In this document: in pieces, positions 1 to 64,000 of the stretch
Layout of the letters: the number at the start of each line of letters is the position of its first letter
How positions within the stretch are numbered: position 1 is the first letter of the stretch
Position numbers and translations under genes: made by a program
Origin: a virus
Lineage: Duplodnaviria; Caudoviricetes
IMG/VR virus record: IMGVR_UViG_3300027969_000041
DNA: 64,000 nucleotides
Direction: 5' to 3' (one strand)
Notes under the pieces: model-generated
The model's input: the letters and a program-made list of their open reading frames with translations, nothing else
Database searches by the model: none
What the model was told of the DNA's origin: nothing

Positions 1-2
1 AC

Positions 3-176
3 TATATACACATATTCAAGTATACAGATTCAGCATGTGCTTATGAGGTATTCACTAGCAGTATAGCGGCAGGTGATTACTTATTAATAGAACCAGACAG
101 TCAGCATTATCGTGTAGTAATAGAAGGTGATACTGCTTGGATGCCTATATATTGCCGGCCTAGTCCTTTCCTATAA
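3..176 (+). CDS. 3' end of a hypothetical protein (partial, runs off window start)
   Basis: Open frame from window edge to TAA 174-176 (YIHIFKYTDSACAYEVF...CRPSPFL); not in ORF track. Confidence 0.4.
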   Translation, partial: YIHIFKYTDSACAYEVFTSSIAAGDYLLIEPDSQHYRVVIEGDTAWMPIYCRPSPFL

Positions 177-245
177 TACTATTAGTGTATTAAGGCGGTT
201 CAAACCATTATCAATTGCTGTATAGAGGCGGGACAGAACCCGCCC

Positions 246-268
246 AAACCCGTTTTATCAACGGGTTT
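246..268. terminator. Perfect 9-bp hairpin (AAACCCGTT-ttatc-AACGGGTTT), possible terminator or cruciform beside the DnaA boxes
   Basis: Inverted repeat read directly from the sequence. Confidence 0.5.
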
Positions 269-274
269 ATATTA

Positions 275-398
275 TGTGGATAAAGCTGTGGATAACTTTG
301 CTTAGGGGCAATGTGAATATCCTGTGCATAACTTTATCTACAGCCCCTTAATCTCTCGCCCAAAAAGTTATCCACAGCTTATACATCAGTTATCCACA
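275..398. promoter_or_regulatory. Cluster of DnaA boxes
   Basis: Perfect TTATCCACA at 275-283(-), 287-295(-), 368-376(+), 390-398(+); TTATGCACA at 323-331(-); near matches at 312-320(-), 334-342(+), 379-387(+). Confidence 0.8.
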
Positions 399-561
399 GC
401 TGAAAACGTGCGCAGCCCCGCCGTCCATCCCCACTATGTTCGAACATGACAGTATTATAACACGTTTCGGGCACAGTGTCAAACGGGCTAGCAAAGACCC
501 TGCTGGCATTGTGGGTATTTTTTTGAGTTGACGTTGTCGCCAAAGTGCGTTATAATACGCT

Positions 562-885
562 ATGATGAAAACAAAACGAACTGCCCGTAAAGACTGCAAC
601 TACGTTATCTACGTAGCCGAGCACAATGGGTCTGCTTACATTGGGCTCACACGTAAGGGAACTGTAAGCATAGCCCGAGCTGTCAAAGAACGGTGGCGTA
701 AGCATATCTCACGTGCAAAGCATGAGGATCGTGCGTGGGAACTGTACAAGTACATCAAATCGGGCAACTGGGACGGATGGACTCATACAGTACTAGACGT
801 CATACGGGGCCGTGCTGAAGCTTATGCATACGAGCGTGAGCTGGTGAAGCATATGGAGCCCGAGCTGAATGACCAGTACCTTTGA
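562..885 (+). CDS. GIY-YIG family nuclease (catalytic domain only)
   Basis: YVIY-x8-YIGLT motif, downstream R (ERWRKH), E (YEREL) and terminal LN; ATG only 5 nt after -10 box. Confidence 0.7.
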   Translation: MMKTKRTARKDCNYVIYVAEHNGSAYIGLTRKGTVSIARAVKERWRKHISRAKHEDRAWELYKYIKSGNWDGWTHTVLDVIRGRAEAYAYERELVKHMEPELNDQYL

Positions 886-952
886 AGGGTTATTGACACA
901 CTCTTCAACAGGTGCTATAATACACACATCAACAACGAAACAGGAGCGAACC

Positions 953-1438
953 ATGTCAAAGAGTCTGATACTGATGAGAGATGTAATCTGCATTTATCAT
1001 CCGCGATTTCAAGTCAGTAAAGATCTTCGTGCGTATGGCATGGAAGCTCCTGATATATTCAACATAGAGCGATTGGTTGAAGAGAGCTTGGCTGCTGTGG
1101 GCCCTTACCGATTTGTGGACGAAGAAGGCTATGACTTCACCGACTTCAGCGACAGCAAGACCACCACAATCAATGCCAACACACGAGTGGGCACAATCAG
1201 CAGTGTGGAAACAAAGATTGGGGCCCTGCGTATCACAGCATACAATCCATTCAAACAGTCAGCTGACTACTTCTACGTCAGCAAGAGAGACATGAAGTAT
1301 GTCAAGAGTCCATGCTATGGCAACAATGATCACAAAGAGCGTATCTTGTTCAAATACAGCTCCAGGAGCGATGCTTACGGCATGTTTGAAGACTACAGGG
1401 TCAAATCGTTTGAGGAACTGGCCCACTCAGCCAGTTGA
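953..1438 (+). CDS. Hypothetical protein, possible PD-(D/E)xK nuclease-like fold
   Basis: Start reassigned to ATG 953 after promoter 893 and AGGAGC; YDFTDFSDSKT resembles D...D-x-K. Confidence 0.55.
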   Translation: MSKSLILMRDVICIYHPRFQVSKDLRAYGMEAPDIFNIERLVEESLAAVGPYRFVDEEGYDFTDFSDSKTTTINANTRVGTISSVETKIGALRITAYNPFKQSADYFYVSKRDMKYVKSPCYGNNDHKERILFKYSSRSDAYGMFEDYRVKSFEELAHSAS

Positions 1439-1494
1439 CACGGGTGCCGTTTGGCGCTATAATACACACATCAACAACGAAACAGGAGCGACGG

Positions 1495-1698
1495 ATGTTT
1501 AGTTCAAATGCACAAGCAGAGTTCAAATGCCTGCTTAAGACCTTCTCCACTGCCAAACGAGCTGAGATGGACACTTGGGCTTTCTCAGCTGGCTACATGG
1601 AGAGCTTGGCGGACTCTATGTTCTATTACTTGCCCAAGCGGGAGCAAAAGGCCTTTCTCAAACAGATGCAAGCCGAAGTTGACAAGATTGCGGCTTGA
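1495..1698 (+). CDS. Early hypothetical protein
   Basis: ATG 1495 after promoter 1435 and AGGAGC. Confidence 0.75.
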   Translation: MFSSNAQAEFKCLLKTFSTAKRAEMDTWAFSAGYMESLADSMFYYLPKREQKAFLKQMQAEVDKIAA

Positions 1699-1736
1699 CT
1701 GTATAATACACACATGAACAACAAAGGAGCGAAACG

Positions 1737-2024
1737 ATGAAGTTTACACAAGCAACATGGACAGAGGCAAACGGCACTCACCTGCAGGGCTATATTAATG
1801 CAACTTACGACCAGTTGGTTGCACGTTTTGGACAACCTGATGAGGGCGGTGACAAGACTACAGTTGAGTGGGTGCTGGCCTTTGCGGATGGCACAATAGC
1901 AACAATCTACGATTGGAAAGAGTATGAGACGCCCATGTACGCTTATGATTGGCACATTGGTGGCAAGAGCAAAACGGCTGTCTCTCGAGTAACACAAGCA
2001 TTGAAACAAGGAGCAACTGTATGA
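1737..2024 (+). CDS. Early hypothetical protein
   Basis: Promoter 1679, AGGAGC RBS; LQGYI...ATIYDWK motif. Confidence 0.8.
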   Translation: MKFTQATWTEANGTHLQGYINATYDQLVARFGQPDEGGDKTTVEWVLAFADGTIATIYDWKEYETPMYAYDWHIGGKSKTAVSRVTQALKQGATV

Positions 2025-2302
2025 AGCAAGACTACACCATGTATATCTACAAGCGGGATGCACGTACCAAAACGGGCGAACGACTGTACAGTACTACTGT
2101 ATGGGCAGACCGTACTGAAGAAGGCATGCGACGTGAGTGCAACGAACTCTATGATCTGTACCCTGCAACCAAAGGTTGGCGTTTTGAGTACGTGCCCTCA
2201 ATGAAGACTGTACGCAACTTGATGTCGGGCAAGGACATTCAAATCCCACATGACACTCCTCGCTCATGTGATCCCTCTAGCGAACTCTACTGGAGCATGT
2301 GA
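2021..2302 (+). CDS. Early hypothetical protein
   Basis: AGGAGC then ATG 2021 overlapping upstream stop (ATGA). Confidence 0.75.
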   Translation: MKQDYTMYIYKRDARTKTGERLYSTTVWADRTEEGMRRECNELYDLYPATKGWRFEYVPSMKTVRNLMSGKDIQIPHDTPRSCDPSSELYWSM

Positions 2303-2466
2303 TGAAGAACGAGATTGAACGTTTGAACTTTGTCATATGGGCCAAGACTCGCTTCCCGGGCTTTACCACAAACGCCCAGCAATATGCCAAGGCCAATCGG
2401 GCATGGCGGGCTGTGGCACGTAAAGACCCTATGGTTGACAAGGTTATTAGAACCTGCTATAATTAA
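2302..2466 (+). CDS. Small early hypothetical protein (54 aa, MKNEIERLNFVIWAK...)
   Basis: GGAG RBS, TGATG coupling with upstream stop; below ORF-track cutoff. Confidence 0.6.
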   Translation: MKNEIERLNFVIWAKTRFPGFTTNAQQYAKANRAWRAVARKDPMVDKVIRTCYN

Positions 2467-2497
2467 GGCTACAGTAAACAACTAAGGAGCGAAACTT

Positions 2498-2704
2498 ATG
2501 CGTAAAGAGACTAACAGACTGTTGGACATGATTGAAGAGGGCTTGATTGATCCTCATGCGGTGGCAGACATGTGCCTTGCTTACATGAGCGAGGACGATG
2601 TGGCAGACATGATGCGGGCTAACGACCTGCTTGAGGAAGATGACGAGGATGACGGACAGCCCGACGAAGCCCAGGAGTGGGAATCGTTTGACGCTGACTG
2701 CTAA
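2498..2704 (+). CDS. Acidic early hypothetical protein
   Basis: Promoter 2435, AAGGAGC RBS. Confidence 0.75.
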   Translation: MRKETNRLLDMIEEGLIDPHAVADMCLAYMSEDDVADMMRANDLLEEDDEDDGQPDEAQEWESFDADC

Positions 2705-2714
2705 GGAGCACACT

Positions 2715-3095
2715 ATGACACGCTATTACGACGAACTGGCTGCTTACGAACGCAACGGATTTGATATCATTGTGGACAAATCATATGAAGACATGGATCC
2801 CAAAGACTGTTTTGATGACGACTGCTTCAACATCAAAGAAATGTATTCCGACATCGAGTGCGGGAACCTTGACTGGTTCATGCTCCGTGTCCGAGTTATG
2901 GTTGAGAACATCGAACTCAGTTCAGAGTTCTTGGGCGGATGCTTATACAAAGACGCCCGAGAAGTACTTACTGACGGGACTGCCGCAGACCTCATCGACC
3001 AAGCGATGGTAACAGCTAAGAAGGATGTCTATAGACTGTATAAGAAGTTCCAGGACATCAGCTGGGAACTTGATGCTGAAGGTTGTAATGTATGA
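2715..3095 (+). CDS. Early hypothetical protein
   Basis: AAGGAGC then ATG 2715 (in frame with track ORF 2631). Confidence 0.75.
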   Translation: MTRYYDELAAYERNGFDIIVDKSYEDMDPKDCFDDDCFNIKEMYSDIECGNLDWFMLRVRVMVENIELSSEFLGGCLYKDAREVLTDGTAADLIDQAMVTAKKDVYRLYKKFQDISWELDAEGCNV

Positions 3096-3328
3096 GCTAT
3101 AGACACATAGACGAAGTCATACAATGGGTAGGGACTGCATTCATCTTGGCAATGTATGCATTAATGAATTTCTTTCCAGAGTTCCGTGTCTACACTATTA
3201 TAACGGGACTCGGGGGTGCAGTCTGTTTCTTTGCGTGGGCCTACCGTGTGGCAAATAAACAACAGATGATTATCAACGGCGTAGCAATAGCCCTATGTGT
3301 GATAGGGTTATACAAAGCGTGGGGTTGA
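3092..3328 (+). CDS. Small membrane protein (about 3 TM segments)
   Basis: Three hydrophobic stretches in 78 aa; ATGA overlap. Confidence 0.7.
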   Translation: MSYRHIDEVIQWVGTAFILAMYALMNFFPEFRVYTIITGLGGAVCFFAWAYRVANKQQMIINGVAIALCVIGLYKAWG

Positions 3329-3359
3329 CAAAGTGGTAAAACCTTGCTATAATTAGCAC

Positions 3360-3586
3360 ATGGACAGTTAGAAAAGAGTTAAAGGTTACCTACACCGTTA
3401 GGGTCTTTAGGAGAGGAGCACAGGGGCCGCCCTACGCAATCCTAGAGAGCATGAAGGCTAGTGATACAGGCAACTGTATACGAGTTTGGCAGACGGGGTA
3501 TGTAGGCTGTAATGACGAAGGCAGATGCCTAGCAGACGGTGCTAGCGTCTAGTCCGGAGTTCCTTTACTCTTTTCTAACTGTCCAT
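3360..3586 (+). ncRNA. Unclassified structured ncRNA of about 227 nt
   Basis: Own promoter (3325/3348) with expected TSS at about 3360; no RBS-led ORF; 5' end 3360-3385 pairs with 3562-3586 (25 bp, one bulge); internal stems including a GCAA tetraloop hairpin. Confidence 0.75.
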
Positions 3587-3647
3587 TAGGGGTTGACAAT
3601 ATGGTAAAACCATGTTATAATATACACTTACACACTAAGGAGCAAAG

Positions 3648-3902
3648 ATGATCACAGCAGACACTATCGAAGTCCTAACTGCATATTCACCACAATACTT
3701 GACCAAAGCCGCACAGCTTGCAGGCTACAAGGGTCCAAACTTCACAGCGTGTAAGTTCCTGGGCATCACCAACGGTGGCCAGTTCTGCTACATGGCAGTC
3801 TTTCCAGTCAAAGGCGGCACCGACAGCACCAAAGTGTTCTTAAGCTATGACCATGATGAGGACAGGGTTATTGCAGACTACCAGTTGACAGAATGGGCAT
3901 AA
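3648..3902 (+). CDS. Early hypothetical protein
   Basis: Promoter 3593, AAGGAGC RBS. Confidence 0.8.
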   Translation: MITADTIEVLTAYSPQYLTKAAQLAGYKGPNFTACKFLGITNGGQFCYMAVFPVKGGTDSTKVFLSYDHDEDRVIADYQLTEWA

Positions 3903-3944
3903 GCTGTTATAATACATACATCAACAACGCACTAAGGAGCAACT

Positions 3945-4211
3945 ATGCAAGCACTAGCAAAGTTTATCGAGCAGAAGAATCACTGGAACAGTTTCTTTAA
4001 AGGCGAGCAGTATGAGATCACTACTGCCAAGGGTCGTCAGCGTGTTGCAGACATGATCGATGCCGCACTGAGCCCTGAGAACCTTACCTGCGATGGCGAA
4101 CTGCCCCGCACAGAAGTTAATCGTCGCTACAAAGAGTTGATGACTGCCGCCAAGCAACTGCGGAAGTTAGACCCTACTGTTAAGTTCTACGAATACGACA
4201 CGGAGATCTAA
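3945..4211 (+). CDS. Early hypothetical protein
   Basis: Promoter 3885, AAGGAGC; LSPENLTCDGEL motif. Confidence 0.8.
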   Translation: MQALAKFIEQKNHWNSFFKGEQYEITTAKGRQRVADMIDAALSPENLTCDGELPRTEVNRRYKELMTAAKQLRKLDPTVKFYEYDTEI

Positions 4212-4212
4212 G

Positions 4213-4374
4213 ATGAAAACAGCACACCCTAAACAAGAGCTGATAGATCGCGTTATCTATCAAATACAATGTGACTTGGAAGACAAAGACACCACCTCCA
4301 TCGAAGAGATGCTGTGGAAACTTAACGAAGAAACCCTTCGTGCCTACTTGCCCGAAGCTGACCCATTTATCTAA
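4213..4374 (+). CDS. Small early hypothetical protein (53 aa, MKTAHPKQELIDRV...)
   Basis: GGAG upstream, fills the gap exactly; below ORF-track cutoff. Confidence 0.6.
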   Translation: MKTAHPKQELIDRVIYQIQCDLEDKDTTSIEEMLWKLNEETLRAYLPEADPFI

Positions 4375-4384
4375 GGAGAATAGA

Positions 4385-4960
4385 ATGCCTAATTGGTGCA
4401 ACAACACATTGACGCTGGAACACGAAGACCCAGCAATGATCGCCCGTGCTAAGGCTGCGTTCCTCAATGGTCGCTTGCTGGCGGAGTTCATTCCTATTCC
4501 GGCAGACTTGAAGATCGTAGCAGGATGTGTAGGTGATCCTGTAGAACAGGCCAAGTTGGTAGAACAGACTGAGTTGAACCGAGTCACACACGGCTACGGC
4601 AACTGGTATGACTTCTGTGTCAACGAATGGGGTACCAAGTGGGATGTGGGTGGGGACGATGGTGTCCTCAACGACATCGAAAGCGGTATCATTGTCAGCT
4701 TCGACAGTGCCTGGGCCCCTCCTACTAATGCCTATGAGAAACTGCATGAGATGGGCTTTAAGATCCTTGCTATGTATTACGAGCCCGGCATGGCCTTTGC
4801 AGGTGTTTGGGAAGACGGCATTGATGACTACTACGAGTATGGCGGCCTAGACAGTGCAGGCATTGCTGAAGAACTGCCGTCAGCACTTGACGAGGCGTTT
4901 GGCATCAGTGAGAGTGTGGCGGAGTGGGAAGCTGAGAACGCAGAGGAAGAGGAAGAATAA
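4385..4960 (+). CDS. DUF1281/YubB-like ferredoxin-fold protein
   Basis: AAGGAG then MPNWCNN start; NWYDFC...WGTKWDV, FDSAWAPP, YYEPGMAFAG motifs. Confidence 0.7.
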   Translation: MPNWCNNTLTLEHEDPAMIARAKAAFLNGRLLAEFIPIPADLKIVAGCVGDPVEQAKLVEQTELNRVTHGYGNWYDFCVNEWGTKWDVGGDDGVLNDIESGIIVSFDSAWAPPTNAYEKLHEMGFKILAMYYEPGMAFAGVWEDGIDDYYEYGGLDSAGIAEELPSALDEAFGISESVAEWEAENAEEEEE

Positions 4961-4964
4961 CCCT

Positions 4965-4982
4965 AAGCCCGGAAGGGCTTTT
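4965..4982 (+). terminator. Intrinsic terminator-like hairpin
   Basis: AAGCCC-ggaa-GGGCTT plus TT directly after stop. Confidence 0.55.
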
Positions 4983-5041
4983 GGTTGCTCGTTTTGTAAA
5001 AGTTTGCTATAATACATACTTGTTTAACAGGAGCACACACT

Positions 5042-5485
5042 ATGCAAGCACTTAACGCACAAACTGTACAGCAGTTTATTGAATATACAGAAGACGGCTT
5101 TAATTTTGAGATAGTTGTTGATAAAACATTTACTACAGCAGGCGACGGCTTGTGGAGTAGCATTAGCAAAGCAGTATTTGTTGAAAGTATTAGTATGTTT
5201 ATTAGTACAGTTAATGATGAAGGCGATTTTTACGACGGCGATTTAGCTATTAACTATACAAACGCTACATGGGATAATGATGTAGACGGATTAATTTATA
5301 CTGACAGAGCATTTATTGCACAAGTACATGCATTTTTAATTAATGCGGGCTTTGATAATGAAGCTGTTAATGCTATTAGTTATAGCGAACAAGGAATGCA
5401 AGACGACGAGCGTGTTAGTTGCGACGCTAACGAGTTTGCAGATTATTTGCGTAATATTAGCAACGCTAAAATTACTGTTGTGTAA
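5042..5485 (+). CDS. Early hypothetical protein, proline-free, encoded without any TC/CC dinucleotide
   Basis: Promoter 4985/5008, AGGAGC RBS; DGLIYTD and YSEQGMQ motifs; about 36% GC. Confidence 0.85.
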   Translation: MQALNAQTVQQFIEYTEDGFNFEIVVDKTFTTAGDGLWSSISKAVFVESISMFISTVNDEGDFYDGDLAINYTNATWDNDVDGLIYTDRAFIAQVHAFLINAGFDNEAVNAISYSEQGMQDDERVSCDANEFADYLRNISNAKITVV

Positions 5486-5494
5486 AAACAACAC

Positions 5495-5521
5495 AAAGAC
5501 CCTACACAGCGTAGGGTCTTT
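5495..5521 (+). terminator. Stem-loop between gene end and next promoter
   Basis: AAAGACCCTA-cacagcg-TAGGGTCTTT, perfect 10-bp stem. Confidence 0.65.
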
Positions 5522-5579
5522 GGTTGACAGAATGGTAAAACCGCTGTATAATTAGCACATACACTAAAAAGGAGCAACT

Positions 5580-5840
5580 ATGTTAGATCTAAGCAGAGTC
5601 TACAAAGTTTACAACGGCCGGGCCAACTCTTGTTGCTGTGGCTGTTCGGGCAAGTATGCCACAGCGTTGGTCCACAAGGCCTATGCTGACCAAGACAGGG
5701 GCTATGTTGTTGACGATGTCAACGATGAGACTGTACGCAAGATCGTAGGCAAGATCCTAAGTGCCGCTGATCCCAAGGACGAGGGCGATCATGTCCACGC
5801 AACTGTAGGCAAAAGATTGTTGGTCGCTTACTACAAATAA
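5580..5840 (+). CDS. Early hypothetical protein with Cys cluster (SCCCGCSG)
   Basis: Promoter 5524, AAGGAGC RBS. Confidence 0.8.
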   Translation: MLDLSRVYKVYNGRANSCCCGCSGKYATALVHKAYADQDRGYVVDDVNDETVRKIVGKILSAADPKDEGDHVHATVGKRLLVAYYK

Positions 5841-5906
5841 TGGTTGACAACATGGTAAAACCATGTTATAATTAACACTTACACAGCAACACACTAGGAG
5901 CACAAA

Positions 5907-6389
5907 ATGGGAACACGAAGCACTATTGCATTGGAATTCGCAGACAAGTCAGTTGAGCAGGTCTACTGCCACTGGGACGGCTACTTGGAGCACAACGGTC
6001 AACTCTTGTTGAAACATTATAGCAACCCTTTCATCTTGCGTGACTTGATCGACTTGGGAGACATTAGCTCGCTCAAGCCCACAGTTGGTACCAAGCACGC
6101 CTTTAGTCACTTTGACACAGAGATGAAGCAAGAGGAATACGATGCTCTCTACAGAGATATGACTACCTTCTACGGACGCGATCGCGGCGAGACAGGTTGC
6201 GAGTCTAAGAAGTTTGTTGACTTCCAGGACTACCTGGCTCATCACCAGTACGAGGAATACGAGTACATCCTGCGTCAAGTCAACGGGGAGGCTGTTTGGT
6301 ATGTTAAGTGCCACGACAACGAGTATGTTACATTGAAGTCTGCAATCGCAGACGAACAAGATCAAATTGCACAAGAGGAGACAGTATGA
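5907..6389 (+). CDS. Early hypothetical protein
   Basis: Promoter 5844, AGGAGC; MGTRS...VYCHWDGY motif typical of phage early hypotheticals. Confidence 0.8.
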   Translation: MGTRSTIALEFADKSVEQVYCHWDGYLEHNGQLLLKHYSNPFILRDLIDLGDISSLKPTVGTKHAFSHFDTEMKQEEYDALYRDMTTFYGRDRGETGCESKKFVDFQDYLAHHQYEEYEYILRQVNGEAVWYVKCHDNEYVTLKSAIADEQDQIAQEETV

Positions 6390-6568
6390 GCAAGATGGCA
6401 GAACTGAGTTACGATATGGAGCAACTGTACATTGAAGGCATGAGTGCCAAACAGATTGCTCAAGAGTTGATGTGCCCAATAGAATTGGTATTGGGCTTTT
6501 TGGAAGAACTGGGTGTGGCAGATTCGCCACAGGAGGTGTTTGATCCATTCGAAACAATCAACTCTTAA
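6386..6568 (+). CDS. Early hypothetical protein, possible HTH-like
   Basis: GAGGAG then ATG 6386; GMSAKQIAQELMCP. Confidence 0.65.
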   Translation: MSKMAELSYDMEQLYIEGMSAKQIAQELMCPIELVLGFLEELGVADSPQEVFDPFETINS

Positions 6569-6663
6569 CCCAAAAAACGGTTGACACCACCGTCCAAAGG
6601 TGTTACAATTAATTAATGCGAAAAAGTTCGCAGGTACACACAGACTAACACAAAGGAAATTTT

Positions 6664-7068
6664 ATGTCTAAATCTTTTACACATGCTGGCGTTTCTAAAC
6701 TGGACGGCGAGTTCAAAGTCCGTTTCGCCAATGACTCACTTCGTACTAAGGTCTTGATCAAGAACGGTCACACTGACATCGACATCATCGAACTCAAACA
6801 CGCTATGACCAAGGAAGATGCTGTTGCATTCCTGATCAGCATTGACTTCGACAACGGCAACGCCGCTGTGCGAGCTGCACTAGAAGTAGAAGTTGACAAG
6901 CGTTCACCTAAAGCTGCTTCTAAGGACAAGCCTAAGAAGGAAGCTAAGAAGCCCAAGAAGGCTCCTGCCACTAAGCCTACCTTGGAAGCTATCCGCGCCA
7001 AGGCTCCTACTAAGTCCAAGGCTGAGATTGTTGCTCAGTTGGCTGACTTGGAAGACGCACCTTACTGA
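6664..7068 (+). CDS. Hypothetical protein with Lys/Ala/Pro-rich C-terminal tail
   Basis: Promoter 6581/6604, AAAGGA RBS; strongly biased codons. Confidence 0.8.
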   Translation: MSKSFTHAGVSKLDGEFKVRFANDSLRTKVLIKNGHTDIDIIELKHAMTKEDAVAFLISIDFDNGNAAVRAALEVEVDKRSPKAASKDKPKKEAKKPKKAPATKPTLEAIRAKAPTKSKAEIVAQLADLEDAPY

Positions 7069-7146
7069 TCCCCTGCAGTGTGCGTAGCGGCAGTGCCAAT
7101 AAGTCCGCTTCGATAAAACCTACTGCGGGGTATTCAAGGAAACACT

Positions 7147-7338
7147 ATGAGCGAACTAATTAAAATCATTCTTATTGTTGTACTGGTCATCTTACTGCTG
7201 ATCTTTGGGCCGATTGCAACCATCTGGGCACTCAATACATTATTCCCAGTACTGGCTATCCCTTACACCTTTGACACCTGGTGTGCAATAGTTCTTGTAG
7301 GTGCCTTCCTTAGAGCAAATGTTACGGTGAAAAAATGA
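7147..7338 (+). CDS. Small membrane protein
   Basis: AAGGA RBS; two hydrophobic segments. Confidence 0.7.
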   Translation: MSELIKIILIVVLVILLLIFGPIATIWALNTLFPVLAIPYTFDTWCAIVLVGAFLRANVTVKK

Positions 7339-7553
7339 GTAGACTACAATTACACGGAAGACAATGGGTTGTGTTCAACGCCCAAAACAAAGAACATCGT
7401 CAATGGTTTGCCGAGTTCAATCGTACAGCCAAATGGGGCAACTGTCCTGTTCGCTTTGTGGTCAACGATGATCACGGTGATCTGATCACACAGATCCAAC
7501 GAGAGTTGATTGCTCACTATGTGGGCAAAGAATTTGGCAAATTTAATCATTGA
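7335..7553 (+). CDS. Early hypothetical protein
   Basis: ATGA overlap with upstream gene. Confidence 0.7.
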   Translation: MSRLQLHGRQWVVFNAQNKEHRQWFAEFNRTAKWGNCPVRFVVNDDHGDLITQIQRELIAHYVGKEFGKFNH

Positions 7554-7622
7554 CCTAGATTAGATATAGTGTTAAACTAGTATCAACTGCTAACACAGTA
7601 TAAAACAAAAAGGAAAACTAAA

Positions 7623-7895
7623 ATGGTTTATTCAATCAACAAGGGTACAAAGACCCACAAGTTGTTCACCGCATTAAAGAACGGTGAGAAGGTCACAGCT
7701 AGCGAAGCATCTAAGCGTTTTGGCATCGGCAACATCGCCGCTGAAGCAAGCCGCATTCGTCAAGCTGGTTTTGCAGTCTATGCGAACAGCCGCACCGCTG
7801 GCAACGGCGTTCAAGTTACCGAGTACGAAATCGGTCAACCAAGCCGTGCAATCGTAGCCGCTGGCTACCGCGCAATGCAACTCGGCCTAGTCTAA
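7623..7895 (+). CDS. Winged helix-turn-helix-like DNA-binding protein
   Basis: Own promoter (TTGACC/TGnTAAACT); VTASEASKRFGIGNIAAEASRIRQAG helix pattern followed by a beta hairpin. Confidence 0.6.
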   Translation: MVYSINKGTKTHKLFTALKNGEKVTASEASKRFGIGNIAAEASRIRQAGFAVYANSRTAGNGVQVTEYEIGQPSRAIVAAGYRAMQLGLV

Positions 7896-8062
7896 GAGTT
7901 CGCTCCGAAGTCCTGGGGGTAGTGTCCCAGGCAACCCCCCGAACCCCGCCCATCGTGAGATGCGTGGGGTTCACCTTTGTTGTAAAAATACAACACCAAA
8001 AGGGGTTGACACTTTGGTAAAACCTCTGTATAATAGAGACTTACACTAACAAGGAGCCGAGC

Positions 8063-8275
8063 ATGGGATATCGCGTAATGGACACCGTAGACATGATGCG
8101 TGACAAGTATGGTCCCCGCAAGGGACTGGAAGGTCCGTTCAACTTCTCCGGTCGTGTTCTGTACTACGATGTCAAGGAAGGTCTGTACTACGACCCGACC
8201 ACAGACTTCTATGTTGAGAAGTCTGAGATGGACATGATCAACTCATCCTTTATGGAGCGTTTCAAGAATGTATGA
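8063..8275 (+). CDS. Early hypothetical protein
   Basis: Promoter 8006, AAGGAGC; GLEGPF...VLYYDVKEGLYYDP. Confidence 0.8.
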   Translation: MGYRVMDTVDMMRDKYGPRKGLEGPFNFSGRVLYYDVKEGLYYDPTTDFYVEKSEMDMINSSFMERFKNV

Positions 8276-8465
8276 TGTGACCATCAACTGTGCCAACGAA
8301 CTGAATCCTCTAGAGGTATTGATCGTTGCCGACCACTATGAGAAGCGTGGGATCAAGTCCTACACCATGACCAAGGGCAATGATTGCATCTGGTGCTACC
8401 GTGGCAACATCAACGAATATTTCATCTTCCGTGAAGGAAAATTGGTTGACATCCAGGTCGATTGA
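8268..8465 (+). CDS. Early hypothetical protein
   Basis: GGAG upstream, overlaps previous stop. Confidence 0.7.
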   Translation: MYDVTINCANELNPLEVLIVADHYEKRGIKSYTMTKGNDCIWCYRGNINEYFIFREGKLVDIQVD

Positions 8466-8508
8466 TCGTATAATACATACATAGACAGCAACACACTAGG
8501 AGCACATA

Positions 8509-8874
8509 ATGGAAACAATGACACGCCGGGAAGAACTAGAGTGCATCTTCTGGGATATGTACAAGGATGCCTACGGTGTCCGCCCACGTGGTGTCGACAC
8601 ATCTGCTTGGGATGAGGCTACCTTTGAAGCCGAGTTCAACTATATGCAGGAGCTGATTGCCAAGAACGACCGTGAGCGCAAGATCGCCGAGGACGAGGCA
8701 GCACATGCCTTTGAGATGCGAATGTTGAGCATCATAGCCTGCGGTGCTCATAATCGTGCTATGGCCCTGCGTTGGATCCACGAGGCAGAAGGTAGCAACG
8801 GTGACGACGAGTACCTGTGCTATCTGTTGGGATTGCCCTACCGCTATTTTGTGGTTGACAAGGCCACAGTTTGA
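8509..8874 (+). CDS. Early hypothetical protein
   Basis: Promoter 8446, AGGAGC; DMYKDAYGVRPR motif. Confidence 0.8.
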   Translation: METMTRREELECIFWDMYKDAYGVRPRGVDTSAWDEATFEAEFNYMQELIAKNDRERKIAEDEAAHAFEMRMLSIIACGAHNRAMALRWIHEAEGSNGDDEYLCYLLGLPYRYFVVDKATV

Positions 8875-8907
8875 CAGTATAATACACACATAGACACTAA
8901 GGAGCAC

Positions 8908-9132
8908 ATGATGATTAGAGAGCATATTCAAATGGAAACCCGCCACGGTAGCCCATACGATCGCGGCATGGCAGACAGCTACTACCGTAGAGACTACAAC
9001 CCACACTATTTTAAGGGTGATTCTTACAGTTCAGAGCGTGTCACTCTTAAGGATATGACACCTGATGAGATTGTGGCATACACCGCAGGCTACGAGGACA
9101 ACGAAGACGCCGGCGATCACAAGGAGTGGTAA
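8908..9132 (+). CDS. Early hypothetical protein
   Basis: Promoter 8855, AAGGAGC; RHGSPYDRGMADSYY motif. Confidence 0.8.
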   Translation: MMIREHIQMETRHGSPYDRGMADSYYRRDYNPHYFKGDSYSSERVTLKDMTPDEIVAYTAGYEDNEDAGDHKEW

Positions 9133-9133
9133 G

Positions 9134-9292
9134 ATGAGTACATGGGAATTCGCAGAGTTCCGCATTGGACGACTGTTCCATTGCAACGGCAACGACTGGA
9201 TCAAACAATCAACCCGCACCGCAAGGATGCTGAGCACGGGTAGAGTCTTCTACTTCCGTAAGAACGAAATCATTAGGGCAATCGCATGGTAA
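9134..9292 (+). CDS. Small early hypothetical protein
   Basis: AAGGAG then ATG 9134. Confidence 0.65.
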   Translation: MSTWEFAEFRIGRLFHCNGNDWIKQSTRTARMLSTGRVFYFRKNEIIRAIAW

Positions 9293-9480
9293 TCCTACAA
9301 GAGACCACACAGTGGAGCGACAGCAACGGCGCCAACCACATCTATGTCTTTAAGAAGAAGCCCGAAGGTCGGAGTGCCGAGGCTGTGGCTTATTTGCCAC
9401 AAGGGACAGATCGTGTGATCAAGTTCCGCACACCACTAAAACTCGACCTAAAAGGAAGGACTTTCCGGGCGGTTGACTAA
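9286..9480 (+). CDS. Early hypothetical protein
   Basis: Overlaps previous gene; ends inside next -35 box. Confidence 0.65.
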   Translation: MVILQETTQWSDSNGANHIYVFKKKPEGRSAEAVAYLPQGTDRVIKFRTPLKLDLKGRTFRAVD

Positions 9481-9526
9481 TTGGTAAAACCTTGCTATAA
9501 TACACTATCGCAACAAGGAGCACACT

Positions 9527-9607
9527 ATGTCAGATTTTGAAGCAGGCTGTATTTTGGTTTCAGTGATCATTGCCGCTAAATTTTACATCCTCATCAGATA
9601 CTTCTAA
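9527..9607 (+). CDS. 26-aa hydrophobic microprotein (MSDFEAGCILVSVIIAAKFYILIRYF)
   Basis: Promoter 9473/9496 and AAGGAGC RBS; not in ORF track. Confidence 0.65.
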   Translation: MSDFEAGCILVSVIIAAKFYILIRYF

Positions 9608-9617
9608 GGAGCACACT

Positions 9618-9704
9618 ATGCCACAAGCTATTATCAACCTTCTCATTATGTTGACGCCAGTATGGGTCATGCTCGTAGCAATCCTTGTAGAGGAGATCCT
9701 GTAA
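9618..9704 (+). CDS. 28-aa hydrophobic microprotein (MPQAIINLLIMLTPVWVMLVAILVEEIL)
   Basis: AAGGAGCACACTATG RBS module; stop overlaps next ATG. Confidence 0.65.
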   Translation: MPQAIINLLIMLTPVWVMLVAILVEEIL

Positions 9705-9919
9705 TGGACATCGAAATCAAATTCAAAACCGACGAACAGAGACGCATTGCAGACCTACTGTGGTCTTGCCAAAGCCAGGCAGAAGTCAATGTGGTGCTCC
9801 GTGCCTTTGGGGTGCAAGGCTACATTGTCAAAGAGATGATCTTGGCCGCTACCTACGATGACTTAGCCAATGAAGATGTGGCGTTAGCACAACACTATCT
9901 AAAACCCTACATGTTGTAG
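9704..9919 (+). CDS. Early hypothetical protein
   Basis: GAGGAG and TAATG coupling; start reassigned to 9704. Confidence 0.7.
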   Translation: MDIEIKFKTDEQRRIADLLWSCQSQAEVNVVLRAFGVQGYIVKEMILAATYDDLANEDVALAQHYLKPYML

Positions 9920-9985
9920 GGGTTCTAGTTGACATCTTTATAAGTTGAGACTATAATACATACATACACTAAAAAGGAGTTAAAA

Positions 9986-10231
9986 ATGGGTCAATACGCA
10001 AACACAGTTAACGCATACGCAATGTCTGCCGCTCGTGCTAAAGTTTACACTATGCAAAACACTTTGCAAAGTTACGGACAAACCGCTTACATGCTAAATG
10101 TAAGTAGTGCTAAGTTCCGCCGGGACATCGAAGCTAAAAAAATTAAATTTATTGCACAGCTCGAAAAAGAAAAAATTGCAAAAATGCAAGCAGAGATCGC
10201 TAGTCTGCAAGCAAAGCACAGTGTAGCATAA
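9986..10231 (+). CDS. Early hypothetical protein with C-terminal coiled coil, proline-free
   Basis: Promoter 9929, AAGGAG RBS. Confidence 0.75.
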   Translation: MGQYANTVNAYAMSAARAKVYTMQNTLQSYGQTAYMLNVSSAKFRRDIEAKKIKFIAQLEKEKIAKMQAEIASLQAKHSVA

Positions 10232-10324
10232 AAACAACGACCCTACGGGGTCTAGGGTTTTTGGTTGACAGAGTAGTAAATCGGCGTTATAATACATACA
10301 CACTAACACAAAAGGGAGCGATAG

Positions 10325-10711
10325 ATGACTAAAGTAAATTATGACCGTTTTGCCTCGTTTGACATGAACGAGTGCTGTGACCACTTTGACAGTGAGAAGC
10401 AGAGCAACTGGAAGAAGATTGGCAAGTTCATCGTAGCAGATGGACAAGAGTACCAGCACATTATGGAAACAGAGTTTGACTTTGAAGACACGGGCGATGG
10501 CGAGTATGCGGCATTTGACGCAGGCGTTAAGTATGCTCTTACTAAGATGAACATTGCATTTGAGGCGGCAGGCTTGGACTTGCAGATCTGCGAGGTAGAC
10601 CTGGTAGAGAGCATGGGCTTTGTTATGGTCCGTGCAGACGACGAGCCCGAGGACTTCGTTAAGCGGGTTCTTAAGAAGCCCGTGTTGATGGTAGAGAGCT
10701 GGATAGACTAA
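10325..10711 (+). CDS. Acidic early hypothetical protein
   Basis: Promoter 10265, GGGAGC RBS. Confidence 0.8.
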   Translation: MTKVNYDRFASFDMNECCDHFDSEKQSNWKKIGKFIVADGQEYQHIMETEFDFEDTGDGEYAAFDAGVKYALTKMNIAFEAAGLDLQICEVDLVESMGFVMVRADDEPEDFVKRVLKKPVLMVESWID

Positions 10712-10847
10712 TTGCCGGAGTGTCAGCTCCTGCCACTAGGCCCTGCAACAACTGTCCCAAGTGGACGGTATCGCCCGGGTACTTCGCAGGGGTTGACACA
10801 ATGGTTTTTCTATGTTATAATACACACATAGACACTAAGGAGCATAT

Positions 10848-10991
10848 ATGAAACAAGTACAGAGCAAATCCAGCACCGGTGGCACCACTACCGAGTTCTT
10901 CGATGAGAACGGCGTTCGCGTCAAAGTAGTCCACAGTGCCGGCAAACAGTACAGTGGCAAGATTGCACAACAAGAAGCCAAAAAGGCTTGA
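10848..10991 (+). CDS. Small early hypothetical protein (47 aa, MKQVQSKSSTGG...)
   Basis: Promoter 10793, AAGGAGC RBS; stop is inside next TTGACA; not in ORF track. Confidence 0.65.
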   Translation: MKQVQSKSSTGGTTTEFFDENGVRVKVVHSAGKQYSGKIAQQEAKKA

Positions 10992-11043
10992 CAAACCGGT
11001 AAAACCTTGTTATAATACATACTTACACACTAAGGAGCACACT

Positions 11044-11397
11044 ATGACAGCAGTCGCAACACACATCACAGAGCAGTTGGTACAAGACGCTACCAACGAA
11101 GCTCGCATCCAAGCCCATACAGCGGCCAAAGCCTTGATTGCCCAGCATGGCGATCGTGGCGCCTGCGGCTTTGCCTGGGTCAACATCTACGGTGTTCGCA
11201 GTAACAGCAAGTTGGGCAAGTGGCTACAGGCCGCAGGCTTCCGCAAAGACTACACAGGTGCATTGAGCCTGTGGAACCCCAGCCAAGCCGCAGTACAAAG
11301 CATTGACATTCTGGAAGCTGGCGCCTATGCCTACGCAGAGGTCATCAAAGCCAAGTTGGGCTTGGACAAGGTCTACGCTGGTTCAAGAATGGACTAA
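11044..11397 (+). CDS. Early hypothetical protein
   Basis: Promoter 10988, AAGGAGC; GACGFAWV motif. Confidence 0.8.
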   Translation: MTAVATHITEQLVQDATNEARIQAHTAAKALIAQHGDRGACGFAWVNIYGVRSNSKLGKWLQAAGFRKDYTGALSLWNPSQAAVQSIDILEAGAYAYAEVIKAKLGLDKVYAGSRMD

Positions 11398-11476
11398 TTA
11401 TAGAGCAGAAGGGCTTGACATACAGGCCCTTCGACTGTATAATACATACTTCAACTTAAACACCAAGGAAGCAAAA

Positions 11477-12349
11477 ATGGCTACAACAAAGACCAAAGCC
11501 CCCAGCAAGGGCACCACAGTACTAGAATTTGACACGGATGCTATCAAGCGCCGTGAAAAGGAAGTAGCCAAAGAGACTGACGGCGAGATCCTGGATCGTC
11601 TCAGCGAGCGGTTTGATATCCTCAACGAGATGACCAAAGCAGTCAAAGAAGGCAATGTCCGTGCTATGATTGTATCAGGTCCCCCAGGCGTGGGCAAGAG
11701 CCACGGTGTAGAAGCTGTACTCCAAAAGGCAGACTTGTTCAACACACTAGCAGAGCGCAAGCCCAAGTTTGAAGTTGTCAAGGGTGCCATGAGCAGTATT
11801 GGCCTCTATGCTAAGTTGTACGAGTTCGCCGCAGAAGGCAATGTTGTAGTCTTTGATGACTGCGACAGTATCCTCATGGAAGACCTAAGCCTAAACATTC
11901 TCAAGGGTGCCTTGGACAGTAGTGAGCGCAGGTTTATCAGTTGGAACACTGACAGCCGACTACTCCGTAGTGAAGGCATTCCAGATCGCTTCGAGTTCAA
12001 GGGCGCGGCTATTTTCATTACCAACATCAAGTTTGAGCACGTTAAGAGCAAGCGCCTCCGTGATCACTTGGATGCCTTGGAAAGCCGTTGCCACTACATT
12101 GATCTGCAAATGGATACGAATCGCGAGAAGATTCTGCGTATCAAGCAGGTTGTCAACGCTGGTGAGATGCTGAGCAAGTACGAGTTTGAAGAGTGTGTCA
12201 AGGACGAGATCGTTGAGTTTGTGGACGCTAATCAAGACAAGCTTCGTGAGCTGAGTCTGCGTATGGTGCTCAAGGTAGCACAATTGCGTAAGGCGTTTCC
12301 TACCACATGGAAGAGCATGGTCAAGACTACCTGTATGAAGCGAGCATGA
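11477..12349 (+). CDS. AAA+ / P-loop ATPase
   Basis: Walker A GPPGVGKS, Walker B VVFDDCD, FITN sensor, ALESRC arginine finger; promoter 11415. Confidence 0.85.
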   Translation: MATTKTKAPSKGTTVLEFDTDAIKRREKEVAKETDGEILDRLSERFDILNEMTKAVKEGNVRAMIVSGPPGVGKSHGVEAVLQKADLFNTLAERKPKFEVVKGAMSSIGLYAKLYEFAAEGNVVVFDDCDSILMEDLSLNILKGALDSSERRFISWNTDSRLLRSEGIPDRFEFKGAAIFITNIKFEHVKSKRLRDHLDALESRCHYIDLQMDTNREKILRIKQVVNAGEMLSKYEFEECVKDEIVEFVDANQDKLRELSLRMVLKVAQLRKAFPTTWKSMVKTTCMKRA

Positions 12350-12579
12350 TCACTCGCATAGTACTGTATGCAACCCTAGGGTATCTATTAGATGCTCTAG
12401 GGCAGGGTTCCGGAGACTGGGGCTTTTGGTGTGTCTTGGGCTTGTTCCTAGCCACAGACATCCTAGCCCGCAAGGAAGGACAGGATCACGGCATATGGAT
12501 AACACTGATGTTGCCCGCTGACAGGCTCGCAGAGCTTAAACAACAACTAGACACAGACATCAAGGATGCAGAACAATGA
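12346..12579 (+). CDS. Small membrane protein
   Basis: ATGA overlap; hydrophobic N-terminal half. Confidence 0.65.
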   Translation: MITRIVLYATLGYLLDALGQGSGDWGFWCVLGLFLATDILARKEGQDHGIWITLMLPADRLAELKQQLDTDIKDAEQ

Positions 12580-12842
12580 CTACAACAACTACAACCTGCA
12601 CCTACTTGGGCAACAGTACTACAGCCTGCGGCTGTACTACAGTCATGGGCAAGAGCTACTGTGCAGAGCACATATACATAGTCTACAAGCAGGGTACAGC
12701 CCGGGCCAAGCGTAAGAAGGAACTAACCACTGTGGACAAGGTACGCATGGTAGAAGAACTCATGCACGAAGCTATCGCAGAGCTGGAAGCAGAAGGCTTT
12801 GATGTCTACGGTGAAAGAGAGTTGGACCTAGACAGAGGCTGA
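12576..12842 (+). CDS. Hypothetical protein with Cys/His Zn-binding-like motif
   Basis: CTY...ACGC...YCAEH. Confidence 0.65.
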   Translation: MTTTTTTCTYLGNSTTACGCTTVMGKSYCAEHIYIVYKQGTARAKRKKELTTVDKVRMVEELMHEAIAELEAEGFDVYGERELDLDRG

Positions 12843-13034
12843 GGTCGGGGCCGGTGGGGTGGTCAGGTACAATGCAAACTACTGTACATACATACAGTAG
12901 CAAGCATGCCTTAAAAAGTCGGTGTTAGAGTAGATCACCATGGCCAGAGATCTCCAAACCCTACAATTTTTACGCAGCAATTTTTTGGCTACAGTAGACC
13001 AGATTTTGACCCACTGTATTATCACTGTGCGAGT

Positions 13035-13361
13035 TTACTCTGCTGTGAGTTTAATACGAGTGGCTCGCTTTGGTTTTGCTACCGGCTCTACAGCTTCTAA
13101 CTGCTGTGTCGGTGCCACGGGCATTGTTACAAAATTATCCGATTCACCTCTTACAGCTTGATTCAGCATTGATACCACGTGATCAAAGCTTTCACTGACT
13201 TCCCATGTACCGTGTGGTGGACAGAACACAAAAGTCACTGTTTCCACTGTACCTTCTTCACGAGTCACTACTGTACTGTGTACTGTGACCACGTGCTCAC
13301 TGTTGATAGCGATGTTATTCCCTCTATGCTGTGGGCTAGCGTTGGTTAGTTTAATATACAT
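13035..13361 (-). CDS. Hypothetical protein, weak FlbD-like resemblance
   Basis: Start reassigned to ATG 13361, 6 nt after TTGACA(13396-13391)-N17-TATACT(13373-13368). Confidence 0.65.
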   Translation of the reverse strand: MYIKLTNASPQHRGNNIAINSEHVVTVHSTVVTREEGTVETVTFVFCPPHGTWEVSESFDHVVSMLNQAVRGESDNFVTMPVAPTQQLEAVEPVAKPKRATRIKLTAE

Positions 13362-13648
13362 GCTATTAGTATACACTGTGAAAAACTTCATGTCAACTAA
13401 ATTTCCATGGTTTGAAAATTTTTTTATATATTTTTTACTCTTACAAGGGGTCATTTTAATCATAGTGTAATCATACTGTGTTATACTCTATTAACTACTG
13501 TGAGAACTCACTGTTGAAAAAATCATTTTTTACCGCGTCGCGCTTCGCGCTAGTTGGCTCTTCTGCACCAAAAATCTGGTTTTATCAATATCTGGGTACT
13601 TTATTTAATTTTTAGATAAGTACGGTTATACCACCCTCGAAAGCTATC

Positions 13649-14092
13649 ATGTCACTATTACACGTTATACAGAGCCTAACTGATCCACTGTGCTCTTTAA
13701 TCACAGATGATCCCGTACGACCCGAGATCCCTCTAGAGTTTCGAGTTAGCTCATCCAGTGAGATATTTGTGTTGTTAGATGAACTCAGTTTGGCGCCCTT
13801 GGCTGCGGTCTGCTGTGCTTATAGAGATAGTATTCCCGAAAACACCGCCGATTTGATCTTACAACCCCTGGCGGCTGGTGTGGCTGTGTTTTATACTATA
13901 TGGAGTTATCAACCCGGGGCTGGACGCAGGTTGATTGTCTCTGCTCGGAATTGGATCCAGCTCAATAGAACTGAGATCACTAAATTTGTCACTTTGAGTC
14001 CGCCCACTGACATGGCCCGTGTATTCCACCTACGCAATGGTGCGGAAGTGTTTCGAGTTAACAGCGATACAGTTAACTATCTCTACCCTTGA
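13649..14092 (+). CDS. Hypothetical protein, possible GNAT-like fold
   Basis: FYTIWSYQPGAGRRLI (motif A-like) and TLSP...ARVFHLRNGA. Confidence 0.55.
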   Translation: MSLLHVIQSLTDPLCSLITDDPVRPEIPLEFRVSSSSEIFVLLDELSLAPLAAVCCAYRDSIPENTADLILQPLAAGVAVFYTIWSYQPGAGRRLIVSARNWIQLNRTEITKFVTLSPPTDMARVFHLRNGAEVFRVNSDTVNYLYP

Positions 14093-14606
14093 GCTCTACC
14101 AGTATAGACAGCAGTTCATCTAGGCCAGCTTGATAGTTCTGGCTCAGTATACGAACTGCTCGCTGACCGGTCGCGGTCCATTGTTCACAGTTACTACTGC
14201 GATCATCTACTAATATGTCACCGTTGCGGGCATGTTTGTACTTGTCCGTTGAGTAGGGTCCAAAACACAGTCTAATGCCCGGGTAGTGTTCGGCCATCCA
14301 ATCAAACTTGTCCTGAAATACCTCGGGCACTTCGTTTTTTGTGGGTATGGCCGTTAATATGCGTAGGTCCCAACCTAGTTCATTTTTGAATCTATAGGCC
14401 AAGTTGACCAGTTCATCAGCCAGGGGCATCTTGGGTAAGTGGCGATAAAAGTTCGGAACATCTACCAGCTTGTGCCAGCTGTGCTCGGGCCAGCGGCCAT
14501 TTTGTTCTGCATCTTTTTCATCGGCCTTGCTGGCGTTTAGGTAACTGCGAGCAGCCGTGTTAAAGTCGGCCAGGACGCCATCCATGTCTAGGTAAATTGT
14601 GGGCAT
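14073..14606 (-). CDS. HAD-family 5'(3')-deoxyribonucleotidase
   Basis: YLDMDGVLADF, ILTA, ILVDDR motifs. Confidence 0.85.
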   Translation of the reverse strand: MPTIYLDMDGVLADFNTAARSYLNASKADEKDAEQNGRWPEHSWHKLVDVPNFYRHLPKMPLADELVNLAYRFKNELGWDLRILTAIPTKNEVPEVFQDKFDWMAEHYPGIRLCFGPYSTDKYKHARNGDILVDDRSSNCEQWTATGQRAVRILSQNYQAGLDELLSILVELKGRDS

Positions 14607-15301
14607 TAGTTTAAACTTAATTGTTGATCGTGTAAGCGGTCAACTAGAGTATTAATACCTGCCAGGGTGTGATCATTGCGTAGCACCTTATATACTAGGT
14701 TGGCTGTGCTGAACTCACCCTGGGGTTGTTGTAACCCCAGTTTTCTATACTTACGTAACAATTGTAAACTACTTCTGCAGGTTTGTAAATCCCCAGTTTG
14801 CATGGCATGCTTGAGTACAGTGCGCCAAACCTCGGTCATTTTTTCCACTTCTTCGCTGTCAAAGTCAGGTTGGATTTGGCTGGGTTTGGTCAGCCATTTG
14901 CCATCGAGTATGCTGTAACTGCCCGCACTAACTCCCGGATGATCTTGGTCTTCTACAAACAGGCCCACGGGTATGCCAAAGATTTCTATGTCATGTTGTT
15001 CTGCATAAAGATGTCGTTTGGTATCAAACAACTCGGCTACTTCACGATCGCAGGCTATGCTACTGTAGTCTGTGATCAGGTGTAGATCGATGTCACTGTT
15101 ACTGGTGTAATTGTAGTTTACATTACTGCCCGTGATCACAATGTCTACCACTGTGAAATCAATGTCGACAAACTTTTTAAAGTCTTCTGCAATGCGTAGT
15201 AGCGCACCTTTGACCTGAGGTTTTAAATGATCGTGGTCCCATAGTTTTGGGTTCAACACCTGATTATGTTCAATGGGAGTAGAAAATTCGGTAAAGTTCA
15301 T
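14606..15301 (-). CDS. Pol-beta-superfamily nucleotidyltransferase
   Basis: ITGS-x8-SDIDLH motif and helical C-terminal part. Confidence 0.75.
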   Translation of the reverse strand: MNFTEFSTPIEHNQVLNPKLWDHDHLKPQVKGALLRIAEDFKKFVDIDFTVVDIVITGSNVNYNYTSNSDIDLHLITDYSSIACDREVAELFDTKRHLYAEQHDIEIFGIPVGLFVEDQDHPGVSAGSYSILDGKWLTKPSQIQPDFDSEEVEKMTEVWRTVLKHAMQTGDLQTCRSSLQLLRKYRKLGLQQPQGEFSTANLVYKVLRNDHTLAGINTLVDRLHDQQLSLN

Positions 15302-15335
15302 AGCTGTGTATTTATGTGGTTAAATATCATTAGTT

Positions 15336-15887
15336 ATGACAAAGAAAAACTTTCAAGGACACCTGCTAGTAGCCAATCCCAATAATCCTCGGGATGACCT
15401 AGAAAAGGCTGTGATACTCCTAATCGGACACGGAGTTGAAAAGGTGTTTGGGCTCCAAATCAACAATCCCTATGATGATCTAAGTGTGCAAAACATATCT
15501 TCTAGTATAGGCATTGAGCTAGTAGATGATGCAAGGATCTATCGTGGTGGCAGTAACAACATGGGCAAAATCAGCTTTATTCACAGCACAGATTGGAGTG
15601 GATTAAGCACAACATTTATCACCGAGCATCTGGCTTTGACCAATGATATATCTGTGTTAACAGCTATTAGTCGCGGAGAAGGTCCGGAGTTTTATAGGGC
15701 CTGTGCAGGACATTGGTTATGGGACAGAAACCAATTAGATCAGCAGATGGATCCGCATACCAGTACTCGTTACAAGTGGGAACCAGTGCCTGCCACAGTT
15801 GAAACAGTGTTCGACTCCGAAGGCGAAGAACAATGGCAAACAGCATTAGAAGCCAGTGCCCGCTATCAAGTATCCGCTTGGTTTTAA
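15336..15887 (+). CDS. yqgE: YqgE/AlgH family protein (DUF179)
   Basis: HLLVANP...KAVILL...GLQINNP...YRGG...FIHS...GHWLW..NQLDQQM...VFD...QW pattern. Confidence 0.75.
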   Translation: MTKKNFQGHLLVANPNNPRDDLEKAVILLIGHGVEKVFGLQINNPYDDLSVQNISSSIGIELVDDARIYRGGSNNMGKISFIHSTDWSGLSTTFITEHLALTNDISVLTAISRGEGPEFYRACAGHWLWDRNQLDQQMDPHTSTRYKWEPVPATVETVFDSEGEEQWQTALEASARYQVSAWF

Positions 15888-17362
15888 TCTTTTTCCGGAT
15901 TTAAGTTATTCAACATATTACGGATACTGGGTCCGGCAGTTGCTTTAACTCGGGGCTTTTCTAGATTAAACCCTTCTTTAGGACTAGCACGCTCCCACTG
16001 TGAAGATGATGGAGTATTTTCATCCGAAGTAGCGGTACTGACTACACTGGTGCGTTTAAAAGTATTCATCATTGAGCTCTGTCCTTGAGCCCGTTGTTGG
16101 CTAAAGCTAGATTCTTCTTCTTCACCTAGATCAGTAATACGCAGGGTGTCCACATTGAATTCTAGGTCAACCTTTTGTCCCACACCACTACTGCTACGTG
16201 TCTTCATAAACTGGATCTGATAACGACCACGTTCCTTCATAGCACGGCTGGTAAAGATACCAATTACATTATCTGCTGTCATAATCTTTGACAGGCCGCC
16301 ACTGATGTGACTGTGATCAAACTCAATTTCTTCAACTGCACTACGGTTTAACTGACTTGCTGTAACAGTTACACATTGGGTTTCCATGGCCAAATTACGG
16401 ATCTCTTCTGATACATATTTGTCTTTAACAAACAGATCGCTAGGACTTACCTTCACTGATAAAGGCATCATCAAATCGAGGTAATCTATTAATAAAACGT
16501 CAGCTTTTACACCTTTTTTGACCTGATATTCCTTCAAATAGGCTCGAATATCGTTACAATTTTTACCTGAGGGCATATACTTGATCTGCATACTACCCGA
16601 CTTCTTTCCCATCATTTTAACCTTCAATTCCACATCGTCGATGTTCTTAAAGATCTCACGAGTTGGGATACCTGTGGTCATAGAATCCAGTCGCATACTC
16701 ACTAATTTCTCGCTCAATTCAAAAGTTAGGTACAGTACATTGAGTCCTTGTTGTGCCCAGTTTACACCCAGGTTGGCTAAGAACAAACTCTTACCGCCAC
16801 CGGATCCTGCACAGAAAATGTTGAGCTCACCCCGATTAAATCCGCCATAGAGCTTTTTATCGATACTAGGCCATCCTGTGCTAATCTGCCCATTTCCGTC
16901 CTTGAGTGATTCTAGGCGTCCTCTAGGATCTTCAAAGTAATCTGTACCCATATCCTTGTTCAAGCTGATCTGTATAGCATCCTTGATCAGTTTTTCTACA
17001 GGGCCGTAGTCACCTACTTCTAGCAAATCACTGCTCTTAACAATAGCTCTTTCTAGCCCTTTATGTCGACTAAAGTTTTCAAATTCATCCATGAGCCAAT
17101 CATAGTTTTCTCTGGGCAATGTCAGTGATTGGAAGTCACTGCGTGTGGCTGCATTAACAATAGCAACCTCGGGCATGACCTTATATTCGTCCACATATTT
17201 GTAAATAAACTCTGCGGAATCTTGTAGTCTTTGATCAAAGTTTTCATAATCAAAGATATTCTGGCAACGTACAAATGTTTCTGCATCTGACAGGAACATT
17301 TCTATATACAACTTCTGCATGGCAAAGTCATAATTTGGTTTATCGTGTTTTTCTTTATTCAT
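15884..17362 (-). CDS. gp41: Replicative DnaB-like helicase (T4 gp41-like)
   Basis: AGSGGGKS Walker A, TFELSE, LLIDYLDLM, TASQLNR, KTRSS. Confidence 0.93.
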   Translation of the reverse strand: MNKEKHDKPNYDFAMQKLYIEMFLSDAETFVRCQNIFDYENFDQRLQDSAEFIYKYVDEYKVMPEVAIVNAATRSDFQSLTLPRENYDWLMDEFENFSRHKGLERAIVKSSDLLEVGDYGPVEKLIKDAIQISLNKDMGTDYFEDPRGRLESLKDGNGQISTGWPSIDKKLYGGFNRGELNIFCAGSGGGKSLFLANLGVNWAQQGLNVLYLTFELSEKLVSMRLDSMTTGIPTREIFKNIDDVELKVKMMGKKSGSMQIKYMPSGKNCNDIRAYLKEYQVKKGVKADVLLIDYLDLMMPLSVKVSPSDLFVKDKYVSEEIRNLAMETQCVTVTASQLNRSAVEEIEFDHSHISGGLSKIMTADNVIGIFTSRAMKERGRYQIQFMKTRSSSGVGQKVDLEFNVDTLRITDLGEEEESSFSQQRAQGQSSMMNTFKRTSVVSTATSDENTPSSSQWERASPKEGFNLEKPRVKATAGPSIRNMLNNLNPEKD

Positions 17363-18353
17363 CTTTTAGTGCTTCTAGTTTTTTCTTTAGTAAATTAATC
17401 TTAATCTCACCGTGGACTTTATAGTGAAGAATAGTACTTAGCACATAAAGTCTTCCGTACTTTTTAACTGCGTCTGCAATATCTTTAATATCGTCACCCC
17501 AGGGCGGCAAACTGGCACTCCAGCCATTCTTAATTGCCGCAGCCAACATCTTAGCCCCTGGTTTGTCTTTATCAGGTACAACAATAACTTCACGCCCTAG
17601 GTTATTCAACCGCATGATTTGAGCATCATTAGGTTCGTTAGTCATGATACCTACACCATCTACTGCAATGGCATCGAACTGCCCTTCGGCTACAATAACA
17701 AACTTTCTATCATAGTTTTGTGCATCTATATTAAACACATAACCGCTTTGACTATCTGTGAGATACTTAGGGTTACCCGGTTTAATTTTTCGTCCAGTAT
17801 ACCCAACAATCTTACCTTCGTGATAGAAAGGAATGATAACTCGATCACGGAATCCTGGAGCCGCACTCCAATGCCAGTTGTACCAATCCCAACTCATCTT
17901 ACGCTCATCTACAAGATAAGAAATTACGGCAAGTAAGTCAGGTTCCTGGACACCGTTTGTAATCCAATTATCGATAGGAAAACATTCTTCGGGTAATGGT
18001 TTTTCAAGCATTACCAAATTTAGTGTTTTCTTAAGAACAGGTTGATCGTCTTTGATCTTTAAGGCGGCTAGATTGAGTTTACCAATATCCGCTTCATTCA
18101 TACCTAGCCAGCTGAATAAGTTTCTGGTATTCTTGCTTAGTAGTTTACCAGGAGTCCATCCTGCGGCAAAGTGACAATTGAAGCAGTGATATACAAATCC
18201 GTCACTTTCTACTCGTACCCCGCCACGAAGTTTAGTGTCTTGCCCTTCACCACGATGCTGACAGCAAGGTGCATTGAAACTTGTCCAACCACCTGTAGTT
18301 AGTTTTCGTTTAGACGGAAGTAATGCTAATAATGCAGATTGTATATCGTTCAC
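17355..18353 (-). CDS. gp61: DNA primase (T4 gp61-like)
   Basis: Zn motif (CC..R; HCFNC), RVIIPF, TOPRIM EGQFDA and PDKDKPG. Confidence 0.9.
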   Translation of the reverse strand: MNDIQSALLALLPSKRKLTTGGWTSFNAPCCQHRGEGQDTKLRGGVRVESDGFVYHCFNCHFAAGWTPGKLLSKNTRNLFSWLGMNEADIGKLNLAALKIKDDQPVLKKTLNLVMLEKPLPEECFPIDNWITNGVQEPDLLAVISYLVDERKMSWDWYNWHWSAAPGFRDRVIIPFYHEGKIVGYTGRKIKPGNPKYLTDSQSGYVFNIDAQNYDRKFVIVAEGQFDAIAVDGVGIMTNEPNDAQIMRLNNLGREVIVVPDKDKPGAKMLAAAIKNGWSASLPPWGDDIKDIADAVKKYGRLYVLSTILHYKVHGEIKINLLKKKLEALKDE

Positions 18354-18362
18354 TAATACAGT

Positions 18363-19196
18363 TTAGCATCTGTATAGAACTTTGTCAAGCGAACCGTAGA
18401 AAGCAGGATTGTCATTATTTGATTCTGCAGGAGCTGTAGCCGGGACATGTATAACTCGAACATAGGTAAACACACCTGTAAAGTTTACACAATCAATTCC
18501 GGTAAAACCGTTATATACCTTAGTAGCAACGGTCACATAGTTACCAGAACCACCTGGACTATTATCTAAAGTACTTTGAATGTAAACTGTACCTTTGTAG
18601 GCGGCCATATAAATTGCCATTGTATGCAGAGCGTTATTTCCGTTGTATTCTGGATAAGCATAAACATTCCCACTCTTGTGCTCGTATTTGAATATAGCAT
18701 CATTATAGGTAGGTAAGAATGAAGTTATCTCTTGGCTAGGTTGTAGGATAGGAAATGCGTCTTGTTGGACATGCAAGGTGCCAGCAACTCCGTAATAAGT
18801 GTTAGCGTATGCAGGAAGATAAGTGCCATCTGTGTCCTGCATCTTTACAGTATATTTGTAGCTGGTACGGGTTAGATCGACTGTATCACTTTCAGATAGC
18901 GTTAGTAACGCTATTCCTTTAGTACCTGTACTTTCCTCTAAAACTTCCAATCTCTTTTCAACAATTTGGCGCTGGTCTATAGCATCAAACATGGAAAAAA
19001 CAAATGTCTGGGTATTACTAATAGATACTCGTTTCTGGTCGCTATTCTTAAATTGAATGCGTACCTGATTCTTGATACCCTTTTGTATTGTTAAGTCGCG
19101 TTGATACATAACCTGGTTCACTCCTCGAACTGTCGAATCCAAATCTAATATTACATCGAGTGTATTAGAATATAAATAGATTGGTAAAATTTGCAT
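18363..19196 (-). CDS. Probable virion protein with BppU-like N-terminal Ig fold
   Basis: Late promoter box; IQKGIKNQVRIQFKNSDQK...GIALLTL...YKYTV. Confidence 0.5.
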   Translation of the reverse strand: MQILPIYLYSNTLDVILDLDSTVRGVNQVMYQRDLTIQKGIKNQVRIQFKNSDQKRVSISNTQTFVFSMFDAIDQRQIVEKRLEVLEESTGTKGIALLTLSESDTVDLTRTSYKYTVKMQDTDGTYLPAYANTYYGVAGTLHVQQDAFPILQPSQEITSFLPTYNDAIFKYEHKSGNVYAYPEYNGNNALHTMAIYMAAYKGTVYIQSTLDNSPGGSGNYVTVATKVYNGFTGIDCVNFTGVFTYVRVIHVPATAPAESNNDNPAFYGSLDKVLYRC

Positions 19197-19210
19197 ATTA
19201 GTATTTATCG

Positions 19211-19594
19211 ATGCCCTTAAACAATACCTTTCAAGAAAACTATCCTTTCGTTGCCTGCGTCAAATCTAATGACATAGAGTATGTGGGGATTGTCATCAAT
19301 TTTGACAGCTACATAGCTAGTATGTATGATATATCCGCTATTAAATCTGATGAAGAAAAGAAGATATTTTTAGAAATGGGAGAAGCATGGTGGTGGGAAA
19401 GTAATAGGAAAATACCAATCAATATTTTTCTAAAGAAAGAAATGCAGGCTTTTAGATATGCTATTAAAACATTTAATAGCAAGGATACAAAGATAGTATT
19501 CGGACCAGTGGTAAATCTCAGCGAAATAGCTGAGAAACGCATTAAACGAAAATCAATTCAATTAGTTAGAATTCCTAAGAGTATTCGTAACTAA
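19211..19594 (+). CDS. Hypothetical protein
   Basis: TATAAATA at 19171-19178 upstream; WWWESNRKIPI motif. Confidence 0.7.
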   Translation: MPLNNTFQENYPFVACVKSNDIEYVGIVINFDSYIASMYDISAIKSDEEKKIFLEMGEAWWWESNRKIPINIFLKKEMQAFRYAIKTFNSKDTKIVFGPVVNLSEIAEKRIKRKSIQLVRIPKSIRN

Positions 19595-20156
19595 TACCTT
19601 CACAAATTAAATTCATCTGTACCACAATAACGTGGGCATAGGCCACAGCATGGGCCTTCTTAAAATAGTATTCGTCACCTTCTGGTTTTACCCAGACATC
19701 ATTCATAACTTCGTCCCAACTCTTACCTATTAGATGTCTTTTTGCAGGACGGATCATTGCTAGAACTGCTGCCAGTTGAAGAATGTTCTTAGGTTTCATT
19801 TGTGTTAAAACACTATGATGCCCATTGACATGAAACAACATATCAGAAAATTCTTGTTGTTCTAATAAATCCCAAAGAGGTTCTGTGTTAATTAATCTAA
19901 TTAACTGTTCTTCGTTTTTTATTTGTTGGTAAAGACTAACATTAAGAAAATCAATCTTAAAATAACCTCTATCTTCTGCAGACTTATAATCAATACTAGC
20001 TGTGCCAGTTAGTGGATTGTGCGGAATAGCAGTACAATATACACCAGTATTGTGTTTCTTAAAAGTTCCATCTTTGTCTACTATAGTCGCAGGAACGTGC
20101 TTGATTTTGTCAAGTACATTATTTCTATCAGCAAAGTCAATATCAATATCCGGCAA
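19575..20156 (-). CDS. dnaE: Miniature DNA polymerase III alpha (DnaE)-like protein
   Basis: PDIDIDF, HNTGVY, GYFKIDFL, AVLAMIRP, YFKKAHAVAY motifs in 193 aa; TTG start. Confidence 0.8.
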   Translation of the reverse strand: MPDIDIDFADRNNVLDKIKHVPATIVDKDGTFKKHNTGVYCTAIPHNPLTGTASIDYKSAEDRGYFKIDFLNVSLYQQIKNEEQLIRLINTEPLWDLLEQQEFSDMLFHVNGHHSVLTQMKPKNILQLAAVLAMIRPAKRHLIGKSWDEVMNDVWVKPEGDEYYFKKAHAVAYAHVIVVQMNLICEGISYEYS

Positions 20157-20925
20157 TTCTAATCTCGTCGTAACTTGGTGCGTAGTTTCCGCGATGTTGT
20201 ACAGTTATACCTGCCGCAACGTTAGCAAATATTATAGCTTTTTCTATGTCTTTTGTAAAGAGGTATTGAGTAACTAATGCTGCCATGAAGGTATCTCCAC
20301 ACCCGCACACATCCATGACTTCTACTTTTTTGGTAGGATATATTTGGTCGTTGTACATTGCACCTCGACTACCTAGTGTAACAATTAAATTGTCATGAAT
20401 GGATGTAGTATTATTGTATTCTAATTCATTAATTTTGATAAAAACATTTGGTTGATTAAACATACTTAGATCTCGTTTTTTAGTATCAATGAATATCGGA
20501 CAATCAGAATTTCTAATTACTTGATATATTTGACCATCTGATAAGAATCCTTTATTGTAATCTGAGATTACAATAATGTCATATTCTTCTATAGGAAATG
20601 GGGTGACTCCACTCCAATTAGGTACAGTTGGTTCGTCATCTACTCGCAACAAATGTTGACCCGAACGCTCATCAATGAATCGAGTTTTTGTTACAGGACT
20701 GTCATTGGTAACAAAATCTGCTTCAATATTTAAGTTAATCAAATTAAGATTAACATTAGCGGCCATACCCGGAAGTTCGTATGTATCAATAATTTTTAAT
20801 ACAGGGACCGGAGCCTCTGGACTTATCCTGTCCACTGTGCCTATATTATATTTGTCAATACAACTATCACCGATTAGTAATACGTTGAATGATGTTTGAT
20901 GTTGAGTATCCTGAGACGATTTCAT
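20143..20925 (-). CDS. hldA: HldE/RfaE domain I-like sugar-phosphate kinase (PfkB family)
   Basis: LIGDSCID...RISPEAPVPV, GMAANV, KTRF, SDYNKG, DVCGCGDTF. Confidence 0.85.
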   Translation of the reverse strand: MKSSQDTQHQTSFNVLLIGDSCIDKYNIGTVDRISPEAPVPVLKIIDTYELPGMAANVNLNLINLNIEADFVTNDSPVTKTRFIDERSGQHLLRVDDEPTVPNWSGVTPFPIEEYDIIVISDYNKGFLSDGQIYQVIRNSDCPIFIDTKKRDLSMFNQPNVFIKINELEYNNTTSIHDNLIVTLGSRGAMYNDQIYPTKKVEVMDVCGCGDTFMAALVTQYLFTKDIEKAIIFANVAAGITVQHRGNYAPSYDEIRIAGY

Positions 20926-21265
20926 AAAATTTAATTTCTTTGCAAAGATGTTCGCCTACAATATGTTTGTGTTCGTAGTCGCTGCCTTTGACCATAATGT
21001 CTGGCTGGTATGTTTCTAAAATATATTCTAACTCTGCTTCATCGGCAAATGTCCAAACAGCATCTACACACTTTAATCCTTGAAGCATATATGCTCTATC
21101 GCTTTGATTATTAATTGGACGGTCTGGTCCTTTAAGCTGTTTTACTCTAGTATCAGTGTCAATACAGACCAATAAATATTCTCCAAGACTTCTTGCATAT
21201 TCTAACATTTCAACATGGCCGCGATGAAGAATATCAAAAGTTCCATTTACAACTATTCTACTCAT
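20867..21265 (-). CDS. hldC: HldE/RfaE domain II-like nucleotidyltransferase
   Basis: NGTFDILHRGH, KGPDRPIN, VKGSDY, YSTSNII. Confidence 0.85.
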   Translation of the reverse strand: MSRIVVNGTFDILHRGHVEMLEYARSLGEYLLVCIDTDTRVKQLKGPDRPINNQSDRAYMLQGLKCVDAVWTFADEAELEYILETYQPDIMVKGSDYEHKHIVGEHLCKEIKFYEIVSGYSTSNIIQRITNR

Positions 21266-21621
21266 TGTTGACTATCGCCTTTCATAACACGGTAATTGTC
21301 CTCTACACTATCGGGCGTACTAACTTCGATTAGTGTGCCTTCTTCTAAGCAGATAACCTGATGTGGTAGCAATGGAGGATTATGCCAAGTATCATTTGGT
21401 CCTAGTATTGTTTCATATTGAGTTGCGTTAGCAGTATTAATACAAATGACTTTAAATTTTCCGCTTAATACAAACCATGTTTCATCTTTTACTGAATGGA
21501 AGTGCATACTAAATTTTGCACCTGCATCAAATTTCAAAAGTTTTCCACAATACTTATCGTTGGTTGCAAAGATAAATTCATTACCCCAACCTTTTTCTAC
21601 AAATCCGTTTAATCTTGTCAT
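21262..21621 (-). CDS. Cupin-fold sugar-phosphate isomerase/epimerase-like protein
   Basis: KGWGNE...SMHFHSVKDETW...PHQ...EVSTPDSVEDNYR. Confidence 0.75.
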   Translation of the reverse strand: MTRLNGFVEKGWGNEFIFATNDKYCGKLLKFDAGAKFSMHFHSVKDETWFVLSGKFKVICINTANATQYETILGPNDTWHNPPLLPHQVICLEEGTLIEVSTPDSVEDNYRVMKGDSQQ

Positions 21622-21995
21622 AGTTCTCCGCTTTCAGCCAGTTTTAACATTAGGCTATAATGTTCGTATGCTTTTTTAACAGCAGGGTATTTGTTTTTCA
21701 AATACTTCTCTTGTTCTTTTTGTTCCATGAGCATTTCAAACATTTGGTAATGTCCTTGTTTTTTCATATTATTAAAAACTTGTGCTTCAAAATCTGCAAT
21801 ACGTTCTAATTCACTTTCAGCAATCTCTACAGTATACATGGGTTCCGAATCATATACAACCTCTGAAACTACTGCATTAAAATCTATAGGATCTTTAAAG
21901 TAATTCATATTAACTTTATGATATCGATGTGCTCGTTTGTTAGTATCGAGAATGCGTATCTTATGTTCTTCGCAGAAGTGTCTTATATTTTCCAT
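21618..21995 (-). CDS. Hypothetical protein
   Basis: Start reassigned to ATG 21995 just after upstream stop. Confidence 0.7.
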   Translation of the reverse strand: MENIRHFCEEHKIRILDTNKRAHRYHKVNMNYFKDPIDFNAVVSEVVYDSEPMYTVEIAESELERIADFEAQVFNNMKKQGHYQMFEMLMEQKEQEKYLKNKYPAVKKAYEHYSLMLKLAESGEL

Positions 21996-21997
21996 AC

Positions 21998-22693
21998 TTA
22001 TTTGATGCCTGCCTCTTGGCATATTTCTTTTACTAATGCTACATCCGCAGGAACTTCTTTGAACTTGCGTATCCAATAAGGAACATCAATAGCTAAAGAT
22101 ATCATTTCTAATTGTTCGTCACTCATGTTACGTAGCATGGTCTGACCTGTACCGCTGTTTAGAATTACCCAAGCACTAATATGGCCGTTTCTAATATCGT
22201 GTACTGCTTTATTAAGACTGGCATAGGCAAAGTAATGTGAAAAATCTGCGTTATGTTCTTCACCCCATTCCATCATAGTTTTCAATGTACGTTGAACTGC
22301 GGATTCAACTGGTTCTGTTTTAAGAATATCATATAGATATTTTTCGTACAACTCATCTCTGCACCAGAAGTCTAATTTAACACCGCTCTTAATAACATAG
22401 TCAATGAACTTGTCAGGATACAGTGGACTAACATTATTAATAAAACTACCAAACTTTACAAAGGCATTGTAGTAACTGCTGTCGGCAAAGTTGTCATAGG
22501 TCTTAAGAACTTTGGCATTTTGCGTTAATTGCCAAAAGCGATTAAAGGCCATAAAGCCTGCTTGAACACGCTTCTCATCTTTTTGTAGAGCACGCCTTTT
22601 TCTTTCGCACATGTGGGATACCAGAGTTCTCTCTTGCATAAAACTCTTTTTACAATGCACACATTTATAAGGTTGTTCTACTAATGCTATCAT
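21998..22693 (-). CDS. Hypothetical protein with N-terminal C2HC zinc finger
   Basis: YKCVHCKKSF...SHMC. Confidence 0.75.
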   Translation of the reverse strand: MIALVEQPYKCVHCKKSFMQERTLVSHMCERKRRALQKDEKRVQAGFMAFNRFWQLTQNAKVLKTYDNFADSSYYNAFVKFGSFINNVSPLYPDKFIDYVIKSGVKLDFWCRDELYEKYLYDILKTEPVESAVQRTLKTMMEWGEEHNADFSHYFAYASLNKAVHDIRNGHISAWVILNSGTGQTMLRNMSDEQLEMISLAIDVPYWIRKFKEVPADVALVKEICQEAGIK

Positions 22694-22899
22694 TTAATTC
22701 CGAAATGTTCTTTAATCTTTTTCACGGGAATAATATCACCTTCTTCTCGATAGGGTCCATCATATGACCATTTGTCAACAATAACAATACATTCCCGCAC
22801 AATCAACTCGGCAAGTTCATCAGCTTTATCAACTGCAATCCACTTACCACTAATGTCAGTTCCTACTTGATTAATTAATTGTCTAATATCGTTATTCAT
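22690..22899 (-). CDS. Hypothetical protein
   Basis: Start at ATG 22899 (MNNDIRQLI) avoids a long overlap. Confidence 0.6.
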   Translation of the reverse strand: MNNDIRQLINQVGTDISGKWIAVDKADELAELIVRECIVIVDKWSYDGPYREEGDIIPVKKIKEHFGIK

Positions 22900-23359
22900 A
22901 TTCTTTTCTTTGTTTTTTGTCAAAACCCATCTTATCAAACAGTTCTTTAATATCGTTTTTATCCATCATTTTAGCTAACATTTTAATCTCGGCCATCTTC
23001 ATTGCTGGATAGAGGTCAACTAAAAGTTTTTCAATCTTGTTAGCTTTTTCTTTTTTACCTGAAGCAAGATAAGGATGATAACAGTTAACACCCGTACCGG
23101 TTGCCGCAAAGAGTTTCCACAATAGTTCTTTATGATTCTTACTGAGATCCCAGTGATTTTTATTAACCATTTCATTAGTCATCTCTAAGTACCATTCTTG
23201 GATATCTCGGTCAGGCATTTGCACACTGGCGGTATATCGCATTAGTATATAGGGACTAAATGCTTTGCGTTCATCGTCTGTTAGTTTTGCATAGAAGTCG
23301 TAGTTCTTTTGATCTACTGCCCTAAGTTCACGCTGAATATCAAGTTTTGCGGTTGCCAT
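22892..23359 (-). CDS. gp62: Sliding-clamp-loader small subunit-like protein (T4 gp62-like)
   Basis: FSPYILMRY...EMVNKNH...KELLW pattern; located in replication cluster. Confidence 0.55.
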   Translation of the reverse strand: MATAKLDIQRELRAVDQKNYDFYAKLTDDERKAFSPYILMRYTASVQMPDRDIQEWYLEMTNEMVNKNHWDLSKNHKELLWKLFAATGTGVNCYHPYLASGKKEKANKIEKLLVDLYPAMKMAEIKMLAKMMDKNDIKELFDKMGFDKKQRKEYE

Positions 23360-23645
23360 ATCTTTTCTCGTAATCACTAGTAAGTTTGTATATTAGTATA
23401 CATTGTTCTAAGGCTTTTTGCAAGGCAGGATTATCCTTTGCGGCACGACGAATATTTCCCCAAAGTTTACCTTCCATTATATGCTCGTGCATTGGGCGTC
23501 CGTCGTCGGTCCTCGGATCCAACTTACCTTCGTATTGATAACCGATTAATTTTCTCGATTGGATAGGTGATCCAACTTCGCGGGCGTACACTTCTTCGCC
23601 GTTACGCTCGTAAATTAAACCTGCTCCTGGTGTAAGGTTTCCCAT
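23340..23645 (-). CDS. Hypothetical protein
   Basis: Tightly packed ORF in operon. Confidence 0.65.
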   Translation of the reverse strand: MGNLTPGAGLIYERNGEEVYAREVGSPIQSRKLIGYQYEGKLDPRTDDGRPMHEHIMEGKLWGNIRRAAKDNPALQKALEQCILIYKLTSDYEKRYGNRKT

Positions 23646-23648
23646 ATA

Positions 23649-24152
23649 TTACCAGCATCTAGTATAATCAACTAATTCACTTTGTCTACTAACTTCTTTG
23701 ACAAAGTATGCACAGGTCGGTTTAGGCCCTGTGTGTAATGGAGTACATAATAATTGTCCAGGTCTCATTTTAGGAAAGTACCATTTAACATCTTGATAGA
23801 TATCAATAATATCAATCTCTAAAAATTCTGGTCTAAAACTGCTTAGAGGGTTAAAACAAAATGTTTTAAATCCGCGATCATTTAAACTTGTTAATGGAAG
23901 TATTTCCATATCAGGGCCTTCTGGATCACCGACAATAGTACACCAATCTAATGGCATTACTAATTCGTGTTTGCCAATTTTCAGTGCGGCTGCTGGTCCA
24001 GTAAAACTTTCTAAAAATATTAGTGGAACAAAGAAATAATCCGGGTTAGAACTATCACTGTTATCTAGTACAGAAAATCTTAGATCATCATCTATCTCTT
24101 CTGGTAGGTCGTTGAGATAAAATACTTTATCCTCTAGTGTTAAAATTTGCAT
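23649..24152 (-). CDS. Hypothetical protein
   Basis: Tightly packed ORF directly downstream of uvsW. Confidence 0.75.
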   Translation of the reverse strand: MQILTLEDKVFYLNDLPEEIDDDLRFSVLDNSDSSNPDYFFVPLIFLESFTGPAAALKIGKHELVMPLDWCTIVGDPEGPDMEILPLTSLNDRGFKTFCFNPLSSFRPEFLEIDIIDIYQDVKWYFPKMRPGQLLCTPLHTGPKPTCAYFVKEVSRQSELVDYTRCW

Positions 24153-25615
24153 TATTGATATTTTACCTTTTCGATTGTAAAGGGGTACTTAGCCTCTTTA
24201 TAAAATTTCTTACGCTCTGTTAAATGACGTTTTGCGTATTTTGTACTTGCTGTGAAGTCCCATATCTGTACGAAGTCCTTGTCGTCTGCTTTTCGAATAC
24301 CTCGGCCAATCGACTGTATAACTCGTACAAAGCTCTTTCCGGGTTCCAAAAGAACCAGATTAAAAATCCTAGGGATATTAATACCCACAGCGGCCACACC
24401 GTAAGTCGCCACAATAATCTTGTTATCAGCCGTTTTAATTTCATCGTATTCTTCTTTTCTATCTTTAGTTTTTACTTTTCCAGAAATGAATACGCAGTCT
24501 GTTAAATTCTTTGTTAAGAATTCGCCACTTTCAATTCTGTCTACTAACACTAGTGTATTGCCCGAATCAGCAATACCATTAATTAATGAAGCAATATAAG
24601 TCATCCTATCTTCATTGGTAACAAGGAACTTTAATTCTTCAGCATAGCCGCCGAACTCTTTCCATTCAGCAGTTTGGATAACATTAACATGACAACCACT
24701 TAATACGCCTGCTTCTTGTAATTCGTGTGCCTTAACACGATGAACAACTTCTCCTAGGCTAGCACGAATACTTTGAAATTCGTGGTCTGCTTTTGGCACA
24801 GTTCCTGTTAATCCCCAACGAATAGGTGCGTTAGCTAGGTTACGGGTTAATAAAGTTTTTAGTACGTCGGCTTTGGCCATATGCACCTCGTCAACCATGA
24901 CACAGCTAACGCCGTCTAACAATTCTGTTAATCGGGCTAACTGTGTGCCGCCGTCAAATTCCTTGGAACCTTTGTCTAAAATATTCAAACTTTGCCAGGT
25001 GCAAATAGTATGTGTTTTATCTAGATTTTTTCTGTCTCCGTAGTACACACCGACATCTAATCCACAGTTAACAAAGTCTTCTTCTGTTTGTTCGACAAGT
25101 GATTTGTTGGGAACAATGGTTACTGTACGACCGTATTTTTCACAGATTTTTGCCAGTGTTGCAGTGGTAATAGTCTTACCGAATCCTGTGGCAATTTCTT
25201 GAATGCACTGAGGATTCTCAAGAAATTTATTGATAACTTCTACCTGGTCATCGCGTAATCTGATTTTTTCTCCAGCAAATCGATGTCCAACTGGCCATGT
25301 TTGATCACCCCAAAAATCCTCAAAAATTTCAGGAAAATCTAAGGCCACAGACTGTCTATGATCTTCTACCTCAATGTAATAATTTTTACTCTCAAGATAT
25401 TCTAGTACCTGTGGCAGCATTGACAGATAGGTTGTTCCGCCAAGACCAAAAAAACTTATAGTACCGTCCCATCTACCTAATTTATAGGCTGGTCGATACC
25501 GTGCTGTAGGGTCCTCGTATTTGAATTTTTTGACCAATGCCTTACGGGCATCAAGATCTAAATTTTCAATCTTAATGTTAACTTCGTCTTTGATTATAAT
25601 TTTACACGATGACAA
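24152..25615 (-). CDS. uvsW: SF2 DNA helicase UvsW
   Basis: ATGFGKT, VMVDEVH, GLTGT, YGVAAVGINIP, QSIGRGIR; probable TTG start 25615 (track extends to 25654). Confidence 0.92.
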   Translation of the reverse strand: MSSCKIIIKDEVNIKIENLDLDARKALVKKFKYEDPTARYRPAYKLGRWDGTISFFGLGGTTYLSMLPQVLEYLESKNYYIEVEDHRQSVALDFPEIFEDFWGDQTWPVGHRFAGEKIRLRDDQVEVINKFLENPQCIQEIATGFGKTITTATLAKICEKYGRTVTIVPNKSLVEQTEEDFVNCGLDVGVYYGDRKNLDKTHTICTWQSLNILDKGSKEFDGGTQLARLTELLDGVSCVMVDEVHMAKADVLKTLLTRNLANAPIRWGLTGTVPKADHEFQSIRASLGEVVHRVKAHELQEAGVLSGCHVNVIQTAEWKEFGGYAEELKFLVTNEDRMTYIASLINGIADSGNTLVLVDRIESGEFLTKNLTDCVFISGKVKTKDRKEEYDEIKTADNKIIVATYGVAAVGINIPRIFNLVLLEPGKSFVRVIQSIGRGIRKADDKDFVQIWDFTASTKYAKRHLTERKKFYKEAKYPFTIEKVKYQ

Positions 25616-26786
25616 AATTAAATTCCCGCTGTAATGTTTTTTCTGAATATACAATTAAATTTTCATGATTTTGCATGAAATCTCTAATTGAGTAATGTGG
25701 TGCTTCGAACCCCATATTAATTATGGAATGAAATCTTATATTAGATTTTAGCACAGGCTTAGGCATTTTGCTACTGATAAAGACAATCTTAGTGTTTTCT
25801 CCTAGTGGAGAATTTAGATCATTTTCTTTGACAAAATTATTGAAATTTCGGTCAATTTCGGCACCTAGCCTAAACATCACAGACATGTCATAATTTTCAA
25901 TACCTAGTGATTTCAAAAAATTATAGGCAACTCGAAGTTTTGCTAATTCATTGCCTCCCGGAATAACAAACAGAGTAGGGCCTAGATATTTTATAAAGGT
26001 AGAGAGGCAAGAAATTGGATCTTTTTCACTGTTAATGTGAAATTGTACTCCGGGATCCGAATCTAGAAAACTTTTAACAATTGGATCAATACCTAAACTG
26101 TCAAACTGATCAAAAATTTCATTTGACCATGTAGTGACGCCTTTTTGTCGTGCTTCAAACAAAGCCTGTATGGTGTCTGTGGCCTCTAATTTTGGCAAAT
26201 TTCTGGTAATATTCTTAAAAACTGGTCTACCGTTTTCAATAGCCAACATGGGTATAAATTCTTCCATGTGTTCTTTGATAGAGGTTACCTGTTCGAGGTA
26301 ATTTTGAAATATTTCGTCAAGTTCAAATTGCTCGCTGGAAAATAATCCCGATAAAACTTGTATGGAATTTTCAGTTAATGCGAAAATCCATGCTTTTTCT
26401 TCAGGTGACCATTGTGCATACTCTAATTGATCTCTATTTTTTCTAATTATGTTAACATAGGTTTCATTGTACGGAAATTCTACCTTAATAATTTTTCCAA
26501 ACTGAGGATGTTCATGTACACTAATTTTTTTAGTGTTATTAATTTGTCTAAATGGCAATCTATAGGTGGGATTTTTCAGAAAGATTTGAATATCCTTGCC
26601 TAATGCCGTAGTGAGTTGTACTGAGTATGTTTTTATGATCCGTAGTGCTACGTTACCTTGTTTTTCGGTGAAGCCGAGACCTCGACCAATTTGGTCTGTA
26701 AAACTATAGACAAGTTTTTCGTCCCATTGATTAGGTTTTACTGCACCAGTAAGGGCTATTGCAATGATTAAATCTTCTACGTTCAT
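25602..26786 (-). CDS. Hypothetical protein
   Basis: 394-aa ORF; TTGTGT-N17-TATACT promoter 5 nt before ATG. Confidence 0.75.
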   Translation of the reverse strand: MNVEDLIIAIALTGAVKPNQWDEKLVYSFTDQIGRGLGFTEKQGNVALRIIKTYSVQLTTALGKDIQIFLKNPTYRLPFRQINNTKKISVHEHPQFGKIIKVEFPYNETYVNIIRKNRDQLEYAQWSPEEKAWIFALTENSIQVLSGLFSSEQFELDEIFQNYLEQVTSIKEHMEEFIPMLAIENGRPVFKNITRNLPKLEATDTIQALFEARQKGVTTWSNEIFDQFDSLGIDPIVKSFLDSDPGVQFHINSEKDPISCLSTFIKYLGPTLFVIPGGNELAKLRVAYNFLKSLGIENYDMSVMFRLGAEIDRNFNNFVKENDLNSPLGENTKIVFISSKMPKPVLKSNIRFHSIINMGFEAPHYSIRDFMQNHENLIVYSEKTLQREFNFVIV

Positions 26787-26836
26787 AATCTAGTATAACA
26801 TAAAATAAGTAAGAACACAAGTCCTTACCTATTAAA

Positions 26837-27292
26837 TTATAAAGTGATATCTTCAAGACCGGCTGCACGGAGTTTGATAATATTGCTTAGTTGCCACTGT
26901 TTAATGTCTAGACCTTTGATAATACCCAGCCATTGATTTCGGAGCATGGCAAATTCATTGATAATTTTTTCCATATCAACAACATCTGCTTCTCCTTCAA
27001 CGTACTTTTCACAATCTCTGCTACTTAGGGCACGTTGATAGTTTTCTAAATATTTCTTAAAGGCTTTTGAACGAATACGCCTAAGCTCAATGTTGAGATA
27101 TTCTAGAATAGCTTCAATCTCTTGTAATTGATTAAATCGTTGTTCAACAATACCTGGCAAAGAAGCAGAGGCCCGTTCCACGTTACCATGAATCTTAACC
27201 TCTTTTCTTGCTTCTTCGATTTCGTTGTAGAAGTGATCTAAACAACTTGGGAGATGCGCTATGTCTTTACTGACTTTAGCGTACCAGGACAT
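26837..27292 (-). CDS. uvsY: Recombination mediator UvsY
   Basis: LSSRDCEKYVEGE...IIKGLDIKQWQLSNIIKLRAAG; next to uvsX. Confidence 0.85.
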   Translation of the reverse strand: MSWYAKVSKDIAHLPSCLDHFYNEIEEARKEVKIHGNVERASASLPGIVEQRFNQLQEIEAILEYLNIELRRIRSKAFKKYLENYQRALSSRDCEKYVEGEADVVDMEKIINEFAMLRNQWLGIIKGLDIKQWQLSNIIKLRAAGLEDITL

Positions 27293-27294
27293 AA

Positions 27295-27546
27295 TTAGTC
27301 CTCGTCTTCACCGTAGTCGTAATCTTCTTCGTCGATGTCATCATCTTCGTCTTTGTTTTCGTCAATGACTAATTGGATTGCATCATCTAAATGGGTATCG
27401 TAACCCATTAATCCTTCAAGTACCGATAACTCAACATCTTTGCCGATAAGGAAATCAACATAGTGATTGGCTGCGGTTTCTTTGTTTTTATCAGATACAT
27501 ATTCTCGAAATGTATCCCATACTTCAATGATTAGATCTTCTTCCAT
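27295..27546 (-). CDS. Acidic hypothetical protein
   Basis: Coupled between uvsX and uvsY. Confidence 0.7.
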   Translation of the reverse strand: MEEDLIIEVWDTFREYVSDKNKETAANHYVDFLIGKDVELSVLEGLMGYDTHLDDAIQLVIDENKDEDDDIDEEDYDYGEDED

Positions 27547-28613
27547 TATGCTTCCTCGCTGTCTTCTGTTACTACTGTAGTTTCAGTTTTCATACCATTC
27601 TTGGAAATATCTTCCATAATGATAGACAACCCTTCTTTTTCATTGCGATCCCATGCTTTGCGGAATTGTTTGATTACTTCGCCTTCAGCTGTTGTGTAAA
27701 CAAGACTATTGCCTTCTTTTTTCAACATACCTTTGGCTTCAAACAAATCAACTAACCCACTATGAGGACTCATACCTGTTGTATATGGAATTTCAACTTG
27801 TACACTCTCAAATGGCTTTGCATAACGAGTTTTCATAATCTTACAAGCAGAACGAATACCGTTAACTGTTGTAGTTTTGTTACCATCTGCATCTGTTTTT
27901 AATTTTAACTTACGCATAGCAACAACAATAGATGACGCATAAATGAAGCCTTGGCCGCCACTAATTTTGTCATCTGGATCAAACATATCTTGGCTAGCGT
28001 ATGTGTGATTTGTACAAACCATACCTACATTCCATGAACCAAACATGTTAACACAGTTACGAACAAGACTTGTAAGTGCTTTAGGTTTACGACCCATATC
28101 ACCCTTCATCTCACCTGCTTCAAACTGATTAACGTCTGTAGGTGTTAACAACATACCCAACGAATCGATTACAAATAACACCTTTGGTCGTTCACCGTCG
28201 GGCATAACTTTATATTCTTTCATGAATTCTGAGATAGTTTTAGCTACATCATCAATCATAGCCATGTTAAGTTTTAAAAGTTTATCATCGCTGGTATTAA
28301 CACCTAGATCTTTTAACCATTTTTCATCGAGGGCGTTTTCACTATCAACTAAGATAACAAAGATGCCTTGTTCCTGTGCTGCCTTAACAATGTTTCCGGA
28401 GCAGATATAAGATTTACCTGCGCCAGATTCACCAGCAAATACAGTTACCTTACCAAGCGGAACTCCTTTGTAGAAGTCGCCGCTGATAAGATAGTTCAAA
28501 GCAAAGTTACCTGTTGATATCCAGTCTGTAGGATCATTAAATCCAATTCCTAAGCCGTCGATAGACTTAGTGATAGATTTACGAAACTTTGAAATATCAA
28601 AGGCTTTTCCCAT
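27546..28613 (-). CDS. uvsX: RecA-like recombinase UvsX
   Basis: GESGAGKS, VDSENAL, VIDSLG, TNHTY, SGGQGFIYASS. Confidence 0.95.
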   Translation of the reverse strand: MGKAFDISKFRKSITKSIDGLGIGFNDPTDWISTGNFALNYLISGDFYKGVPLGKVTVFAGESGAGKSYICSGNIVKAAQEQGIFVILVDSENALDEKWLKDLGVNTSDDKLLKLNMAMIDDVAKTISEFMKEYKVMPDGERPKVLFVIDSLGMLLTPTDVNQFEAGEMKGDMGRKPKALTSLVRNCVNMFGSWNVGMVCTNHTYASQDMFDPDDKISGGQGFIYASSIVVAMRKLKLKTDADGNKTTTVNGIRSACKIMKTRYAKPFESVQVEIPYTTGMSPHSGLVDLFEAKGMLKKEGNSLVYTTAEGEVIKQFRKAWDRNEKEGLSIIMEDISKNGMKTETTVVTEDSEEA

Positions 28614-28625
28614 GTTTATCTCCTA

Positions 28626-29624
28626 TTATTGCTTGTTGCGATTACGAATCATCGCAATAATATCGGCTGCACGAGATCCTGCATCACCAGTTGCTGGAGC
28701 AGATGTTTCTGCCGCAACATCTTTAGCGGGTGTTGCTGCCGCAGATTCAAAAGGGATATCGTCTTCATCTACTGAAGCAGATGCCTTTGGTGTTGGTGTT
28801 GACGCACGTGGGGCAGATCCGGTTGCTTGTCCACTGCCACCGTAGCCCGCTGGCTTAAAGTATTGACCCCAGCGATCGCCATCATACGCTTCGCCATCAA
28901 CTGATGCCGCAAACATTTCTGCGATAACTTTGAGTTCAACTTCGCCTGGCTTCTTAGGTAGGAAACTCTTCAAATCATGAAGACCGTATTGTTGAATAGC
29001 CGCATTTTCTGCTTCGCTTAAAGCACGTTCACGACGAGCCCAAGTACTAGTAGAGTAGTCAGCGTAACCGCCTTTGCTAGTTTTAGCAATTTTAAAATCC
29101 AAGCCACGGACATAGTCTGTTGGCAATTCTTCAATTTCACTATCCATCAATGCGTTTTTAACAATGTTAAAAATCTGGCTACCGATGATGAATCGACGAA
29201 TTGGATTCTCGGGAGTCTTATCTTCCTGTAGTTTGCTGTCGCCAACAAAGCCTTGGAAAATATAAGATTTCTTTTTCCAGTACTTACGACCCATGTCTTC
29301 CAAAGACTTGTCTTTGAACCATGGACGAACTTCTGTCAATACTGGACATGTTTCGCCCCACATTTCCATACAAGGAACTTGCACAGTCACTGGCTTGGAA
29401 TTGGTTTCACCTTTAACACCGGCAAAGGGCAATTTGATCATTGCTCTTTCAATCCAGAAAAAAGTGTTATTTGGATCAGCGTCTGGAAGGAAGCGAACTG
29501 TTGTAGTCGAACCTTCTGGCATATTCCAGTGAGGGTAAATTGCGTTGTCTCCACCGCTTGCGCTACCGGTGTTTTGTTGAGATGATGCTTGAAGTTTTGC
29601 GCGAATTTCTGCTAACGTTGCCAT
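28626..29624 (-). CDS. gp32: Single-stranded DNA-binding protein (T4 gp32-like)
   Basis: VRFLPD, CPVL...YWKKKSY, GLDFKIAK...GYADYS, acidic tail. Confidence 0.9.
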   Translation of the reverse strand: MATLAEIRAKLQASSQQNTGSASGGDNAIYPHWNMPEGSTTTVRFLPDADPNNTFFWIERAMIKLPFAGVKGETNSKPVTVQVPCMEMWGETCPVLTEVRPWFKDKSLEDMGRKYWKKKSYIFQGFVGDSKLQEDKTPENPIRRFIIGSQIFNIVKNALMDSEIEELPTDYVRGLDFKIAKTSKGGYADYSTSTWARRERALSEAENAAIQQYGLHDLKSFLPKKPGEVELKVIAEMFAASVDGEAYDGDRWGQYFKPAGYGGSGQATGSAPRASTPTPKASASVDEDDIPFESAAATPAKDVAAETSAPATGDAGSRAADIIAMIRNRNKQ

Positions 29625-29678
29625 AATGTTTTTCCTTAATGTTGATTTATTATGCCTCTTCTTTAAAGCCTACTGACT

Positions 29679-29717
29679 AAAAAGAAAATGTGTGCATACG
29701 GTTAAGTATACACACAT
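29679..29717 (-). terminator. Intrinsic terminator overlapping a late promoter upstream of gp32
   Basis: 12-bp stem (ATGTGTGTATAC/GTATGCACACAT), 6-nt loop, then TTTTCTTTTT; TATAAATA at 29726-29719. Confidence 0.7.
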
Positions 29718-29757
29718 CTATTTATACACGCAACCTAAAAGGCTGCAATAATATGGT

Positions 29758-31983
29758 TTATTTTGCCAATCCAGCTAACTTCAAAATACTTTCCATTTCT
29801 AGTGAAGCTAGTGGAACAAATTGTTTACCATTCCATTGCATCACTGGAATTCCAGTTATCATTTCTTCAGGGTGTCCTTGGAATATTTCATGTTTTGCTT
29901 CTTCGGCTTCTTCAGCTGAGTCAAATCCTCCAGGTGGGTTGTATGGAGATTCACCTTCTTTGCCACTTGGACTGCTCATTACATAAAATTTTCCAGGTAC
30001 TAAATTACCATCAGCTTCTATATCTTCTTCAGCTGGCATAATGTTATTATTAAAATCTTTTCCACTTGTGCCTTGATCGCCAATGCCTTCTATTTTTGCC
30101 TTGATGTTGCCTACTAGTTCTTTTAGTCTTGCTAGCCCATCATCACCGTGACCGTTGGCTACTTTCCATTCCTGATTTTTCTTTTCCATGAATGCCAAAG
30201 CCATTTCTCTTGCTTGTTCTCCTGCTTGTTCACCAAATTGTTCTTCAACATCTTTCTTAATTTCTGTTGCTATATTTTCTTCAGCTCGGAAAGGAGCAAC
30301 ATCTTCGTTGGATATGTTATAGAAACTTTTAACTTTTTCTGCAATCATCCTAGTCATTTCTGTTTGACTGCCCTTACCTTCTTCCATCGTACCAGACGGG
30401 GGTTCTTCCGGTGCTGGCTCAGCAGGGGCTGGCTCAGCAGGGGCCTGTGTTCCGCTCATGCCTAATGCTACTAATAATTCTGGATAACTTTCTTTTGCCC
30501 ATAATTGAAATATCTGAACAGGGTCTGCTGTGTTGTCTAATGCTTTTGCCTGTTGGAATTTATCTGCTAGATCTTCGTCATTAATACCAAACTCGTTAAA
30601 GAAACTGTAAGCAGTGTCTAAGTCTAGTTGGCCTTCTGGTAAATCTGCCAATGCCTGTTTTAATGCCGCAACTTGATCATCTGTTAGTTTGCCTTGTTCA
30701 GTAGCATCTGCCCATTCTTCAAATTGAGCGAATCCTTCTTTCTTAGGAATGCCTTTTTGTGCTAATGCTCGAGCAGCATCGGTTCCGGTACGATTAGGAT
30801 TATTTGGTTTGCTAAAATTAGATTTTTCGTCTGGGTCAAATGGAGGGTCTTCATTATCTTCCTTGTCTTTGTCAGGAAAGTTTTGAGCGAACCTAGGGTT
30901 ACCTCTTTGTATAGAAGCGCCCTTCAGCAAGCCTTCTTCTACATCTTGTTCTGATACATAATCTTCAAGGTTTACTTTATTAGCTTCACGCATGATGCTG
31001 TGTAGTAGGGGAAAGAAACCAGCTAGTTCTTCTTTGAAATTTGTTTCTGTAAATTTAGACTTGTATTCTTCCATTGTGACAGCATCTAACTCTTGTAGAT
31101 CGTCTCCTGGCATTTCTTGTTCATTAAATTCTGCAATCCAAGACTCATAATGATGACGCTTGCTCAACGCTTCTACTCTTAATTTTAATTCTTGTAATCG
31201 GCCTACGGCCCTTTCTGTAATTCCCATAGCGTCATCATGTAAACTTGTACGTTGGATTTTTCTTTGAAATTCTTGTAGTTGAGCAATTTGCTCGCTCATT
31301 TGAATAATTGCTTTGCCTGCCGGATCATGCGGAATGCCACCGTGATCTACGTGTTGTGCCATGGCAAACGCACCCGCTGGATGAATAAATGGGTATTTAA
31401 AACGTTCACCGTCTTTGTTTTGAATAAAAATTGCCTTGATGTTTTTACGTTGACTTCGTGAGCCTGCATATTCTTCGTCTACTGGATTTGCGTGTCTTAC
31501 AATAACTTCTGTGTTGCCTTTAACTGCTCTGCTAGTTTTTGTTGTGCTTTTTTGACTCCAGCGGGATTCGTTCATTGTTGTATTCATTTCGGGTTCTTCC
31601 TTGGGGCCTTGTGTTGCGGCCAAATGTTGAAAATCGTTTTTATCAAGATTTGTTTTAGCAATATCGCGTGTATCAAACCGTAGTAATCTACGCATGGCAA
31701 ACATACGCATTTCTTTTAAGAAACTATACCAGATTTTCTTGGCAGGATCATCTTGATTTTCAGTAATTCCTTGACTGTAATAAATCTTTAAGCTACCCAA
31801 ATCATTTAAGCTAATGCTAACACGGCCTAGATCAGTGCCTTCGCTGACAAAGTCAAAATCAAAGAAACGTGCTTCTGCAGGGTCAATGGTAACAGCACCT
31901 GCTTCGTCACCCATTTCTAAGTTAGAGAAACGGCTGCGAATTTTGTCAAACAGGTCTTGGGCAATAATTTGGATGGCTTTCAT
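29758..31983 (-). CDS. Large acidic late protein, probable internal head protein
   Basis: TATAAATA 6 nt before ATG; low-complexity acidic stretches; C-terminal ILKLAGL motif. Confidence 0.7.
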   Translation of the reverse strand: MKAIQIIAQDLFDKIRSRFSNLEMGDEAGAVTIDPAEARFFDFDFVSEGTDLGRVSISLNDLGSLKIYYSQGITENQDDPAKKIWYSFLKEMRMFAMRRLLRFDTRDIAKTNLDKNDFQHLAATQGPKEEPEMNTTMNESRWSQKSTTKTSRAVKGNTEVIVRHANPVDEEYAGSRSQRKNIKAIFIQNKDGERFKYPFIHPAGAFAMAQHVDHGGIPHDPAGKAIIQMSEQIAQLQEFQRKIQRTSLHDDAMGITERAVGRLQELKLRVEALSKRHHYESWIAEFNEQEMPGDDLQELDAVTMEEYKSKFTETNFKEELAGFFPLLHSIMREANKVNLEDYVSEQDVEEGLLKGASIQRGNPRFAQNFPDKDKEDNEDPPFDPDEKSNFSKPNNPNRTGTDAARALAQKGIPKKEGFAQFEEWADATEQGKLTDDQVAALKQALADLPEGQLDLDTAYSFFNEFGINDEDLADKFQQAKALDNTADPVQIFQLWAKESYPELLVALGMSGTQAPAEPAPAEPAPEEPPSGTMEEGKGSQTEMTRMIAEKVKSFYNISNEDVAPFRAEENIATEIKKDVEEQFGEQAGEQAREMALAFMEKKNQEWKVANGHGDDGLARLKELVGNIKAKIEGIGDQGTSGKDFNNNIMPAEEDIEADGNLVPGKFYVMSSPSGKEGESPYNPPGGFDSAEEAEEAKHEIFQGHPEEMITGIPVMQWNGKQFVPLASLEMESILKLAGLAK

Positions 31984-31997
31984 ATGCTATATTTATA

Positions 31998-33587
31998 TCA
32001 ATAAGTACTGATGTAGATGGGCATGGGAAGGTCGTGATCTTCCATTCCTGTGTGATCTCGCATTTTATCGTAGATTGTTGGGTCCCATTCTTGCAACACT
32101 AAAACCATACGCATTACTAACAATAATGCAGAAACTAGGTCATCGTGCTGTCCTACTTTAGCTTTAAAAGTTATGCCCTGTGCAACAAATGTCTTCAATT
32201 CACTGACCAAGGTCTTACTGTTTACTTTAATTTGTTTGGATTCAATTAACTGTTTTAATTTGGCACAGGCATTAATTTTGGCGGCATGCGTAGTGTTAAA
32301 TCCCTTACGGAAACGACGAACATGGCCTTTCTTAATTGGTTCGCTTAGGAACAATCCCGGGAATGTTTCTTCACCTAATTCGTTCATAGAAACTAAGGCA
32401 GCTTCACCTAATGTGTTGTTTTCAACGCTGTAGTATATGCTAGATTGCGTACCTGCTGCTTGACATTTTTCGTCAATATGCTTTAATAAATCTCGTAAAA
32501 TTCTAGCTTGGGCTTGTACAGGAGTTAGGTTATGCTGCCATTCACATACTTGATCCATGCTAGGTAATTCCATAATCTGGATGGCTGCATAATCCCCACC
32601 TGTACCTAAGCTAGGATCTAGTGCCACAATATATGTGCTACTAGGATTGATCTTTTTATACCAACGTGCTTGTCCCATCTTCATAATAGGCTCGCGTCCT
32701 TCCATGTCTGAAAGACTAATACTGTTGATCAATGTTTCATCAAAGATCAAGAATTCACATTCGTGTTCTCGTTGGAACCGCTCATATCCCACACGCGACA
32801 CCTCTTCGTTTTTCCACTTTTCATCGCGGTCTGGATGCTCTGACCAAATAGCAATGCAAGGGTAAAATCCGTTTTTACCTAGTTCAGTGGAGTTACCGTG
32901 TTCGTCAAACCGTTTATTGGCTTCGTTCCAAATTTGTGCAAATTGATCTTCGTCACTGTTAGGAGTAGAGGTAATAATTGCTTTACCACCAGTTGCTAGT
33001 GTAGGTGAAATAGAAGTCCAAAACTCAACAGCAATATTAGGTTCAACATAAGCAAACTCGTCGCAGTATAGTAATGATACAGACATACCACGACCTGTTG
33101 TTTCGGTTGTTGTCTGTGCAACAATACGCGAGCCGTTGTCAAACTCTAAACTTTGTTTGTTATAACTTGTAACACCTGCACGGATAAAGTCAGGACAAGT
33201 TTCATATGCATACCGCAGGCGTTGCATAATCTCTTGGGCACCTGTGTATTTGTGCGCCGAGATAAGAATTGTACTATCGGGTACAAACATAGCGTACCAT
33301 AGCAAATAGCCTACGGCTGTTGTGGTCTTTCCCATCTGGCGCCCAAGCATATTTACACTGAATCTATGTCCGTGATAACTGTCTAACAAACGCTTCTGAT
33401 AAACAAAAGGTTTGTACTGTATCTTACCTTTTGTAGGATGTTGGATAAAGAAAAAGTTATCTAGGAAATATGCTGGACCGTCAATTATGTCGCTACATTT
33501 AAGCATGTGCTCAATGTCTTCTTCAGTCCAACGCTGTGTAGCATTGGCTTTTTTTACTAAATTACCGTCTAAACTTCTTGTGGCCAT
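31998..33587 (-). CDS. gp17: Terminase large subunit (T4 gp17-like)
   Basis: YQKRLL, GRQMGKTT, LLYCDEFA, IITSTPN, ALDPSLGTG, HDDLVSA. Confidence 0.95.
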   Translation of the reverse strand: MATRSLDGNLVKKANATQRWTEEDIEHMLKCSDIIDGPAYFLDNFFFIQHPTKGKIQYKPFVYQKRLLDSYHGHRFSVNMLGRQMGKTTTAVGYLLWYAMFVPDSTILISAHKYTGAQEIMQRLRYAYETCPDFIRAGVTSYNKQSLEFDNGSRIVAQTTTETTGRGMSVSLLYCDEFAYVEPNIAVEFWTSISPTLATGGKAIITSTPNSDEDQFAQIWNEANKRFDEHGNSTELGKNGFYPCIAIWSEHPDRDEKWKNEEVSRVGYERFQREHECEFLIFDETLINSISLSDMEGREPIMKMGQARWYKKINPSSTYIVALDPSLGTGGDYAAIQIMELPSMDQVCEWQHNLTPVQAQARILRDLLKHIDEKCQAAGTQSSIYYSVENNTLGEAALVSMNELGEETFPGLFLSEPIKKGHVRRFRKGFNTTHAAKINACAKLKQLIESKQIKVNSKTLVSELKTFVAQGITFKAKVGQHDDLVSALLLVMRMVLVLQEWDPTIYDKMRDHTGMEDHDLPMPIYISTY

Positions 33588-33601
33588 AATCTTATTTACT
33601 G

Positions 33602-33629
33602 AAAAAAATAGCCTCCGAAGAGGCTATTT
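33602..33629. terminator. Intrinsic terminator
   Basis: AAATAGCCT-ccgaag-AGGCTATTT with flanking A tract. Confidence 0.7.
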
Positions 33630-33647
33630 GGATTACATCCTAATGTA

Positions 33648-34619
33648 TTATTTTAGGCCTGCTAACTTTAGAATATCATCAGTTTCGATACTTTCTTTAG
33701 TGTTTTTTGCTGCTGTAGCAGAGTCGCCTGAGGCGGCCTTGCGTTGATATGCAGGCATATTAACTGGGTTCTTTGGATCTAGATCCTTCAAACGATCTTC
33801 AATACCTTCTTCCATATCATCTTCTACTTCTTCTTCCACTTCTTCTGATTCACCTATGAAAGATTTGTATTCTTTCATTAGGCTTTCAAATGCTGAAGGC
33901 TTGCCTTGTGGTTGTGTAGTATGGCGTCCATTACCATCTCCTGAATTGGAGTTATAATTTGTACCAAACCCATCTTGACCGTAACCCTGACGATCTTTAT
34001 TAGGATCGTTTGGTGTAGTAGAATACTGAGGACCATCATATGTTTCGTCAGTTTCTTCTTTGTCATCTTCTTCGCTGTCATCTGGTCCAGCTTCTGGTTC
34101 AGATTTTTCAGCATTGTGATCAGCTATGTCGTGATCCCCATCGTTGTCAATGTCACCGTGTGATTGACTAACACCATCATCGCTGCCTTGCTCGCTGCCA
34201 AATGGTGTTTCTTCTTCTCCATCTTCTGGATTTAATTTGTCTAAAACAGAACGCATAACTTCGCCGTCTGTTGCACCAGGGCCTGCGCCTGCATCTGGAC
34301 CAACTTCTGGCTCAGCAGTTAGTGCCATCATTGGCTCAACATCAATACCAGTGTGTTCTGGTTCAGCTTTGTTAATTCCTGCTAGAGACATAATATCTTT
34401 TAGCATGCCACTTAGTTCGTCGCCTGTAGCGGCAGTCATATTGATACTGGCAGGAGAGTGAGGTTGACTCATTCCACCCATACCGTCCATCATACCCATT
34501 GGGCCACATTCAGAAAGGCTTACACCTTGAACTGGTTTAACAACGGCAGCGCCTGTGTCAATTGCTGGATTAGTTGCATCTAGTTGAGCTAAACGCTTGA
34601 TTACATCGATCATTTGCAT
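33648..34619 (-). CDS. Very acidic low-complexity late protein, probable internal head/scaffold-associated
   Basis: D/E-rich; C-terminal DDILKLAGLK. Confidence 0.7.
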   Translation of the reverse strand: MQMIDVIKRLAQLDATNPAIDTGAAVVKPVQGVSLSECGPMGMMDGMGGMSQPHSPASINMTAATGDELSGMLKDIMSLAGINKAEPEHTGIDVEPMMALTAEPEVGPDAGAGPGATDGEVMRSVLDKLNPEDGEEETPFGSEQGSDDGVSQSHGDIDNDGDHDIADHNAEKSEPEAGPDDSEEDDKEETDETYDGPQYSTTPNDPNKDRQGYGQDGFGTNYNSNSGDGNGRHTTQPQGKPSAFESLMKEYKSFIGESEEVEEEVEDDMEEGIEDRLKDLDPKNPVNMPAYQRKAASGDSATAAKNTKESIETDDILKLAGLK

Positions 34620-34621
34620 AA

Positions 34622-35212
34622 TTATTTCTTCCTTGGGTCAGCAGCTTGTTTCAAAACAGATTGTGTACTGGCTGGTGAATCAACACTAAATGTTGCTGCT
34701 TCAGTTGTAGGAATCTCTTCCCCACGAGCCTTTCTCTGTAATTTTAGGATATCGTTTAATTCTTTAACAAATCCTGTATTATATTTGTCGCCATAGTAAT
34801 CTTCAAATTGAGGACTGCCTGCTTCTTTATAATCTGGGTCATCTAGTAAAGCGCCTTCGCGTGGCTCACTAGGTTCTTGATAATCTTCTGTAGCTTCGAA
34901 CGGACTACGAACTACCAAGTTTTGTTTGTTAACACCTAAGCCTGCTGTTAGGTATTCGGTTAGTTCAAATTGTGTAGTAGGGTAATCTAATGTAACTTCA
35001 TAGATACTCACTTCACAATTTCTAACCTGCGGAAAATCTAAAGGTAATGCTTGGATTGGAGTTGTAGCAGTTTTTTTGAATCCGCTGATTGCAAATTTTT
35101 CTAACATTGTTTTCAACGTAGATTCTTGCTCAGTGGAAAAGCCGCCTGCAACTTTAACACGAAAGTCATACTTCTTTTTAGATTCGGAAAGGTATTCTTT
35201 GAAGTTTTTCAT
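34622..35212 (-). CDS. Late hypothetical protein with capsid-targeting-like N-terminus
   Basis: MKNFKEYLSE resembles T4 internal-protein CTS (MKTYQEFIAE); late box 5 nt before ATG. Confidence 0.7.
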   Translation of the reverse strand: MKNFKEYLSESKKKYDFRVKVAGGFSTEQESTLKTMLEKFAISGFKKTATTPIQALPLDFPQVRNCEVSIYEVTLDYPTTQFELTEYLTAGLGVNKQNLVVRSPFEATEDYQEPSEPREGALLDDPDYKEAGSPQFEDYYGDKYNTGFVKELNDILKLQRKARGEEIPTTEAATFSVDSPASTQSVLKQAADPRKK

Positions 35213-35216
35213 AGTA

Positions 35217-35696
35217 TTATTTATTCAGATTCTTAAGTTTTTCTAGGATGCTGTTGCGATCTGTGACAATAACTCCTTGTGCATCTATGGTATCGACGCC
35301 GCCTTCATTGCCGTGTTTTTTGTCAATTGCTAACTTCTTTAATTGCAAATCAACCATTTTTAGCTTTTTGTCAATCTTATTTGTCTTGGCTGTAATTGCG
35401 GCATTCATCATTTGTGCGGCAATTTCAAACATGCGCGACCCGTATCTAGGGTCTACATTCATACCTAGATCCATTAGATCGTCGTAGGCTTGTTCTGCTT
35501 TATGTGCAAGTGCATCTAACTCAGTATCTGCCATATCTCCTAGCCCCTTAACTCTAGGTAGTGCAGAAGCAATTTTATCAAATTCTTCTAAACGTTCCTC
35601 TAAATTAATCATAGGAACAGATTCTGCAGGAGTGGGAGAGATAAGGGGCTCTTCTTCTGTAGAAATATTTAGAACTTCTTCAAGTCGTTTAGTCAT
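35217..35696 (-). CDS. gp16: Terminase small subunit-like protein (gp16)
   Basis: Helical protein with RMFEIAAQM and IVTDRNSIL resembling gp16 motifs; position near gp17 and gp4. Confidence 0.55.
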   Translation of the reverse strand: MTKRLEEVLNISTEEEPLISPTPAESVPMINLEERLEEFDKIASALPRVKGLGDMADTELDALAHKAEQAYDDLMDLGMNVDPRYGSRMFEIAAQMMNAAITAKTNKIDKKLKMVDLQLKKLAIDKKHGNEGGVDTIDAQGVIVTDRNSILEKLKNLNK

Positions 35697-35704
35697 ATTA
35701 TTAC

Positions 35705-36145
35705 TTATTTCTTTTTACCACCACCGTAAATATCTGTTTCATTCATGATACGAAACTTGATACCTTGTTGTTGGCACCAGGCAGCAGCCGCAGCCCATTT
35801 GGCTTGGTTCTTGATAAACTGAGCTTGATTGTAGGGATTTTTACCTACTTTTTCTTTGAGCATTTGATTGGCTGGTTTAATTTCAATTAGCTCTACATGC
35901 TTCTTATGATGTGTATCAACATATGTTATAAGGAAATCGGGCACATAAACTGTTTGTTTACCAGTTAGTGGGTCGCGGTATGGGATCTTAACACATTCGC
36001 TGGCCCATTGCTGTATGCTGGGATTGTTGTCACAAAATGACATGAAAGTAAATTCCCAACCTGATCTATATGTGGGGTTTCTTCCACCTACATATTTTTC
36101 AGGGTTTTTTACTTTATAAATCCCTTGGCTAAACTTTAAGCTCAT
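35705..36145 (-). CDS. gp4: Head completion nuclease (T4 gp4-like, TnsA-N-type fold)
   Basis: YRSGWE...WASE...IPY...YVPDF...IEIKP...KW..A. Confidence 0.85.
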   Translation of the reverse strand: MSLKFSQGIYKVKNPEKYVGGRNPTYRSGWEFTFMSFCDNNPSIQQWASECVKIPYRDPLTGKQTVYVPDFLITYVDTHHKKHVELIEIKPANQMLKEKVGKNPYNQAQFIKNQAKWAAAAAWCQQQGIKFRIMNETDIYGGGKKK

Positions 36146-36516
36146 GCTATGACGTTGCGCTGTACTTCGTCGTGTGGTGTAAACTCTTTAGAATATCCTA
36201 AGAAGCTGGTTTTAATTCTGTTGTAGTTTAAAATTTCTGCAACAAGGGCAGAAATCTCTACGCTATCAATACCACCTAAGGTATCTAAAATCTGCATAGG
36301 ATTGTATCCGTCTTTCTTAGCCTGCTTCATAATGATAACTGCAACAGTTTCTGCAGAAGTAGGATCAAAACCTTTTTGAGTAAAAAATCCAATCATTGCC
36401 GCTAACGTTGCCGCATTTAATTCTAAAGGAGCAGTGTAGTATGCGTCAAATGCTTGTACAGTAGCATCTGATGATATTTTTGATGTAGGTAAATTGCTGT
36501 AAATATTTTTGGCCAT
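36142..36516 (-). CDS. Hypothetical virion-associated protein
   Basis: In late operon between tube-like gene and gp4. Confidence 0.65.
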   Translation of the reverse strand: MAKNIYSNLPTSKISSDATVQAFDAYYTAPLELNAATLAAMIGFFTQKGFDPTSAETVAVIIMKQAKKDGYNPMQILDTLGGIDSVEISALVAEILNYNRIKTSFLGYSKEFTPHDEVQRNVIA

Positions 36517-36517
36517 A

Positions 36518-37657
36518 TTATCCGCCGGTTATTTTGCGAGGAGTAGCTTGTGTAGTGTTATTTACACTGGTATTTTTATTGGAGAATAAATTTACACCAG
36601 TCCTAGCGGAAGTACCATATCCTGTTTGGTTAAACCCTTGCTTGATAGATTGCGCTAGTCCGCCTGGTTGATTATTTGACTGAGAAATATTACCTAGTAC
36701 TCCGCCTAATATGCTGTAGCCTTCTTGCTTTAATCCCGACTTGGTTAATGCTTGCACATTTTTAGATAACGTTTTAGCTTGTATAAAAGCACCTAACAAA
36801 TTGCCTTCACTTACTGAATTCAATACGCTATTTGCACCAGCAATTGCTCCGCCGGCACCGAACAATGTATTTGTACCTAACCCACCTATACTTAGTGGAC
36901 TAGGTGTCTTATCATAGTACTTTGCTGCAAATTGACCAGAAGCGTCATTCTTTTTAATTTTGCCTTGCTTATAAACCACATCTTCATAGGCTAATGTCAT
37001 TTTGCTAGACATTATTTTGCTGCCTTCATCTTGATTAACACTATCATGTTCCCAAGCTACTACCTTGGGATTTATTAAAGTTATTTGTGTAAATCGTTGT
37101 TGATGTAACACATAAACATCTATGCTATCAAAGAACGGGTCGTTAGTAAGACTAGTACGATCAGTACGGAATCCGTATCTATAATCAGTTTCACCATACT
37201 TTGTGTCAACATATTCGTTAGGATGCTCTTTATTACTGCCGTACCGACCGTCCATGAAATAGAACTTGTAATAATTTTTCCAAAGATTTGTAGTTATATC
37301 GCTGTTATCGTCATGAAATTCAACATTAACATTCCCATATGTTAATTTTGTTTGTACTACAGTTTTTCTGTTATATTGATTAAGTGTTTCGGTAGCAATA
37401 TTAAATTTAGGTAAATCCATTCTCTTAACAAGAAGTCCTACACTGTCTATATGCTTTTGACTACCTGCCCAGGTAGCATCTAGTAATGCAACCTTATTAA
37501 GATTAAATTGAACAAAATATAAAAACCCAACCTTAGGAGCACGGGCATATGTGTTTGCAACATACATGCGGCTTGCATGTTGATAGTCGCTGAGTTGTGC
37601 TGTATTTCCAAACAGACCTGTAGTTACGCCACCTAAAAAATTTGTAAAAGCACTCAT
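36518..37657 (-). CDS. Tail tube-like baseplate junction protein (gp48/gp54-like)
   Basis: VKRMDLPKF...NQYNRK...VEFHDD tube-fold pattern; follows gp19. Confidence 0.6.
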   Translation of the reverse strand: MSAFTNFLGGVTTGLFGNTAQLSDYQHASRMYVANTYARAPKVGFLYFVQFNLNKVALLDATWAGSQKHIDSVGLLVKRMDLPKFNIATETLNQYNRKTVVQTKLTYGNVNVEFHDDNSDITTNLWKNYYKFYFMDGRYGSNKEHPNEYVDTKYGETDYRYGFRTDRTSLTNDPFFDSIDVYVLHQQRFTQITLINPKVVAWEHDSVNQDEGSKIMSSKMTLAYEDVVYKQGKIKKNDASGQFAAKYYDKTPSPLSIGGLGTNTLFGAGGAIAGANSVLNSVSEGNLLGAFIQAKTLSKNVQALTKSGLKQEGYSILGGVLGNISQSNNQPGGLAQSIKQGFNQTGYGTSARTGVNLFSNKNTSVNNTTQATPRKITGG

Positions 37658-37675
37658 AGTAATATTTAGCCAAAT

Positions 37676-37702
37676 AAAAAGCCTGGGTTTTAGCCAGGCT
37701 TT
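37676..37702 (-). terminator. Intrinsic terminator after tail tube gene
   Basis: AAAGCCTGG-N7-CCAGGCTTT with T tract on - strand. Confidence 0.7.
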
Positions 37703-37720
37703 GTTGGGGTAGCGTTTTTA

Positions 37721-38353
37721 TTAACCGCCTAGTGCCAGTGTACGGACTGTGCGTCCTACTGCTTCGCCTAGACCAGATAGTGCGCCGGCCGCATCAACTT
37801 GAACTGCGTTATCATAAGTGATAGTCAATGCAATATCTAGAGGATCATTACTGGTGTAATCGCCGCCTTGATATACTGCGCCTTTTAGGAAGCAACCATG
37901 GAATTCAAATGCTTCTAAAATTCCTGGCTCATAAGCACCGTTACCACCGTCTAGAACTTCGACACGCATCATGAACTTATAGTCGATACCAGATGCAGCA
38001 CCGCTTTGCTCGTAGAAGTCAAATTGCTTCTGTAGTTGTTCGCCAACTTTCTTGCTAACTGCACCAGTAACATCATCACGCACTGTTAGTTTAGCATCAG
38101 CAAAACTATGACGTCCTGCTAGCTTAACTGTACTGTTATAGACAGCTAACTTAATTTCTTCAAAGCTAACTTCTGGACGAGTCACGTTCATAACTTGTTT
38201 GGTCAATTCAGTAGCCGGTGTACCTGCTACGCCAAATCCGTCTAAAGTAACACGGAAGCGATATTTCAGTTTAGGCATCAACAAACCTTGAGTTGTTGAA
38301 CTCTGGTCTGTTGATAAAGGTACTGTGAACCTGTTTAGACTTGCGATTGCCAT
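37721..38353 (-). CDS. gp19: Tail tube protein (gp19-like)
   Basis: PKLKYRFRV...VTRPEVSFE...LTITYDNA; directly after sheath. Confidence 0.88.
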   Translation of the reverse strand: MAIASLNRFTVPLSTDQSSTTQGLLMPKLKYRFRVTLDGFGVAGTPATELTKQVMNVTRPEVSFEEIKLAVYNSTVKLAGRHSFADAKLTVRDDVTGAVSKKVGEQLQKQFDFYEQSGAASGIDYKFMMRVEVLDGGNGAYEPGILEAFEFHGCFLKGAVYQGGDYTSNDPLDIALTITYDNAVQVDAAGALSGLGEAVGRTVRTLALGG

Positions 38354-38384
38354 ATTAAATAGCTCCTTATTCTTTATTTACCTA

Positions 38385-41300
38385 TTATTGTCCAGCTGCA
38401 ATTTCACCAGTGTTTTTAATACGAAGTGGAATGTAGATAAACTCAACTGCCTTAACTGGCTCAATAGCGATGTCCATGTACAACTCAGAACGATCAATTC
38501 TTGCTGCTGTGTTGTTTGATGAATCGCAAACTACTAAGAAGTCATAAAGAGCACGTTGACCTACTAATTCTAATAATAGACTTTCTGCTGCCGCTTTGAT
38601 TTCTCTGCGTGTTTGTGCATCATTTGGCTCAAACAGATATGGCTTAGCTAGTACGCTTAGTTGTTTACGTAGATAAGCAACTAGACGAACTACGTTAATA
38701 CGATCCAGCGCACTGGCGTTCTTAGCACGAGTGTATTGACCAAAGTTAACTAGGCCAACTCCTGGCAATGTTGCGATTGGATTAATCTTAACATCATGCA
38801 TTACATTGCGTAAACCTTCGTACAATGCGGCTGTTTTAAACTCGCCTTCTGCGGTAATGTAACCAACGCTGGTAGCATTATCAACACCACCACGGCGTGT
38901 ACCAGCTGGTGCAAACCATTGGTAGCTCTTAGCATCACTGTTGATAATTGTACGGAGCATCATGTGACTTGGAGGAACAACAATGTTGTTGCCGCTGTTG
39001 TCGGTTGTGTAACCACTTGGATAGAACATACCAACATATTCGTCATATGTAACTGCGCCATCTTCACCGTTGTCTGTAGCAACTGCTGTGTTGTTACCCC
39101 ATGCTGTTAGAGCTGTACCTGTTGGTGCTAAACGGAATGGTGTGTCTCCAACTACGAATGCAGTCTGACCGATGTCAGTGTTAAATGCAGCCATGTTAGC
39201 AATAGCTTCTGGATATCCTGGGCAAGCAATTAAGTTAAATGCTAGAGTATCGGTGTCACGGATAGCGGCATTTGTATCAATCATAGCTTTCATCTTAGAT
39301 ACAACATAACTTCGTTGTGCGTGACGACCAAATGTACCTGAACCATCTACATTGTTAGGGCTTACAGTTACCCAACGATCTGCGCTGTAAATTGGAAGAC
39401 CTGTTAAATCATCAATCATAGGATCATTGGAAAATCTGATGTTCAATCCACCGTTTGCTTCTAGATTTAGGTGACCTTTAATATATTTTTTAACATTGTT
39501 TCCACTACGACGAGTATTCCATAACTTCATACCACGTGGGTATAATGCTGGATCTGGAACATCGGGATCAACGTAGTTACTAGTTAGTAAATCAGTAATC
39601 TTTGCCGCAGAAGTAGCATTGCCACTAGCTGCCCAACGTGCATCAGCAAATACCCAACCACTAGGACTTGTTTGATCTGTGGTATCCTGTAGTATCCACT
39701 TGTATGTGCTAATACCATCAAATACATATATATCTTTACCATAACGCTCAGGATCAGCTGTAGATATCCAAATATCACCATTTGCAAGACTAGCCCCACC
39801 GCTTTGGGCAATAGGTGCTGATGCACTAATTATAGGTCCATTTGGATCTGTATTATAGCCAAAATACGGGGAATCACTATTAGCATATCCTACCCATTTT
39901 GAACCATTATGAATCATAATATCAACTTCACTTATAGAAGAATTATGCCATAATATACCATCATCTGCTAGTACTGTAGGAGTAGATGTCTTTGATTCAT
40001 ATACCAACGGTTTCCAGTTAGTAGCAATAAATGCAAAAGCATCACCTGTTGGTGCTGCATATAAATTTGCAGTTCCTGCCTTAGTAGTCATATTGTAGGC
40101 AGTTAGACCAATTACTGTTAATGGTGTGTTAGCACCATCAGTTAATTCGAACTCTCCACCTAATTCATGGGTAAATGTTACAGTTTTTGTTTGACTATCG
40201 TAGGCAGCAGTAACATTAACTAATCCCTGTGCAGCCAATGCCGCCGGAATTTGAGCTCCTACGGGATTGCTGTTACTACCAGTAATGGAAATAATTTTTG
40301 TAGGCCCCCAAGATCCGCTACTTGCTAGTGTTTCTCTAATAGTAAATTGACTTGTTAAACTCTGCGTTGCTATAGTCGATCCGCTAACAATAGTTGTTGC
40401 ACCAGTGGCATTGCGTCTCCATAGTTTGAAATTAGCAGTTTCAACTGCGTTTTCAATATTTGTATCAACGGCTAGTATTCCAACTGGGATATTTTTTCCA
40501 CCGCCAGCGTAATCTAGTTTTTCAATAGCGTTACGAGTGCTTGTGTACATAGGGGCAGCCACAGTAGTCCAGGCGTTTGTACTTCCGTTGTAATATTTTA
40601 CAACTAAATTAGCACCTAGACCTGGAGAAGTAGTTTTAATCCATACACTACCGTTTAATTCTACACCTTTTGTCCATGTTGGATAGCTAGTGTGGGGACT
40701 TACTTGAACAGATTTACCGCCGGCAAACCCTTGGGCTAGTGGAGTCCATGTGTTGTCTGATTTTTTGTAGTAATACTTGTTAGTTAAATTGTCGGATGTA
40801 ACAACTACGCAGTAGTCTCCCTTTTTACCAAAAGCAGGAAGTGGTGTAGTTCCGTTAAAAAACCCGGTACCATAACGATTATCATTGTTAATAACTAATG
40901 GAGTTTTTGTAACAAAAACTGGGATATCGCCAGACGAATCCCATTCGTTAATTCCGTAGTAACTAGCATCAGTATCTAACCAGTATGTTCCAGCAACTGG
41001 TGTACCAGTTGGCTCGCTGGTTGTAGGCGCTAACGCTTTTAAGTCAACATCTGCACGGGCAACATAAGCTCTTGAGCTTACACCTAATGCACTATATGCG
41101 GCTTGTAGGCCGTATTCATTTAGTTCTCCACCGTGTAGTGGATTGTTATTTGATGTGTAAAATAACGGAGTACCAAATGTATCAACTAAATCACGTTGAC
41201 TTGTGATTACATAAACATTTCCTGCATTAGCGGCAGTTGTACCTGCTGCTGTACCTGTTGCAGAAGCATTGCTCTTGTCTTGTGCAGTAGCAACGAAAAT

Positions 41301-41387
41301 AAGTGGAATAGTGCCAGGAGCTGCGGGAGTATAAAAACTCTCGTCAATTACTGATACGCTTACGCCTGGTGAACCTAGTGTGGCCAT
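38385..41387 (-). CDS. gp18: Tail sheath protein (gp18-like), 1000 aa
   Basis: SPGVSVSVIDES, NEYGLQAAY, QWFAPAGTRRG, INPI, SALDRINVVRL, FEPND, PVKAVEFI. Confidence 0.93.
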   Translation of the reverse strand: MATLGSPGVSVSVIDESFYTPAAPGTIPLIFVATAQDKSNASATGTAAGTTAANAGNVYVITSQRDLVDTFGTPLFYTSNNNPLHGGELNEYGLQAAYSALGVSSRAYVARADVDLKALAPTTSEPTGTPVAGTYWLDTDASYYGINEWDSSGDIPVFVTKTPLVINNDNRYGTGFFNGTTPLPAFGKKGDYCVVVTSDNLTNKYYYKKSDNTWTPLAQGFAGGKSVQVSPHTSYPTWTKGVELNGSVWIKTTSPGLGANLVVKYYNGSTNAWTTVAAPMYTSTRNAIEKLDYAGGGKNIPVGILAVDTNIENAVETANFKLWRRNATGATTIVSGSTIATQSLTSQFTIRETLASSGSWGPTKIISITGSNSNPVGAQIPAALAAQGLVNVTAAYDSQTKTVTFTHELGGEFELTDGANTPLTVIGLTAYNMTTKAGTANLYAAPTGDAFAFIATNWKPLVYESKTSTPTVLADDGILWHNSSISEVDIMIHNGSKWVGYANSDSPYFGYNTDPNGPIISASAPIAQSGGASLANGDIWISTADPERYGKDIYVFDGISTYKWILQDTTDQTSPSGWVFADARWAASGNATSAAKITDLLTSNYVDPDVPDPALYPRGMKLWNTRRSGNNVKKYIKGHLNLEANGGLNIRFSNDPMIDDLTGLPIYSADRWVTVSPNNVDGSGTFGRHAQRSYVVSKMKAMIDTNAAIRDTDTLAFNLIACPGYPEAIANMAAFNTDIGQTAFVVGDTPFRLAPTGTALTAWGNNTAVATDNGEDGAVTYDEYVGMFYPSGYTTDNSGNNIVVPPSHMMLRTIINSDAKSYQWFAPAGTRRGGVDNATSVGYITAEGEFKTAALYEGLRNVMHDVKINPIATLPGVGLVNFGQYTRAKNASALDRINVVRLVAYLRKQLSVLAKPYLFEPNDAQTRREIKAAAESLLLELVGQRALYDFLVVCDSSNNTAARIDRSELYMDIAIEPVKAVEFIYIPLRIKNTGEIAAGQ

Positions 41388-41486
41388 TTTTCAATCTCCT
41401 TAATGGATTACTTTGTTTTATTTAGCAGGTAACTCCAAAAAGTCCTGGTTAAATACCATTGTAAAAGGGAACAAAAAGGGCGGGGT

Positions 41487-41822
41487 ATGAGAGATTTATG
41501 TAGTTCGTGCGGGCAACGACCAGTTGCAATTAACTATTACAAAGATAGTAAGCCTTTCTACAGATCAAAATGTGATCATTGTGCTAAAGGTAGAGGTGTA
41601 GGAAAGCCTCTATGGGCAGTTACGGGATATAAGAAAAAAACCACATGTGATAAATGCGGTTTTAGTAGTAAGTATTCCGATCAGTTTAATGTGTTTCACA
41701 TAGACGGAGAACTAACAAACTGTCGTCATACTAATTTAAAAACAGTTTGTGCTAACTGTCAACGACTACTTCACAAACTTAAATTGCCGTGGAAGCAGGG
41801 AGATCTAACTCCGGATTTTTAG
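41487..41822 (+). CDS. Zn-binding HNH-like endonuclease
   Basis: CxxC pairs and VFHIDGELTNCRHTNLKTVCANC. Confidence 0.7.
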   Translation: MRDLCSSCGQRPVAINYYKDSKPFYRSKCDHCAKGRGVGKPLWAVTGYKKKTTCDKCGFSSKYSDQFNVFHIDGELTNCRHTNLKTVCANCQRLLHKLKLPWKQGDLTPDF

Positions 41823-42478
41823 ACTAAGTCTAATGCAATCCTAGTAGCAAATGGGAGTTGTTTTTTTGACAGTAGCTCTTTAATCTGAGCAAATAAATCG
41901 TCAATAGTTGCGTTGTTGTCAACAACATGATCTATTGCGCCTCCTACCCATGCAGTTTCACTGGCATGAATACCTTCTTTTATTAAGAAGTTTTGTGCGC
42001 TTTCTACACCTTTATTTGCTTGAATAGCTATATCATACCAATGTGGAGTAACGCCTCGATTTACTCTAACTACAATACCGCCTGCATTATGAATAGCCTT
42101 AATTTCGTTAGGAAATCTTACATCACTGATTACAATATTATCTGTAGTCTTTCGAATCTTATTTTCTAGACTTGCAATCCAAATGTCATCATGGAAGCCT
42201 TTACGACATACTTCTGTGCCCCACCATTGTAGTATCCATCGTGGAGTAAGATGGGGAATATTTAGGCGTTCTGCCCACCACGGATCGACCTGTTCTCGCC
42301 ATGCACGAGCTTCTGCGGTGCGACCTTCTAGGAGTGTCCGGTCCCAACCAAATACATGAGATACTGCATCTTTGAGAGTATTTGCAAATGAATCTCGTCG
42401 ATATCCGTGAAAGTTAACCAAATAATCTGCGGCAGTGTCTTTGCCTGAACCAATAAATCCTACAAAACCTACAATCAT
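41819..42478 (-). CDS. gp1: Deoxynucleoside monophosphate kinase (T4 gp1-like)
   Basis: GFIGSGKDT, SFANTLK, LQWWGTEV, ISDVRFPNE. Confidence 0.9.
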   Translation of the reverse strand: MIVGFVGFIGSGKDTAADYLVNFHGYRRDSFANTLKDAVSHVFGWDRTLLEGRTAEARAWREQVDPWWAERLNIPHLTPRWILQWWGTEVCRKGFHDDIWIASLENKIRKTTDNIVISDVRFPNEIKAIHNAGGIVVRVNRGVTPHWYDIAIQANKGVESAQNFLIKEGIHASETAWVGGAIDHVVDNNATIDDLFAQIKELLSKKQLPFATRIALDLV

Positions 42479-42537
42479 AGCATCTCCTAACGTGATACTA
42501 TAATTTACTATAATTAGCTATAGTTGTCAAGAATTTT

Positions 42538-43296
42538 TTAGCCGATTACAAAGGTCAGTGGTTGTCCGCCTTCTTTGTAATTAATTAGATCCATCTCTAA
42601 CATTTCTATTTCAGCTTTGGCTTCAGCTTTTAGTGCTGTTCCATTTAAAGTTGTACTACCCTGCGGACTAGCAATACTTCCAAACTTTTCACGAGCCTCA
42701 CCTAGCATTAACTTAGCTGTCGCTAGACTATAATCTTTTAACCACTGACCTGCATATTGATCTTGCAGTAGGTTAAAATCCGGGCGATAGTTATACATCC
42801 AGGCCAGTACTTCTTCACCACCACGAGGACGTTGCATAATGGTTAACTTTTTAGTAGTCGGATTAAATGTAAAATTGATATCTGTACCAAACATTTTACC
42901 AACTTGCTTTTGATAACTGGCAAAAGCATAATATGTTGCTAGGCCGCCCATGTTTGTACTTGTTAACAAATAGGTATTAGAGTAAGCTAGATTAAACGGC
43001 TCAAATAAAGTTCCACTGTCGCCGCCACCAGATCTACTGCCAATACTACGACGGAAGAGTTGCCGTACTCCAGTTACTTCTTTAGGTAAAATGTAATCGT
43101 TTGTATCAGTTTCTAATGTAATAAATCCAAAACTTTCTTCGCTGGCGTTGCTACTTCGTTGACGAAATTTTGCAAGGGCGCGATCAATGGCCGTATTATA
43201 ATGAATAGGGTCTAATTCTACATCAACCATGCCAGCACCTAGCATAGCTTGTACATAGTCAACAACTTTTTGGCGTTCGTTTTCAGTTTCAGTCAT
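42538..43296 (-). CDS. gp13: Neck protein (gp13-like)
   Basis: LGAGMVDVELD, YILPKEV, WLKDYSLATAKLMLG...KFG, LNG. Confidence 0.8.
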   Translation of the reverse strand: MTETENERQKVVDYVQAMLGAGMVDVELDPIHYNTAIDRALAKFRQRSSNASEESFGFITLETDTNDYILPKEVTGVRQLFRRSIGSRSGGGDSGTLFEPFNLAYSNTYLLTSTNMGGLATYYAFASYQKQVGKMFGTDINFTFNPTTKKLTIMQRPRGGEEVLAWMYNYRPDFNLLQDQYAGQWLKDYSLATAKLMLGEAREKFGSIASPQGSTTLNGTALKAEAKAEIEMLEMDLINYKEGGQPLTFVIG

Positions 43297-43324
43297 ACGA
43301 ATATTTATCTATAAATATAAGACT

Positions 43325-44530
43325 ATGCCAAGACTCTCATTGTACCGCCCCGAAAAGGGCAATGATTATCGCTTTTTAGATCGTGTTATCAACGAAGAAT
43401 TTCAAGTGGGCGGAACAGATGTTTATGTACACCGATACACGGGTCCGGTTAATCCCGCAACAGGAGAAGCTACTCCTAGTACTCCTAATAATACTAGCAG
43501 TATTCCAGAATTAGGAATACAAGATTTAATATTCATGGAAAACAGAGATCGTCATTATGATCCTGATATCTATGTTATGCGTGGAATTTATACCATGCAG
43601 GACTTGGATTTTAATCTAAGCCAATTTGGCCTATTTTTACAAAACGATAATATCTTTATTATGTTCCACTTAAAAAATACAGTAGATGTATTACAGCGTA
43701 AAATTATGCCTGGAGATGTTATTGAGCTTCCTCACTTAAAAGATGAATATGCGTTAGATAACAGTGTCGTAGCATTAAAGAGATTCTATGTTGTACAAGA
43801 TGTTAGTCGTCCTGCGGCAGGTTATAGTCAAACATGGTATCCCCATTTGCTACGTGCCAAGTGCGTACCGTTAATTGATAGCCAAGAATTTAAAGAGATA
43901 CTTGATAGTGATGCAGGTGCAGGCAATGGTAGCACATTACGTGATTTATTAAGTACATATCAACAAAGCATTGACATTAACAATCAAATTCTAGCTCAAG
44001 CAGAAGCTGATGCACCTAGTAGTGGTTATAATACTAAAAACTTATTTGTTATTCCGTTGCGCGAAGATAGTACTGTAGATGTTGCCGATGCTTCAGATAT
44101 CGACGGCGATGCAAGTATTAACAACCCTGCATTAGATGCTAGTGTTGTGCTACGTAGTCCGGATAAAGACATTTATGTAGGTTACCTAAACGGTGACGGA
44201 AGTCCGCCAAACGGAGCACCTTATGGGTTTGGAATTTCATTCCCATCAGTGCCTATTAAAGGTCAGTTTTATCTAAGAACAGATTATATGCCTAACAGAT
44301 TATTTAGATACGACGGCAAACATTGGATCAAATATGAGGATAATGTTCGTATGACTCTAAACAACCTTGGCAGTGAAGACGTTGCCAGTGGACCTGCGGT
44401 AGGAAAATCAGTTCGCAAAACACAAAAATCTAGCTTTATTAATAATACAAATACTGCTACTATTGCAGGATCAGTGGTTAAGGAGCGTCAAGCATTGAGC
44501 AAGGCATTAAAACCTAAGGCGGACAATTAA
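43325..44530 (+). CDS. gp14: Neck protein (gp14-like)
   Basis: GGTDVYVH, ENRDR.YD, LSQFGLF, PGDVIELPH; between gp13 and gp15. Confidence 0.75.
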   Translation: MPRLSLYRPEKGNDYRFLDRVINEEFQVGGTDVYVHRYTGPVNPATGEATPSTPNNTSSIPELGIQDLIFMENRDRHYDPDIYVMRGIYTMQDLDFNLSQFGLFLQNDNIFIMFHLKNTVDVLQRKIMPGDVIELPHLKDEYALDNSVVALKRFYVVQDVSRPAAGYSQTWYPHLLRAKCVPLIDSQEFKEILDSDAGAGNGSTLRDLLSTYQQSIDINNQILAQAEADAPSSGYNTKNLFVIPLREDSTVDVADASDIDGDASINNPALDASVVLRSPDKDIYVGYLNGDGSPPNGAPYGFGISFPSVPIKGQFYLRTDYMPNRLFRYDGKHWIKYEDNVRMTLNNLGSEDVASGPAVGKSVRKTQKSSFINNTNTATIAGSVVKERQALSKALKPKADN

Positions 44531-44531
44531 T

Positions 44532-45908
44532 ATGGCAGATCATTTTTATGATGGTCAGGTACGCAGATATCTGACACAGTTTATGAGGATTATGAGTAAC
44601 TTTAGTTATAAAGATGCTAAGGGTAAACTTACACAAATTCCAGTCCGCTACGGTGATATGAATAGACAAGTGTCTAGTCTATTAAAGAAAAACAGTGAGA
44701 ACACTATCCCTAGTGCGCCATTTATTGCCTGCTATATCAAAGACATTCAGTTTGATCGTCCACGTATGCAAGATCCTACATTTGTTAGCACAGTTAATAT
44801 TCGTGAACGTACTTATGATGAAACTGGTCAAGAATATTTGAATACACAAGGTGCAAACTATACCGTAGAACGCATTATGCCTAGTCCATATCTTCTTACT
44901 TTTTCTGCAGATATTTGGACTACAAACACAGATCAAAAGTTTCAACTATGGGAACAACTTGCTGTATTATTCAACCCTAGTTTAGAAATACAAACAACAG
45001 ACAACTATATTGATTGGACAAGTTTAAGTGTCCTTACCTTAGAAAATCAAGTATGGAGTAGTCGCAGTATTCCACAAGGTCTTGAACAAGATATTGATAT
45101 TTTGAATATGACTTTTAGTGCACCTATATGGATTAGTCCACCTGCTAAAGTTAAGAAATTAGGAATTATTACTAAAATTATTAGTAACGTATTTTCTGTA
45201 CCTACGGGAAATATTCAAACAGATTACAATAATCCGTATGCAGTAGAGTTATTTGGGGAACCAGCTTCAACAGTTACAGTAACTCTTGGAAATTATGAAT
45301 TATTAGTAATGAATAACGTTGCTAAATTGATCAGCAATCAAGGCACAGATTACGATATTGCATCTGATACTGCACAACAAACAGCGTGGACTAGATTATT
45401 AGATTTATATCCAGGCCAGTTCCGTGCAGGTCTAAGCCAATTAAGATTGACTAAGCCTGACGGTAATGAAATTGTTGCCTATATCAGCTTAGATCCACTT
45501 GACGAGTTTAGGATGGTTATGAACATTGATCACGACACAGTTCCTAGCAATACAATTATCAGTGGCAGAGGCACCGTTGATGCTATTATTAATCCTGAAA
45601 CATTTAATCCTATCTCTACTAGAGCAGCAGGAAAACGCTATCTAATATTAGAAGCTATCAATAGTACTATTACAGAAGGTCCACTAGCGTGGCAACAGGC
45701 CAACGGTCAAGGATTTAGTGCTAATGCCAATGACATTATCGAGTGGAGCGGGACTGCTTGGTCAGTTATTTTCAATTCTCAGGCAGCTACTGCGGTGACG
45801 TATATAACTAACTCATACACAGGAGTTCAATACAAATGGGATTTAGAATCCTGGAGTAAGAGCTTTGAAGGTGTTTATACTAACCAAGCATGGCGTCTAA
45901 TTCTCTAA
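44532..45908 (+). CDS. gp15: Tail completion/terminator protein (gp15-like) with C-terminal extension
   Basis: HFYDGQVRRYL, IPVRYG, PSPY, QLWEQLAVLFNPSL, FSAPIWISPP. Confidence 0.8.
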   Translation: MADHFYDGQVRRYLTQFMRIMSNFSYKDAKGKLTQIPVRYGDMNRQVSSLLKKNSENTIPSAPFIACYIKDIQFDRPRMQDPTFVSTVNIRERTYDETGQEYLNTQGANYTVERIMPSPYLLTFSADIWTTNTDQKFQLWEQLAVLFNPSLEIQTTDNYIDWTSLSVLTLENQVWSSRSIPQGLEQDIDILNMTFSAPIWISPPAKVKKLGIITKIISNVFSVPTGNIQTDYNNPYAVELFGEPASTVTVTLGNYELLVMNNVAKLISNQGTDYDIASDTAQQTAWTRLLDLYPGQFRAGLSQLRLTKPDGNEIVAYISLDPLDEFRMVMNIDHDTVPSNTIISGRGTVDAIINPETFNPISTRAAGKRYLILEAINSTITEGPLAWQQANGQGFSANANDIIEWSGTAWSVIFNSQAATAVTYITNSYTGVQYKWDLESWSKSFEGVYTNQAWRLIL

Positions 45909-46333
45909 ATCAAATTGTTTGCAGTGGCGGAATCTTTCTTGCTAAAGAAACACGCAGATTTTTATTCTTACTAAGAACTCAGGGAAAAACTGCAGGCACT
46001 TGGGGATTAGTTGGGGGTAAAAAAGAACCCACTGATATTACTGCGGTTGATGCACTTAAAAGAGAAATCACAGAAGAAGTAGGTAAGACTCCCACAATAA
46101 AAAAGATTGTTCCACTAGAATTGTTTACTAGTAACGATCAAAATTTTCAATATAACACTTATGTTTTGTTAGTTGATAAAGAATTTATTCCTACACTCAA
46201 TGAAGAACATAGTGGGTATGCATGGTGTACTTACGACGAATGGCCAAAGCCCTTACATCAGGGCGTAAAAAATAGCCTTAATAACAAAAGTATTAAGGCT
46301 AAGTTAGAAATCTTACTAGAATTAATCGATTAA
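45890..46333 (+). CDS. Nudix hydrolase
   Basis: WGLVGG...ALKREITEEVG Nudix box. Confidence 0.85.
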   Translation: MASNSLNQIVCSGGIFLAKETRRFLFLLRTQGKTAGTWGLVGGKKEPTDITAVDALKREITEEVGKTPTIKKIVPLELFTSNDQNFQYNTYVLLVDKEFIPTLNEEHSGYAWCTYDEWPKPLHQGVKNSLNNKSIKAKLEILLELID

Positions 46334-46975
46334 ATCTGGGCCAAACGCCCATGTACCTAAGTGGCGCATTTCCATACTAAGCTGTGTATCAACTTTAACT
46401 GTATAACCACGTTGTGCCATCTTCTGGCATAGGATCATATCTTCACCTAAGTGATCATTGCTTTTAGGCGTCCATCCAAATTCAAACCATGGTTGAGGAA
46501 TTTCTGTTAAAATTTTAGTCTTCATTAACATACATCCCATACCTATGCCTTCTACAGGAACTAAATCATCGTATGGTTTAAATGGAAGAGGATTCTGCCA
46601 ATCGCCGATTGTTTCGTAAGCAACACCTTTAGCTGGTAATTGTCTGCGAATATAGTTTGCAGCAACAATATCTTCGTTATGTGCCAGTAGTCGAAGTGCG
46701 GTAGCGGAAGGGAACACCATATCGCTGTCTAGCCATAACATGTATTCGGCGCCAACGTTCTGGGCTTCTATAGCTAGGCGTTCTCTTTGTGTTAGTAAAA
46801 TAGTACTTGCGTCATAAACAACATGGGTATCTAAGTTATTCATTGTATTAAGTTTAACAAGTTCAACTAAGCACTTGCTAAATGCACTATGTAGCATGTC
46901 TCGACAAGGAACTAATACTGCCAGTTTACCCTTTTTAAGACTCCATTTACTGGAGGCAAATACACTTTTTGTCAT
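46322..46975 (-). CDS. GT-A fold (family 2-like) glycosyltransferase
   Basis: VLVPCRD, WLDSDM (DxD), GMGCMLMK, GEDMILC. Confidence 0.75.
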   Translation of the reverse strand: MTKSVFASSKWSLKKGKLAVLVPCRDMLHSAFSKCLVELVKLNTMNNLDTHVVYDASTILLTQRERLAIEAQNVGAEYMLWLDSDMVFPSATALRLLAHNEDIVAANYIRRQLPAKGVAYETIGDWQNPLPFKPYDDLVPVEGIGMGCMLMKTKILTEIPQPWFEFGWTPKSNDHLGEDMILCQKMAQRGYTVKVDTQLSMEMRHLGTWAFGPDLID

Positions 46976-47442
46976 GCGCCTGCCACATCGTTGCTCAGTG
47001 TTTCACCTTGAATTACAAGTTCTTGTATAGCACTGATTAAATCTTGTGTGCGTTTAGCTGTAAGAATAAAATCAGTAGGACTTAATTTACAGGTGATAGT
47101 CATTGTGTCAAAACCAACACGCCCGTTAGTTAGAACTTCGAGGGCACTTTGACGAGCAAGTGCTTCAATAAAGTTTTGTTGAACAACTTCATCATCGTTT
47201 GACAATAAGTTAACACACTCTTCTTCGTCTAAATCATTAGATAGGTCAACAAGTATTTCTAACTCTTGTGTTTCTAGGTCAGTAAGTTTTTCTAAGGATT
47301 CTAGTTCTTGGATTCGTGTTAAAAAATCAAACAACGTTTTTGGATTTGATGCTCGATCACTCCATTTAATGTTGTCTAGTTCCCACCTCGATAACCCTAG
47401 TTGTGCTTTTGATAAAATGCCGTCTATGTCTAATTTTTTCAT
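46972..47442 (-). CDS. Hypothetical protein
   Basis: Coupled between small fibre-associated gene and glycosyltransferase. Confidence 0.7.
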   Translation of the reverse strand: MKKLDIDGILSKAQLGLSRWELDNIKWSDRASNPKTLFDFLTRIQELESLEKLTDLETQELEILVDLSNDLDEEECVNLLSNDDEVVQQNFIEALARQSALEVLTNGRVGFDTMTITCKLSPTDFILTAKRTQDLISAIQELVIQGETLSNDVAGA

Positions 47443-47444
47443 TG

Positions 47445-47663
47445 TTAATATGTATAAGTGGTTGTTCTACCACCGAACGTTGACGAGAGACTAATTTGAG
47501 TACCGGCTGCACTAACACCATAGTTTGCACCAAGTGTTGCACTTAGCCTAATGTTTGACCCTCCGGCTGGGGCATTGCCTGCCGCGCCCGGAGCATTGTT
47601 ATTATACGCCTGGTTGACTCTTCCAAATGTTATTGCACTTCCGGTTGCTGGTATTAATCCCAC
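47445..47663 (-). CDS. Small Gly/Ala-rich fibre-associated protein
   Basis: GTG start after GGGGA; ATAAATA upstream. Confidence 0.6.
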   Translation of the reverse strand: MGLIPATGSAITFGRVNQAYNNNAPGAAGNAPAGGSNIRLSATLGANYGVSAAGTQISLSSTFGGRTTTYTY

Positions 47664-47684
47664 GGTCTTGTCCCCTGTGGCGTG

Positions 47685-50438
47685 TTATTTATTGACCAGA
47701 TTGTCAATGGTCTCGGAAAGTTGAGCAATTTGTTTTTGCTGTTCTTTTATGGCTTCTACTAACAATGGTACTAATTTCTCGTATTGAATAGTCTTGTAAT
47801 CCTCTCCAGATTTACTGTTTCCATTTTCATCTTGATCAAACGGTGCTGGTCTAACTGCTTCTGGTAGAACTGCATCTACTTCATCGGCAAATAGTCCAAC
47901 GATTGTTTTATCGGATGTGTATCCAAAACTTCTTGCTAAATCGTTCGGTGTATATAAAATACCATTTAATGATAACACCTTTTGTACAGCATTGTCAATG
48001 ATTTTGACATTTTCTTTTAATCTTCTGTCCGAATAATATGCTGTAATTTCATTAGTAGCACGAATCTCACCAGTTGTACCGCTTGGCGCTGTACCAACTC
48101 CTAATGATCCGTTAATTCTTTCGTTACCGTTAACATAACTGTTACCAGTATTGTAGATACCCCAGCTATTTGTAAATGTTACATTTGTACTTGCAACAGG
48201 AGCCTGAACATATAAGTTAATAGCATCAGTGACTGTAATTGCGTTAGTAGACGCAAAGCTAGGACTGTGAAAACTTGCACCAACTTTTCCTGATACTGTG
48301 CCTGCAATAGCAGTAGTATCAGTTAATGCTGCGGCAGCACTATGGAACACCGGACTGGTTGTTGTCCATGCAGTAGAACTAATATTACCTGTTCTAGTAA
48401 ATGCTGTGGCATTAATAGTTCCCACAACTCCTAATGTACTGATAGAATTAGTCCATGTAAAGTTGCCCGAGAATGTTGTTGCACCTGCGGCACTTTGATA
48501 AGGAATTTGATTAACTAGGCCGCCAGCAATATTTGTAGCGGTAGTTGAACTGCCAGCACTTAGTCCAGATGCCAATGACCACTGAGGAGCACTTGCACCC
48601 GCAGTTAACACGTATCCGCTTGTACCTAATGCTAGTTTAGTTAGTGCTGTACCTGAAGCATAATAAGCAATGTCACCAGCAGTCCAAGATGATAATCCTG
48701 TACCACCGTTGTTAGTTGCAACTACACCTGTAACATTTGCAGAACTACCTGAAATATTATTTGTACTTAATGCCGTTGCAATTTGCGCACCAGTTGCCGC
48801 AGTAAATGCACTTGTACCATTACCGTAGGCAACACCAGTTAGTGTATTAACACCTGTACCACCGTTGGCTGCACCTAATGTTTGTGTCCACTGAGGTGCC
48901 GTTGCACCTGTATTTACTGTTAAGAAATATCCTGCTGTACCAATTGCTAAGAAAGTAGTTGTGGCAGCGCCTGATTGATAAGGTAAGCTGCCTGCACTAC
49001 CGCCCGCTATGTTGCCGGCAGTACCAGATGCATTTCCTGTTAGTGCTCCAACAAATGTAGTAGCTGTTACTGATCCAGTAATTGTTGCACCTGCACTACC
49101 TGTGATTAGGCCACCTACATATAATTTGTCACCTATGCCAACGCCGCCATTGACAACTAATGCTCCAGTTGATGTAGAACTTGCAGCAATACCTGCAATA
49201 ATTTTTACTGTACCGGTTGAATCAACTGTAACACGATCAATAGCATTAGTAGTTAATTTTAAAGAGTTTGTAGCAGGAAATATTGAGAATGATTCAGACC
49301 CTGCGTTATTAGTTAATGCTGCTTGATTAGCATCGGAGTACAAAACACCAATTTGGCCTGTACTAGCACCTCGGAATTTTAATATAGAATTTGCACTACT
49401 GATAATATGCAACGGTGCAGTTGGAGTATCGACACCAATACCGTGATATCCAGAGCTAGGAATAAATGTTAGTCCACTAGTAGCTGCTGTTTTGATTCCT
49501 GTGTTACCTGTACTTGTTGATACAAATGTAACATACATTGGAGTAATTGTAGCAATATCATTTGTAATAGTGACATTAGTTGCTGTACCTGCACTTAGTC
49601 CACTAATTGCAGTCCATTGAGGTGCTGTTGCGCCTGCGGTTAATACAAATCCGCTTGTACCCAAAGCCAACATTGTTGTTGTATCTGCGGCTGTTTGATA
49701 TGGCAAACTGCCAGCTACTCCGCCTACTACATTTGTTGCTTTGGAAGCTGTTCCTGTTAAACTAGCAGTAATTGTGCCTGCTGAGAAATTGCCGCCGGCA
49801 TCTCTAAATACCAAAGTACTAACTGTATTTGAGCTTGTACCGTTTGATGTAACAGTAAATGTCTGTGTCTCACCAGTTGTTGATCCACTTAGACCATAAC
49901 CTGATGTAGCACCAGTTGAAACATAATCACCAGTTGTATCTGTTCCTAATACTACACTGTTAGGTTGAATGGTTAAATTAACGCTGGTTACATCAGCACT
50001 ACCATCAATACTAAATGTACCAGTTGTATCACCGGTAAATGTCACTGTTCTAGCAGTAGACCATTTTGTTGCTACTGTTGCTGTTCCTACAGATAAGGTA
50101 GACTGTGCTACATAACTAGGAGCAGAAGAGCCGTTACTGCTTAAAATAGATCCTACAGTTGATGTAGTTACAAAACCAGTTGTACCTGGAGCACTTTGAT
50201 AAACTAATTGCCCTGCTAGGCCATTGGCTATATTAGTAGCAGTGGTAACACTTCCACTTCCGGAGACTGTTCCGTATATTATTCCGCCAACATATAAATT
50301 TCCACCAACACCTGCACCACCTATTACCTGTAACGCACCGGTAATAGTCGACGATGCCGCATTGGTTCCGCTGACAAAAAGTTGGGTATCAACGGTTCCG
50401 GTACCGTATATTCTTGTTCCAGTTAATAGTTTTGCCAT
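47685..50438 (-). CDS. Tail fibre protein with C-terminal intramolecular chaperone (peptidase S74-like)
   Basis: Thr/Gly/Ser-rich repeats; YYSDRRLKENV...YEKLVPLLVEAIKEQQKQI C-terminus. Confidence 0.85.
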   Translation of the reverse strand: MAKLLTGTRIYGTGTVDTQLFVSGTNAASSTITGALQVIGGAGVGGNLYVGGIIYGTVSGSGSVTTATNIANGLAGQLVYQSAPGTTGFVTTSTVGSILSSNGSSAPSYVAQSTLSVGTATVATKWSTARTVTFTGDTTGTFSIDGSADVTSVNLTIQPNSVVLGTDTTGDYVSTGATSGYGLSGSTTGETQTFTVTSNGTSSNTVSTLVFRDAGGNFSAGTITASLTGTASKATNVVGGVAGSLPYQTAADTTTMLALGTSGFVLTAGATAPQWTAISGLSAGTATNVTITNDIATITPMYVTFVSTSTGNTGIKTAATSGLTFIPSSGYHGIGVDTPTAPLHIISSANSILKFRGASTGQIGVLYSDANQAALTNNAGSESFSIFPATNSLKLTTNAIDRVTVDSTGTVKIIAGIAASSTSTGALVVNGGVGIGDKLYVGGLITGSAGATITGSVTATTFVGALTGNASGTAGNIAGGSAGSLPYQSGAATTTFLAIGTAGYFLTVNTGATAPQWTQTLGAANGGTGVNTLTGVAYGNGTSAFTAATGAQIATALSTNNISGSSANVTGVVATNNGGTGLSSWTAGDIAYYASGTALTKLALGTSGYVLTAGASAPQWSLASGLSAGSSTTATNIAGGLVNQIPYQSAAGATTFSGNFTWTNSISTLGVVGTINATAFTRTGNISSTAWTTTSPVFHSAAAALTDTTAIAGTVSGKVGASFHSPSFASTNAITVTDAINLYVQAPVASTNVTFTNSWGIYNTGNSYVNGNERINGSLGVGTAPSGTTGEIRATNEITAYYSDRRLKENVKIIDNAVQKVLSLNGILYTPNDLARSFGYTSDKTIVGLFADEVDAVLPEAVRPAPFDQDENGNSKSGEDYKTIQYEKLVPLLVEAIKEQQKQIAQLSETIDNLVNK

Positions 50439-50461
50439 AGTACTCTATTTATTCATTATTT

Positions 50462-50683
50462 TTAAGTTGGTTTATCCACTTCATTAAACCCATTTGATAC
50501 TAACAATGTTCCTGTATTAGTTTCACGTTTTGATATGGCGCCATTGTTAATAGATACTTCATCAAACTGTGCGGCATAATACGTTGTAGTTGTTAATCTA
50601 ATAGTAGAGGTTGTTACTTCGTCAAATTCTCCACTGATAAACAGTGTACCTGTTGATGTTAGTCTAGATGCAACAGTTGCCAT
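50462..50683 (-). CDS. Small fibre-associated protein
   Basis: 73 aa with FDEV repeated; between fibre genes. Confidence 0.6.
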   Translation of the reverse strand: MATVASRLTSTGTLFISGEFDEVTTSTIRLTTTTYYAAQFDEVSINNGAISKRETNTGTLLVSNGFNEVDKPT

Positions 50684-53600
50684 TATCCAAACACCGTATC
50701 TAAACTATTTGTAGCAGCGTTATAGAATTGATAAACTGCACTTGTTCCTGTCGAAGTTCCAAATCCAACTCTGTTACCAACATAGACACTGTCTTTAACA
50801 CCAACGCCACCTGTTACAGTTAATGCACCAGTATTTGTTGATGTACTTGCGGTTGTATTTGTAATACCAATTGAATTATTAGTAGTTGCACCTCTAGTAG
50901 TAACAGTTTGTAATGTGCTAGTATTCGATACTGTTACAGCACCTGTACTTGTATTGACCGCAGTATCAGTGCCTGCAAATATTGTTGTCTGCGTTGCCTG
51001 TGTAACAAATTGATTAACTGTAGCAGTTGTTATAATCTGTGCGCCAGCAACATATGATGTGTTAAGAACATATAATGCACCGCCTATACCAACTCCACCA
51101 GTTACCTGTAATGCACCACTGTTAGTTGATATTGCTGCGGTTGCATTTGTAATACTAATTGCGGCATTGGTAGTTGCACCACGACCAGTTACAGTCTGTA
51201 ATGTACTTGTATTCCAAATTGTAATAACACCAGTGCTTGTATTAACAGCAGTATCAGTGCCAGCAAATACAGTTGTCTGGCTGGCATATTGATTAACTGT
51301 GGCAGTTGTTATAATCTGTGCGCCGGAAACATAACTTGTCTGGCCAATATATACTGCGCCACCTATACCAACTCCGCCAGCGACTTGTAGGACACCAGTT
51401 ATAGTTGAACTAGATGCAGTAGTATCTACTAGGATAATACTACCAAGACGGAATGTTCCGTTTGTACCAGTTATGTTAATATCGTTATCAGGGCCTGCGT
51501 GAGATAACCATTCTAGATAACCTGTGGCATTATCGCGGCCTAAGAAAGAGTTGCGATCTGCAGTATCATAGTAATGGAAACGGAAACCAATATCTTTTCC
51601 GTCATTACCAAACCATTCTGGGCTGTAGTGTAGTTCAGTTATGTTATCAGTATAAACGGTGTTAGTTGATAATATGTAAGTAGTAGTACCGCTGAATATA
51701 ACATTATTTTGGAATACGGCAGGCCCATTTACAAACAATGATGAGCCAATTCCAACACCGCCTGCTACATACAATGCATTATTTTGTACCGTAGAAGTGC
51801 TGGCTACGGTGCTTAAAATAGTTGCACTACTGCCAACATTCAATGTCTTACCAATTCCAACACCACCTACAACAGTAACAGCTCCTGTAATAGTTGAGCT
51901 ACTATCTGTAGAGTTAGTAAAGATAAATGTGCTAGTGGTTGTAGTTGTCAATCCTTGAGCACCTGTTGCACCTGTTGCACCTGTTGCACCCCTAGGGCCT
52001 TGTCCACCTTGTACGCTGTTTTCTAAGGCTGCATAATCAATCCATGTTCTGTGTGCTGTGTTGCCTGAAGATACATGATATATTCTAGCAGTAACTTTAC
52101 CACCTGACAAGTATGGGGCAGAATCAATAACACTTAGAATAAATTGGAACCAGTTTGTTGATCCTGAATAGGTAGTAAGTGTATCCCATGTTAGTGTCGC
52201 ATAGTTGTACAAATCAATTTCTACAGTATGACCTGATGATGCTGTATAGTTGATGTTTAATACTAATCTTGTAAAATCAGTAACATTAGAGAAGCCAATG
52301 TAGACTACGTATGCTGGAGCACCTGTGGCATCATTGATGCTATAGAATCCAGTATTAGTTCCAGTATTGTAATCATTAATTGTACTAACATCATTTACGG
52401 TGCCAAAATTGTAAGTACCGTAGCTAGTGCTTGTTCCTGCTATTGTAGACAATCCTGTTTGTGATGTAGGATCGTTGGTAATATAAGTTGCAGTAAATGT
52501 AACTGTTTCTAAATCGCCTGCTGTGAGAATCTTTGATCCGTTAACATAGCTGGTATTTGCTACATTGATTGATCCACCTATGCCTAAATAGTTTGCAAAA
52601 TAGCTATCACCAGTAACACCTAAACCTCCACTACTAATTTTTAATGTTTGGCTAGTAACTGTGCCGCTGCTTGCAACACCGCCACTCAGTGTACTAGTTG
52701 TAGACCAAATAGGTGCATTGTTAACATAAGTTAACACGCTGTTTGTAGAACCACCTGCTAGCAATGCTGTTGTGTCTGTAGCAGATTGGTACACTAAACT
52801 GCCAGTGCTGCCACCTAATACATTTGTTGCATAGGTAGCAGTACTAGCAGTTAATGCCAATGTGGCAGTTGTTGCTAACAATGCTGCGGCTGCTGTGTCA
52901 GCGTATCCTACACGGATACTTGTTGTGTTTGTATATTGCGGACCGCTTGTTCCATTACTTGTTAAGATTTGACCTGCTGTGCCGGGCCCTGCAAATCCAG
53001 TAGAGCTTGTAGTTACTTGATACACTACCTGGCCAGCGGTACCACCTTTAACATTATCAGCAAATGATGTGTTTCCAGAACTTAAATTACCTAAAGATGT
53101 CCACTCTGGGGTTAACCCATTAGATGTTAAAATATAAGTTGATGTTCCTATTCCTAAGAATGTAGTAACACCGGATGTTGTTTGATACGGGACACTTCCG
53201 CCTAATCCACCGGCAATATTAGTTGCTGTATTTGCTAACAATGCTAGAGTAGCCGTATTTGCTAACAATGCTATTGTAGCAGTATTTGCTAGTAATGCTA
53301 AAGTTGCTGTCTCAGCAGTTAGTGCATAAGTTGCTGTATTTGCTAACAATGCTATTGTAGCAGTATTTGCTAACAATGCAAAAGTGGCAGTATTTGCTAA
53401 CAATGCAAAAGTGGCAGTGTCTGCTAATAATGCATGAGTAGCTGTTTCAGCAGTTAGTGCATAAGTTGCTGTATTTGCTAGCAATGCAAAAGTAGATGTT
53501 CCGCCATTCAACGCATAAGTTGCTGTTGTTGCTAACAATGCAAAAGTGGCAGTGTCTGCTAATAATGCATGAGTAGCTGTTTCAGCAGTTAGTGCATAAG

Positions 53601-55881
53601 TTGCTGTATTTGCTAGCAATGCAAAAGTGGCAGTGTCTGCTAATAATGCATGAGTAGCTGTTTCAGCAGTTAGTGCATAAGTTGCCGTTGTTGCTAAAGA
53701 TGAATAAGTGGCCGTATTTGCCAGCAATGCAAAAGTAGCCGTATTTGCTAGTAATGCTAAAGTTGCTGTTCCGGCAGTTTGTGCGTATACAGCATCAGTA
53801 ACAAATTCTGCATAAGTTGCAGTAAATGCATATGTCGACGATGTGGCAAAACCGGCAGTCGTTGCAGTAAATGCATATGTTGACGATGTAGCAAAACCAG
53901 CAGTCGTTGCATAAGTCGCTGTATTTGCTAACAATGCTAATGTAGCTGTGTTTGCAAGTAGTGCTAATGTGGCTGTATCTGCAAGCAATGCACGAGTTGC
54001 CGTGTTTGCTGATAACGCATAAGTTGCTGTGTTTGCTAACAATGCCAATGTAGCAGTGTCGGCTAACAATGCACGAGTTGCTGTATTTGCAAATAATGCT
54101 GTAGTGGCTGTATCTGCAAGCAATGCACGAGTTGCTGTGGTAGCCAATAATGCTGTGGTAGCGGTATTTGCTAGTAATGCGTAAGTTGCTGTATCTGCAA
54201 GTAAAGCACGAGTTGCTGTATTTGCAAATAATGCTGTAGTGGCAGTAGTTGCATATCCTACAGTTAATGTACTAGCAGTAGTCCATTGAGGAACAGATGA
54301 AGTAGCGTTAAATGTTAATACACTGCCATTTGCGCCATTTGCTAAGAATGTTGTTCGTCCGACAGAAGTTTGATATACTATATTTCCTGCTAGACCGGCG
54401 GCTAAATGACTTGCAGTAGATGAAAACTCTACAGACCCTTGAGTTGCATATCCCCATTCTGCTGTATTAGACCCCAAGTTCCATAATAACACCTGGCCTT
54501 GAGAACTACCAGGAGTAATGAAAGTTGTAACGCCATTATTTGTTTGGATTGGAATTGATCCATTTTGTCCGCCAGTTAAATTCTGCGAACGAGAAATTGT
54601 ACCAATTAATATCTGTGTTAGAGTATTGTAAAATATATTTGATTGGCTGGCCAGTCTGCTATCGGAAGTTTGATAAACTAATCCATTGTTAGTAACTGTA
54701 CTGTAGAAAGATACATTGGTTGCGGTAACTGTGCCGCCTACTCTCAAATCTTTGCCAATACCAACGCCGCCAACAACAGTTAGTGCGCCTGTGTTTGTAG
54801 TCCCGTTGTTTGAGGTAGTATTTGCTACCTGAATTGCACCAGTCTTAAATTCTCCATAGACTGTATTAGAAATTACACCATCAAATTCAGTTGAATCACT
54901 AAAAAATTCTAACTTCTTAGAATTGTTAGATAATAGTAGCAATGCATTTTTGTCACTGCTATTGTAATAATTAAATCTAAAACCAATATCTTTGCCGTCA
55001 TCGGCAATCCAGGTACCGTCAATACCAGTTAGTGGCACATGTAAATCTATTAAATTATCTGTATAGATTGTATTTGTACTGTAAACGTAGGTTGTTGCAC
55101 CTTGAAAATACACATCATTCTTAAAGACTGCTGTTCCACTAACTGCCAGGCCACCGTATATTCCAACACCGCCTTCTACATATAACGCATTAGATTGTAA
55201 TGTTCCAGTATTTGATGCGGTGCTTAAAATAATAGCATTTCTAGCTACGCGAATGCCGCCTGCTATTTTGACTGCACCTGAACCTGCATAAGATGCAAGT
55301 GTGCCATCATCAAATGTTGATTGTCCTTGTACAGACAGTGTAGATAATAAACTAGCAGCACCAGTTAGTAATGAATTAACACCAACAGTTAAATTGTTGC
55401 CTACATATAAATTCTTAGCAACACCTATTCCGCCATTGACAACCAATGCTCCGGTGTTAGTTGATGTAGAATTAGTAGTATCTGTAAATTGTGCAGATGC
55501 TGTAACTAACTTAACTGAGCTTATTGTACTAGAAAATAATACAGTAGTACCAGTTGATGATAATACAACATTACCAATGTATAAAGAACTACCGCTTAAA
55601 TATAAATCGCTAAATGGGTTAGATGCTGAGCCAAGACTTAGACCGGATGTTATAGGAACTAACGGTCCACCTAAATTTGTTTGTCCAGTTACAGTTAGAG
55701 AGTTTTGTAGAAGCGTATTTCCAAAAATAGTTGCAGTTGTTCCTACAATTAAATTCTTAGCAATAGCAACTCCGCCTGCAACTTGTAAGGCGTCTGTTTG
55801 ATTTGTAGCACTGGTAACGGCACTATCGCCCTCGATAATTACACCGTTCTTGACTACAAAATCTCTATTAATCGCCACCAT
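50683..55881 (-). CDS. Long tail fibre-like protein (1732 aa) with 9-residue repeat shaft
   Basis: Repeated GALxVxGGVG modules and xALLANTAT nonamers. Confidence 0.85.
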   Translation of the reverse strand: MVAINRDFVVKNGVIIEGDSAVTSATNQTDALQVAGGVAIAKNLIVGTTATIFGNTLLQNSLTVTGQTNLGGPLVPITSGLSLGSASNPFSDLYLSGSSLYIGNVVLSSTGTTVLFSSTISSVKLVTASAQFTDTTNSTSTNTGALVVNGGIGVAKNLYVGNNLTVGVNSLLTGAASLLSTLSVQGQSTFDDGTLASYAGSGAVKIAGGIRVARNAIILSTASNTGTLQSNALYVEGGVGIYGGLAVSGTAVFKNDVYFQGATTYVYSTNTIYTDNLIDLHVPLTGIDGTWIADDGKDIGFRFNYYNSSDKNALLLLSNNSKKLEFFSDSTEFDGVISNTVYGEFKTGAIQVANTTSNNGTTNTGALTVVGGVGIGKDLRVGGTVTATNVSFYSTVTNNGLVYQTSDSRLASQSNIFYNTLTQILIGTISRSQNLTGGQNGSIPIQTNNGVTTFITPGSSQGQVLLWNLGSNTAEWGYATQGSVEFSSTASHLAAGLAGNIVYQTSVGRTTFLANGANGSVLTFNATSSVPQWTTASTLTVGYATTATTALFANTATRALLADTATYALLANTATTALLATTATRALLADTATTALFANTATRALLADTATLALLANTATYALSANTATRALLADTATLALLANTATLALLANTATYATTAGFATSSTYAFTATTAGFATSSTYAFTATYAEFVTDAVYAQTAGTATLALLANTATFALLANTATYSSLATTATYALTAETATHALLADTATFALLANTATYALTAETATHALLADTATFALLATTATYALNGGTSTFALLANTATYALTAETATHALLADTATFALLANTATFALLANTATIALLANTATYALTAETATLALLANTATIALLANTATLALLANTATNIAGGLGGSVPYQTTSGVTTFLGIGTSTYILTSNGLTPEWTSLGNLSSGNTSFADNVKGGTAGQVVYQVTTSSTGFAGPGTAGQILTSNGTSGPQYTNTTSIRVGYADTAAAALLATTATLALTASTATYATNVLGGSTGSLVYQSATDTTALLAGGSTNSVLTYVNNAPIWSTTSTLSGGVASSGTVTSQTLKISSGGLGVTGDSYFANYLGIGGSINVANTSYVNGSKILTAGDLETVTFTATYITNDPTSQTGLSTIAGTSTSYGTYNFGTVNDVSTINDYNTGTNTGFYSINDATGAPAYVVYIGFSNVTDFTRLVLNINYTASSGHTVEIDLYNYATLTWDTLTTYSGSTNWFQFILSVIDSAPYLSGGKVTARIYHVSSGNTAHRTWIDYAALENSVQGGQGPRGATGATGATGAQGLTTTTTSTFIFTNSTDSSSTITGAVTVVGGVGIGKTLNVGSSATILSTVASTSTVQNNALYVAGGVGIGSSLFVNGPAVFQNNVIFSGTTTYILSTNTVYTDNITELHYSPEWFGNDGKDIGFRFHYYDTADRNSFLGRDNATGYLEWLSHAGPDNDINITGTNGTFRLGSIILVDTTASSSTITGVLQVAGGVGIGGAVYIGQTSYVSGAQIITTATVNQYASQTTVFAGTDTAVNTSTGVITIWNTSTLQTVTGRGATTNAAISITNATAAISTNSGALQVTGGVGIGGALYVLNTSYVAGAQIITTATVNQFVTQATQTTIFAGTDTAVNTSTGAVTVSNTSTLQTVTTRGATTNNSIGITNTTASTSTNTGALTVTGGVGVKDSVYVGNRVGFGTSTGTSAVYQFYNAATNSLDTVFG
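53222..54260 (-). repeat. In-frame 27-nt-period tandem repeat (about 38 xALLA[N/D]TAT units)
   Basis: Three identical 69-nt copies at 53401, 53536, 53617. Confidence 0.9.
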
Positions 55882-55895
55882 TTAATTCTCTCCAG

Positions 55896-56981
55896 TTATA
55901 CAGACATAGCTGTTCTTAGTACTTTAACAGTTTTAGGAGTAGCATCACTGGCAATAAATTTCAGCGAAACTACAAAATCTCCTCCAGTATTTTGAAAATC
56001 TGCATCAAAATCTCCTAGATCTCCATCTGGGAATATGTTAGCATATTCTGTAATACTTACGGTTCCTGCGTTAGTTACTAATAACAAAAGTTCAGTTACC
56101 TGACAACGAGAGTTTATAATATCTCCTTCATCAATTTGTATCATATATTTTGCTGATCTAAATTGTTTGAATGAGAATGTATCGATAACTGTCGGTGCTG
56201 TACTATTTACCATGACTGAAGATGAATCAAAAATGGCATCTGAAATTTTAACACTTTCGGCGTTTACTCGGCCTCCTACTCCAACACCACCTGTAACTAC
56301 TAATGCACCAGTTGTGGTGCTAGTAGAAGAAGAAGTATTTGTAATGCGGAGTGTTCCAGTAATAGTACCACCGTTATAGTTAGTCACTGGGGTAGCCCAA
56401 ACAACTCCTGTAGCAGTAGTTGTTAGAACTTGTCCTGTTGTGCCGGTAGACCCTGCTGCATATAAGTATCCACCTAATGCTAAATTGCCGCCTAGGCCTA
56501 GGCCGCCTTTGACTACAACTGCACCTGTTACGGTAGAAATAGAGTTTGTTGTATTAAAGAATGAAACTCGATTTGTTGTAGTAGATCCACGGCCTGTTAC
56601 AGATTGTAAAGTAGATGTATTGGAAATAATTACTGCACCTGAACCCGGTTCAATGAATGCACTAATATCAGGGCCTTCAACAATGCCATCTGCAAAAGTT
56701 GCTGTTGTTAAGACATAATGGCCTTTAGCATATAAGTCGCCACCTAACCATAAGTCGCCACCAATACCAACACCACCAAACACTACTAGAGATCCAGTAA
56801 TAGTTGAAGTAGCATTTGTAGCTGATGAAATAATAACGCTGGTCGCTGTCAACGTACCAAACGTTGTACTCGGGTTTGGTGCTTTAATCCAAGCGTATCC
56901 TGTCCACTGATATATAATACCACCTACAGTATATCGATCGCCCGGATTAGGATTTGTGGGGAAATTTAATGAAGTTGCCAT
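55896..56981 (-). CDS. Virion structural/fibre-related protein
   Basis: FPTNPNPGDRY...YQW N-terminus, GGVG modules, C-terminal FRSAKYMIQI domain. Confidence 0.7.
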   Translation of the reverse strand: MATSLNFPTNPNPGDRYTVGGIIYQWTGYAWIKAPNPSTTFGTLTATSVIISSATNATSTITGSLVVFGGVGIGGDLWLGGDLYAKGHYVLTTATFADGIVEGPDISAFIEPGSGAVIISNTSTLQSVTGRGSTTTNRVSFFNTTNSISTVTGAVVVKGGLGLGGNLALGGYLYAAGSTGTTGQVLTTTATGVVWATPVTNYNGGTITGTLRITNTSSSTSTTTGALVVTGGVGVGGRVNAESVKISDAIFDSSSVMVNSTAPTVIDTFSFKQFRSAKYMIQIDEGDIINSRCQVTELLLLVTNAGTVSITEYANIFPDGDLGDFDADFQNTGGDFVVSLKFIASDATPKTVKVLRTAMSV

Positions 56982-56997
56982 AGTTGTAATCTTTTAA

Positions 56998-58896
56998 TTA
57001 TATACCTGTAAGTTGTAGCCAAATTCTATTGGTACCATCTTTTATCCACTGTAGCACTACGCCATTTACAGTATCAACCCAGGTATCACCTATTCTAGGA
57101 TTTGCAGGAGGTGTATCACTTACGGTCACACGAGGTGAATATAGTAAATTTCCTTCATCTGGATTTCCACTTGCACTATAAATATTTCCTGGAACATTTA
57201 ATAAGTTTGTACCGGATGAATAATAAGAACTTGTAGATGTCGCAGATGTGACATAGTTTAATTTTGCGTTACTGTATTCTGGAGAATAAGAACCTATTAT
57301 GTCTGTTAATCCTAGATAATATACATGACTTGCAGTGGTCTGATTGACAAAAATAGCGTTACTAGCAGTAGATGCTCCACCACCTAAAGCCAATCCGCCA
57401 ATATCTCCCCAATATGGAACATCTCCGTTTGATAATAAAACAGTATTTGTGCTGCCTATTGGTAAAAGTAAAGTAGTACTAGTTCCTGTTTGGTACGGAA
57501 CACTACCCCTTGCACCACCTCTAATATTTGTTGCAGTATTAATTGCGCCATTGATGTTTCCTAATACTGTTAAGTCTTGCCCAACGAATACATCTTTTCC
57601 AAATGCTGCTCCGCCGGCAACTACTACTGCGCCTGTTGTAGTACTTGTAGAAGTTACTGTTGACTCAACACATATATTATCTTCTACATGAACTCCACCT
57701 ATAACCCATAATGCCGCAGTGCTGGTTCCGCACGGTGTTCCTAATCCAACTTCAACATCAGCCATTAATTCTAAATTACCTAGACCGTTGTAATAAAATA
57801 CGCTGCCAATATTAACTTGATTGTCTACGCCATCTACAATGTTATCACCACCTATAGCAATAATTCCACTGGCATTTGTAATATTTTGACCAACTTCGTG
57901 ACCAATAAAGAAATTGTAAGAACCAGTTGTTAAATTTGCAGCAACACCGTCACCGAATAAAAAGTTTTGTTTGCCGTCGATGAGTTTTGAACCTGCATTA
58001 GTACCAATAGCAATGTTATTGTCTCTTTCTAATAATCTAGAAACAGTACCGCTAGAAATATAAGTTGAAAAACCGGTCCCGTCAACTGGAATACTAACGT
58101 TAATATTTGAATATAATTCTATTTGAAATGTAGATATAGGTTTTGCATAGCATCTAAGTTGATTAATCTCAGTCATGCCTGTTACACCAGTTATGATAAT
58201 ATGTGTACCAGTTGTGACACCGTGATCTACTGCTTCTATAATAATAGGATTAGTCTTTGAAATTGCTGCAATTAGTGCAATAGGAACATACTGAATAGAT
58301 CCAGTTGCCTTAAGAGCACTGTCACCTATTGCAATAGTGTTTCTAATTTCAGTACCAGAATTTAATGCAAAACGCCCTAGTGCAATACTCTTATAAGAAG
58401 TTGATAAACCTAATAAAGAATCATTACCGATTGCAATGCTTGCTTGTCCTTCACTGTAGGTATTAACTTGAGGAACTGCTGTACCACGAACAACAATATT
58501 GTTAACGCCTTCGTAACCTTGTCCAATAGTTAAACCATTAACAACAATGTCATCATAAATGTTCATTGCGCCGCCAACACCTACACCCCCTTTAACTACA
58601 AGAGCGCCAGTCGTTGTGCTTGTGGATGCAGTACTACTAGTAACATAAACAAAACCAGTTCCAGTTCCTGCAAGTCTAATCATGCCGTCTGGAAGATTAC
58701 TATAAACAGTTCCAGAATTTATTTCTAAATTACCTAAACTAGAACGATACGATGTTCTTAACAGCGCATCAGTAACAACAGTATAACCTGTGCTAGTTGT
58801 AGGTGATTCTGGCAGCTGTGGTTGTGCAGTTGCTAGAGTAATAAACTCATTGCTACCTCCAGCACGTAATGTTGATCCACTTAATAGTTTAGACAT
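56998..58896 (-). CDS. Virion structural/fibre-related protein
   Basis: NIAIG/YadA-head-like repeats, GGVG modules, PPANPRIGDTWVD C-terminus. Confidence 0.7.
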   Translation of the reverse strand: MSKLLSGSTLRAGGSNEFITLATAQPQLPESPTTSTGYTVVTDALLRTSYRSSLGNLEINSGTVYSNLPDGMIRLAGTGTGFVYVTSSTASTSTTTGALVVKGGVGVGGAMNIYDDIVVNGLTIGQGYEGVNNIVVRGTAVPQVNTYSEGQASIAIGNDSLLGLSTSYKSIALGRFALNSGTEIRNTIAIGDSALKATGSIQYVPIALIAAISKTNPIIIEAVDHGVTTGTHIIITGVTGMTEINQLRCYAKPISTFQIELYSNINVSIPVDGTGFSTYISSGTVSRLLERDNNIAIGTNAGSKLIDGKQNFLFGDGVAANLTTGSYNFFIGHEVGQNITNASGIIAIGGDNIVDGVDNQVNIGSVFYYNGLGNLELMADVEVGLGTPCGTSTAALWVIGGVHVEDNICVESTVTSTSTTTGAVVVAGGAAFGKDVFVGQDLTVLGNINGAINTATNIRGGARGSVPYQTGTSTTLLLPIGSTNTVLLSNGDVPYWGDIGGLALGGGASTASNAIFVNQTTASHVYYLGLTDIIGSYSPEYSNAKLNYVTSATSTSSYYSSGTNLLNVPGNIYSASGNPDEGNLLYSPRVTVSDTPPANPRIGDTWVDTVNGVVLQWIKDGTNRIWLQLTGI

Positions 58897-58910
58897 TGTT
58901 TCTCTCTGTA

Positions 58911-59291
58911 TTATTCGTTAGCAGTTTCTAAAATACTTAGTGTTAACTGTAATGTACTCGTAGTTGAACTATAAGCTCGTATACTATCAAAACTTTCAAT
59001 AATTAACTTTCCTGTTAGTATACTTGCGGCATCACTGGCCGGTACTGCAAAATTTCTAACTAGGTAAGAAGTACCAGTTGATTGCCCTCCATTACCTTGA
59101 GCATCAGCTAACACAGGCCGATTTCTTGAATGAACAAAAGTCACTATTTGAGTTTGTGTGCTTATGTTAGCTACTTGTGCCATTAGCACAATTGAAGTTA
59201 CACCAACTGGAGCAACATATACATTAGTACTGGGACTATTACCGAGTAATGCAGTTTTAGTTTTGAATGTGTTTAATGGAATTAATGCCAT
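58911..59291 (-). CDS. Small virion structural protein
   Basis: YVAPVGVTSIVLMAQVANI...GKLIIE beta-sandwich pattern. Confidence 0.65.
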   Translation of the reverse strand: MALIPLNTFKTKTALLGNSPSTNVYVAPVGVTSIVLMAQVANISTQTQIVTFVHSRNRPVLADAQGNGGQSTGTSYLVRNFAVPASDAASILTGKLIIESFDSIRAYSSTTSTLQLTLSILETANE

Positions 59292-59301
59292 AATCTTTCC
59301 T

Positions 59302-62300
59302 TTATAGGTTTCCGCCTTCGATGGCTAAGATGAACGGTGTCATGTTAGCAAATAACGATTTAGTAAATGTTCTACCACTTAGAACACCTGTTGCTTGACT
59401 GATAACTAGGCCCGGACCAATACGGAAATCACCGTTCTGATCAGTGCTTGTAAAGAATACTTTACCACTGCCTAATTGAACAGTCTCTTTTCCTTGTACG
59501 GGATCAGCAATACCAAACTGTGGTAATGCTCCGTAATTGGTACCTGCTCCAACATACTCAAATACATAACCCGACGCACTAATATAACTGCGTTGATAAA
59601 AATTAATTTCTGAACCATCTGGAAACAAATCATTACGTCTTACATTTTCACCCAATGAAACAATGTGATGTGTACCACTACGAGACCAATAACTTAACCC
59701 AGTCATAACAGAATTGTATCTTCCACCTGTTTCAATATCATATATTAAACGTTGTAGAATAATCTTAACATCTCGTTTACATTTATTTTCATCATATACA
59801 AATCCAGGATTTGTAGATTTAACATAACAATTTATTTCATCGATGATAAAATCAGTGTTATGTTCAAGTAAAGCAATTGCAGAACCACCTCCCTGAACAT
59901 CAGGCCCTGTTCTAGTTCTTATCTTCTCAGGAATAATTGCTTCAGCTTGGGTAACAGTTGCAGTACTTACAATACTGATAATTTCACCAAATCTTAAATT
60001 AATAAATGTTTGTGCGGCAGCACCACCGGTTACTAAATTATCAATAAGTTGATGTGTAGTCACTCCTGTACTTGTTGTCACAACAGTGTTAGAAATAATC
60101 TGATTAACAACAGTGTTCATTCTTGTCAATGCGGTTACGTGTTGCGCTACTTGATCAGTTCCGCCTGTAGCGGCAGCAGACAATAAATTAACACCGTTTG
60201 TTTTTGGATTTTCTGCAACTTCACTGCTTAAAACTGTATAATAAGCATTTCCACAGAAATATAAGTTAAAGAAATTATCATTTCCTACTTCGCCACCACC
60301 GCTGGTTAATGCATAATTTAATGTAACGCTTCTATACCCTAAATCACTAACAATTGTACCTGTGGCGGCATATAGCAATCCGTTAGTACCAGTTTGACTT
60401 CCGTATTGATCTCTAACATACAATGCATTACCAATTGCAATACCATCGGTATTAATATTAGAAATTGTAATAGAGCCGGTGGTTAAACTTGATAAACTTG
60501 GTACAGCATTTAAGAATCCAGGGAATGCTTGTTCATTAAGGTGGCCTGTCGGAGGCAATACCTCCATGACTAAAGAAATATGCGGTCTGTCATTTAGATC
60601 AGGAATGAATGCTTCTACTCTTGCATTGTTTGGCCAGTAACCATTTGGATAGTATTGGTCTAAATCTGTGCCTTTAGGGTATGCTTTGTATGCGGGGTTA
60701 TATATAGTTCCGGTAAATTTACGGGTTCCGTAACCTTTAGCTACTAAGCATAGATCACCGAAGTTAGCGTTACTATTAACAATAGAAGCGATACCACCAT
60801 TGTCAACTTGAACACCTACACTTGAGAAAATTGTAAACACCGAAACTAACTGTGCATATCCATCATTGGTAATTCTAACACCGCGTCCGCCTTGTGTCAA
60901 TTGTGTAAACGCATCATAAACAAAAGAGTTAATAGGACTGCGTGTACTAATAACAGCACCGTCAACTAAACTTCCACCCATACCACCTATTGGATCAACT
61001 CTTCGTTGCGCCCATTGGTCTGGAACATCTTTATCTTGTTTAGGGAACACTAATGTGTCACCAAAATACAATGTTGAATTTGTTCCAAATCCTATAGTTG
61101 CGGTATTCAGCCCGATCAAATAAGTGCCAGTTGATATGTTAGTTACAGATGTAACTTTTGGAGATAGCTTAACGTCAAGACCATTAATTCCAGTTAACGC
61201 ATATAATCCGCCACCTTGATATACCGGTGGAGCATATTCTTTACCGCGTGTAATAATATCAGAAATAATATGGAAGTTACGAGCAACAGCTTGTTGTGGC
61301 ATATAATCTCCACCATACTGGAAGAATGTATTAATTACCTGCGTTGACTGTGTTCCTGTTTGTGGAGTAATTGGAGTGTTTGCAATAATCTGTAAGGCAA
61401 TATCTTTAATATAAGTAATTGCCATTGTAGTAGTTGTCTCTTGTCCTGCTACATAGTTATATCCTTGATTCCAATACGCAACGCCTGCTTCAACAGATTT
61501 ACTATTTCCACCTAATAAAATATCCTGGCTTACTGCATCAATTAACAGGCCGGTATCTCGATAACATAGTTCCTCGTCGTATTTGAAAGAATTAGGATTA
61601 TACTTATTATCAATGTATGCAACTACTTCAGCTTGTAAGAATGATTTATTTGCTATTAAATTATTAAAAGCTGTTAATACAGTTGTGCTTGATGAAGCAG
61701 TTAGCCCAATTGGACTATACAAATATCCAACTGGGCCATTAGATATAATATTAGTAACTGTGGATATTGCTTTAGAAATTAAAGTCGATTCACTTGCTGT
61801 TGCAGTAGTGGCTCCAAATACTTGGTCAATCTTAGTTTGCAACGGAGTAACCGCAATGTTTTGTATTACATTTCCTGCTATTGTTGCTAGATATTGAAAT
61901 GCATCTGTAGTTTCAGCCTCTTCATTTTCAATTGTAATCTGTGTAGTGTTTGCAGCATAGTATGCAAGGCCAGATTGTACAGCTTGTCTGTTTCCTCCAT
62001 GCAATAAATCAAACGATACAGAGTCAATCATATAACCAATATCACGTTTACATTTAACAGGATCATAATGTCCAACAAATGTAGGATACGTTTGATCAAT
62101 GTAGGCTACTACTTCATTTTTCATATACGTTTTATTAGCCTGTAATAGATCTACAGCATTTTCTACACTGAATAAATTTGATTTATTTCCGTTAGTAATA
62201 ATCTTATCGGACCATCCTAGACTATTGCCACCTAATATATCAAGAATAATATTAAATTCATTGGCAATGATTAAGGCTTCATCTGCGGTTGCTGCTTCTA

Positions 62301-64000
62301 GGCTTGTATTTTGTAGCGGAGCTCCGGACTGATATCTATCAACTAAATCTTCAGTCGGCGTAATATTTTGAATAATTTTTATTGCTAGGTCTCTTAGATA
62401 TGTAACCGCAGCAGTAGTAGTTGTAAGTTCGTTAGCAATATCTCCCACATACCCATCTTGATTCCAATATTGAATACCTGCAAATGTACTTTGACTAAAA
62501 GTTGATGTAGAGTATACTATATCAAATGCAATAGAGTCAATGATTAAACCTACATCTCTTTTACATTTTATTTTATTGTAAGGAAGAGCTTTGGGTGGAA
62601 AACATAAACTATTATTAATATAGTTTAATGTATTTTCTTGCATAAATGCTCTGTTTGCCTGCATTAAAATTTCTGCACTAACAAATGCTGCATCTGGTCC
62701 TGTACTATTATAGATTGCTGGCGCCACATCTGGGCCGTTGTTAATAATGTTGGTAACAATTCCAAAACAATTTGTTATAGAAGCGGATGCAATACTACCG
62801 CCAAGTAAGACTGTGTTTCTTACTTGTGGATTTAAACTTGCTACAGTAAATGTACAAGTGGTATTTGTAATAACTTCTAAGCATCGATCTCTTAGATAAT
62901 TAATAGCCGCAACAGTCTGAGTTTCTTGGCCAGCAATAGCACTAATAACACCGTTGTAATATGCTAGACCGCTCTGAACAGATTTTTCGTTACCACCAAA
63001 TGCAACATCATAAGCACAGTTCTCAATAAGAATAGCAACGTCACGCTTACATTTTTCTTGATTGTAATCAAAAGTAGGAAACTGAGCATTAATTCTAGAA
63101 ATAACTTGTTCTTGTAAGAATGATTTATTTGCCAGCATTAATGTTCTTGCATTAAAAAATCCAGGATTTTGTTGTCCTACATCAACACTCATTCCTTGTA
63201 CAATTGTTCCTGAGCTAACTGAAAGAATAATGCTAGTTGTATTTGCAATCCATGTGCCTGTACCAACTGCATCGGGAATCTGAACAGTTTGATTAGGTGT
63301 AAACAATGTACCGTCACGAAGCCACGGACCGGAAAGATTAGTACAGTTCTGAATGTATGGTGAGTGGAACAAGTCAATTCTATCATCACCCTCTTGTGGA
63401 GGAAACGCTGTACAGAAAGCACCGCGATTAAATCTATCTTGGTAAGGACCTTCTAGTAACCCACTTCGACCATTTAAGAACTGCATGAATGCTAGATAGC
63501 AACCAGATTCAACATGGAACAAGTCTTGAGTTTTATTAATAGGTTCAACGCCTGTTGTACGAATGTCTGATCCCATAACACTAGTATATGGCTTTAATCT
63601 AATCGGGTTATCTTCTAAATAATGTCCTGGACTAACTTGAATTTGTGTACCGGGTTGATAATAAGGACTGTTAACAGCACCTGTAATTGTACGACATGCA
63701 CGACTTGCATCTAATGCACGACCATCGTTAGTGTCGTCTCCGTCCATGGTAACATATAGAACATTAGTAACTACCGGAGCAGTACCAATTGGTTTTGTAC
63801 CTCGTACACGGATATCGCCGATAACATCAGTTAGGCCGCCTTCCGGTGCTAGTGTTAAGTTACTGGCTGTTGTTGAAATAAATGGAGAATAAATCTTTTC
63901 TAAATATGCTTCAGCCCATTGTGTTGATGTATTGCCAATCTTAGAATGACTGTTTAATGTAGGAAGAATGTTTTCTGTTACATTTAAATTTTTACCTAAA
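59302..64000 (-). CDS. Very large virion structural protein (baseplate/fibre-anchor-like), 5' part outside window
   Basis: Frame stays open from 63747 to window end (LYVTMDGDDTNDG motif, repeated KCKRD helical modules). Confidence 0.8.
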   Translation of the reverse strand, partial: LGKNLNVTENILPTLNSHSKIGNTSTQWAEAYLEKIYSPFISTTASNLTLAPEGGLTDVIGDIRVRGTKPIGTAPVVTNVLYVTMDGDDTNDGRALDASRACRTITGAVNSPYYQPGTQIQVSPGHYLEDNPIRLKPYTSVMGSDIRTTGVEPINKTQDLFHVESGCYLAFMQFLNGRSGLLEGPYQDRFNRGAFCTAFPPQEGDDRIDLFHSPYIQNCTNLSGPWLRDGTLFTPNQTVQIPDAVGTGTWIANTTSIILSVSSGTIVQGMSVDVGQQNPGFFNARTLMLANKSFLQEQVISRINAQFPTFDYNQEKCKRDVAILIENCAYDVAFGGNEKSVQSGLAYYNGVISAIAGQETQTVAAINYLRDRCLEVITNTTCTFTVASLNPQVRNTVLLGGSIASASITNCFGIVTNIINNGPDVAPAIYNSTGPDAAFVSAEILMQANRAFMQENTLNYINNSLCFPPKALPYNKIKCKRDVGLIIDSIAFDIVYSTSTFSQSTFAGIQYWNQDGYVGDIANELTTTTAAVTYLRDLAIKIIQNITPTEDLVDRYQSGAPLQNTSLEAATADEALIIANEFNIILDILGGNSLGWSDKIITNGNKSNLFSVENAVDLLQANKTYMKNEVVAYIDQTYPTFVGHYDPVKCKRDIGYMIDSVSFDLLHGGNRQAVQSGLAYYAANTTQITIENEEAETTDAFQYLATIAGNVIQNIAVTPLQTKIDQVFGATTATASESTLISKAISTVTNIISNGPVGYLYSPIGLTASSSTTVLTAFNNLIANKSFLQAEVVAYIDNKYNPNSFKYDEELCYRDTGLLIDAVSQDILLGGNSKSVEAGVAYWNQGYNYVAGQETTTTMAITYIKDIALQIIANTPITPQTGTQSTQVINTFFQYGGDYMPQQAVARNFHIISDIITRGKEYAPPVYQGGGLYALTGINGLDVKLSPKVTSVTNISTGTYLIGLNTATIGFGTNSTLYFGDTLVFPKQDKDVPDQWAQRRVDPIGGMGGSLVDGAVISTRSPINSFVYDAFTQLTQGGRGVRITNDGYAQLVSVFTIFSSVGVQVDNGGIASIVNSNANFGDLCLVAKGYGTRKFTGTIYNPAYKAYPKGTDLDQYYPNGYWPNNARVEAFIPDLNDRPHISLVMEVLPPTGHLNEQAFPGFLNAVPSLSSLTTGSITISNINTDGIAIGNALYVRDQYGSQTGTNGLLYAATGTIVSDLGYRSVTLNYALTSGGGEVGNDNFFNLYFCGNAYYTVLSSEVAENPKTNGVNLLSAAATGGTDQVAQHVTALTRMNTVVNQIISNTVVTTSTGVTTHQLIDNLVTGGAAAQTFINLRFGEIISIVSTATVTQAEAIIPEKIRTRTGPDVQGGGSAIALLEHNTDFIIDEINCYVKSTNPGFVYDENKCKRDVKIILQRLIYDIETGGRYNSVMTGLSYWSRSGTHHIVSLGENVRRNDLFPDGSEINFYQRSYISASGYVFEYVGAGTNYGALPQFGIADPVQGKETVQLGSGKVFFTSTDQNGDFRIGPGLVISQATGVLSGRTFTKSLFANMTPFILAIEGGNL

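Follow-up and report, generated by a model that had tools for sequence, protein, structure and literature searches.

The eight DnaA-type boxes found at positions 275 to 398 of the window (the whole 64,000-nucleotide stretch of phage DNA analysed here) are well supported, judging by their sequence grammar and their conservation, as genuine and selected sites in a lytic phage that carries its own replisome, and host DnaA very probably binds them. The explanation that we put forward as the best one, tentatively, is that they form a platform on which host DnaA would act in cis on the early control region, either as a roadblock or as a regulator. The array would be a high-affinity loading platform for host DnaA, made of double and triple boxes in two arrays that face each other, and would lie inside the non-coding leader of a leftward promoter of consensus strength (PL), with a bidirectional terminator on its far side. 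DnaA oligomers assembled there may constitute a protein roadblock or a regulator for the PL transcript, and may also act as a barrier separating the upstream gene from the early operon, which would couple an early phage event to the amount and state of host DnaA.

Within the 124 bp, four boxes are perfect matches to TTATCCACA and four are near-consensus, and the 275-398 span given for them in the initial annotation was confirmed. On the left, an outer double box consists of two perfect TTATCCACA sites with a 3-bp gap (275-283 and 287-295, − strand), followed by an inner double box of ATATTCACA (312-320) and TTATGCACA (323-331), also on the − strand and separated by 2 bp. The orientation of the array flips at a one-mismatch box, TTATCTACA (334-342, + strand), a position occupied by a perfect TTATCCACA in the relatives L109 and L110. 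The right end is a triple box on the + strand, TTATCCACA (368-376), TTATACATC (379-387) and TTATCCACA (390-398), with 2 bp between neighbours, in which the TTATACATC box is weak, having two mismatches to TTATNCACA. The division described earlier, with four boxes on the − strand to the left and four on the + strand to the right, is thus correct. Overall, the 124 bp contain five matches to TTATNCACA, six boxes with at most one mismatch from TTATCCACA, and a perfect 17-nt inverted repeat (283-299 / 364-380). Perfect TTATCCACA sites number exactly four in the whole 64-kb window, where 0.88 would be expected by chance, and all four fall within 275-398, bearing out the earlier remark that no further perfect box was noticed. 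Since chance alone predicts about 0.0017 perfect boxes in 124 bp, the probability of four in one 124-bp span is roughly 1e-8 window-wide.

The arrangement of the boxes follows the grammar of DnaA binding. The same-strand gaps inside the pairs and the triple of the window are 3, 2, 2 and 2 bp, and across the arrays of the relatives 19 of the 32 gaps between adjacent same-strand boxes measure 2 or 3 bp. In vivo, E. coli DnaA binds mainly to pairs 2 or 3 bp apart, as determined by ChIP and mutagenesis, and one added base pair between paired boxes breaks the binding (PMC11317965). The flanks of the phage boxes favour A at −3 and −2, G at −1 and G at +1 (AAG-box-G), and the identical preference was present in 1473 perfect boxes of bacterial oriC-type loci. 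A search for DnaA domain IV (PF08299) gave no hit in five relatives, four of them with a completeness of at least 93% and one represented by a partial record, suggesting that the ligand would be the DnaA of the host.

Regarding the identity of the phage, its large terminase shares 55% identity with the protein of Pseudomonas phage PA5oct, other jumbo myoviruses being more distant. The window encodes a DnaB/gp41-like helicase (15884-17362), a primase (17355-18353) and a UvsX-like recombinase (27546-28613), as well as a T4-type tail sheath and a gp15-like protein. The gp41, gp61 and UvsX set listed by the initial annotation was therefore found, while its description of a T4-like phage holds only distantly, the terminase placing the genome among PA5oct-like jumbo myoviruses. 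A nucleotide search with window positions 1-3000 against catalogued phages returned no match, near or distant, and the public runs that contain the sequence are freshwater metagenomes. Together with the terminase kinship, this points to an uncultured freshwater jumbo phage.

To the left of the array lies the C-terminal end of a small gene (3-176, + strand; 79 aa in the close relative L110), which is kept across the relatives with the motif IFKYN..C.YE.F and converges on a terminator. A GC-rich hairpin, GGCGGG-N6-CCCGCC (227-244), forms part of this bidirectional terminator, which separates the upstream gene from the leftward transcript, and is followed by a terminator-like 9-bp hairpin, AAACCCGTT-N5-AACGGGTTT (246-268), the one that had been described beside the boxes and that is confirmed at this position. 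Because the latter is preceded by an A-run and followed by a T-run, it could terminate transcription from both sides. Upstream of the 79-aa gene, L110 carries an AACCG(T/A)TAAATAC(T) motif (L110:2835-2875, TATAAGTAC), also present in L117, L119, L133, L137 and L140, which is similar to TATAAATA, the consensus of T4 late promoters; late expression is thus conceivable for this upstream gene, and the cluster might lie at a boundary between late and early genes.

To the right of the array, PL (482-454, − strand) matches the sigma-70 consensus at 12 of 12 positions, TTGACA-17 nt-TGn-TATAAT, with an extended −10 element, and is a feature absent from the initial annotation. It sits between the array and the first rightward early promoter (PR), pointing into the array, and its −10 and −35 elements are retained in most relatives. 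From a predicted start near 447, its transcript would run leftward across all eight boxes to the bidirectional terminator, over about 200 nt, and no ORF was found downstream of PL in this transcript. The array accordingly occupies about +49 to +172 of a non-coding leader, the right triple box ending at about +49 and 24 nt from a conserved leader element, CCGTCCAYCCCCACTATGTTCGAACATG (421-448, − strand). This element, which includes the palindrome GTTCGAAC, gives the predicted leftward RNA its G-rich 5′ end; its consensus in the window and L109-L147 is GTCCAYCCCC-N-GTTCGAAC. It is retained in both box-bearing and box-less relatives, even at 60% protein identity, and a 4-nt length difference within the element of L128 argues against coding. 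It has no coding frame and matches no Rfam family; it may serve as an operator covering the transcript start or as a G-rich RNA start prone to R-loops.

PR itself (528-556, + strand; TTGACG-17-TATAAT, 11 of 12 matches) lies directly downstream of a terminator-like hairpin with a T-run (499-523, + strand) and 130 bp downstream of the array, in agreement with the early promoter previously placed next to the boxes. The first early gene begins with an ATG at 562 (562-885, + strand, 107 aa), and its product shows a weak GIY-YIG-like match that, at 21.3 bits, stays below the cut-off of 22.6. The array borders an early block with many sigma-70 promoters. This block of small genes is richer in G+C than the rest, with 46% in window positions 1-16000 versus about 38% in 16000-64000, and 55-57% in the early block of a complete relative (G001, 120-140 kb) versus about 47% elsewhere. 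The proposal of the initial annotation that the boxes sense host DnaA for early transcription gains some support through the leftward PL, but not through the first rightward promoter.

To follow the array among relatives, the product of the first early gene was used as the anchor; 379 IMG/VR contigs encode a relative of it, and 80 of the 379 were fetched. With an earlier anchor, the gene at 11303-12349, the loci of 80 relatives stop about 1-2 kb short of the site, and the absence of clusters there is therefore uninformative. L109 and L110, which come from different metagenomes and show 95% protein identity, carry the same cluster in the same flanks, with five perfect boxes and seven with at most one mismatch, and in the 108-kb contig of the closest relative five of the six perfect boxes fall in this one cluster. 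Further arrays were found at the same site, between the terminator of the upstream gene and the leader element, in L120 and L147 (two boxes each), L121 and L122 (three on the − and two on the + strand), L129 (two and two), L130 (four and two) and L132 (ten boxes in a single orientation). The number of boxes in box-bearing relatives therefore ranges from 2 to 10, and their orientation varies. Many other relatives, with 60-84% identity, retain the scaffold without boxes, and no cluster was found in PA5oct, the nearest cultured relative, or at this site in two near-complete relatives of 322 and 332 kb. A tree built from the anchor protein, whose short length limits the resolution, scatters the contigs with boxes over at least four separate positions.

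Where present, the boxes are better conserved than their surroundings. When three cluster pairs were pooled, 18 of 153 box positions had changed versus 103 of 332 spacer positions (odds ratio 3.4, P = 3e-6), and in the cleanest pair, L121 and L122, the figures were 3 of 45 and 32 of 107. Between the window and L109 only two box elements changed, both placing L109 nearer to the consensus. Taken together, these comparisons indicate that the array is real and maintained, yet optional among the relatives, and the initial annotation's concern that the cluster might lack conservation is answered by its retention in them. The same data bear on whether the segment is an assembly artefact or a captured piece of host oriC, a chimera that the initial annotation had considered and that the grammar shared with bacterial oriC loci might suggest. 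The identical cluster lies within the same phage flanks in two independent contigs from separate IMG/VR metagenomes (L109 and L110), diverged versions occur in at least six more, and a unitig of a public run, possibly the source sample and made up of short contigs, covers positions 1-447 without a difference. As the relatives likewise yielded neither a dnaA gene nor a DnaA domain, the sequence data effectively refute this origin of the segment, and we consider its probability negligible.

The position of the boxes relative to the leader element is fixed. A distance of 23-25 nt separates the element from the end of the nearest box pair in the window, L109, L121, L122, L129 and L132, and L132 keeps this distance although its nearest pair has the reverse orientation. 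Relatives without boxes have a TTAGT-N-ACTAA palindrome whose end lies 25-26 nt from this element. L130 and L147 carry both, and in them the palindrome holds the slot while the boxes are displaced outward to 46 and 81 nt, respectively; the nearest box of L120 is 86 nt from the element, on the far side of a comparable inverted repeat left unscored by the scan. Since either a double box or a palindrome occupies one position about 49 bp into the PL leader, the slot looks like a protein-binding site, although the palindrome could be an RNA hairpin instead. Such a pattern would be expected of a protein acting on a passing or paused polymerase, or on the role of the PL transcript.

The array as a whole might serve a role independent of DnaA, either through another phage or host protein that reads the same 9-mer or as a long hairpin in the leftward RNA. 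The predicted leftward RNA folds at −83 kcal/mol (z = −4.8) and the 17-nt inverted repeat is perfect in the window; this strong fold arises because the arrays are inverted repeats. In L132, whose ten boxes share one orientation, a hairpin is impossible, which counts against an RNA role, and the 17-nt repeat is not preserved in L109, unlike the boxes. A different protein ligand is at variance with the consensus, flanks and 2-3 bp pairing, all of which are DnaA-like. A comparison with Rfam yielded nothing at the gathering threshold, the best hit being at chance level (E = 0.87). We regard a role independent of DnaA as very unlikely.

The cis-acting platform for host DnaA agrees with a box enrichment far above chance, with a PL promoter that matches the consensus at every position and carries the TG, and with a slot fixed across six lineages. 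It also has parallels among the E. coli promoters regulated by DnaA (Stringer et al. 2024, PMC11317965), in which a pair 2-3 bp apart is the binding unit, and among transcription blocks at DnaA boxes, for which a position downstream of the promoter, as here, is suitable. We infer from this layout that PL would fire and that bound DnaA might block or modulate the resulting transcription. The E. coli regulated promoters use one pair, whereas the window has three to four pairs in two opposed arrays; eight boxes so arranged exceed the use made of them by known DnaA-regulated promoters. In addition, the opposed design resembles that of chromosomal origins beside dnaA, the left arrays reach more than 100 bp past the slot, which would be needless for a simple roadblock, and a regulatory role leaves the purpose of the PL transcript unexplained.

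The closest known counterparts to the array are in the T5-like phages. These have about eight DnaA boxes in the non-coding part of the first-step-transfer region, as pairs 3 bp apart and in inverted repeats, laid out as IRC-spacer-IRD between divergent pre-early promoters and as IRD′-spacer-IRC′ in the injection stop signal, and boxes were present in all 25 T5-like phages compared (10.1101/866236). In the T5 sequence, the region between the divergent pre-early promoters contained boxes at 6121 and 6194, and the annotated injection stop signal contained pairs at 9437-9518; one T5 pair, TGTTGATAAGTCTGTGGATAACTTA, is nearly identical to a pair of L109. Both phages are virulent, have their own replication genes, and carry about eight boxes, half consensus and half near-consensus, as inverted pairs spaced by 2-3 bp, in non-coding DNA heading or bordering their earliest transcription units. 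The phages differ in that T5 has two sets about 3 kb apart, while here the boxes form one compact 124-bp cluster, lie in a promoter leader at a fixed distance from a conserved element, and are optional among relatives. No homology to T5 was found, the phage being related to PA5oct and the resemblance being limited to the box grammar. By analogy, the array appears to be the same kind of element as the DnaA-box arrays of T5-like pre-early control regions.

Davison proposed that membrane-bound DnaA stops the injection of T5 DNA (10.1101/866236), and in the same manner membrane-associated DnaA might catch the array and pause or tether the entering genome at the border of the early region. The comparable arrays that border the pre-early genes of T5-like phages (10.1101/866236) and the position of the present array beside a sigma-70-rich early block are in line with this idea. 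The T5 model is itself still a proposal (PMC10644984), however, and many relatives are without boxes, so that we find an entry or anchoring element quite unlikely.

Arrays of this design are common in bacteria. A strict version of the pattern (a pair, 55-85 nt, and a pair in the opposite orientation) is present in at least 120 bacterial species, and in 49 bacterial loci that carry it a dnaA-like ORF lies at a median distance of 190 bp, four being confirmed as DnaA by Pfam. As the pattern recurs beside dnaA, the design of the array is that of a chromosomal origin. On the top strand, the left boxes read TGTGGATAA and the right boxes TTATCCACA, as R1 and R4 do, with the 11-12 bp phasing and the flank preferences of bacterial oriC. 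In contrast to bacterial oriC, the array lies in a transcribed phage promoter leader and has no AT-rich element, trios or IHF site. In the window, the richest 30-bp flanks reach 77% and 70% AT, and seven of eight relatives have 57-80%, compared with a median of 90% for 106 bacterial loci that share the box pattern, and no AT-rich unwinding element was found flanking the array of the window. The basal unwinding rule requires three or more DnaA-trios (NAN, consensus 3′-GAT-5′) within about 16 bp after tandem boxes (PMC8287927); a run of three by this rule, (.A.){3,}, was absent on both outer flanks, with at most two consecutive trios in frame. No IHF site was found inside the array with the E. 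coli consensus WATCAANNNNTTR, and one-mismatch hits occurred only at 256 (in the hairpin) and 369 (overlapping a box). GC skew, computed for the window and the complete 322-kb relative, tracks gene orientation and marks no origin, so the skew inflection that the initial annotation proposed to look for gave no origin signal at the array and simply follows transcription. With unwinding element, trios and IHF site missing, and with boxes that are patchy and variable, a self-sufficient oriC-type origin unwound by DnaA appears unlikely. The DnaA-assisted origin suggested by the initial annotation keeps the support of its opposed, oriC-like arrays, but has against it the same three missing elements and the fact that sister phages are often box-less.

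In IMG/VR, the strict four-box pattern was present in only ten contigs, two of them close relatives and eight belonging to two unrelated viral groups. One group comprises L328, L330, L331, L333 and L334 (7-26 kb) and the other L329, L332 and L336 (95-162 kb), in which one contig is complete with terminal repeats; both have denser arrays, with up to about 16 boxes in an 11-bp phase and alternating orientation, and 100 nt of the L332 array match non-coding DNA of a gokushovirus record at 79%. A mobile cassette shared with such contigs (L328, L330, L333 and others) was considered and rejected: only the boxes and their immediate flanks align, the spacers do not, and there is no protein similarity. 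We read this confined similarity as convergence on DnaA grammar. A second cluster in the contig of L122 (L338:6440-6520) was not counted, since it lies inside a 102-aa gene and encodes Tyr-Pro-Gln repeats; its three perfect TTATCCACA sites, two of them 3 bp apart, are in the gene of a small secreted-looking protein and could reflect chance or dual use.

In T4, oriF and oriG follow an established design in which a promoter is combined with a downstream opening and the transcript forms an R-loop primer. A first-round origin of this type, assisted by DnaA, would use the PL RNA as the R-loop primer, with DnaA bound at the slot and on the opposed arrays stalling RNA polymerase or stabilising the opening, and with the phage helicase and primase following. 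In common with T4 oriF (uvsY) and oriG (gene 34), the phage has a strong promoter with no coding role and a T4-type helicase, primase and UvsX. The T4 origins differ in having a middle-mode promoter, an easily melted element and no DnaA, while the DNA downstream of PL is GC-rich and then box-rich. Such an origin would account for a strong PL that serves no ORF, and the first 40 nt or so of its RNA are G-rich and conserved, which would favour an RNA-DNA hybrid. It would also fit the opposed-array design so common beside dnaA in bacteria, the location of the region near the switch between leftward and rightward gene blocks in L110, and the zone with four CCCCGCTGT-type iterons and DnaA-like boxes that relatives carry about 600 bp upstream. 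The AT-rich flank, the DnaA-trio run and the IHF site are all missing, however, and GC skew marks nothing at the array; sister lineages are box-less, box number and orientation vary, and PA5oct is without a cluster. We consider a DnaA-assisted R-loop origin doubtful.

In its most specific version, which is rather doubtful, the origin would be gated by DnaA. The gene-less promoter would supply a G-rich primer, a protein in the slot about 49 bp downstream would stall the polymerase, and the hybrid would prime the first round of T4-type replication, the slot protein being DnaA here, on a double box with the opposed arrays behind it, and a palindrome-binding protein in the sister phages. If this were true, the phage would read the initiation potential of its host and time its own replication without an unwinding element.

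Farther upstream, a second non-coding zone precedes the small gene in L110 (L110:1970-2650, about 300-1000 bp upstream of window position 1), with counterparts at L105:2400-2760(−), L107:3540-3900(−) and L067:2490-2900. It contains three to four (A/G)CCCCGCTGT/A iterons at a spacing of about 30-230 bp, followed by DnaA-like boxes, and in L067 it includes 11-bp-phased TGTGNNNNN 9-mers with one perfect GCTGTGGATAACTT; the zone is followed by a strong promoter and a tRNA gene in some relatives. From its sequence, the zone looks like an iteron-type origin or control region. The TTTTCCAC-type motifs of L105 and L107 had been candidates for host-specific variants of the cluster, and were dismissed because L110 assigns them to this separate upstream iteron zone. 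Two other observations concern the neighbourhood. A conserved, ORF-less stretch of about 200 nt beside a tRNA-Met gene (GGGCTCATTATCGAGAGATAATAGGAATAA...; L105:2000-2180(−) and L106:12330-12540(+)) looks like a structured RNA and has no Rfam match at the gathering threshold. In L110:176-1447(−), the opposite strand carries a run of four to five small paralogues that share FAELIVREC and a C-terminal HFGVEE/L.

The remaining alternative is a sink of the datA or DnaA-box-cluster type, in which the array would titrate or inactivate host DnaA, with an effect that grows with the number of phage copies, and host initiation would be shut off. Like datA and the B. subtilis DnaA-box clusters, the array is a multi-box, high-affinity cluster without an unwinding element. 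Its optional presence and its variable number and orientation would fit an accessory function of the dosage type, and so would the concentration of nearly all perfect boxes of the closest relative's 108-kb contig in this one cluster. A sink is harder to reconcile with about eight sites per genome and one genome copy early in infection, and it leaves the fixed distance to PL and the alternative palindrome in the slot unexplained. Furthermore, datA requires a defined box set and an IHF site for the hydrolysis of DnaA-ATP, and the array has no IHF site by the E. coli consensus. A DnaA sink is possible, without specific support, and we hold it to be unlikely.

A lytic phage that encodes a complete replisome would not be expected to depend on the initiator of its host. 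DnaA-box arrays are nonetheless found in the earliest control regions of virulent phages, in T5 according to the literature and in the jumbo phage described here. The array is a variant of a kind of element that is already known and unexplained, and its value lies in the series of box-bearing and box-less phages at one slot. To the known cases it adds a phage family, its metagenomic relatives numbering in the hundreds, where gain or loss of the array occurs at one precisely defined slot, a direct physical link between the array and the leader of a consensus promoter, and a clear negative for origin-type unwinding elements. The use of DnaA by virulent phages thereby becomes testable, with the relatives that have boxes and those that do not serving as natural controls.

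Follow-up and report, generated by a model that had tools for sequence, protein, structure and literature searches.

Evidence for a new family of structured noncoding RNAs in giant T4-like myoviruses of freshwater

The segment 3360-3586 on the plus strand of the window, that is, the whole stretch of 64,000 nucleotides of viral DNA analysed here, is almost certainly a genuine, strand-specific gene for a structured noncoding RNA (ncRNA) of a new family. The initial annotation, made from the letters of the DNA, had described it as an undescribed, promoter-driven structured phage RNA, and this description is borne out by covariation among relatives, by the asymmetry between the two strands, by a fixed spacing to the promoter and by the absence of a match in Rfam. 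Giant T4-like freshwater myoviruses (about 320-355 kb) have one copy of the RNA per genome, and the family lies outside every catalogued class of RNA. As to its role, our best guess, a tentative one, is that of a trans-acting RNA tied to the phage tRNA or translation apparatus.

Among the proteins encoded in the window are a T4-type terminase, a sheath protein, a gp15-like protein and a DnaB-type helicase, together with other phage proteins, and the terminase shares 55% identity with its counterpart in the jumbo Pseudomonas phage PA5oct. The RNA is present in five near-complete genomes of relatives, with lengths of 320-353 kb and rated 92-100% complete, and in fragments of 82-149 kb rated 23-44% complete. 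Taken together, the terminase and the length and completeness of these relatives indicate that the window is part of the genome, roughly 350 kb long, of an uncultured jumbo myovirus. The related contigs all come from freshwater metagenomes, except for one assembly labelled marine.

The locus in the window comprises the following features, where R1 is the covariance model of the family described below and the window clade is the set of closest relatives:

3325-3353, plus strand: early sigma-70-type promoter (TTGACA, a 17-nt spacer with the GGTAAAACC box, TG-TATAAT)
3360-3586, plus strand: structured ncRNA gene of 227 nt, recognised by its fold, model R1, covariation and the lack of an Rfam match
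3360-3385, plus strand: 5' arm of P1, the terminal duplex, pairing with 3562-3586
3386-3388, plus strand: junction J1/2 (UUA), invariant in the model-R1 alignment of the window clade
3389-3399, plus strand: 5' strand of P2 (P2a CCUAC, then A, then P2b CCGUU), with its partner at 3492-3506
3400-3450, plus strand: invariant AGG followed by the P3 domain, from the fold and from pairing changes in the family
3450-3456, plus strand: conserved junction CAUGAAG, from the alignment
3457-3491, plus strand: P4 domain and purine-rich junction, with the GNRA hairpin AUACAG-GCAA-CUGUAU at 3464-3479
3492-3506, plus strand: 3' strand of P2 (ACGGG, bulge GUA, UGUAGG), from the fold and from pairing changes in the family
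3507-3515, plus strand: junction J2/5 (CU-GUAAUGA), of which GUAAUGA is nearly invariant in the family
3516-3559, plus strand: P5 domain (P5a AGGC/GUCU, P5b CUAGC/GCUAG), with the loop AGACGGU at 3534-3540
3562-3586, plus strand: 3' arm of P1, in which G-U wobbles correspond to A-C mismatches on the opposite strand
3593-3621, plus strand: next early promoter, serving an 84-aa gene at 3648-3902 that is preceded by a ribosome-binding site (RBS)

The first promoter had been recognised as a consensus early promoter at 3325/3348, and this assignment is confirmed by 12 of 12 matches in the hexamers and a TG-extended -10 element; 6 nt separate its -10 box from the start of the RNA. It shares the GGTAAAACC box with four other, near-identical early promoters of the window and, together with the promoter at 3593-3621, brackets the RNA as a cassette. 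The first reading had also held that no RBS or ORF follows this promoter. In this regard, no such pair was found between the start of the RNA at 3360 and the second promoter, so that the statement stands up to position 3593; the sole ORF inside the element (3451-3552, 33 aa) is not kept in the relatives, among which no conserved ORF was detected. The frame that opens at a conserved AUG ranges from 2 to 46 codons across the members, and on this ground a coding reading was rejected. A terminator scan near 3360-3586 yielded no intrinsic terminator 3' of the element, and ARAGORN detected neither tRNA nor tmRNA genes in the window. The window copy is a promoter-driven, free-standing version of the RNA, and its locus fits the layout of the early region, in which each gene forms a cassette with one promoter. 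Four related loci (L003, L018, L029 and L032) lack the RNA: there, the upstream 78-aa gene is the same, and next to it come a single promoter and a protein gene. In RNA-bearing loci, two promoter copies flank the RNA and no other duplication was seen. Early cassettes of this type could be exchanged by recombination between promoters.

When folded, the plus strand of the element reaches a minimum free energy of -95.3 kcal/mol (z = -6.9), a value that none of 200 shuffled sequences equalled. The minus strand is strong too (-79.9, z = -5.4), as expected of a helix-rich element. The terminal arms, ATGGACAGTTAGAAAAGAGTTAAAGG (3360-3385) and CCTTTACTCTTTTCTAACTGTCCAT (3562-3586), pair by eye at 25 of 26 positions, in agreement with the long closing duplex reported at the outset, and a repeat finder returned them as 23 nt at 96%. 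In the modelled architecture, the long P1 helix (about 21-26 bp) closes a three-way junction with P2 and the P5 hairpin as its arms, and P2 leads on to a further junction, which carries P3 and P4. The P3 domain is composed of a basal stem, UCUUUAGGA/UCCUAGAGA, an internal loop and an apical hairpin, which is capped by GCCG in the window and by GACG in most relatives.

Several parts of the first structural description can be followed into the family. The second long stem, 3389-3399 with 3492-3506, corresponds to P2 and the ATACAG-GCAA-CTGTAT hairpin with its GNRA loop to P4, and both helices are retained across the family with compensatory changes. Two crossed pairings had been listed as a possible pseudoknot; one of them, TAGGA/TCCTA, does exist and belongs to P3, whereas the other, TAGGG/CCCTA, was rejected because UAGG is fixed while its proposed partner strand varies, with no covariation between them. 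A screen of all pairs of alignment columns revealed no pseudoknot or tertiary pairs, and the only additional pairs lie in P3 and P5. The three-way junction that had been drawn at 3515-3549 gives way in the family to a bulged hairpin made of P5a, P5b and the loop AGACGGU. Likenesses by eye to a kink-turn, a hammerhead, the 11-nt receptor and the CR-I region of RNase P were discarded as well, given that their defining bases are not conserved in the family.

Relatives were collected in two ways. For the first set, the 5' arm was first detected in viral contigs, and a pattern of the arm plus GGTTACCTA then gave 92 metagenome stretches and, after de-duplication, the 71 distinct full-length elements of the window clade (213-259 nt). 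Collection through a P1 pattern made P1 look invariant, which is an artefact, and this bias is removed in the second set, obtained on viral contigs with the core-only pattern GGTTAMCTA..CC..TAGG ... TAGK..GTAATGA (105 stretches). In total, more than 100 distinct variants were gathered from freshwater viral and metagenome contigs. The blocks GG-UUA-CCUA, UAGG, CAUGAAR, GUAAUGA and UUCC are near-invariant across the family, and the helical parts between them vary, often as interchangeable P3, P4 and P5 modules. In P5, a GACGK loop is found in 48 of 71 variants. The core-pattern stretches display 53 different 5' arms, mostly A/U-rich, nearly all of which pair with the 3' arm over about 20-26 bp. 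P1 is short in a few lineages, which have an extra 5' module in its place.

Covariance model R1 (224 positions, 56 pairs) was built from 40 members, with a structure composed of the pairs common to most of their individual folds. On the window, it scores 145.3 bits on the plus strand (E about 1e-46, model positions 1-224, P1-P5 retained) and 41.6 bits on the minus strand. Many pairs of the family are G-U, that is, A-C on the opposite strand. These wobble pairs, together with the model scores of 145 versus 42 bits, assign the RNA to the plus strand.

A homology search combined with an analysis of covariation was the check that the initial annotation had put forward, and its outcome favours an RNA: beyond the variants described above, 45 of the 56 pairs change on both sides among 80 members drawn from both sets, including 21 of the 24 pairs of P1. 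The alignments used for counting were fitted to R1, which favours the structure, and the margins are large all the same. Within 76 members of the window clade, 94.0% of the cells are paired, 28 of the 56 pairs change on both sides, and the covariation score is 0.274, as compared with 0.125 in shuffles (none of 500 reaches the observed value) and at most 0.059 when partners are slid. For the 80 members, 93.9% of the cells are paired and cells with double changes number 739, against 206 in shuffles; here the covariation score rises to 0.470, versus 0.159 in shuffles (again, 0 of 500 reach it) and no more than 0.091 with slid partners.

The pairing changes themselves are of the textbook kind. In P2a, CCUAC/GUAGG is replaced by CCUAG/CUAGG or ACUAG/CUAGU (C-G to G-C) and, in P2b, CCGU/GCGG by CCAC/GUGG (G-C to A-U), with 100% of the cells paired in both helices. 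P5b covaries strongly, CUAGC/GCUAG giving way to CCAGU/ACUGG or UAUACG/CGUAUA, and the base pairs of P4 covary in the 76-member and the 80-member alignments alike.

In 63 of the 69 window-clade relatives in which this could be tested, the sequence TTGACA-N17-TATAAT ends exactly 6 nt before the RNA. The first reading had placed the start of transcription at the first base of the duplex, a position backed by this fixed spacing, and we infer from the promoter sequences that, in the window clade, a consensus early promoter drives transcription, which begins with the first base of P1. The 3' neighbour is diverse in the same clade: a second promoter lies within 1-7 nt in about half of the loci, a gene for tRNA-Asp(GUC) follows at 0-130 nt in 17 of the 71 variants, either directly or after a small module, and four relatives (L015, L126, L058 and L141) have an RBS and an ORF 4-6 nt 3' of the RNA. 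The remaining loci of the clade have other conserved RNA-like modules downstream.

Of the 59 distinct cores of the core-pattern set, 33 are followed by a tRNA gene on the same strand at no more than 800 nt, and 15 are preceded by one at no more than 700 nt. Asp is the most frequent first downstream tRNA, with 18 of the 33, and the others are Glu (8), Leu (3), Ser (2), Gln (1) and Met (1); the downstream tRNA is, in other words, not always Asp. Within an array of ten tRNAs in locus L188, the gap from the end of tRNA-Glu to the start of tRNA-Asp measures 221 nt, and the RNA fills it exactly. The tRNA genes of the large contigs G001 and G002 are located at about 2-4 kb from the RNA, and 23 tRNAs are present in large contigs. 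The tRNA-array setting of many relatives is the most informative context that we have for the RNA, and it was missing from the earlier description.

Each of the five genomes rated 92-100% complete holds one copy of the RNA. Some contigs have second copies: two abutting ones in L235, and two placed 600 nt apart in L089. No genes for a reverse transcriptase (PF00078/RVT_1), a TROVE/Ro protein (PF05731), RNase III or dsRBD proteins were detected in these five RNA-bearing genomes.

Contigs matching relatives of the RNA are present in public lake metatranscriptomes. In four runs from four studies, contigs cover the RNA together with its promoter and the neighbouring tRNA, and leave the outer flanks of 120 nt and 80 nt uncovered. 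Their depths are 2-7, some of them begin upstream of the predicted start, and they show neither the ends nor the strand of a transcript. The matches on the window itself are mostly to its repeated promoters and to pieces of related RNAs. These contigs are compatible with transcription; DNA carry-over or read-through could also give rise to them.

Searches against known families were negative. With Rfam 15, no match was obtained in the whole window at gathering scores, nor over 3250-3700 at E<=10, which is in line with the statement of the initial annotation that the element lacks the hallmarks of tRNA, tmRNA, RNase P, SRP and 6S RNA. In four relatives (L026, L052, L050 and L063), Rfam recovered only their true tRNAs. 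No match came from a blastn search of 50,697 phage records with the element and a consensus-like relative, nor from an R1 search of the nearest cultured relatives, PA5oct and Phosso, with the caveat that R1 leans to the window clade and a distant homologue could escape it. A pattern scan of 185,579 prokaryote species genomes returned two matches only, in gut Clostridia MAGs, both of which are rejected by R1 and were set down to chance. A catalogue of structured RNAs from IMG/VR, which shares our data source (PMC10690425), lists shorter candidates, of 29-151 nt, when compared by size range only, and may hold fragments of this RNA.

As to known systems, the closest in setting are ROOL and GOLLD, RNAs of phages or prophages, of unknown function, that are often found near tRNA islands and that form RNA cages (10.1101/2024.12.08.627333), and manA, a marine motif of less than 200 nt that self-assembles into a 60-mer cage (10.64898/2026.07.01.735769). 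With GOLLD and ROOL, the RNA described here shares its setting only: it is phage-borne, often lies in or near tRNA islands, and has an elaborate covarying fold and no known partner. It differs from them in its size, of about 200-260 nt as compared with about 580 nt for ROOL and 800 nt for GOLLD, and in having a long closing helix and two three-way junctions; the Rfam models of GOLLD, ROOL and manA, moreover, give no match even at E<=10.

The small stable RNAs rnaC and rnaD of phage T4 (species 1 and 2) offer a second comparison, being RNAs of unknown function encoded in the T4 tRNA gene cluster. Both mature via the tRNA-processing pathway. They are shorter, 139 and 119 nt against about 220 nt for this RNA, and rnaC has a tRNA-like T-arm, which our RNA does not possess. 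With filters off, R1 attained at best 6.8 bits over the T4 tRNA region, on short hairpins only, and homology to rnaC/rnaD was rejected on this score. Two further systems resemble the RNA in outline. The Alu domain of SRP RNA (helices 2-3-4) is likewise a three-way junction closed by a helix, with two arms linked by a GUAAU-containing strand; in our RNA, however, conservation does not extend to the U of the U-turn, the loops of the two arms lack complementarity, an S-domain is missing and the P2 arm is branched. The msr-msd RNA of retrons is end-paired through inverted repeats as well, and the interior fold of this RNA is unlike msr/msd.

These observations allow us to propose a stable trans-acting RNA that is clamped by P1, matured by tRNA processing where tRNAs flank it, and either linked to tRNAs or translation or engaged in an RNA or RNA-protein assembly; the chance that this proposal is right is, in our judgement, even at best. 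In the window clade, the transcript from the early promoter would begin at the first base of P1. Given that no terminator was found, its 3' end would be made by processing, or the RNA would stay within a read-through early transcript. In tRNA arrays, the cut of RNase P at the following tRNA and the 3' maturation of the preceding one would release an RNA that ends at the base of P1, as suggested by the established tRNA-processing pathway and by the exact fit between tRNAs. P1 may then serve as a clamp that shields both ends of the RNA, the invariant junctions and the GACG-type loops may form a recognition surface, and the molecule might work as a scaffold for proteins or tRNAs or as an RNA-only assembly. 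The link to tRNAs stems from the family and not from the locus of the window, which has no tRNA.

A more specific version of this proposal, which we consider unlikely though worth stating, is that the family represents a new class of self-organising RNA that acts on tRNA, either as a multimeric RNA-only or RNP assembly or by capturing specific tRNAs. In the former case, multimers would form as in ROOL, GOLLD and manA, with P1 acting as a rigid spoke and the contacts being made by the GNRA and GACG loops. In the latter, the conserved P5 loop AGACG(K)U would bind the anticodon loop of tRNA-Asp. In several relatives this loop is complementary, with one wobble, to UGUCU (positions 33-37) of the tRNA-Asp that follows, a match noticed by eye and post hoc. 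In other relatives the tRNA after the RNA is not Asp.

Other explanations have to be weighed against a trans-acting RNA of the tRNA and translation apparatus. An abundant early RNA might be a decoy or sponge that titrates an RNA-binding protein or a nuclease of the host, such as an anticodon nuclease or a dsRNA sensor. With the perfect early promoter of the window clade it would be made at once on infection, its GACG motif is present on two hairpins, as a site for a dimeric protein might show, and it adjoins tRNAs of the phage; in other phages, such tRNAs counter defences that cleave tRNA. However, neither a defence gene nor a target came to light, nor any mimicry of a known substrate, Rfam gave no match, the RNA shows no tie to any particular defence, and many relatives carry it inside tRNA arrays without a promoter of its own; a decoy is, in our opinion, unlikely. 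Neither this idea nor that of an RNA that binds RNA polymerase, both put forward in the initial annotation, is supported by the observations made here. The same copies located between tRNAs, in the wider family, speak against a cis-acting 5' leader, be it a stabiliser that hides the 5' end, an antiterminator of the HK022 put type or a riboswitch. Such a leader would agree with the predicted position of the RNA at the extreme 5' end of the transcript in 63 of 69 window-clade relatives, with the lack of a terminator after it and with the RBS and ORF that follow within 4-6 nt in the four relatives mentioned above (L015, L126, L058 and L141). Yet there is no constant downstream partner, but rather a promoter in about half of the loci, a tRNA, an RNA module or an unrelated ORF, and an RNA that is cut out and stands free would agree better with the conserved helix joining its two ends, all of which makes a leader rather unlikely. 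That the RNA imitates the SRP Alu domain or a tRNA and docks on the ribosome is improbable. Its order of closing helix, arm A, GUAAU linker, arm B and closing helix does agree with that of an Alu domain, the nearly invariant GUAAUGA between P2 and P5 recalls the UGUAAU U-turn that SRP Alu domains have between helices 3 and 4, and the tRNA-array context is consistent with a role at the ribosome. Nevertheless, no SRP family matches even at E<=10, the base before GUAAU is mostly A and not U, the arm loops are alike (GACG) instead of complementary, no S-domain is present, and a common 5-mer in a three-way junction is weak evidence.

The remaining explanations are concerned with the paired ends of the element, and here the near-complete genomes bear on all three: one copy in each of the five, together with no gene for a reverse transcriptase or a Ro protein, excludes a MITE and argues against a retron and a Y RNA. 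A Y-RNA-like molecule would combine a terminal stem bound by a ring protein of the Ro (Rsr) type with an effector domain. The long stem formed by the 5' and 3' ends, the structured module and the location in tRNA arrays, where some phage Y RNA-like genes also lie, are in keeping with it. On the other side, the YrlA and Y_RNA models find no match on the element, the only YrlA match (in L052) overlaps true tRNAs and reaches 31.5 bits against a cut-off of 69 bits, and none of the five genomes has a gene with a TROVE domain (PF05731), so that we hold a Y RNA to be quite improbable. The mimicry of a retron ncRNA, with arms resembling a1/a2, had been among the first suggestions, and a retron-like template RNA would show the same arms. 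Inverted terminal arms of 21-26 nt are indeed present, a feature that is not specific to retrons; but the five near-complete relatives bear the RNA without any RVT_1 gene, none adjoins the RNA in any of more than 100 loci, the interior folds into branches instead of an msr/msd pair, and no large ORF follows the RNA in the loci examined. This idea is accordingly highly improbable and largely refuted. A MITE, or another inverted-repeat element acting at the DNA level, had been named as the finding that would overturn an ncRNA. In favour of it are the terminal inverted repeat of 23-26 nt and the fact that the element is present or absent at the same site in different relatives. Against it, no target-site duplication was seen, the promoter being the only flanking repeat, the interior helices covary, the G-U pairs and the model scores are strand-specific, and the position is fixed relative to the promoter or to the tRNA ends. 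A MITE is ruled out by copy number and strand asymmetry, and the ncRNA reading stands.

Complex and strongly conserved RNA folds without a known function are rare, and past cases have turned out to be ribozymes, riboswitches and, recently, RNA cages. If the assembly or the tRNA capture outlined above were true, giant phages would possess a device made of RNA with which to manage their own tRNA pool or to protect it from the nucleases of the host. The RNA is compact (about 220 nt) and comes with more than 100 natural variants and textbook covariation, which makes it tractable for structure determination. Being present as a single copy in giant phages with twenty or more tRNA genes, it is a candidate for asking what these phages do to the translation of their hosts.

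The promoter of the 227-nt RNA (window 3360-3586, + strand) overlaps, in its -35 region, the end of a small upstream ORF. This ORF, the product of which was taken by eye to be a putative small membrane protein, is the conserved upstream neighbour in most relatives, with or without the RNA. The RNA's promoter itself is one of five, all of which carry GGTAAAACC at a fixed position in the spacer (chance expectation 0), and this box is retained in the homologous promoters of relatives, for example in the related viral or metagenome stretches L002, L024, L038 and L045.

Window 3092-3328: 78-aa ORF, upstream of the RNA
Window 3325-3353, 3593-3621, 5844-5872, 9473-9501 and 10988-11016: five near-identical early promoters

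On the 3' side of the RNA, two further elements recur among relatives. One of them, also found in L056, L062, L066, L067, L071 and L109, is tRNA-like, with an acceptor-like stem and an encoded CCA (GUCCC...GGGAC-GCCA); the L089 element was not called as a tRNA by ARAGORN. The other, located 3' of either the RNA or the tRNA-like piece, is a short module in which GUAAGUCCAAUCUAAU, or its variant ACGCCCAAUCUAA, comes after a small hairpin. It recurs also in L100, L103, L119, L125, L083, L096, L112 and L055, and may act as a signal for processing or termination.

L089:204-272: tRNA-like element of ~70 nt, between the RNA and tRNA-Asp
L017:3322-3355 and L089:280-325: recurring short hairpin module

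Some relatives harbor two diverged copies of the RNA, which in L089 are separated by two small promoter-driven ORFs.

L235:75-531, - strand: tandem pair of RNA copies
L089:1-201 and 816-1047: two RNA copies, ~600 nt apart

The window's clade, which includes the large contigs G004-G008, comprises uncultured freshwater jumbo myoviruses of ~320-355 kb with at least 20 tRNA genes per phage, and terminase comparison places Pseudomonas phage PA5oct as its nearest cultured relative (55% identity).

In some relatives the order is promoter, module X and RNA. Module X, a second conserved RNA-like module, has a purine-rich start followed by the hairpins AACCC...GGGUU and CGAGU...ACUCG, and gave no match in Rfam.

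L163:8665-8775, - strand: module X, ~105 nt
L052:7497-7609 and L026:6214-6323: further copies of module X

In lineages where P1, the long terminal duplex formed by the two end arms of the RNA, is short, module X may represent a branch inserted into it.

Follow-up and report, generated by a model that had tools for sequence, protein, structure and literature searches.

How does an entire early transcription unit of a phage come to lack two dinucleotides on its coding strand, and what might read them? We analysed a 64,000-nucleotide stretch of a caudoviricete genome (IMG/VR record IMGVR_UViG_3300027969_000041), referred to hereafter as the window. On its + strand, positions 4991–5500 (A173 T157 G107 C73 by direct count) contain neither TC nor CC, so that each of the 73 cytosines is preceded by A or G. 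We refer to TC and CC jointly as YC, and to their complements GA and GG as GR. The first-pass annotation of this DNA had reported the absence of YC among about 73 cytosines and had described it as strand-specific, with ordinary GA and GG on the + strand. Both points hold, GA and GG being present in 32 and 13 copies, respectively.

YC is absent from the unit far beyond chance

The YC-free gap extends over 511 bp, from the TC at 4989–4990 to the CC at 5500–5501, compared with 108 bp for the second-longest such gap within the 64-kb window. Base composition alone predicts 33 YC in 4991–5500. Protein-preserving codon shuffles had been proposed as a check. When the 147-aa protein was held fixed and its synonymous codons were resampled according to the usage of 29 neighbouring early genes, we obtained a mean of 34.0 YC (s.d. 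4.7) and never fewer than 18 in 20,000 trials. Permuting the open reading frame's own codons among synonymous positions produced zero YC in 0.27% of trials, and none of its 11 codons that start with C (0/11) follows a pyrimidine-ending codon, though 64% of its codons end in a pyrimidine. Thus, the rule acts at the level of dinucleotides and not of codons, as had been suspected. The purge is also present at codon junctions, in the 5′ untranslated region (UTR) and in spacers.

The coding consequences listed by the first-pass annotation are likewise all found: the protein has no proline, its 10 serines are all encoded by AGY, and C is never the last base of a Phe, Ile or Val codon. The proportion of cytosines that follow a pyrimidine (YC/C) ranges from 0.19 to 0.57 in the 29 other early genes of the window and is 0.38 in the neighbouring gene (4385–4960), which had been cited as an ordinary reference. 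The absence of YC at 4990–5500 is confirmed, far beyond chance.

Phage, habitat and relatives

The phage of the window is a myovirus that carries T4-like genes for replication and structure. Judged by terminase, its nearest cultured relative is the Pseudomonas jumbo phage PA5oct (55% identity), whose first 50 kb contain no YC-free island. No near-identical DNA was found among cultured phages, and at the protein level only the Xanthomonas phages X1 and BUDD match (35% identity), with a copy that has normal YC. A 149-kb contig carrying a 95% identical copy of the gene was rated 44% complete, from which we estimate a genome of ~340 kb. The stretch is present in runs from 14 studies, all of them metagenomes of fresh water, lakes and rivers. 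Only two contigs of metagenome-assembled genomes contain the family; both come from lakes, are labelled Acidobacteria and Bacteroidetes, and are probably mis-binned phage contigs. We found no tRNA genes and, for an AlgH-like gene of the window, no bacterial relative.

Several other properties of the window were recorded. Its coding strands are purine-rich (0.545) on either DNA strand, at 1–13000 (+) and 14000–42000 (−), and GC is ~0.47 in the early region versus ~0.39 in the rest. Auxiliary genes in 14073–15884 and 20143–21621 encode an NT5C-like deoxypyrimidine nucleotidase, the AlgH-like DUF179 protein, a PfkB kinase, a cytidylyltransferase-like protein and a cupin; the kinase and the cytidylyltransferase-like protein together look RfaE-like, which is our own presumption. 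At 53247–53420, ~140 bp without YC and GR form a tandem repeat in the gene of a 1732-aa structural protein and are unrelated to the purge.

Anatomy of the purged unit

Read from its sequence, the unit at 4985–5522 is a self-contained early cassette, with a predicted extended −10 sigma-70 promoter, a Shine–Dalgarno sequence, an acidic 147-aa protein and a putative hairpin terminator (Table 1).

Table 1 Features of the purged transcription unit and its borders (window coordinates)
Feature	Position	Strand	Details
Intrinsic terminator hairpin of the upstream normal-YC gene (4385–4960)	4965–4982	+	Sequence read; YC at 4968–4970; insulates the purged unit on its 5′ side
Promoter	4985–5013	+	Weak −35 TTGCTC at 4985–4990, 17-nt spacer, TG-extended −10 TGCTATAAT at 5005–5013
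TC/CC-free stretch, 511 bp	4990–5500	+	Direct count
Discriminator and 5′ UTR	5014–5041	+	Sequence read; Shine–Dalgarno AGGAG at 5029–5033; YC-free
Open reading frame, 147 aa, acidic, no Pro	5042–5485	+	YSEQGMQ and RVSCDA motifs conserved in the family
Terminator-like hairpin, 13-bp stem	5494–5522	+	First YC 3′ of the gene (5500, 5501, 5517), all within the stem arms

A scan for consensus promoters missed the promoter of this unit, as its −35 hexamer fits only 3 of 6 positions. Since the last upstream TC lies inside that hexamer, the purge begins within the promoter and not before it. The first-pass annotation had described a purge running from promoter to terminator hairpin. Its tie to the transcription unit stands, but the outer borders do not, given the TC in the −35 element and the three YC in the stem of the downstream hairpin. 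The mRNA, folded with its terminator, gave z = −3.4 relative to shuffles and is not unusually unstructured.

In two neighbouring promoters that we inspected, a GGTAAAACC box is located 5 nt after the −35 hexamer, at 5534–5542 and 5854–5862. The spacer of the purged unit (4991–5007) lacks this box except for a degenerate version, GTAAAAG; a box-binding factor may fail to act on this unit.

Contigs from lake metagenome DNA contain joints at 4987 and 5494, the former also being found in a contig of an RNA library. Because joints fall at these two positions, the purged unit is a cassette that can be swapped among strains. In detail, 4987 is joined to 8469 (a DNA run and the RNA library) and 5494 to 7978 (the same DNA run), with short foreign linkers; strains thus exchange early genes as promoter-to-terminator cassettes. 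In three lake metatranscriptomes, considered as assembled contigs only, the neighbours were covered and the purged gene barely so; the strains there carry other cassettes.

The purge follows the transcript and few gene families

When we clustered 1402 + strand open reading frames from the loci that carry the 147-aa family, the trait proved to be a property of this family and roughly a dozen small families located next to it. YC is always normal in 26 other families, all among the 32 largest and each with at least 10 members (up to 55). In relatives, YC-free stretches reach 1.0–1.3 kb and take in several units, including intergenic promoters, and the non-coding DNA within YC-free blocks (1607 nt) contains 0 YC versus about 115 expected. 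Codon junctions in 33 non-redundant purged genes hold 10 YC, compared with 90 expected. Upstream of the genes, the interval from −12 to the ATG has 1 YC in 1043 nt across 29 purged units, versus 0.027 per nt in 239 normal units.

The limits of the blocks coincide with landmarks of transcription. Purged units of relatives use the same type of promoter (TTGACA/TTGCAT-17-TATAAT), every purged block begins at its own promoter, and YC is frequent in the promoter spacers of block-initial units (contigs L005, L007, L009, L062, L063 and L067, and the window). At the 3′ side, either the first YC is located in the terminator stem, where YC is present in 5/5 units that end at a hairpin, or the block runs on into a gene with normal YC. 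In a relative, a minus-strand unit shows the purge on the strand that is sense for that unit. The start at the −10 element, the limits at stems and 3′ ends, and the minus-strand unit tie the rule to the transcript or to the displaced coding strand, and not to a DNA segment or an absolute strand. For partly purged genes, the residual YC inside open reading frames showed an excess of predicted pairing over normal genes of 0.065 ± 0.036, which is under 2 sigma.

A separate trait of these genes concerns their start: 15/33 purged genes begin with Met-Gln (ATG CAA/CAG), versus 35/731 normal early genes.

Zero YC is maintained in diverged homologues

The 147-aa family comprises 171 metagenomic homologues; across 80 viral contigs, YC in the homologous gene varies from none to normal content. 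Whether diverged homologues are also free of YC had been proposed as a test. On the family tree, the window's own clade consists of 12 rows with 47–68% amino acid identity to the window protein, and 12/12 have 0–2 YC per 400–460 nt. Between the window gene and the members of this clade, nucleotide identity is 58–76% and a different codon is used at 21–51% of conserved residues, so zero YC is maintained rather than inherited. A second clade (clade B) combines members with normal YC (such as 26/64 and 63/137) with numerous lineages that are purged in part (4–12 YC per 340 nt, of about 70 C) and a nested subclade that is back at 0. As this zero-YC subclade is separate from the window's clade, the purge was completed at least twice.

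A YC-free paralogue of 153 aa (L074:3454–3915) groups with the window's clade on a long branch and lies one unit upstream of a 112-aa family member in the same purged block.

Selection rather than mutational decay

Extreme strand-biased C-to-T mutation had been put forward as the main alternative to selection. At polymorphic YC sites in 17 close relatives, the alternatives were YT in 18 cases, YA in 20, RC in 20 and YG in 7, which disfavours this route, as does the retention of cytosine: C content in most YC-free lineages is 0.17–0.21, close to the 0.22 of the flanks, and C-ending codons after purines are enriched in purged genes (GAC 0.80 versus 0.53; GGC 0.62 versus 0.39). An APOBEC-type C-to-T footprint, with YT-dominated loss and falling C, is therefore not what these genes display. 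YC has been avoided by any available mutational route, which is selection and not C-to-T decay.

It is hardly credible that the pattern arose without selection, through strand-biased C-to-T mutation, a recent AT-rich donor or an assembly artefact. Such an origin would be compatible with the gene of the window's sub-clade, the only one that is C-poor and T-rich (GC 0.36 versus 0.48, C 0.137 versus 0.227, T 0.313 versus 0.228). Yet other YC-free lineages have normal GC and C, YT does not dominate at variable sites, codon junctions of the non-redundant set hold far fewer YC than expected, and the trait recurs across contigs of many independent metagenomes. Decay and artefact are thus already largely refuted.

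A sister class of genes lacks GR as well as YC

On contig L083, the contig of L006, two units (12207–12758 and 13572–14434) have no TC, CC, GA or GG on either strand, even in their terminators. Their products are a 101-aa protein, whose matches to MarR/winged-helix proteins are below threshold, and a 204-aa protein devoid of D, E, G, P and W. Metagenomes contain more than 240 homologues in the family of the latter, in which the pooled content is 1% for D, 0.7% for E, 0.5% for G, 0.3% for P and 0 for W. It is because their genes lack GA and GG in addition to YC that the proteins of this second class, which are basic, do without D, E, G, P and W. Across 14 lineages of the family, YC/C and GR/G fall together, from 0.34/0.39 to 0/0.

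The doubly purged genes have long 5′ UTRs and no Shine–Dalgarno sequence, and share islands with acidic YC-only genes like that of the window. In the YC-only class, avoidable GR is mildly reduced (−6.7% at junctions, versus −2% in normal genes).

Two relatives illustrate the arrangement of such islands. In a 6.5-kb island (L098:1–6522), nearly all units are YC-free and most are also GR-free; common to them are a TTGCAT-17-TATAAT promoter and a structured 5′ UTR of 70–80 nt that is conserved and has no Shine–Dalgarno sequence. In L083:11400–14520, a long hairpin with a CACGTG core (stem TCGCACGTGC ... GCACGTGCGA) recurs about fifteen times between doubly purged units, and its copies hold almost all of the few YC and GR of that region.

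The 147-aa protein has a confident predicted fold

The protein encoded by the purged unit has a pI of 4.05, with 25 D+E against 6 K+R. AlphaFold2 predicted an alpha/beta fold with a pLDDT of 91.3. Searches of the sequence against Pfam, PHROG and PADLOC gave no match. With the predicted model, Foldseek returned a best PDB E-value of 0.5 and, in AFDB, matches to unnamed proteins only; a wide VIA-align search reached a best Z of 3.5, and the ESM Atlas yielded nothing usable. The model thus points to a well-defined fold for which these searches returned no relative of known name.

Candidate readers of YC

Our data establish the purge itself, where it begins and ends, which strand it follows, that it persists in diverged relatives and that selection produced it. 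This selection probably cleared the transcript, or its DNA twin, of words recognized by some YC reader. The first-pass annotation had proposed escape from a YC-directed RNase, nucleic-acid ADP-ribosyltransferase or single-stranded DNA cytidine deaminase, with the protein as a possible counter-defence or repair factor; of this interpretation, the dinucleotide level, the strand specificity, the link to the transcription unit and the conservation are supported. As the purge is complete in the window's clade and all proline has been lost, this would require strong selection on each single site. We considered three agents that read single strands, and rank an enzyme acting on mRNA first, Rho second and an agent acting on single-stranded DNA third.

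Our leading but tentative explanation is that the YC-free mRNA escapes a single-strand-specific enzyme that reads dinucleotides. Selection would have rewritten the transcript of the unit, amino acid content included, until no 5′-pyrimidine-C-3′ was left in its single-stranded parts, and one hit by the enzyme would be enough to disable an mRNA. A CmdT-like mRNA ADP-ribosyltransferase or an endoribonuclease could play this part, either as an abortive-infection effector of the host or as a weapon with which the phage itself shuts off the host. Purging would be limited to the few genes whose translation has to continue while the enzyme is active, which would make the 147-aa protein a candidate antidote or counter-defence factor. 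RNA as the target, the sufficiency of a single hit and this role of the protein are what we infer; consistent with the model, the purge maps to the transcript, follows the coding strand, is family-specific and results from selection and not decay. The YC in terminator stems would also fit a reader that ignores duplex RNA, and the weak pairing excess of residual YC in partly purged genes speaks against one. We know of no enzyme with YC specificity, and a scan of ~45 other proteins of the window revealed no gene for an RNase, a HEPN protein, a deaminase or an ADP-ribosyltransferase.

The closest precedent is CmdT, a GA-specific defence enzyme that acts on single-stranded but not double-stranded RNA and blocks translation (bioRxiv 10.1101/2024.02.24.581662). 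The proposed reader would resemble it in its dinucleotide specificity, its restriction to single-stranded RNA and its disabling of mRNAs, and sister genes of the same islands are without GA, GG and a Shine–Dalgarno sequence. The two differ in the word: YC is avoided here, whereas the CmdT word GA is kept in the window gene, which has 32 copies and an AGGAG Shine–Dalgarno sequence, and is missing only from the sister class of relatives. Escape by recoding was judged implausible by the authors of the CmdT study (bioRxiv 10.1101/2024.02.24.581662).

No cellular factor other than Rho is known to have precisely this specificity, and we regard Rho as an unlikely but substantial rival. An mRNA without YC cannot load Rho, and would be completed even if it is untranslated or if RNA polymerase outruns the ribosomes. 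The clefts of the Rho primary binding site bind 5′YC of nascent RNA (PMC12360218), and Rho reads ‘up to six CC or UC dinucleotides’ (PMC13323073). A Rho-driven purine bias of coding strands has been documented and proposed as a barrier to phage genes (PMC13323073). The two cases therefore have in common the words UC and CC, single-stranded sense RNA, a footprint on coding-strand composition and a proposed effect on phage expression. The sense strand of the purged unit is depleted of YC as expected for a Rho-evading transcript, with 0 YC from the −10 element to the terminator; the purge is sense-strand-specific, limited to transcripts and starts in each block from that block's own promoter; some blocks run directly into downstream genes with normal YC, fitting a factor that acts 5′ to 3′; and the coding strands of this phage are purine-rich on both DNA strands. 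However, the known footprint of Rho is a graded, genome-wide purine bias, whereas here a few genes are purged absolutely, amino acid alphabet included, and keep their C. Loading of Rho requires several YC in roughly 80 nt, and an isolated YC in an otherwise YC-free RNA ought therefore to be neutral; many lineages nevertheless stand at exactly 0 and have lost every proline. The threshold-like tolerance expected of such a reader is not seen in the window's clade, with its 0–2 YC in every member, but would fit the partly purged lineages of clade B. Moreover, purged genes keep C high through AC and GC and are not purine-rich, the purge is restricted to a few families even though Rho confronts every early gene alike, and Rho gives no reason for the equal loss of GA and GG in the sister class.

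For that last feature, an agent that acts on DNA offers the simplest account: the depletion of YC and GR is equal over the 14 lineages of the doubly purged class, amounting to an equal YC loss on both strands, and one agent that sees both strands fits this better than two RNA enzymes do. The purge might protect the displaced non-template strand, in transcription bubbles or R-loops of the most transcribed early units, from a single-strand-specific, YC-directed deaminase (APOBEC-like) or nuclease, and so avoid hypermutation or nicking. TC and CC together make up the combined target set of APOBEC3 enzymes, and T4 endonuclease IV cuts single-stranded DNA 5′ of C in TC contexts. The strand and transcript limits are the same as for the RNA models, and TC and CC are depleted on the strand exposed as single-stranded DNA, the coding strand being purged whichever DNA strand holds the gene. 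We nevertheless consider this improbable. YC is kept in the terminator stems of several purged units, where the non-template strand is equally exposed, variable sites carry no C-to-T signature, and late structural genes, which are presumably highly expressed, are unpurged; in addition, damage to the genotype of the progeny acts indirectly, and only a very high frequency of it could eliminate proline.

Protection against damage, a variant raised by the first-pass annotation, makes physical sense but is more improbable still. Here the template strand would be free of 5′-GG and 5′-GA, so that the first-expressed genes of phages in sunlit water stay transcribable; the GR set is said, by Saito and co-workers, to comprise the hot spots of one-electron guanine oxidation. 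The strand is that on which lesions would stop RNA polymerase, these phages live in lakes and rivers, and the doubly purged class would also lack TC and CC, sites of (6-4) photoproducts, on its template strand. Against this, the chance of a lesion per site is tiny in a genome of ~340 kb, and selection could presumably not outweigh the loss of Pro, or of D, E, G and W in the sister class; nor does damage give a reason why only about a dozen families are purged.

Two further candidates were rejected. If UV or adduct lesions at YC blocked RNA polymerase, the template strand would need purging, and it is the coding strand that is purged. Models based on duplex DNA, such as restriction sites or PAMs, call for avoidance that is symmetric on both strands, which is at odds with the ordinary GA and GG counts of the + strand and with the YC left in promoter spacers and flanking hairpins; local immunity would also not save the genome.

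Implications

A full-text literature search found no description of gene-limited, strand-specific dinucleotide purges in phages. Avoidance of words read by host factors is known in other forms: CpG with respect to ZAP, TC and CC with respect to APOBEC3, restriction sites in the first-injected DNA of T5 and T7, and ACA-less mRNAs with respect to MazF. Our case resembles these in that selection eliminated a short word and so put the sequence out of reach of a host factor that reads it. It differs in that known avoidance is partial and genome- or segment-wide, or concerns sites of 3–6 nt, whereas the purge described here is total, confined to single units, strand-specific and paid for in whole amino acids.

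We tentatively propose that giant aquatic phages may write the genes they need first in a ‘dialect’ without the words by which an enzyme, perhaps carried by the host or the virion, attacks single-stranded nucleic acid. The mRNAs of these genes would work while ordinary ones are disabled, and the purged proteins would be antidotes or takeover factors; for the 147-aa protein itself, a role as antidote or counter-defence factor is suggested by this reasoning. In its possible wording, the dialect would omit TC and CC and, in sister genes, also GA and GG, resulting in a 15-letter protein alphabet and no Shine–Dalgarno sequence. The purged genes also furnish naturally occurring proteins without Pro; those of the sister class additionally lack Asp, Glu, Gly and Trp. 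Should Rho prove to be the reader, such cassettes would represent an influence of Rho on gene sequence more extreme than any now known, and would supply natural Rho-invisible mRNAs for expression design. If an mRNA enzyme is the reader, a widespread and previously undescribed activity in infected bacteria would act on two-letter words of single-stranded nucleic acid, and phages would be able to escape it by recoding whole genes, the very route that the CmdT authors held implausible. YC-free sense strands would then serve as a computational marker of the genes most needed at the start of infection, and thus provide a list of candidate counter-defence proteins.
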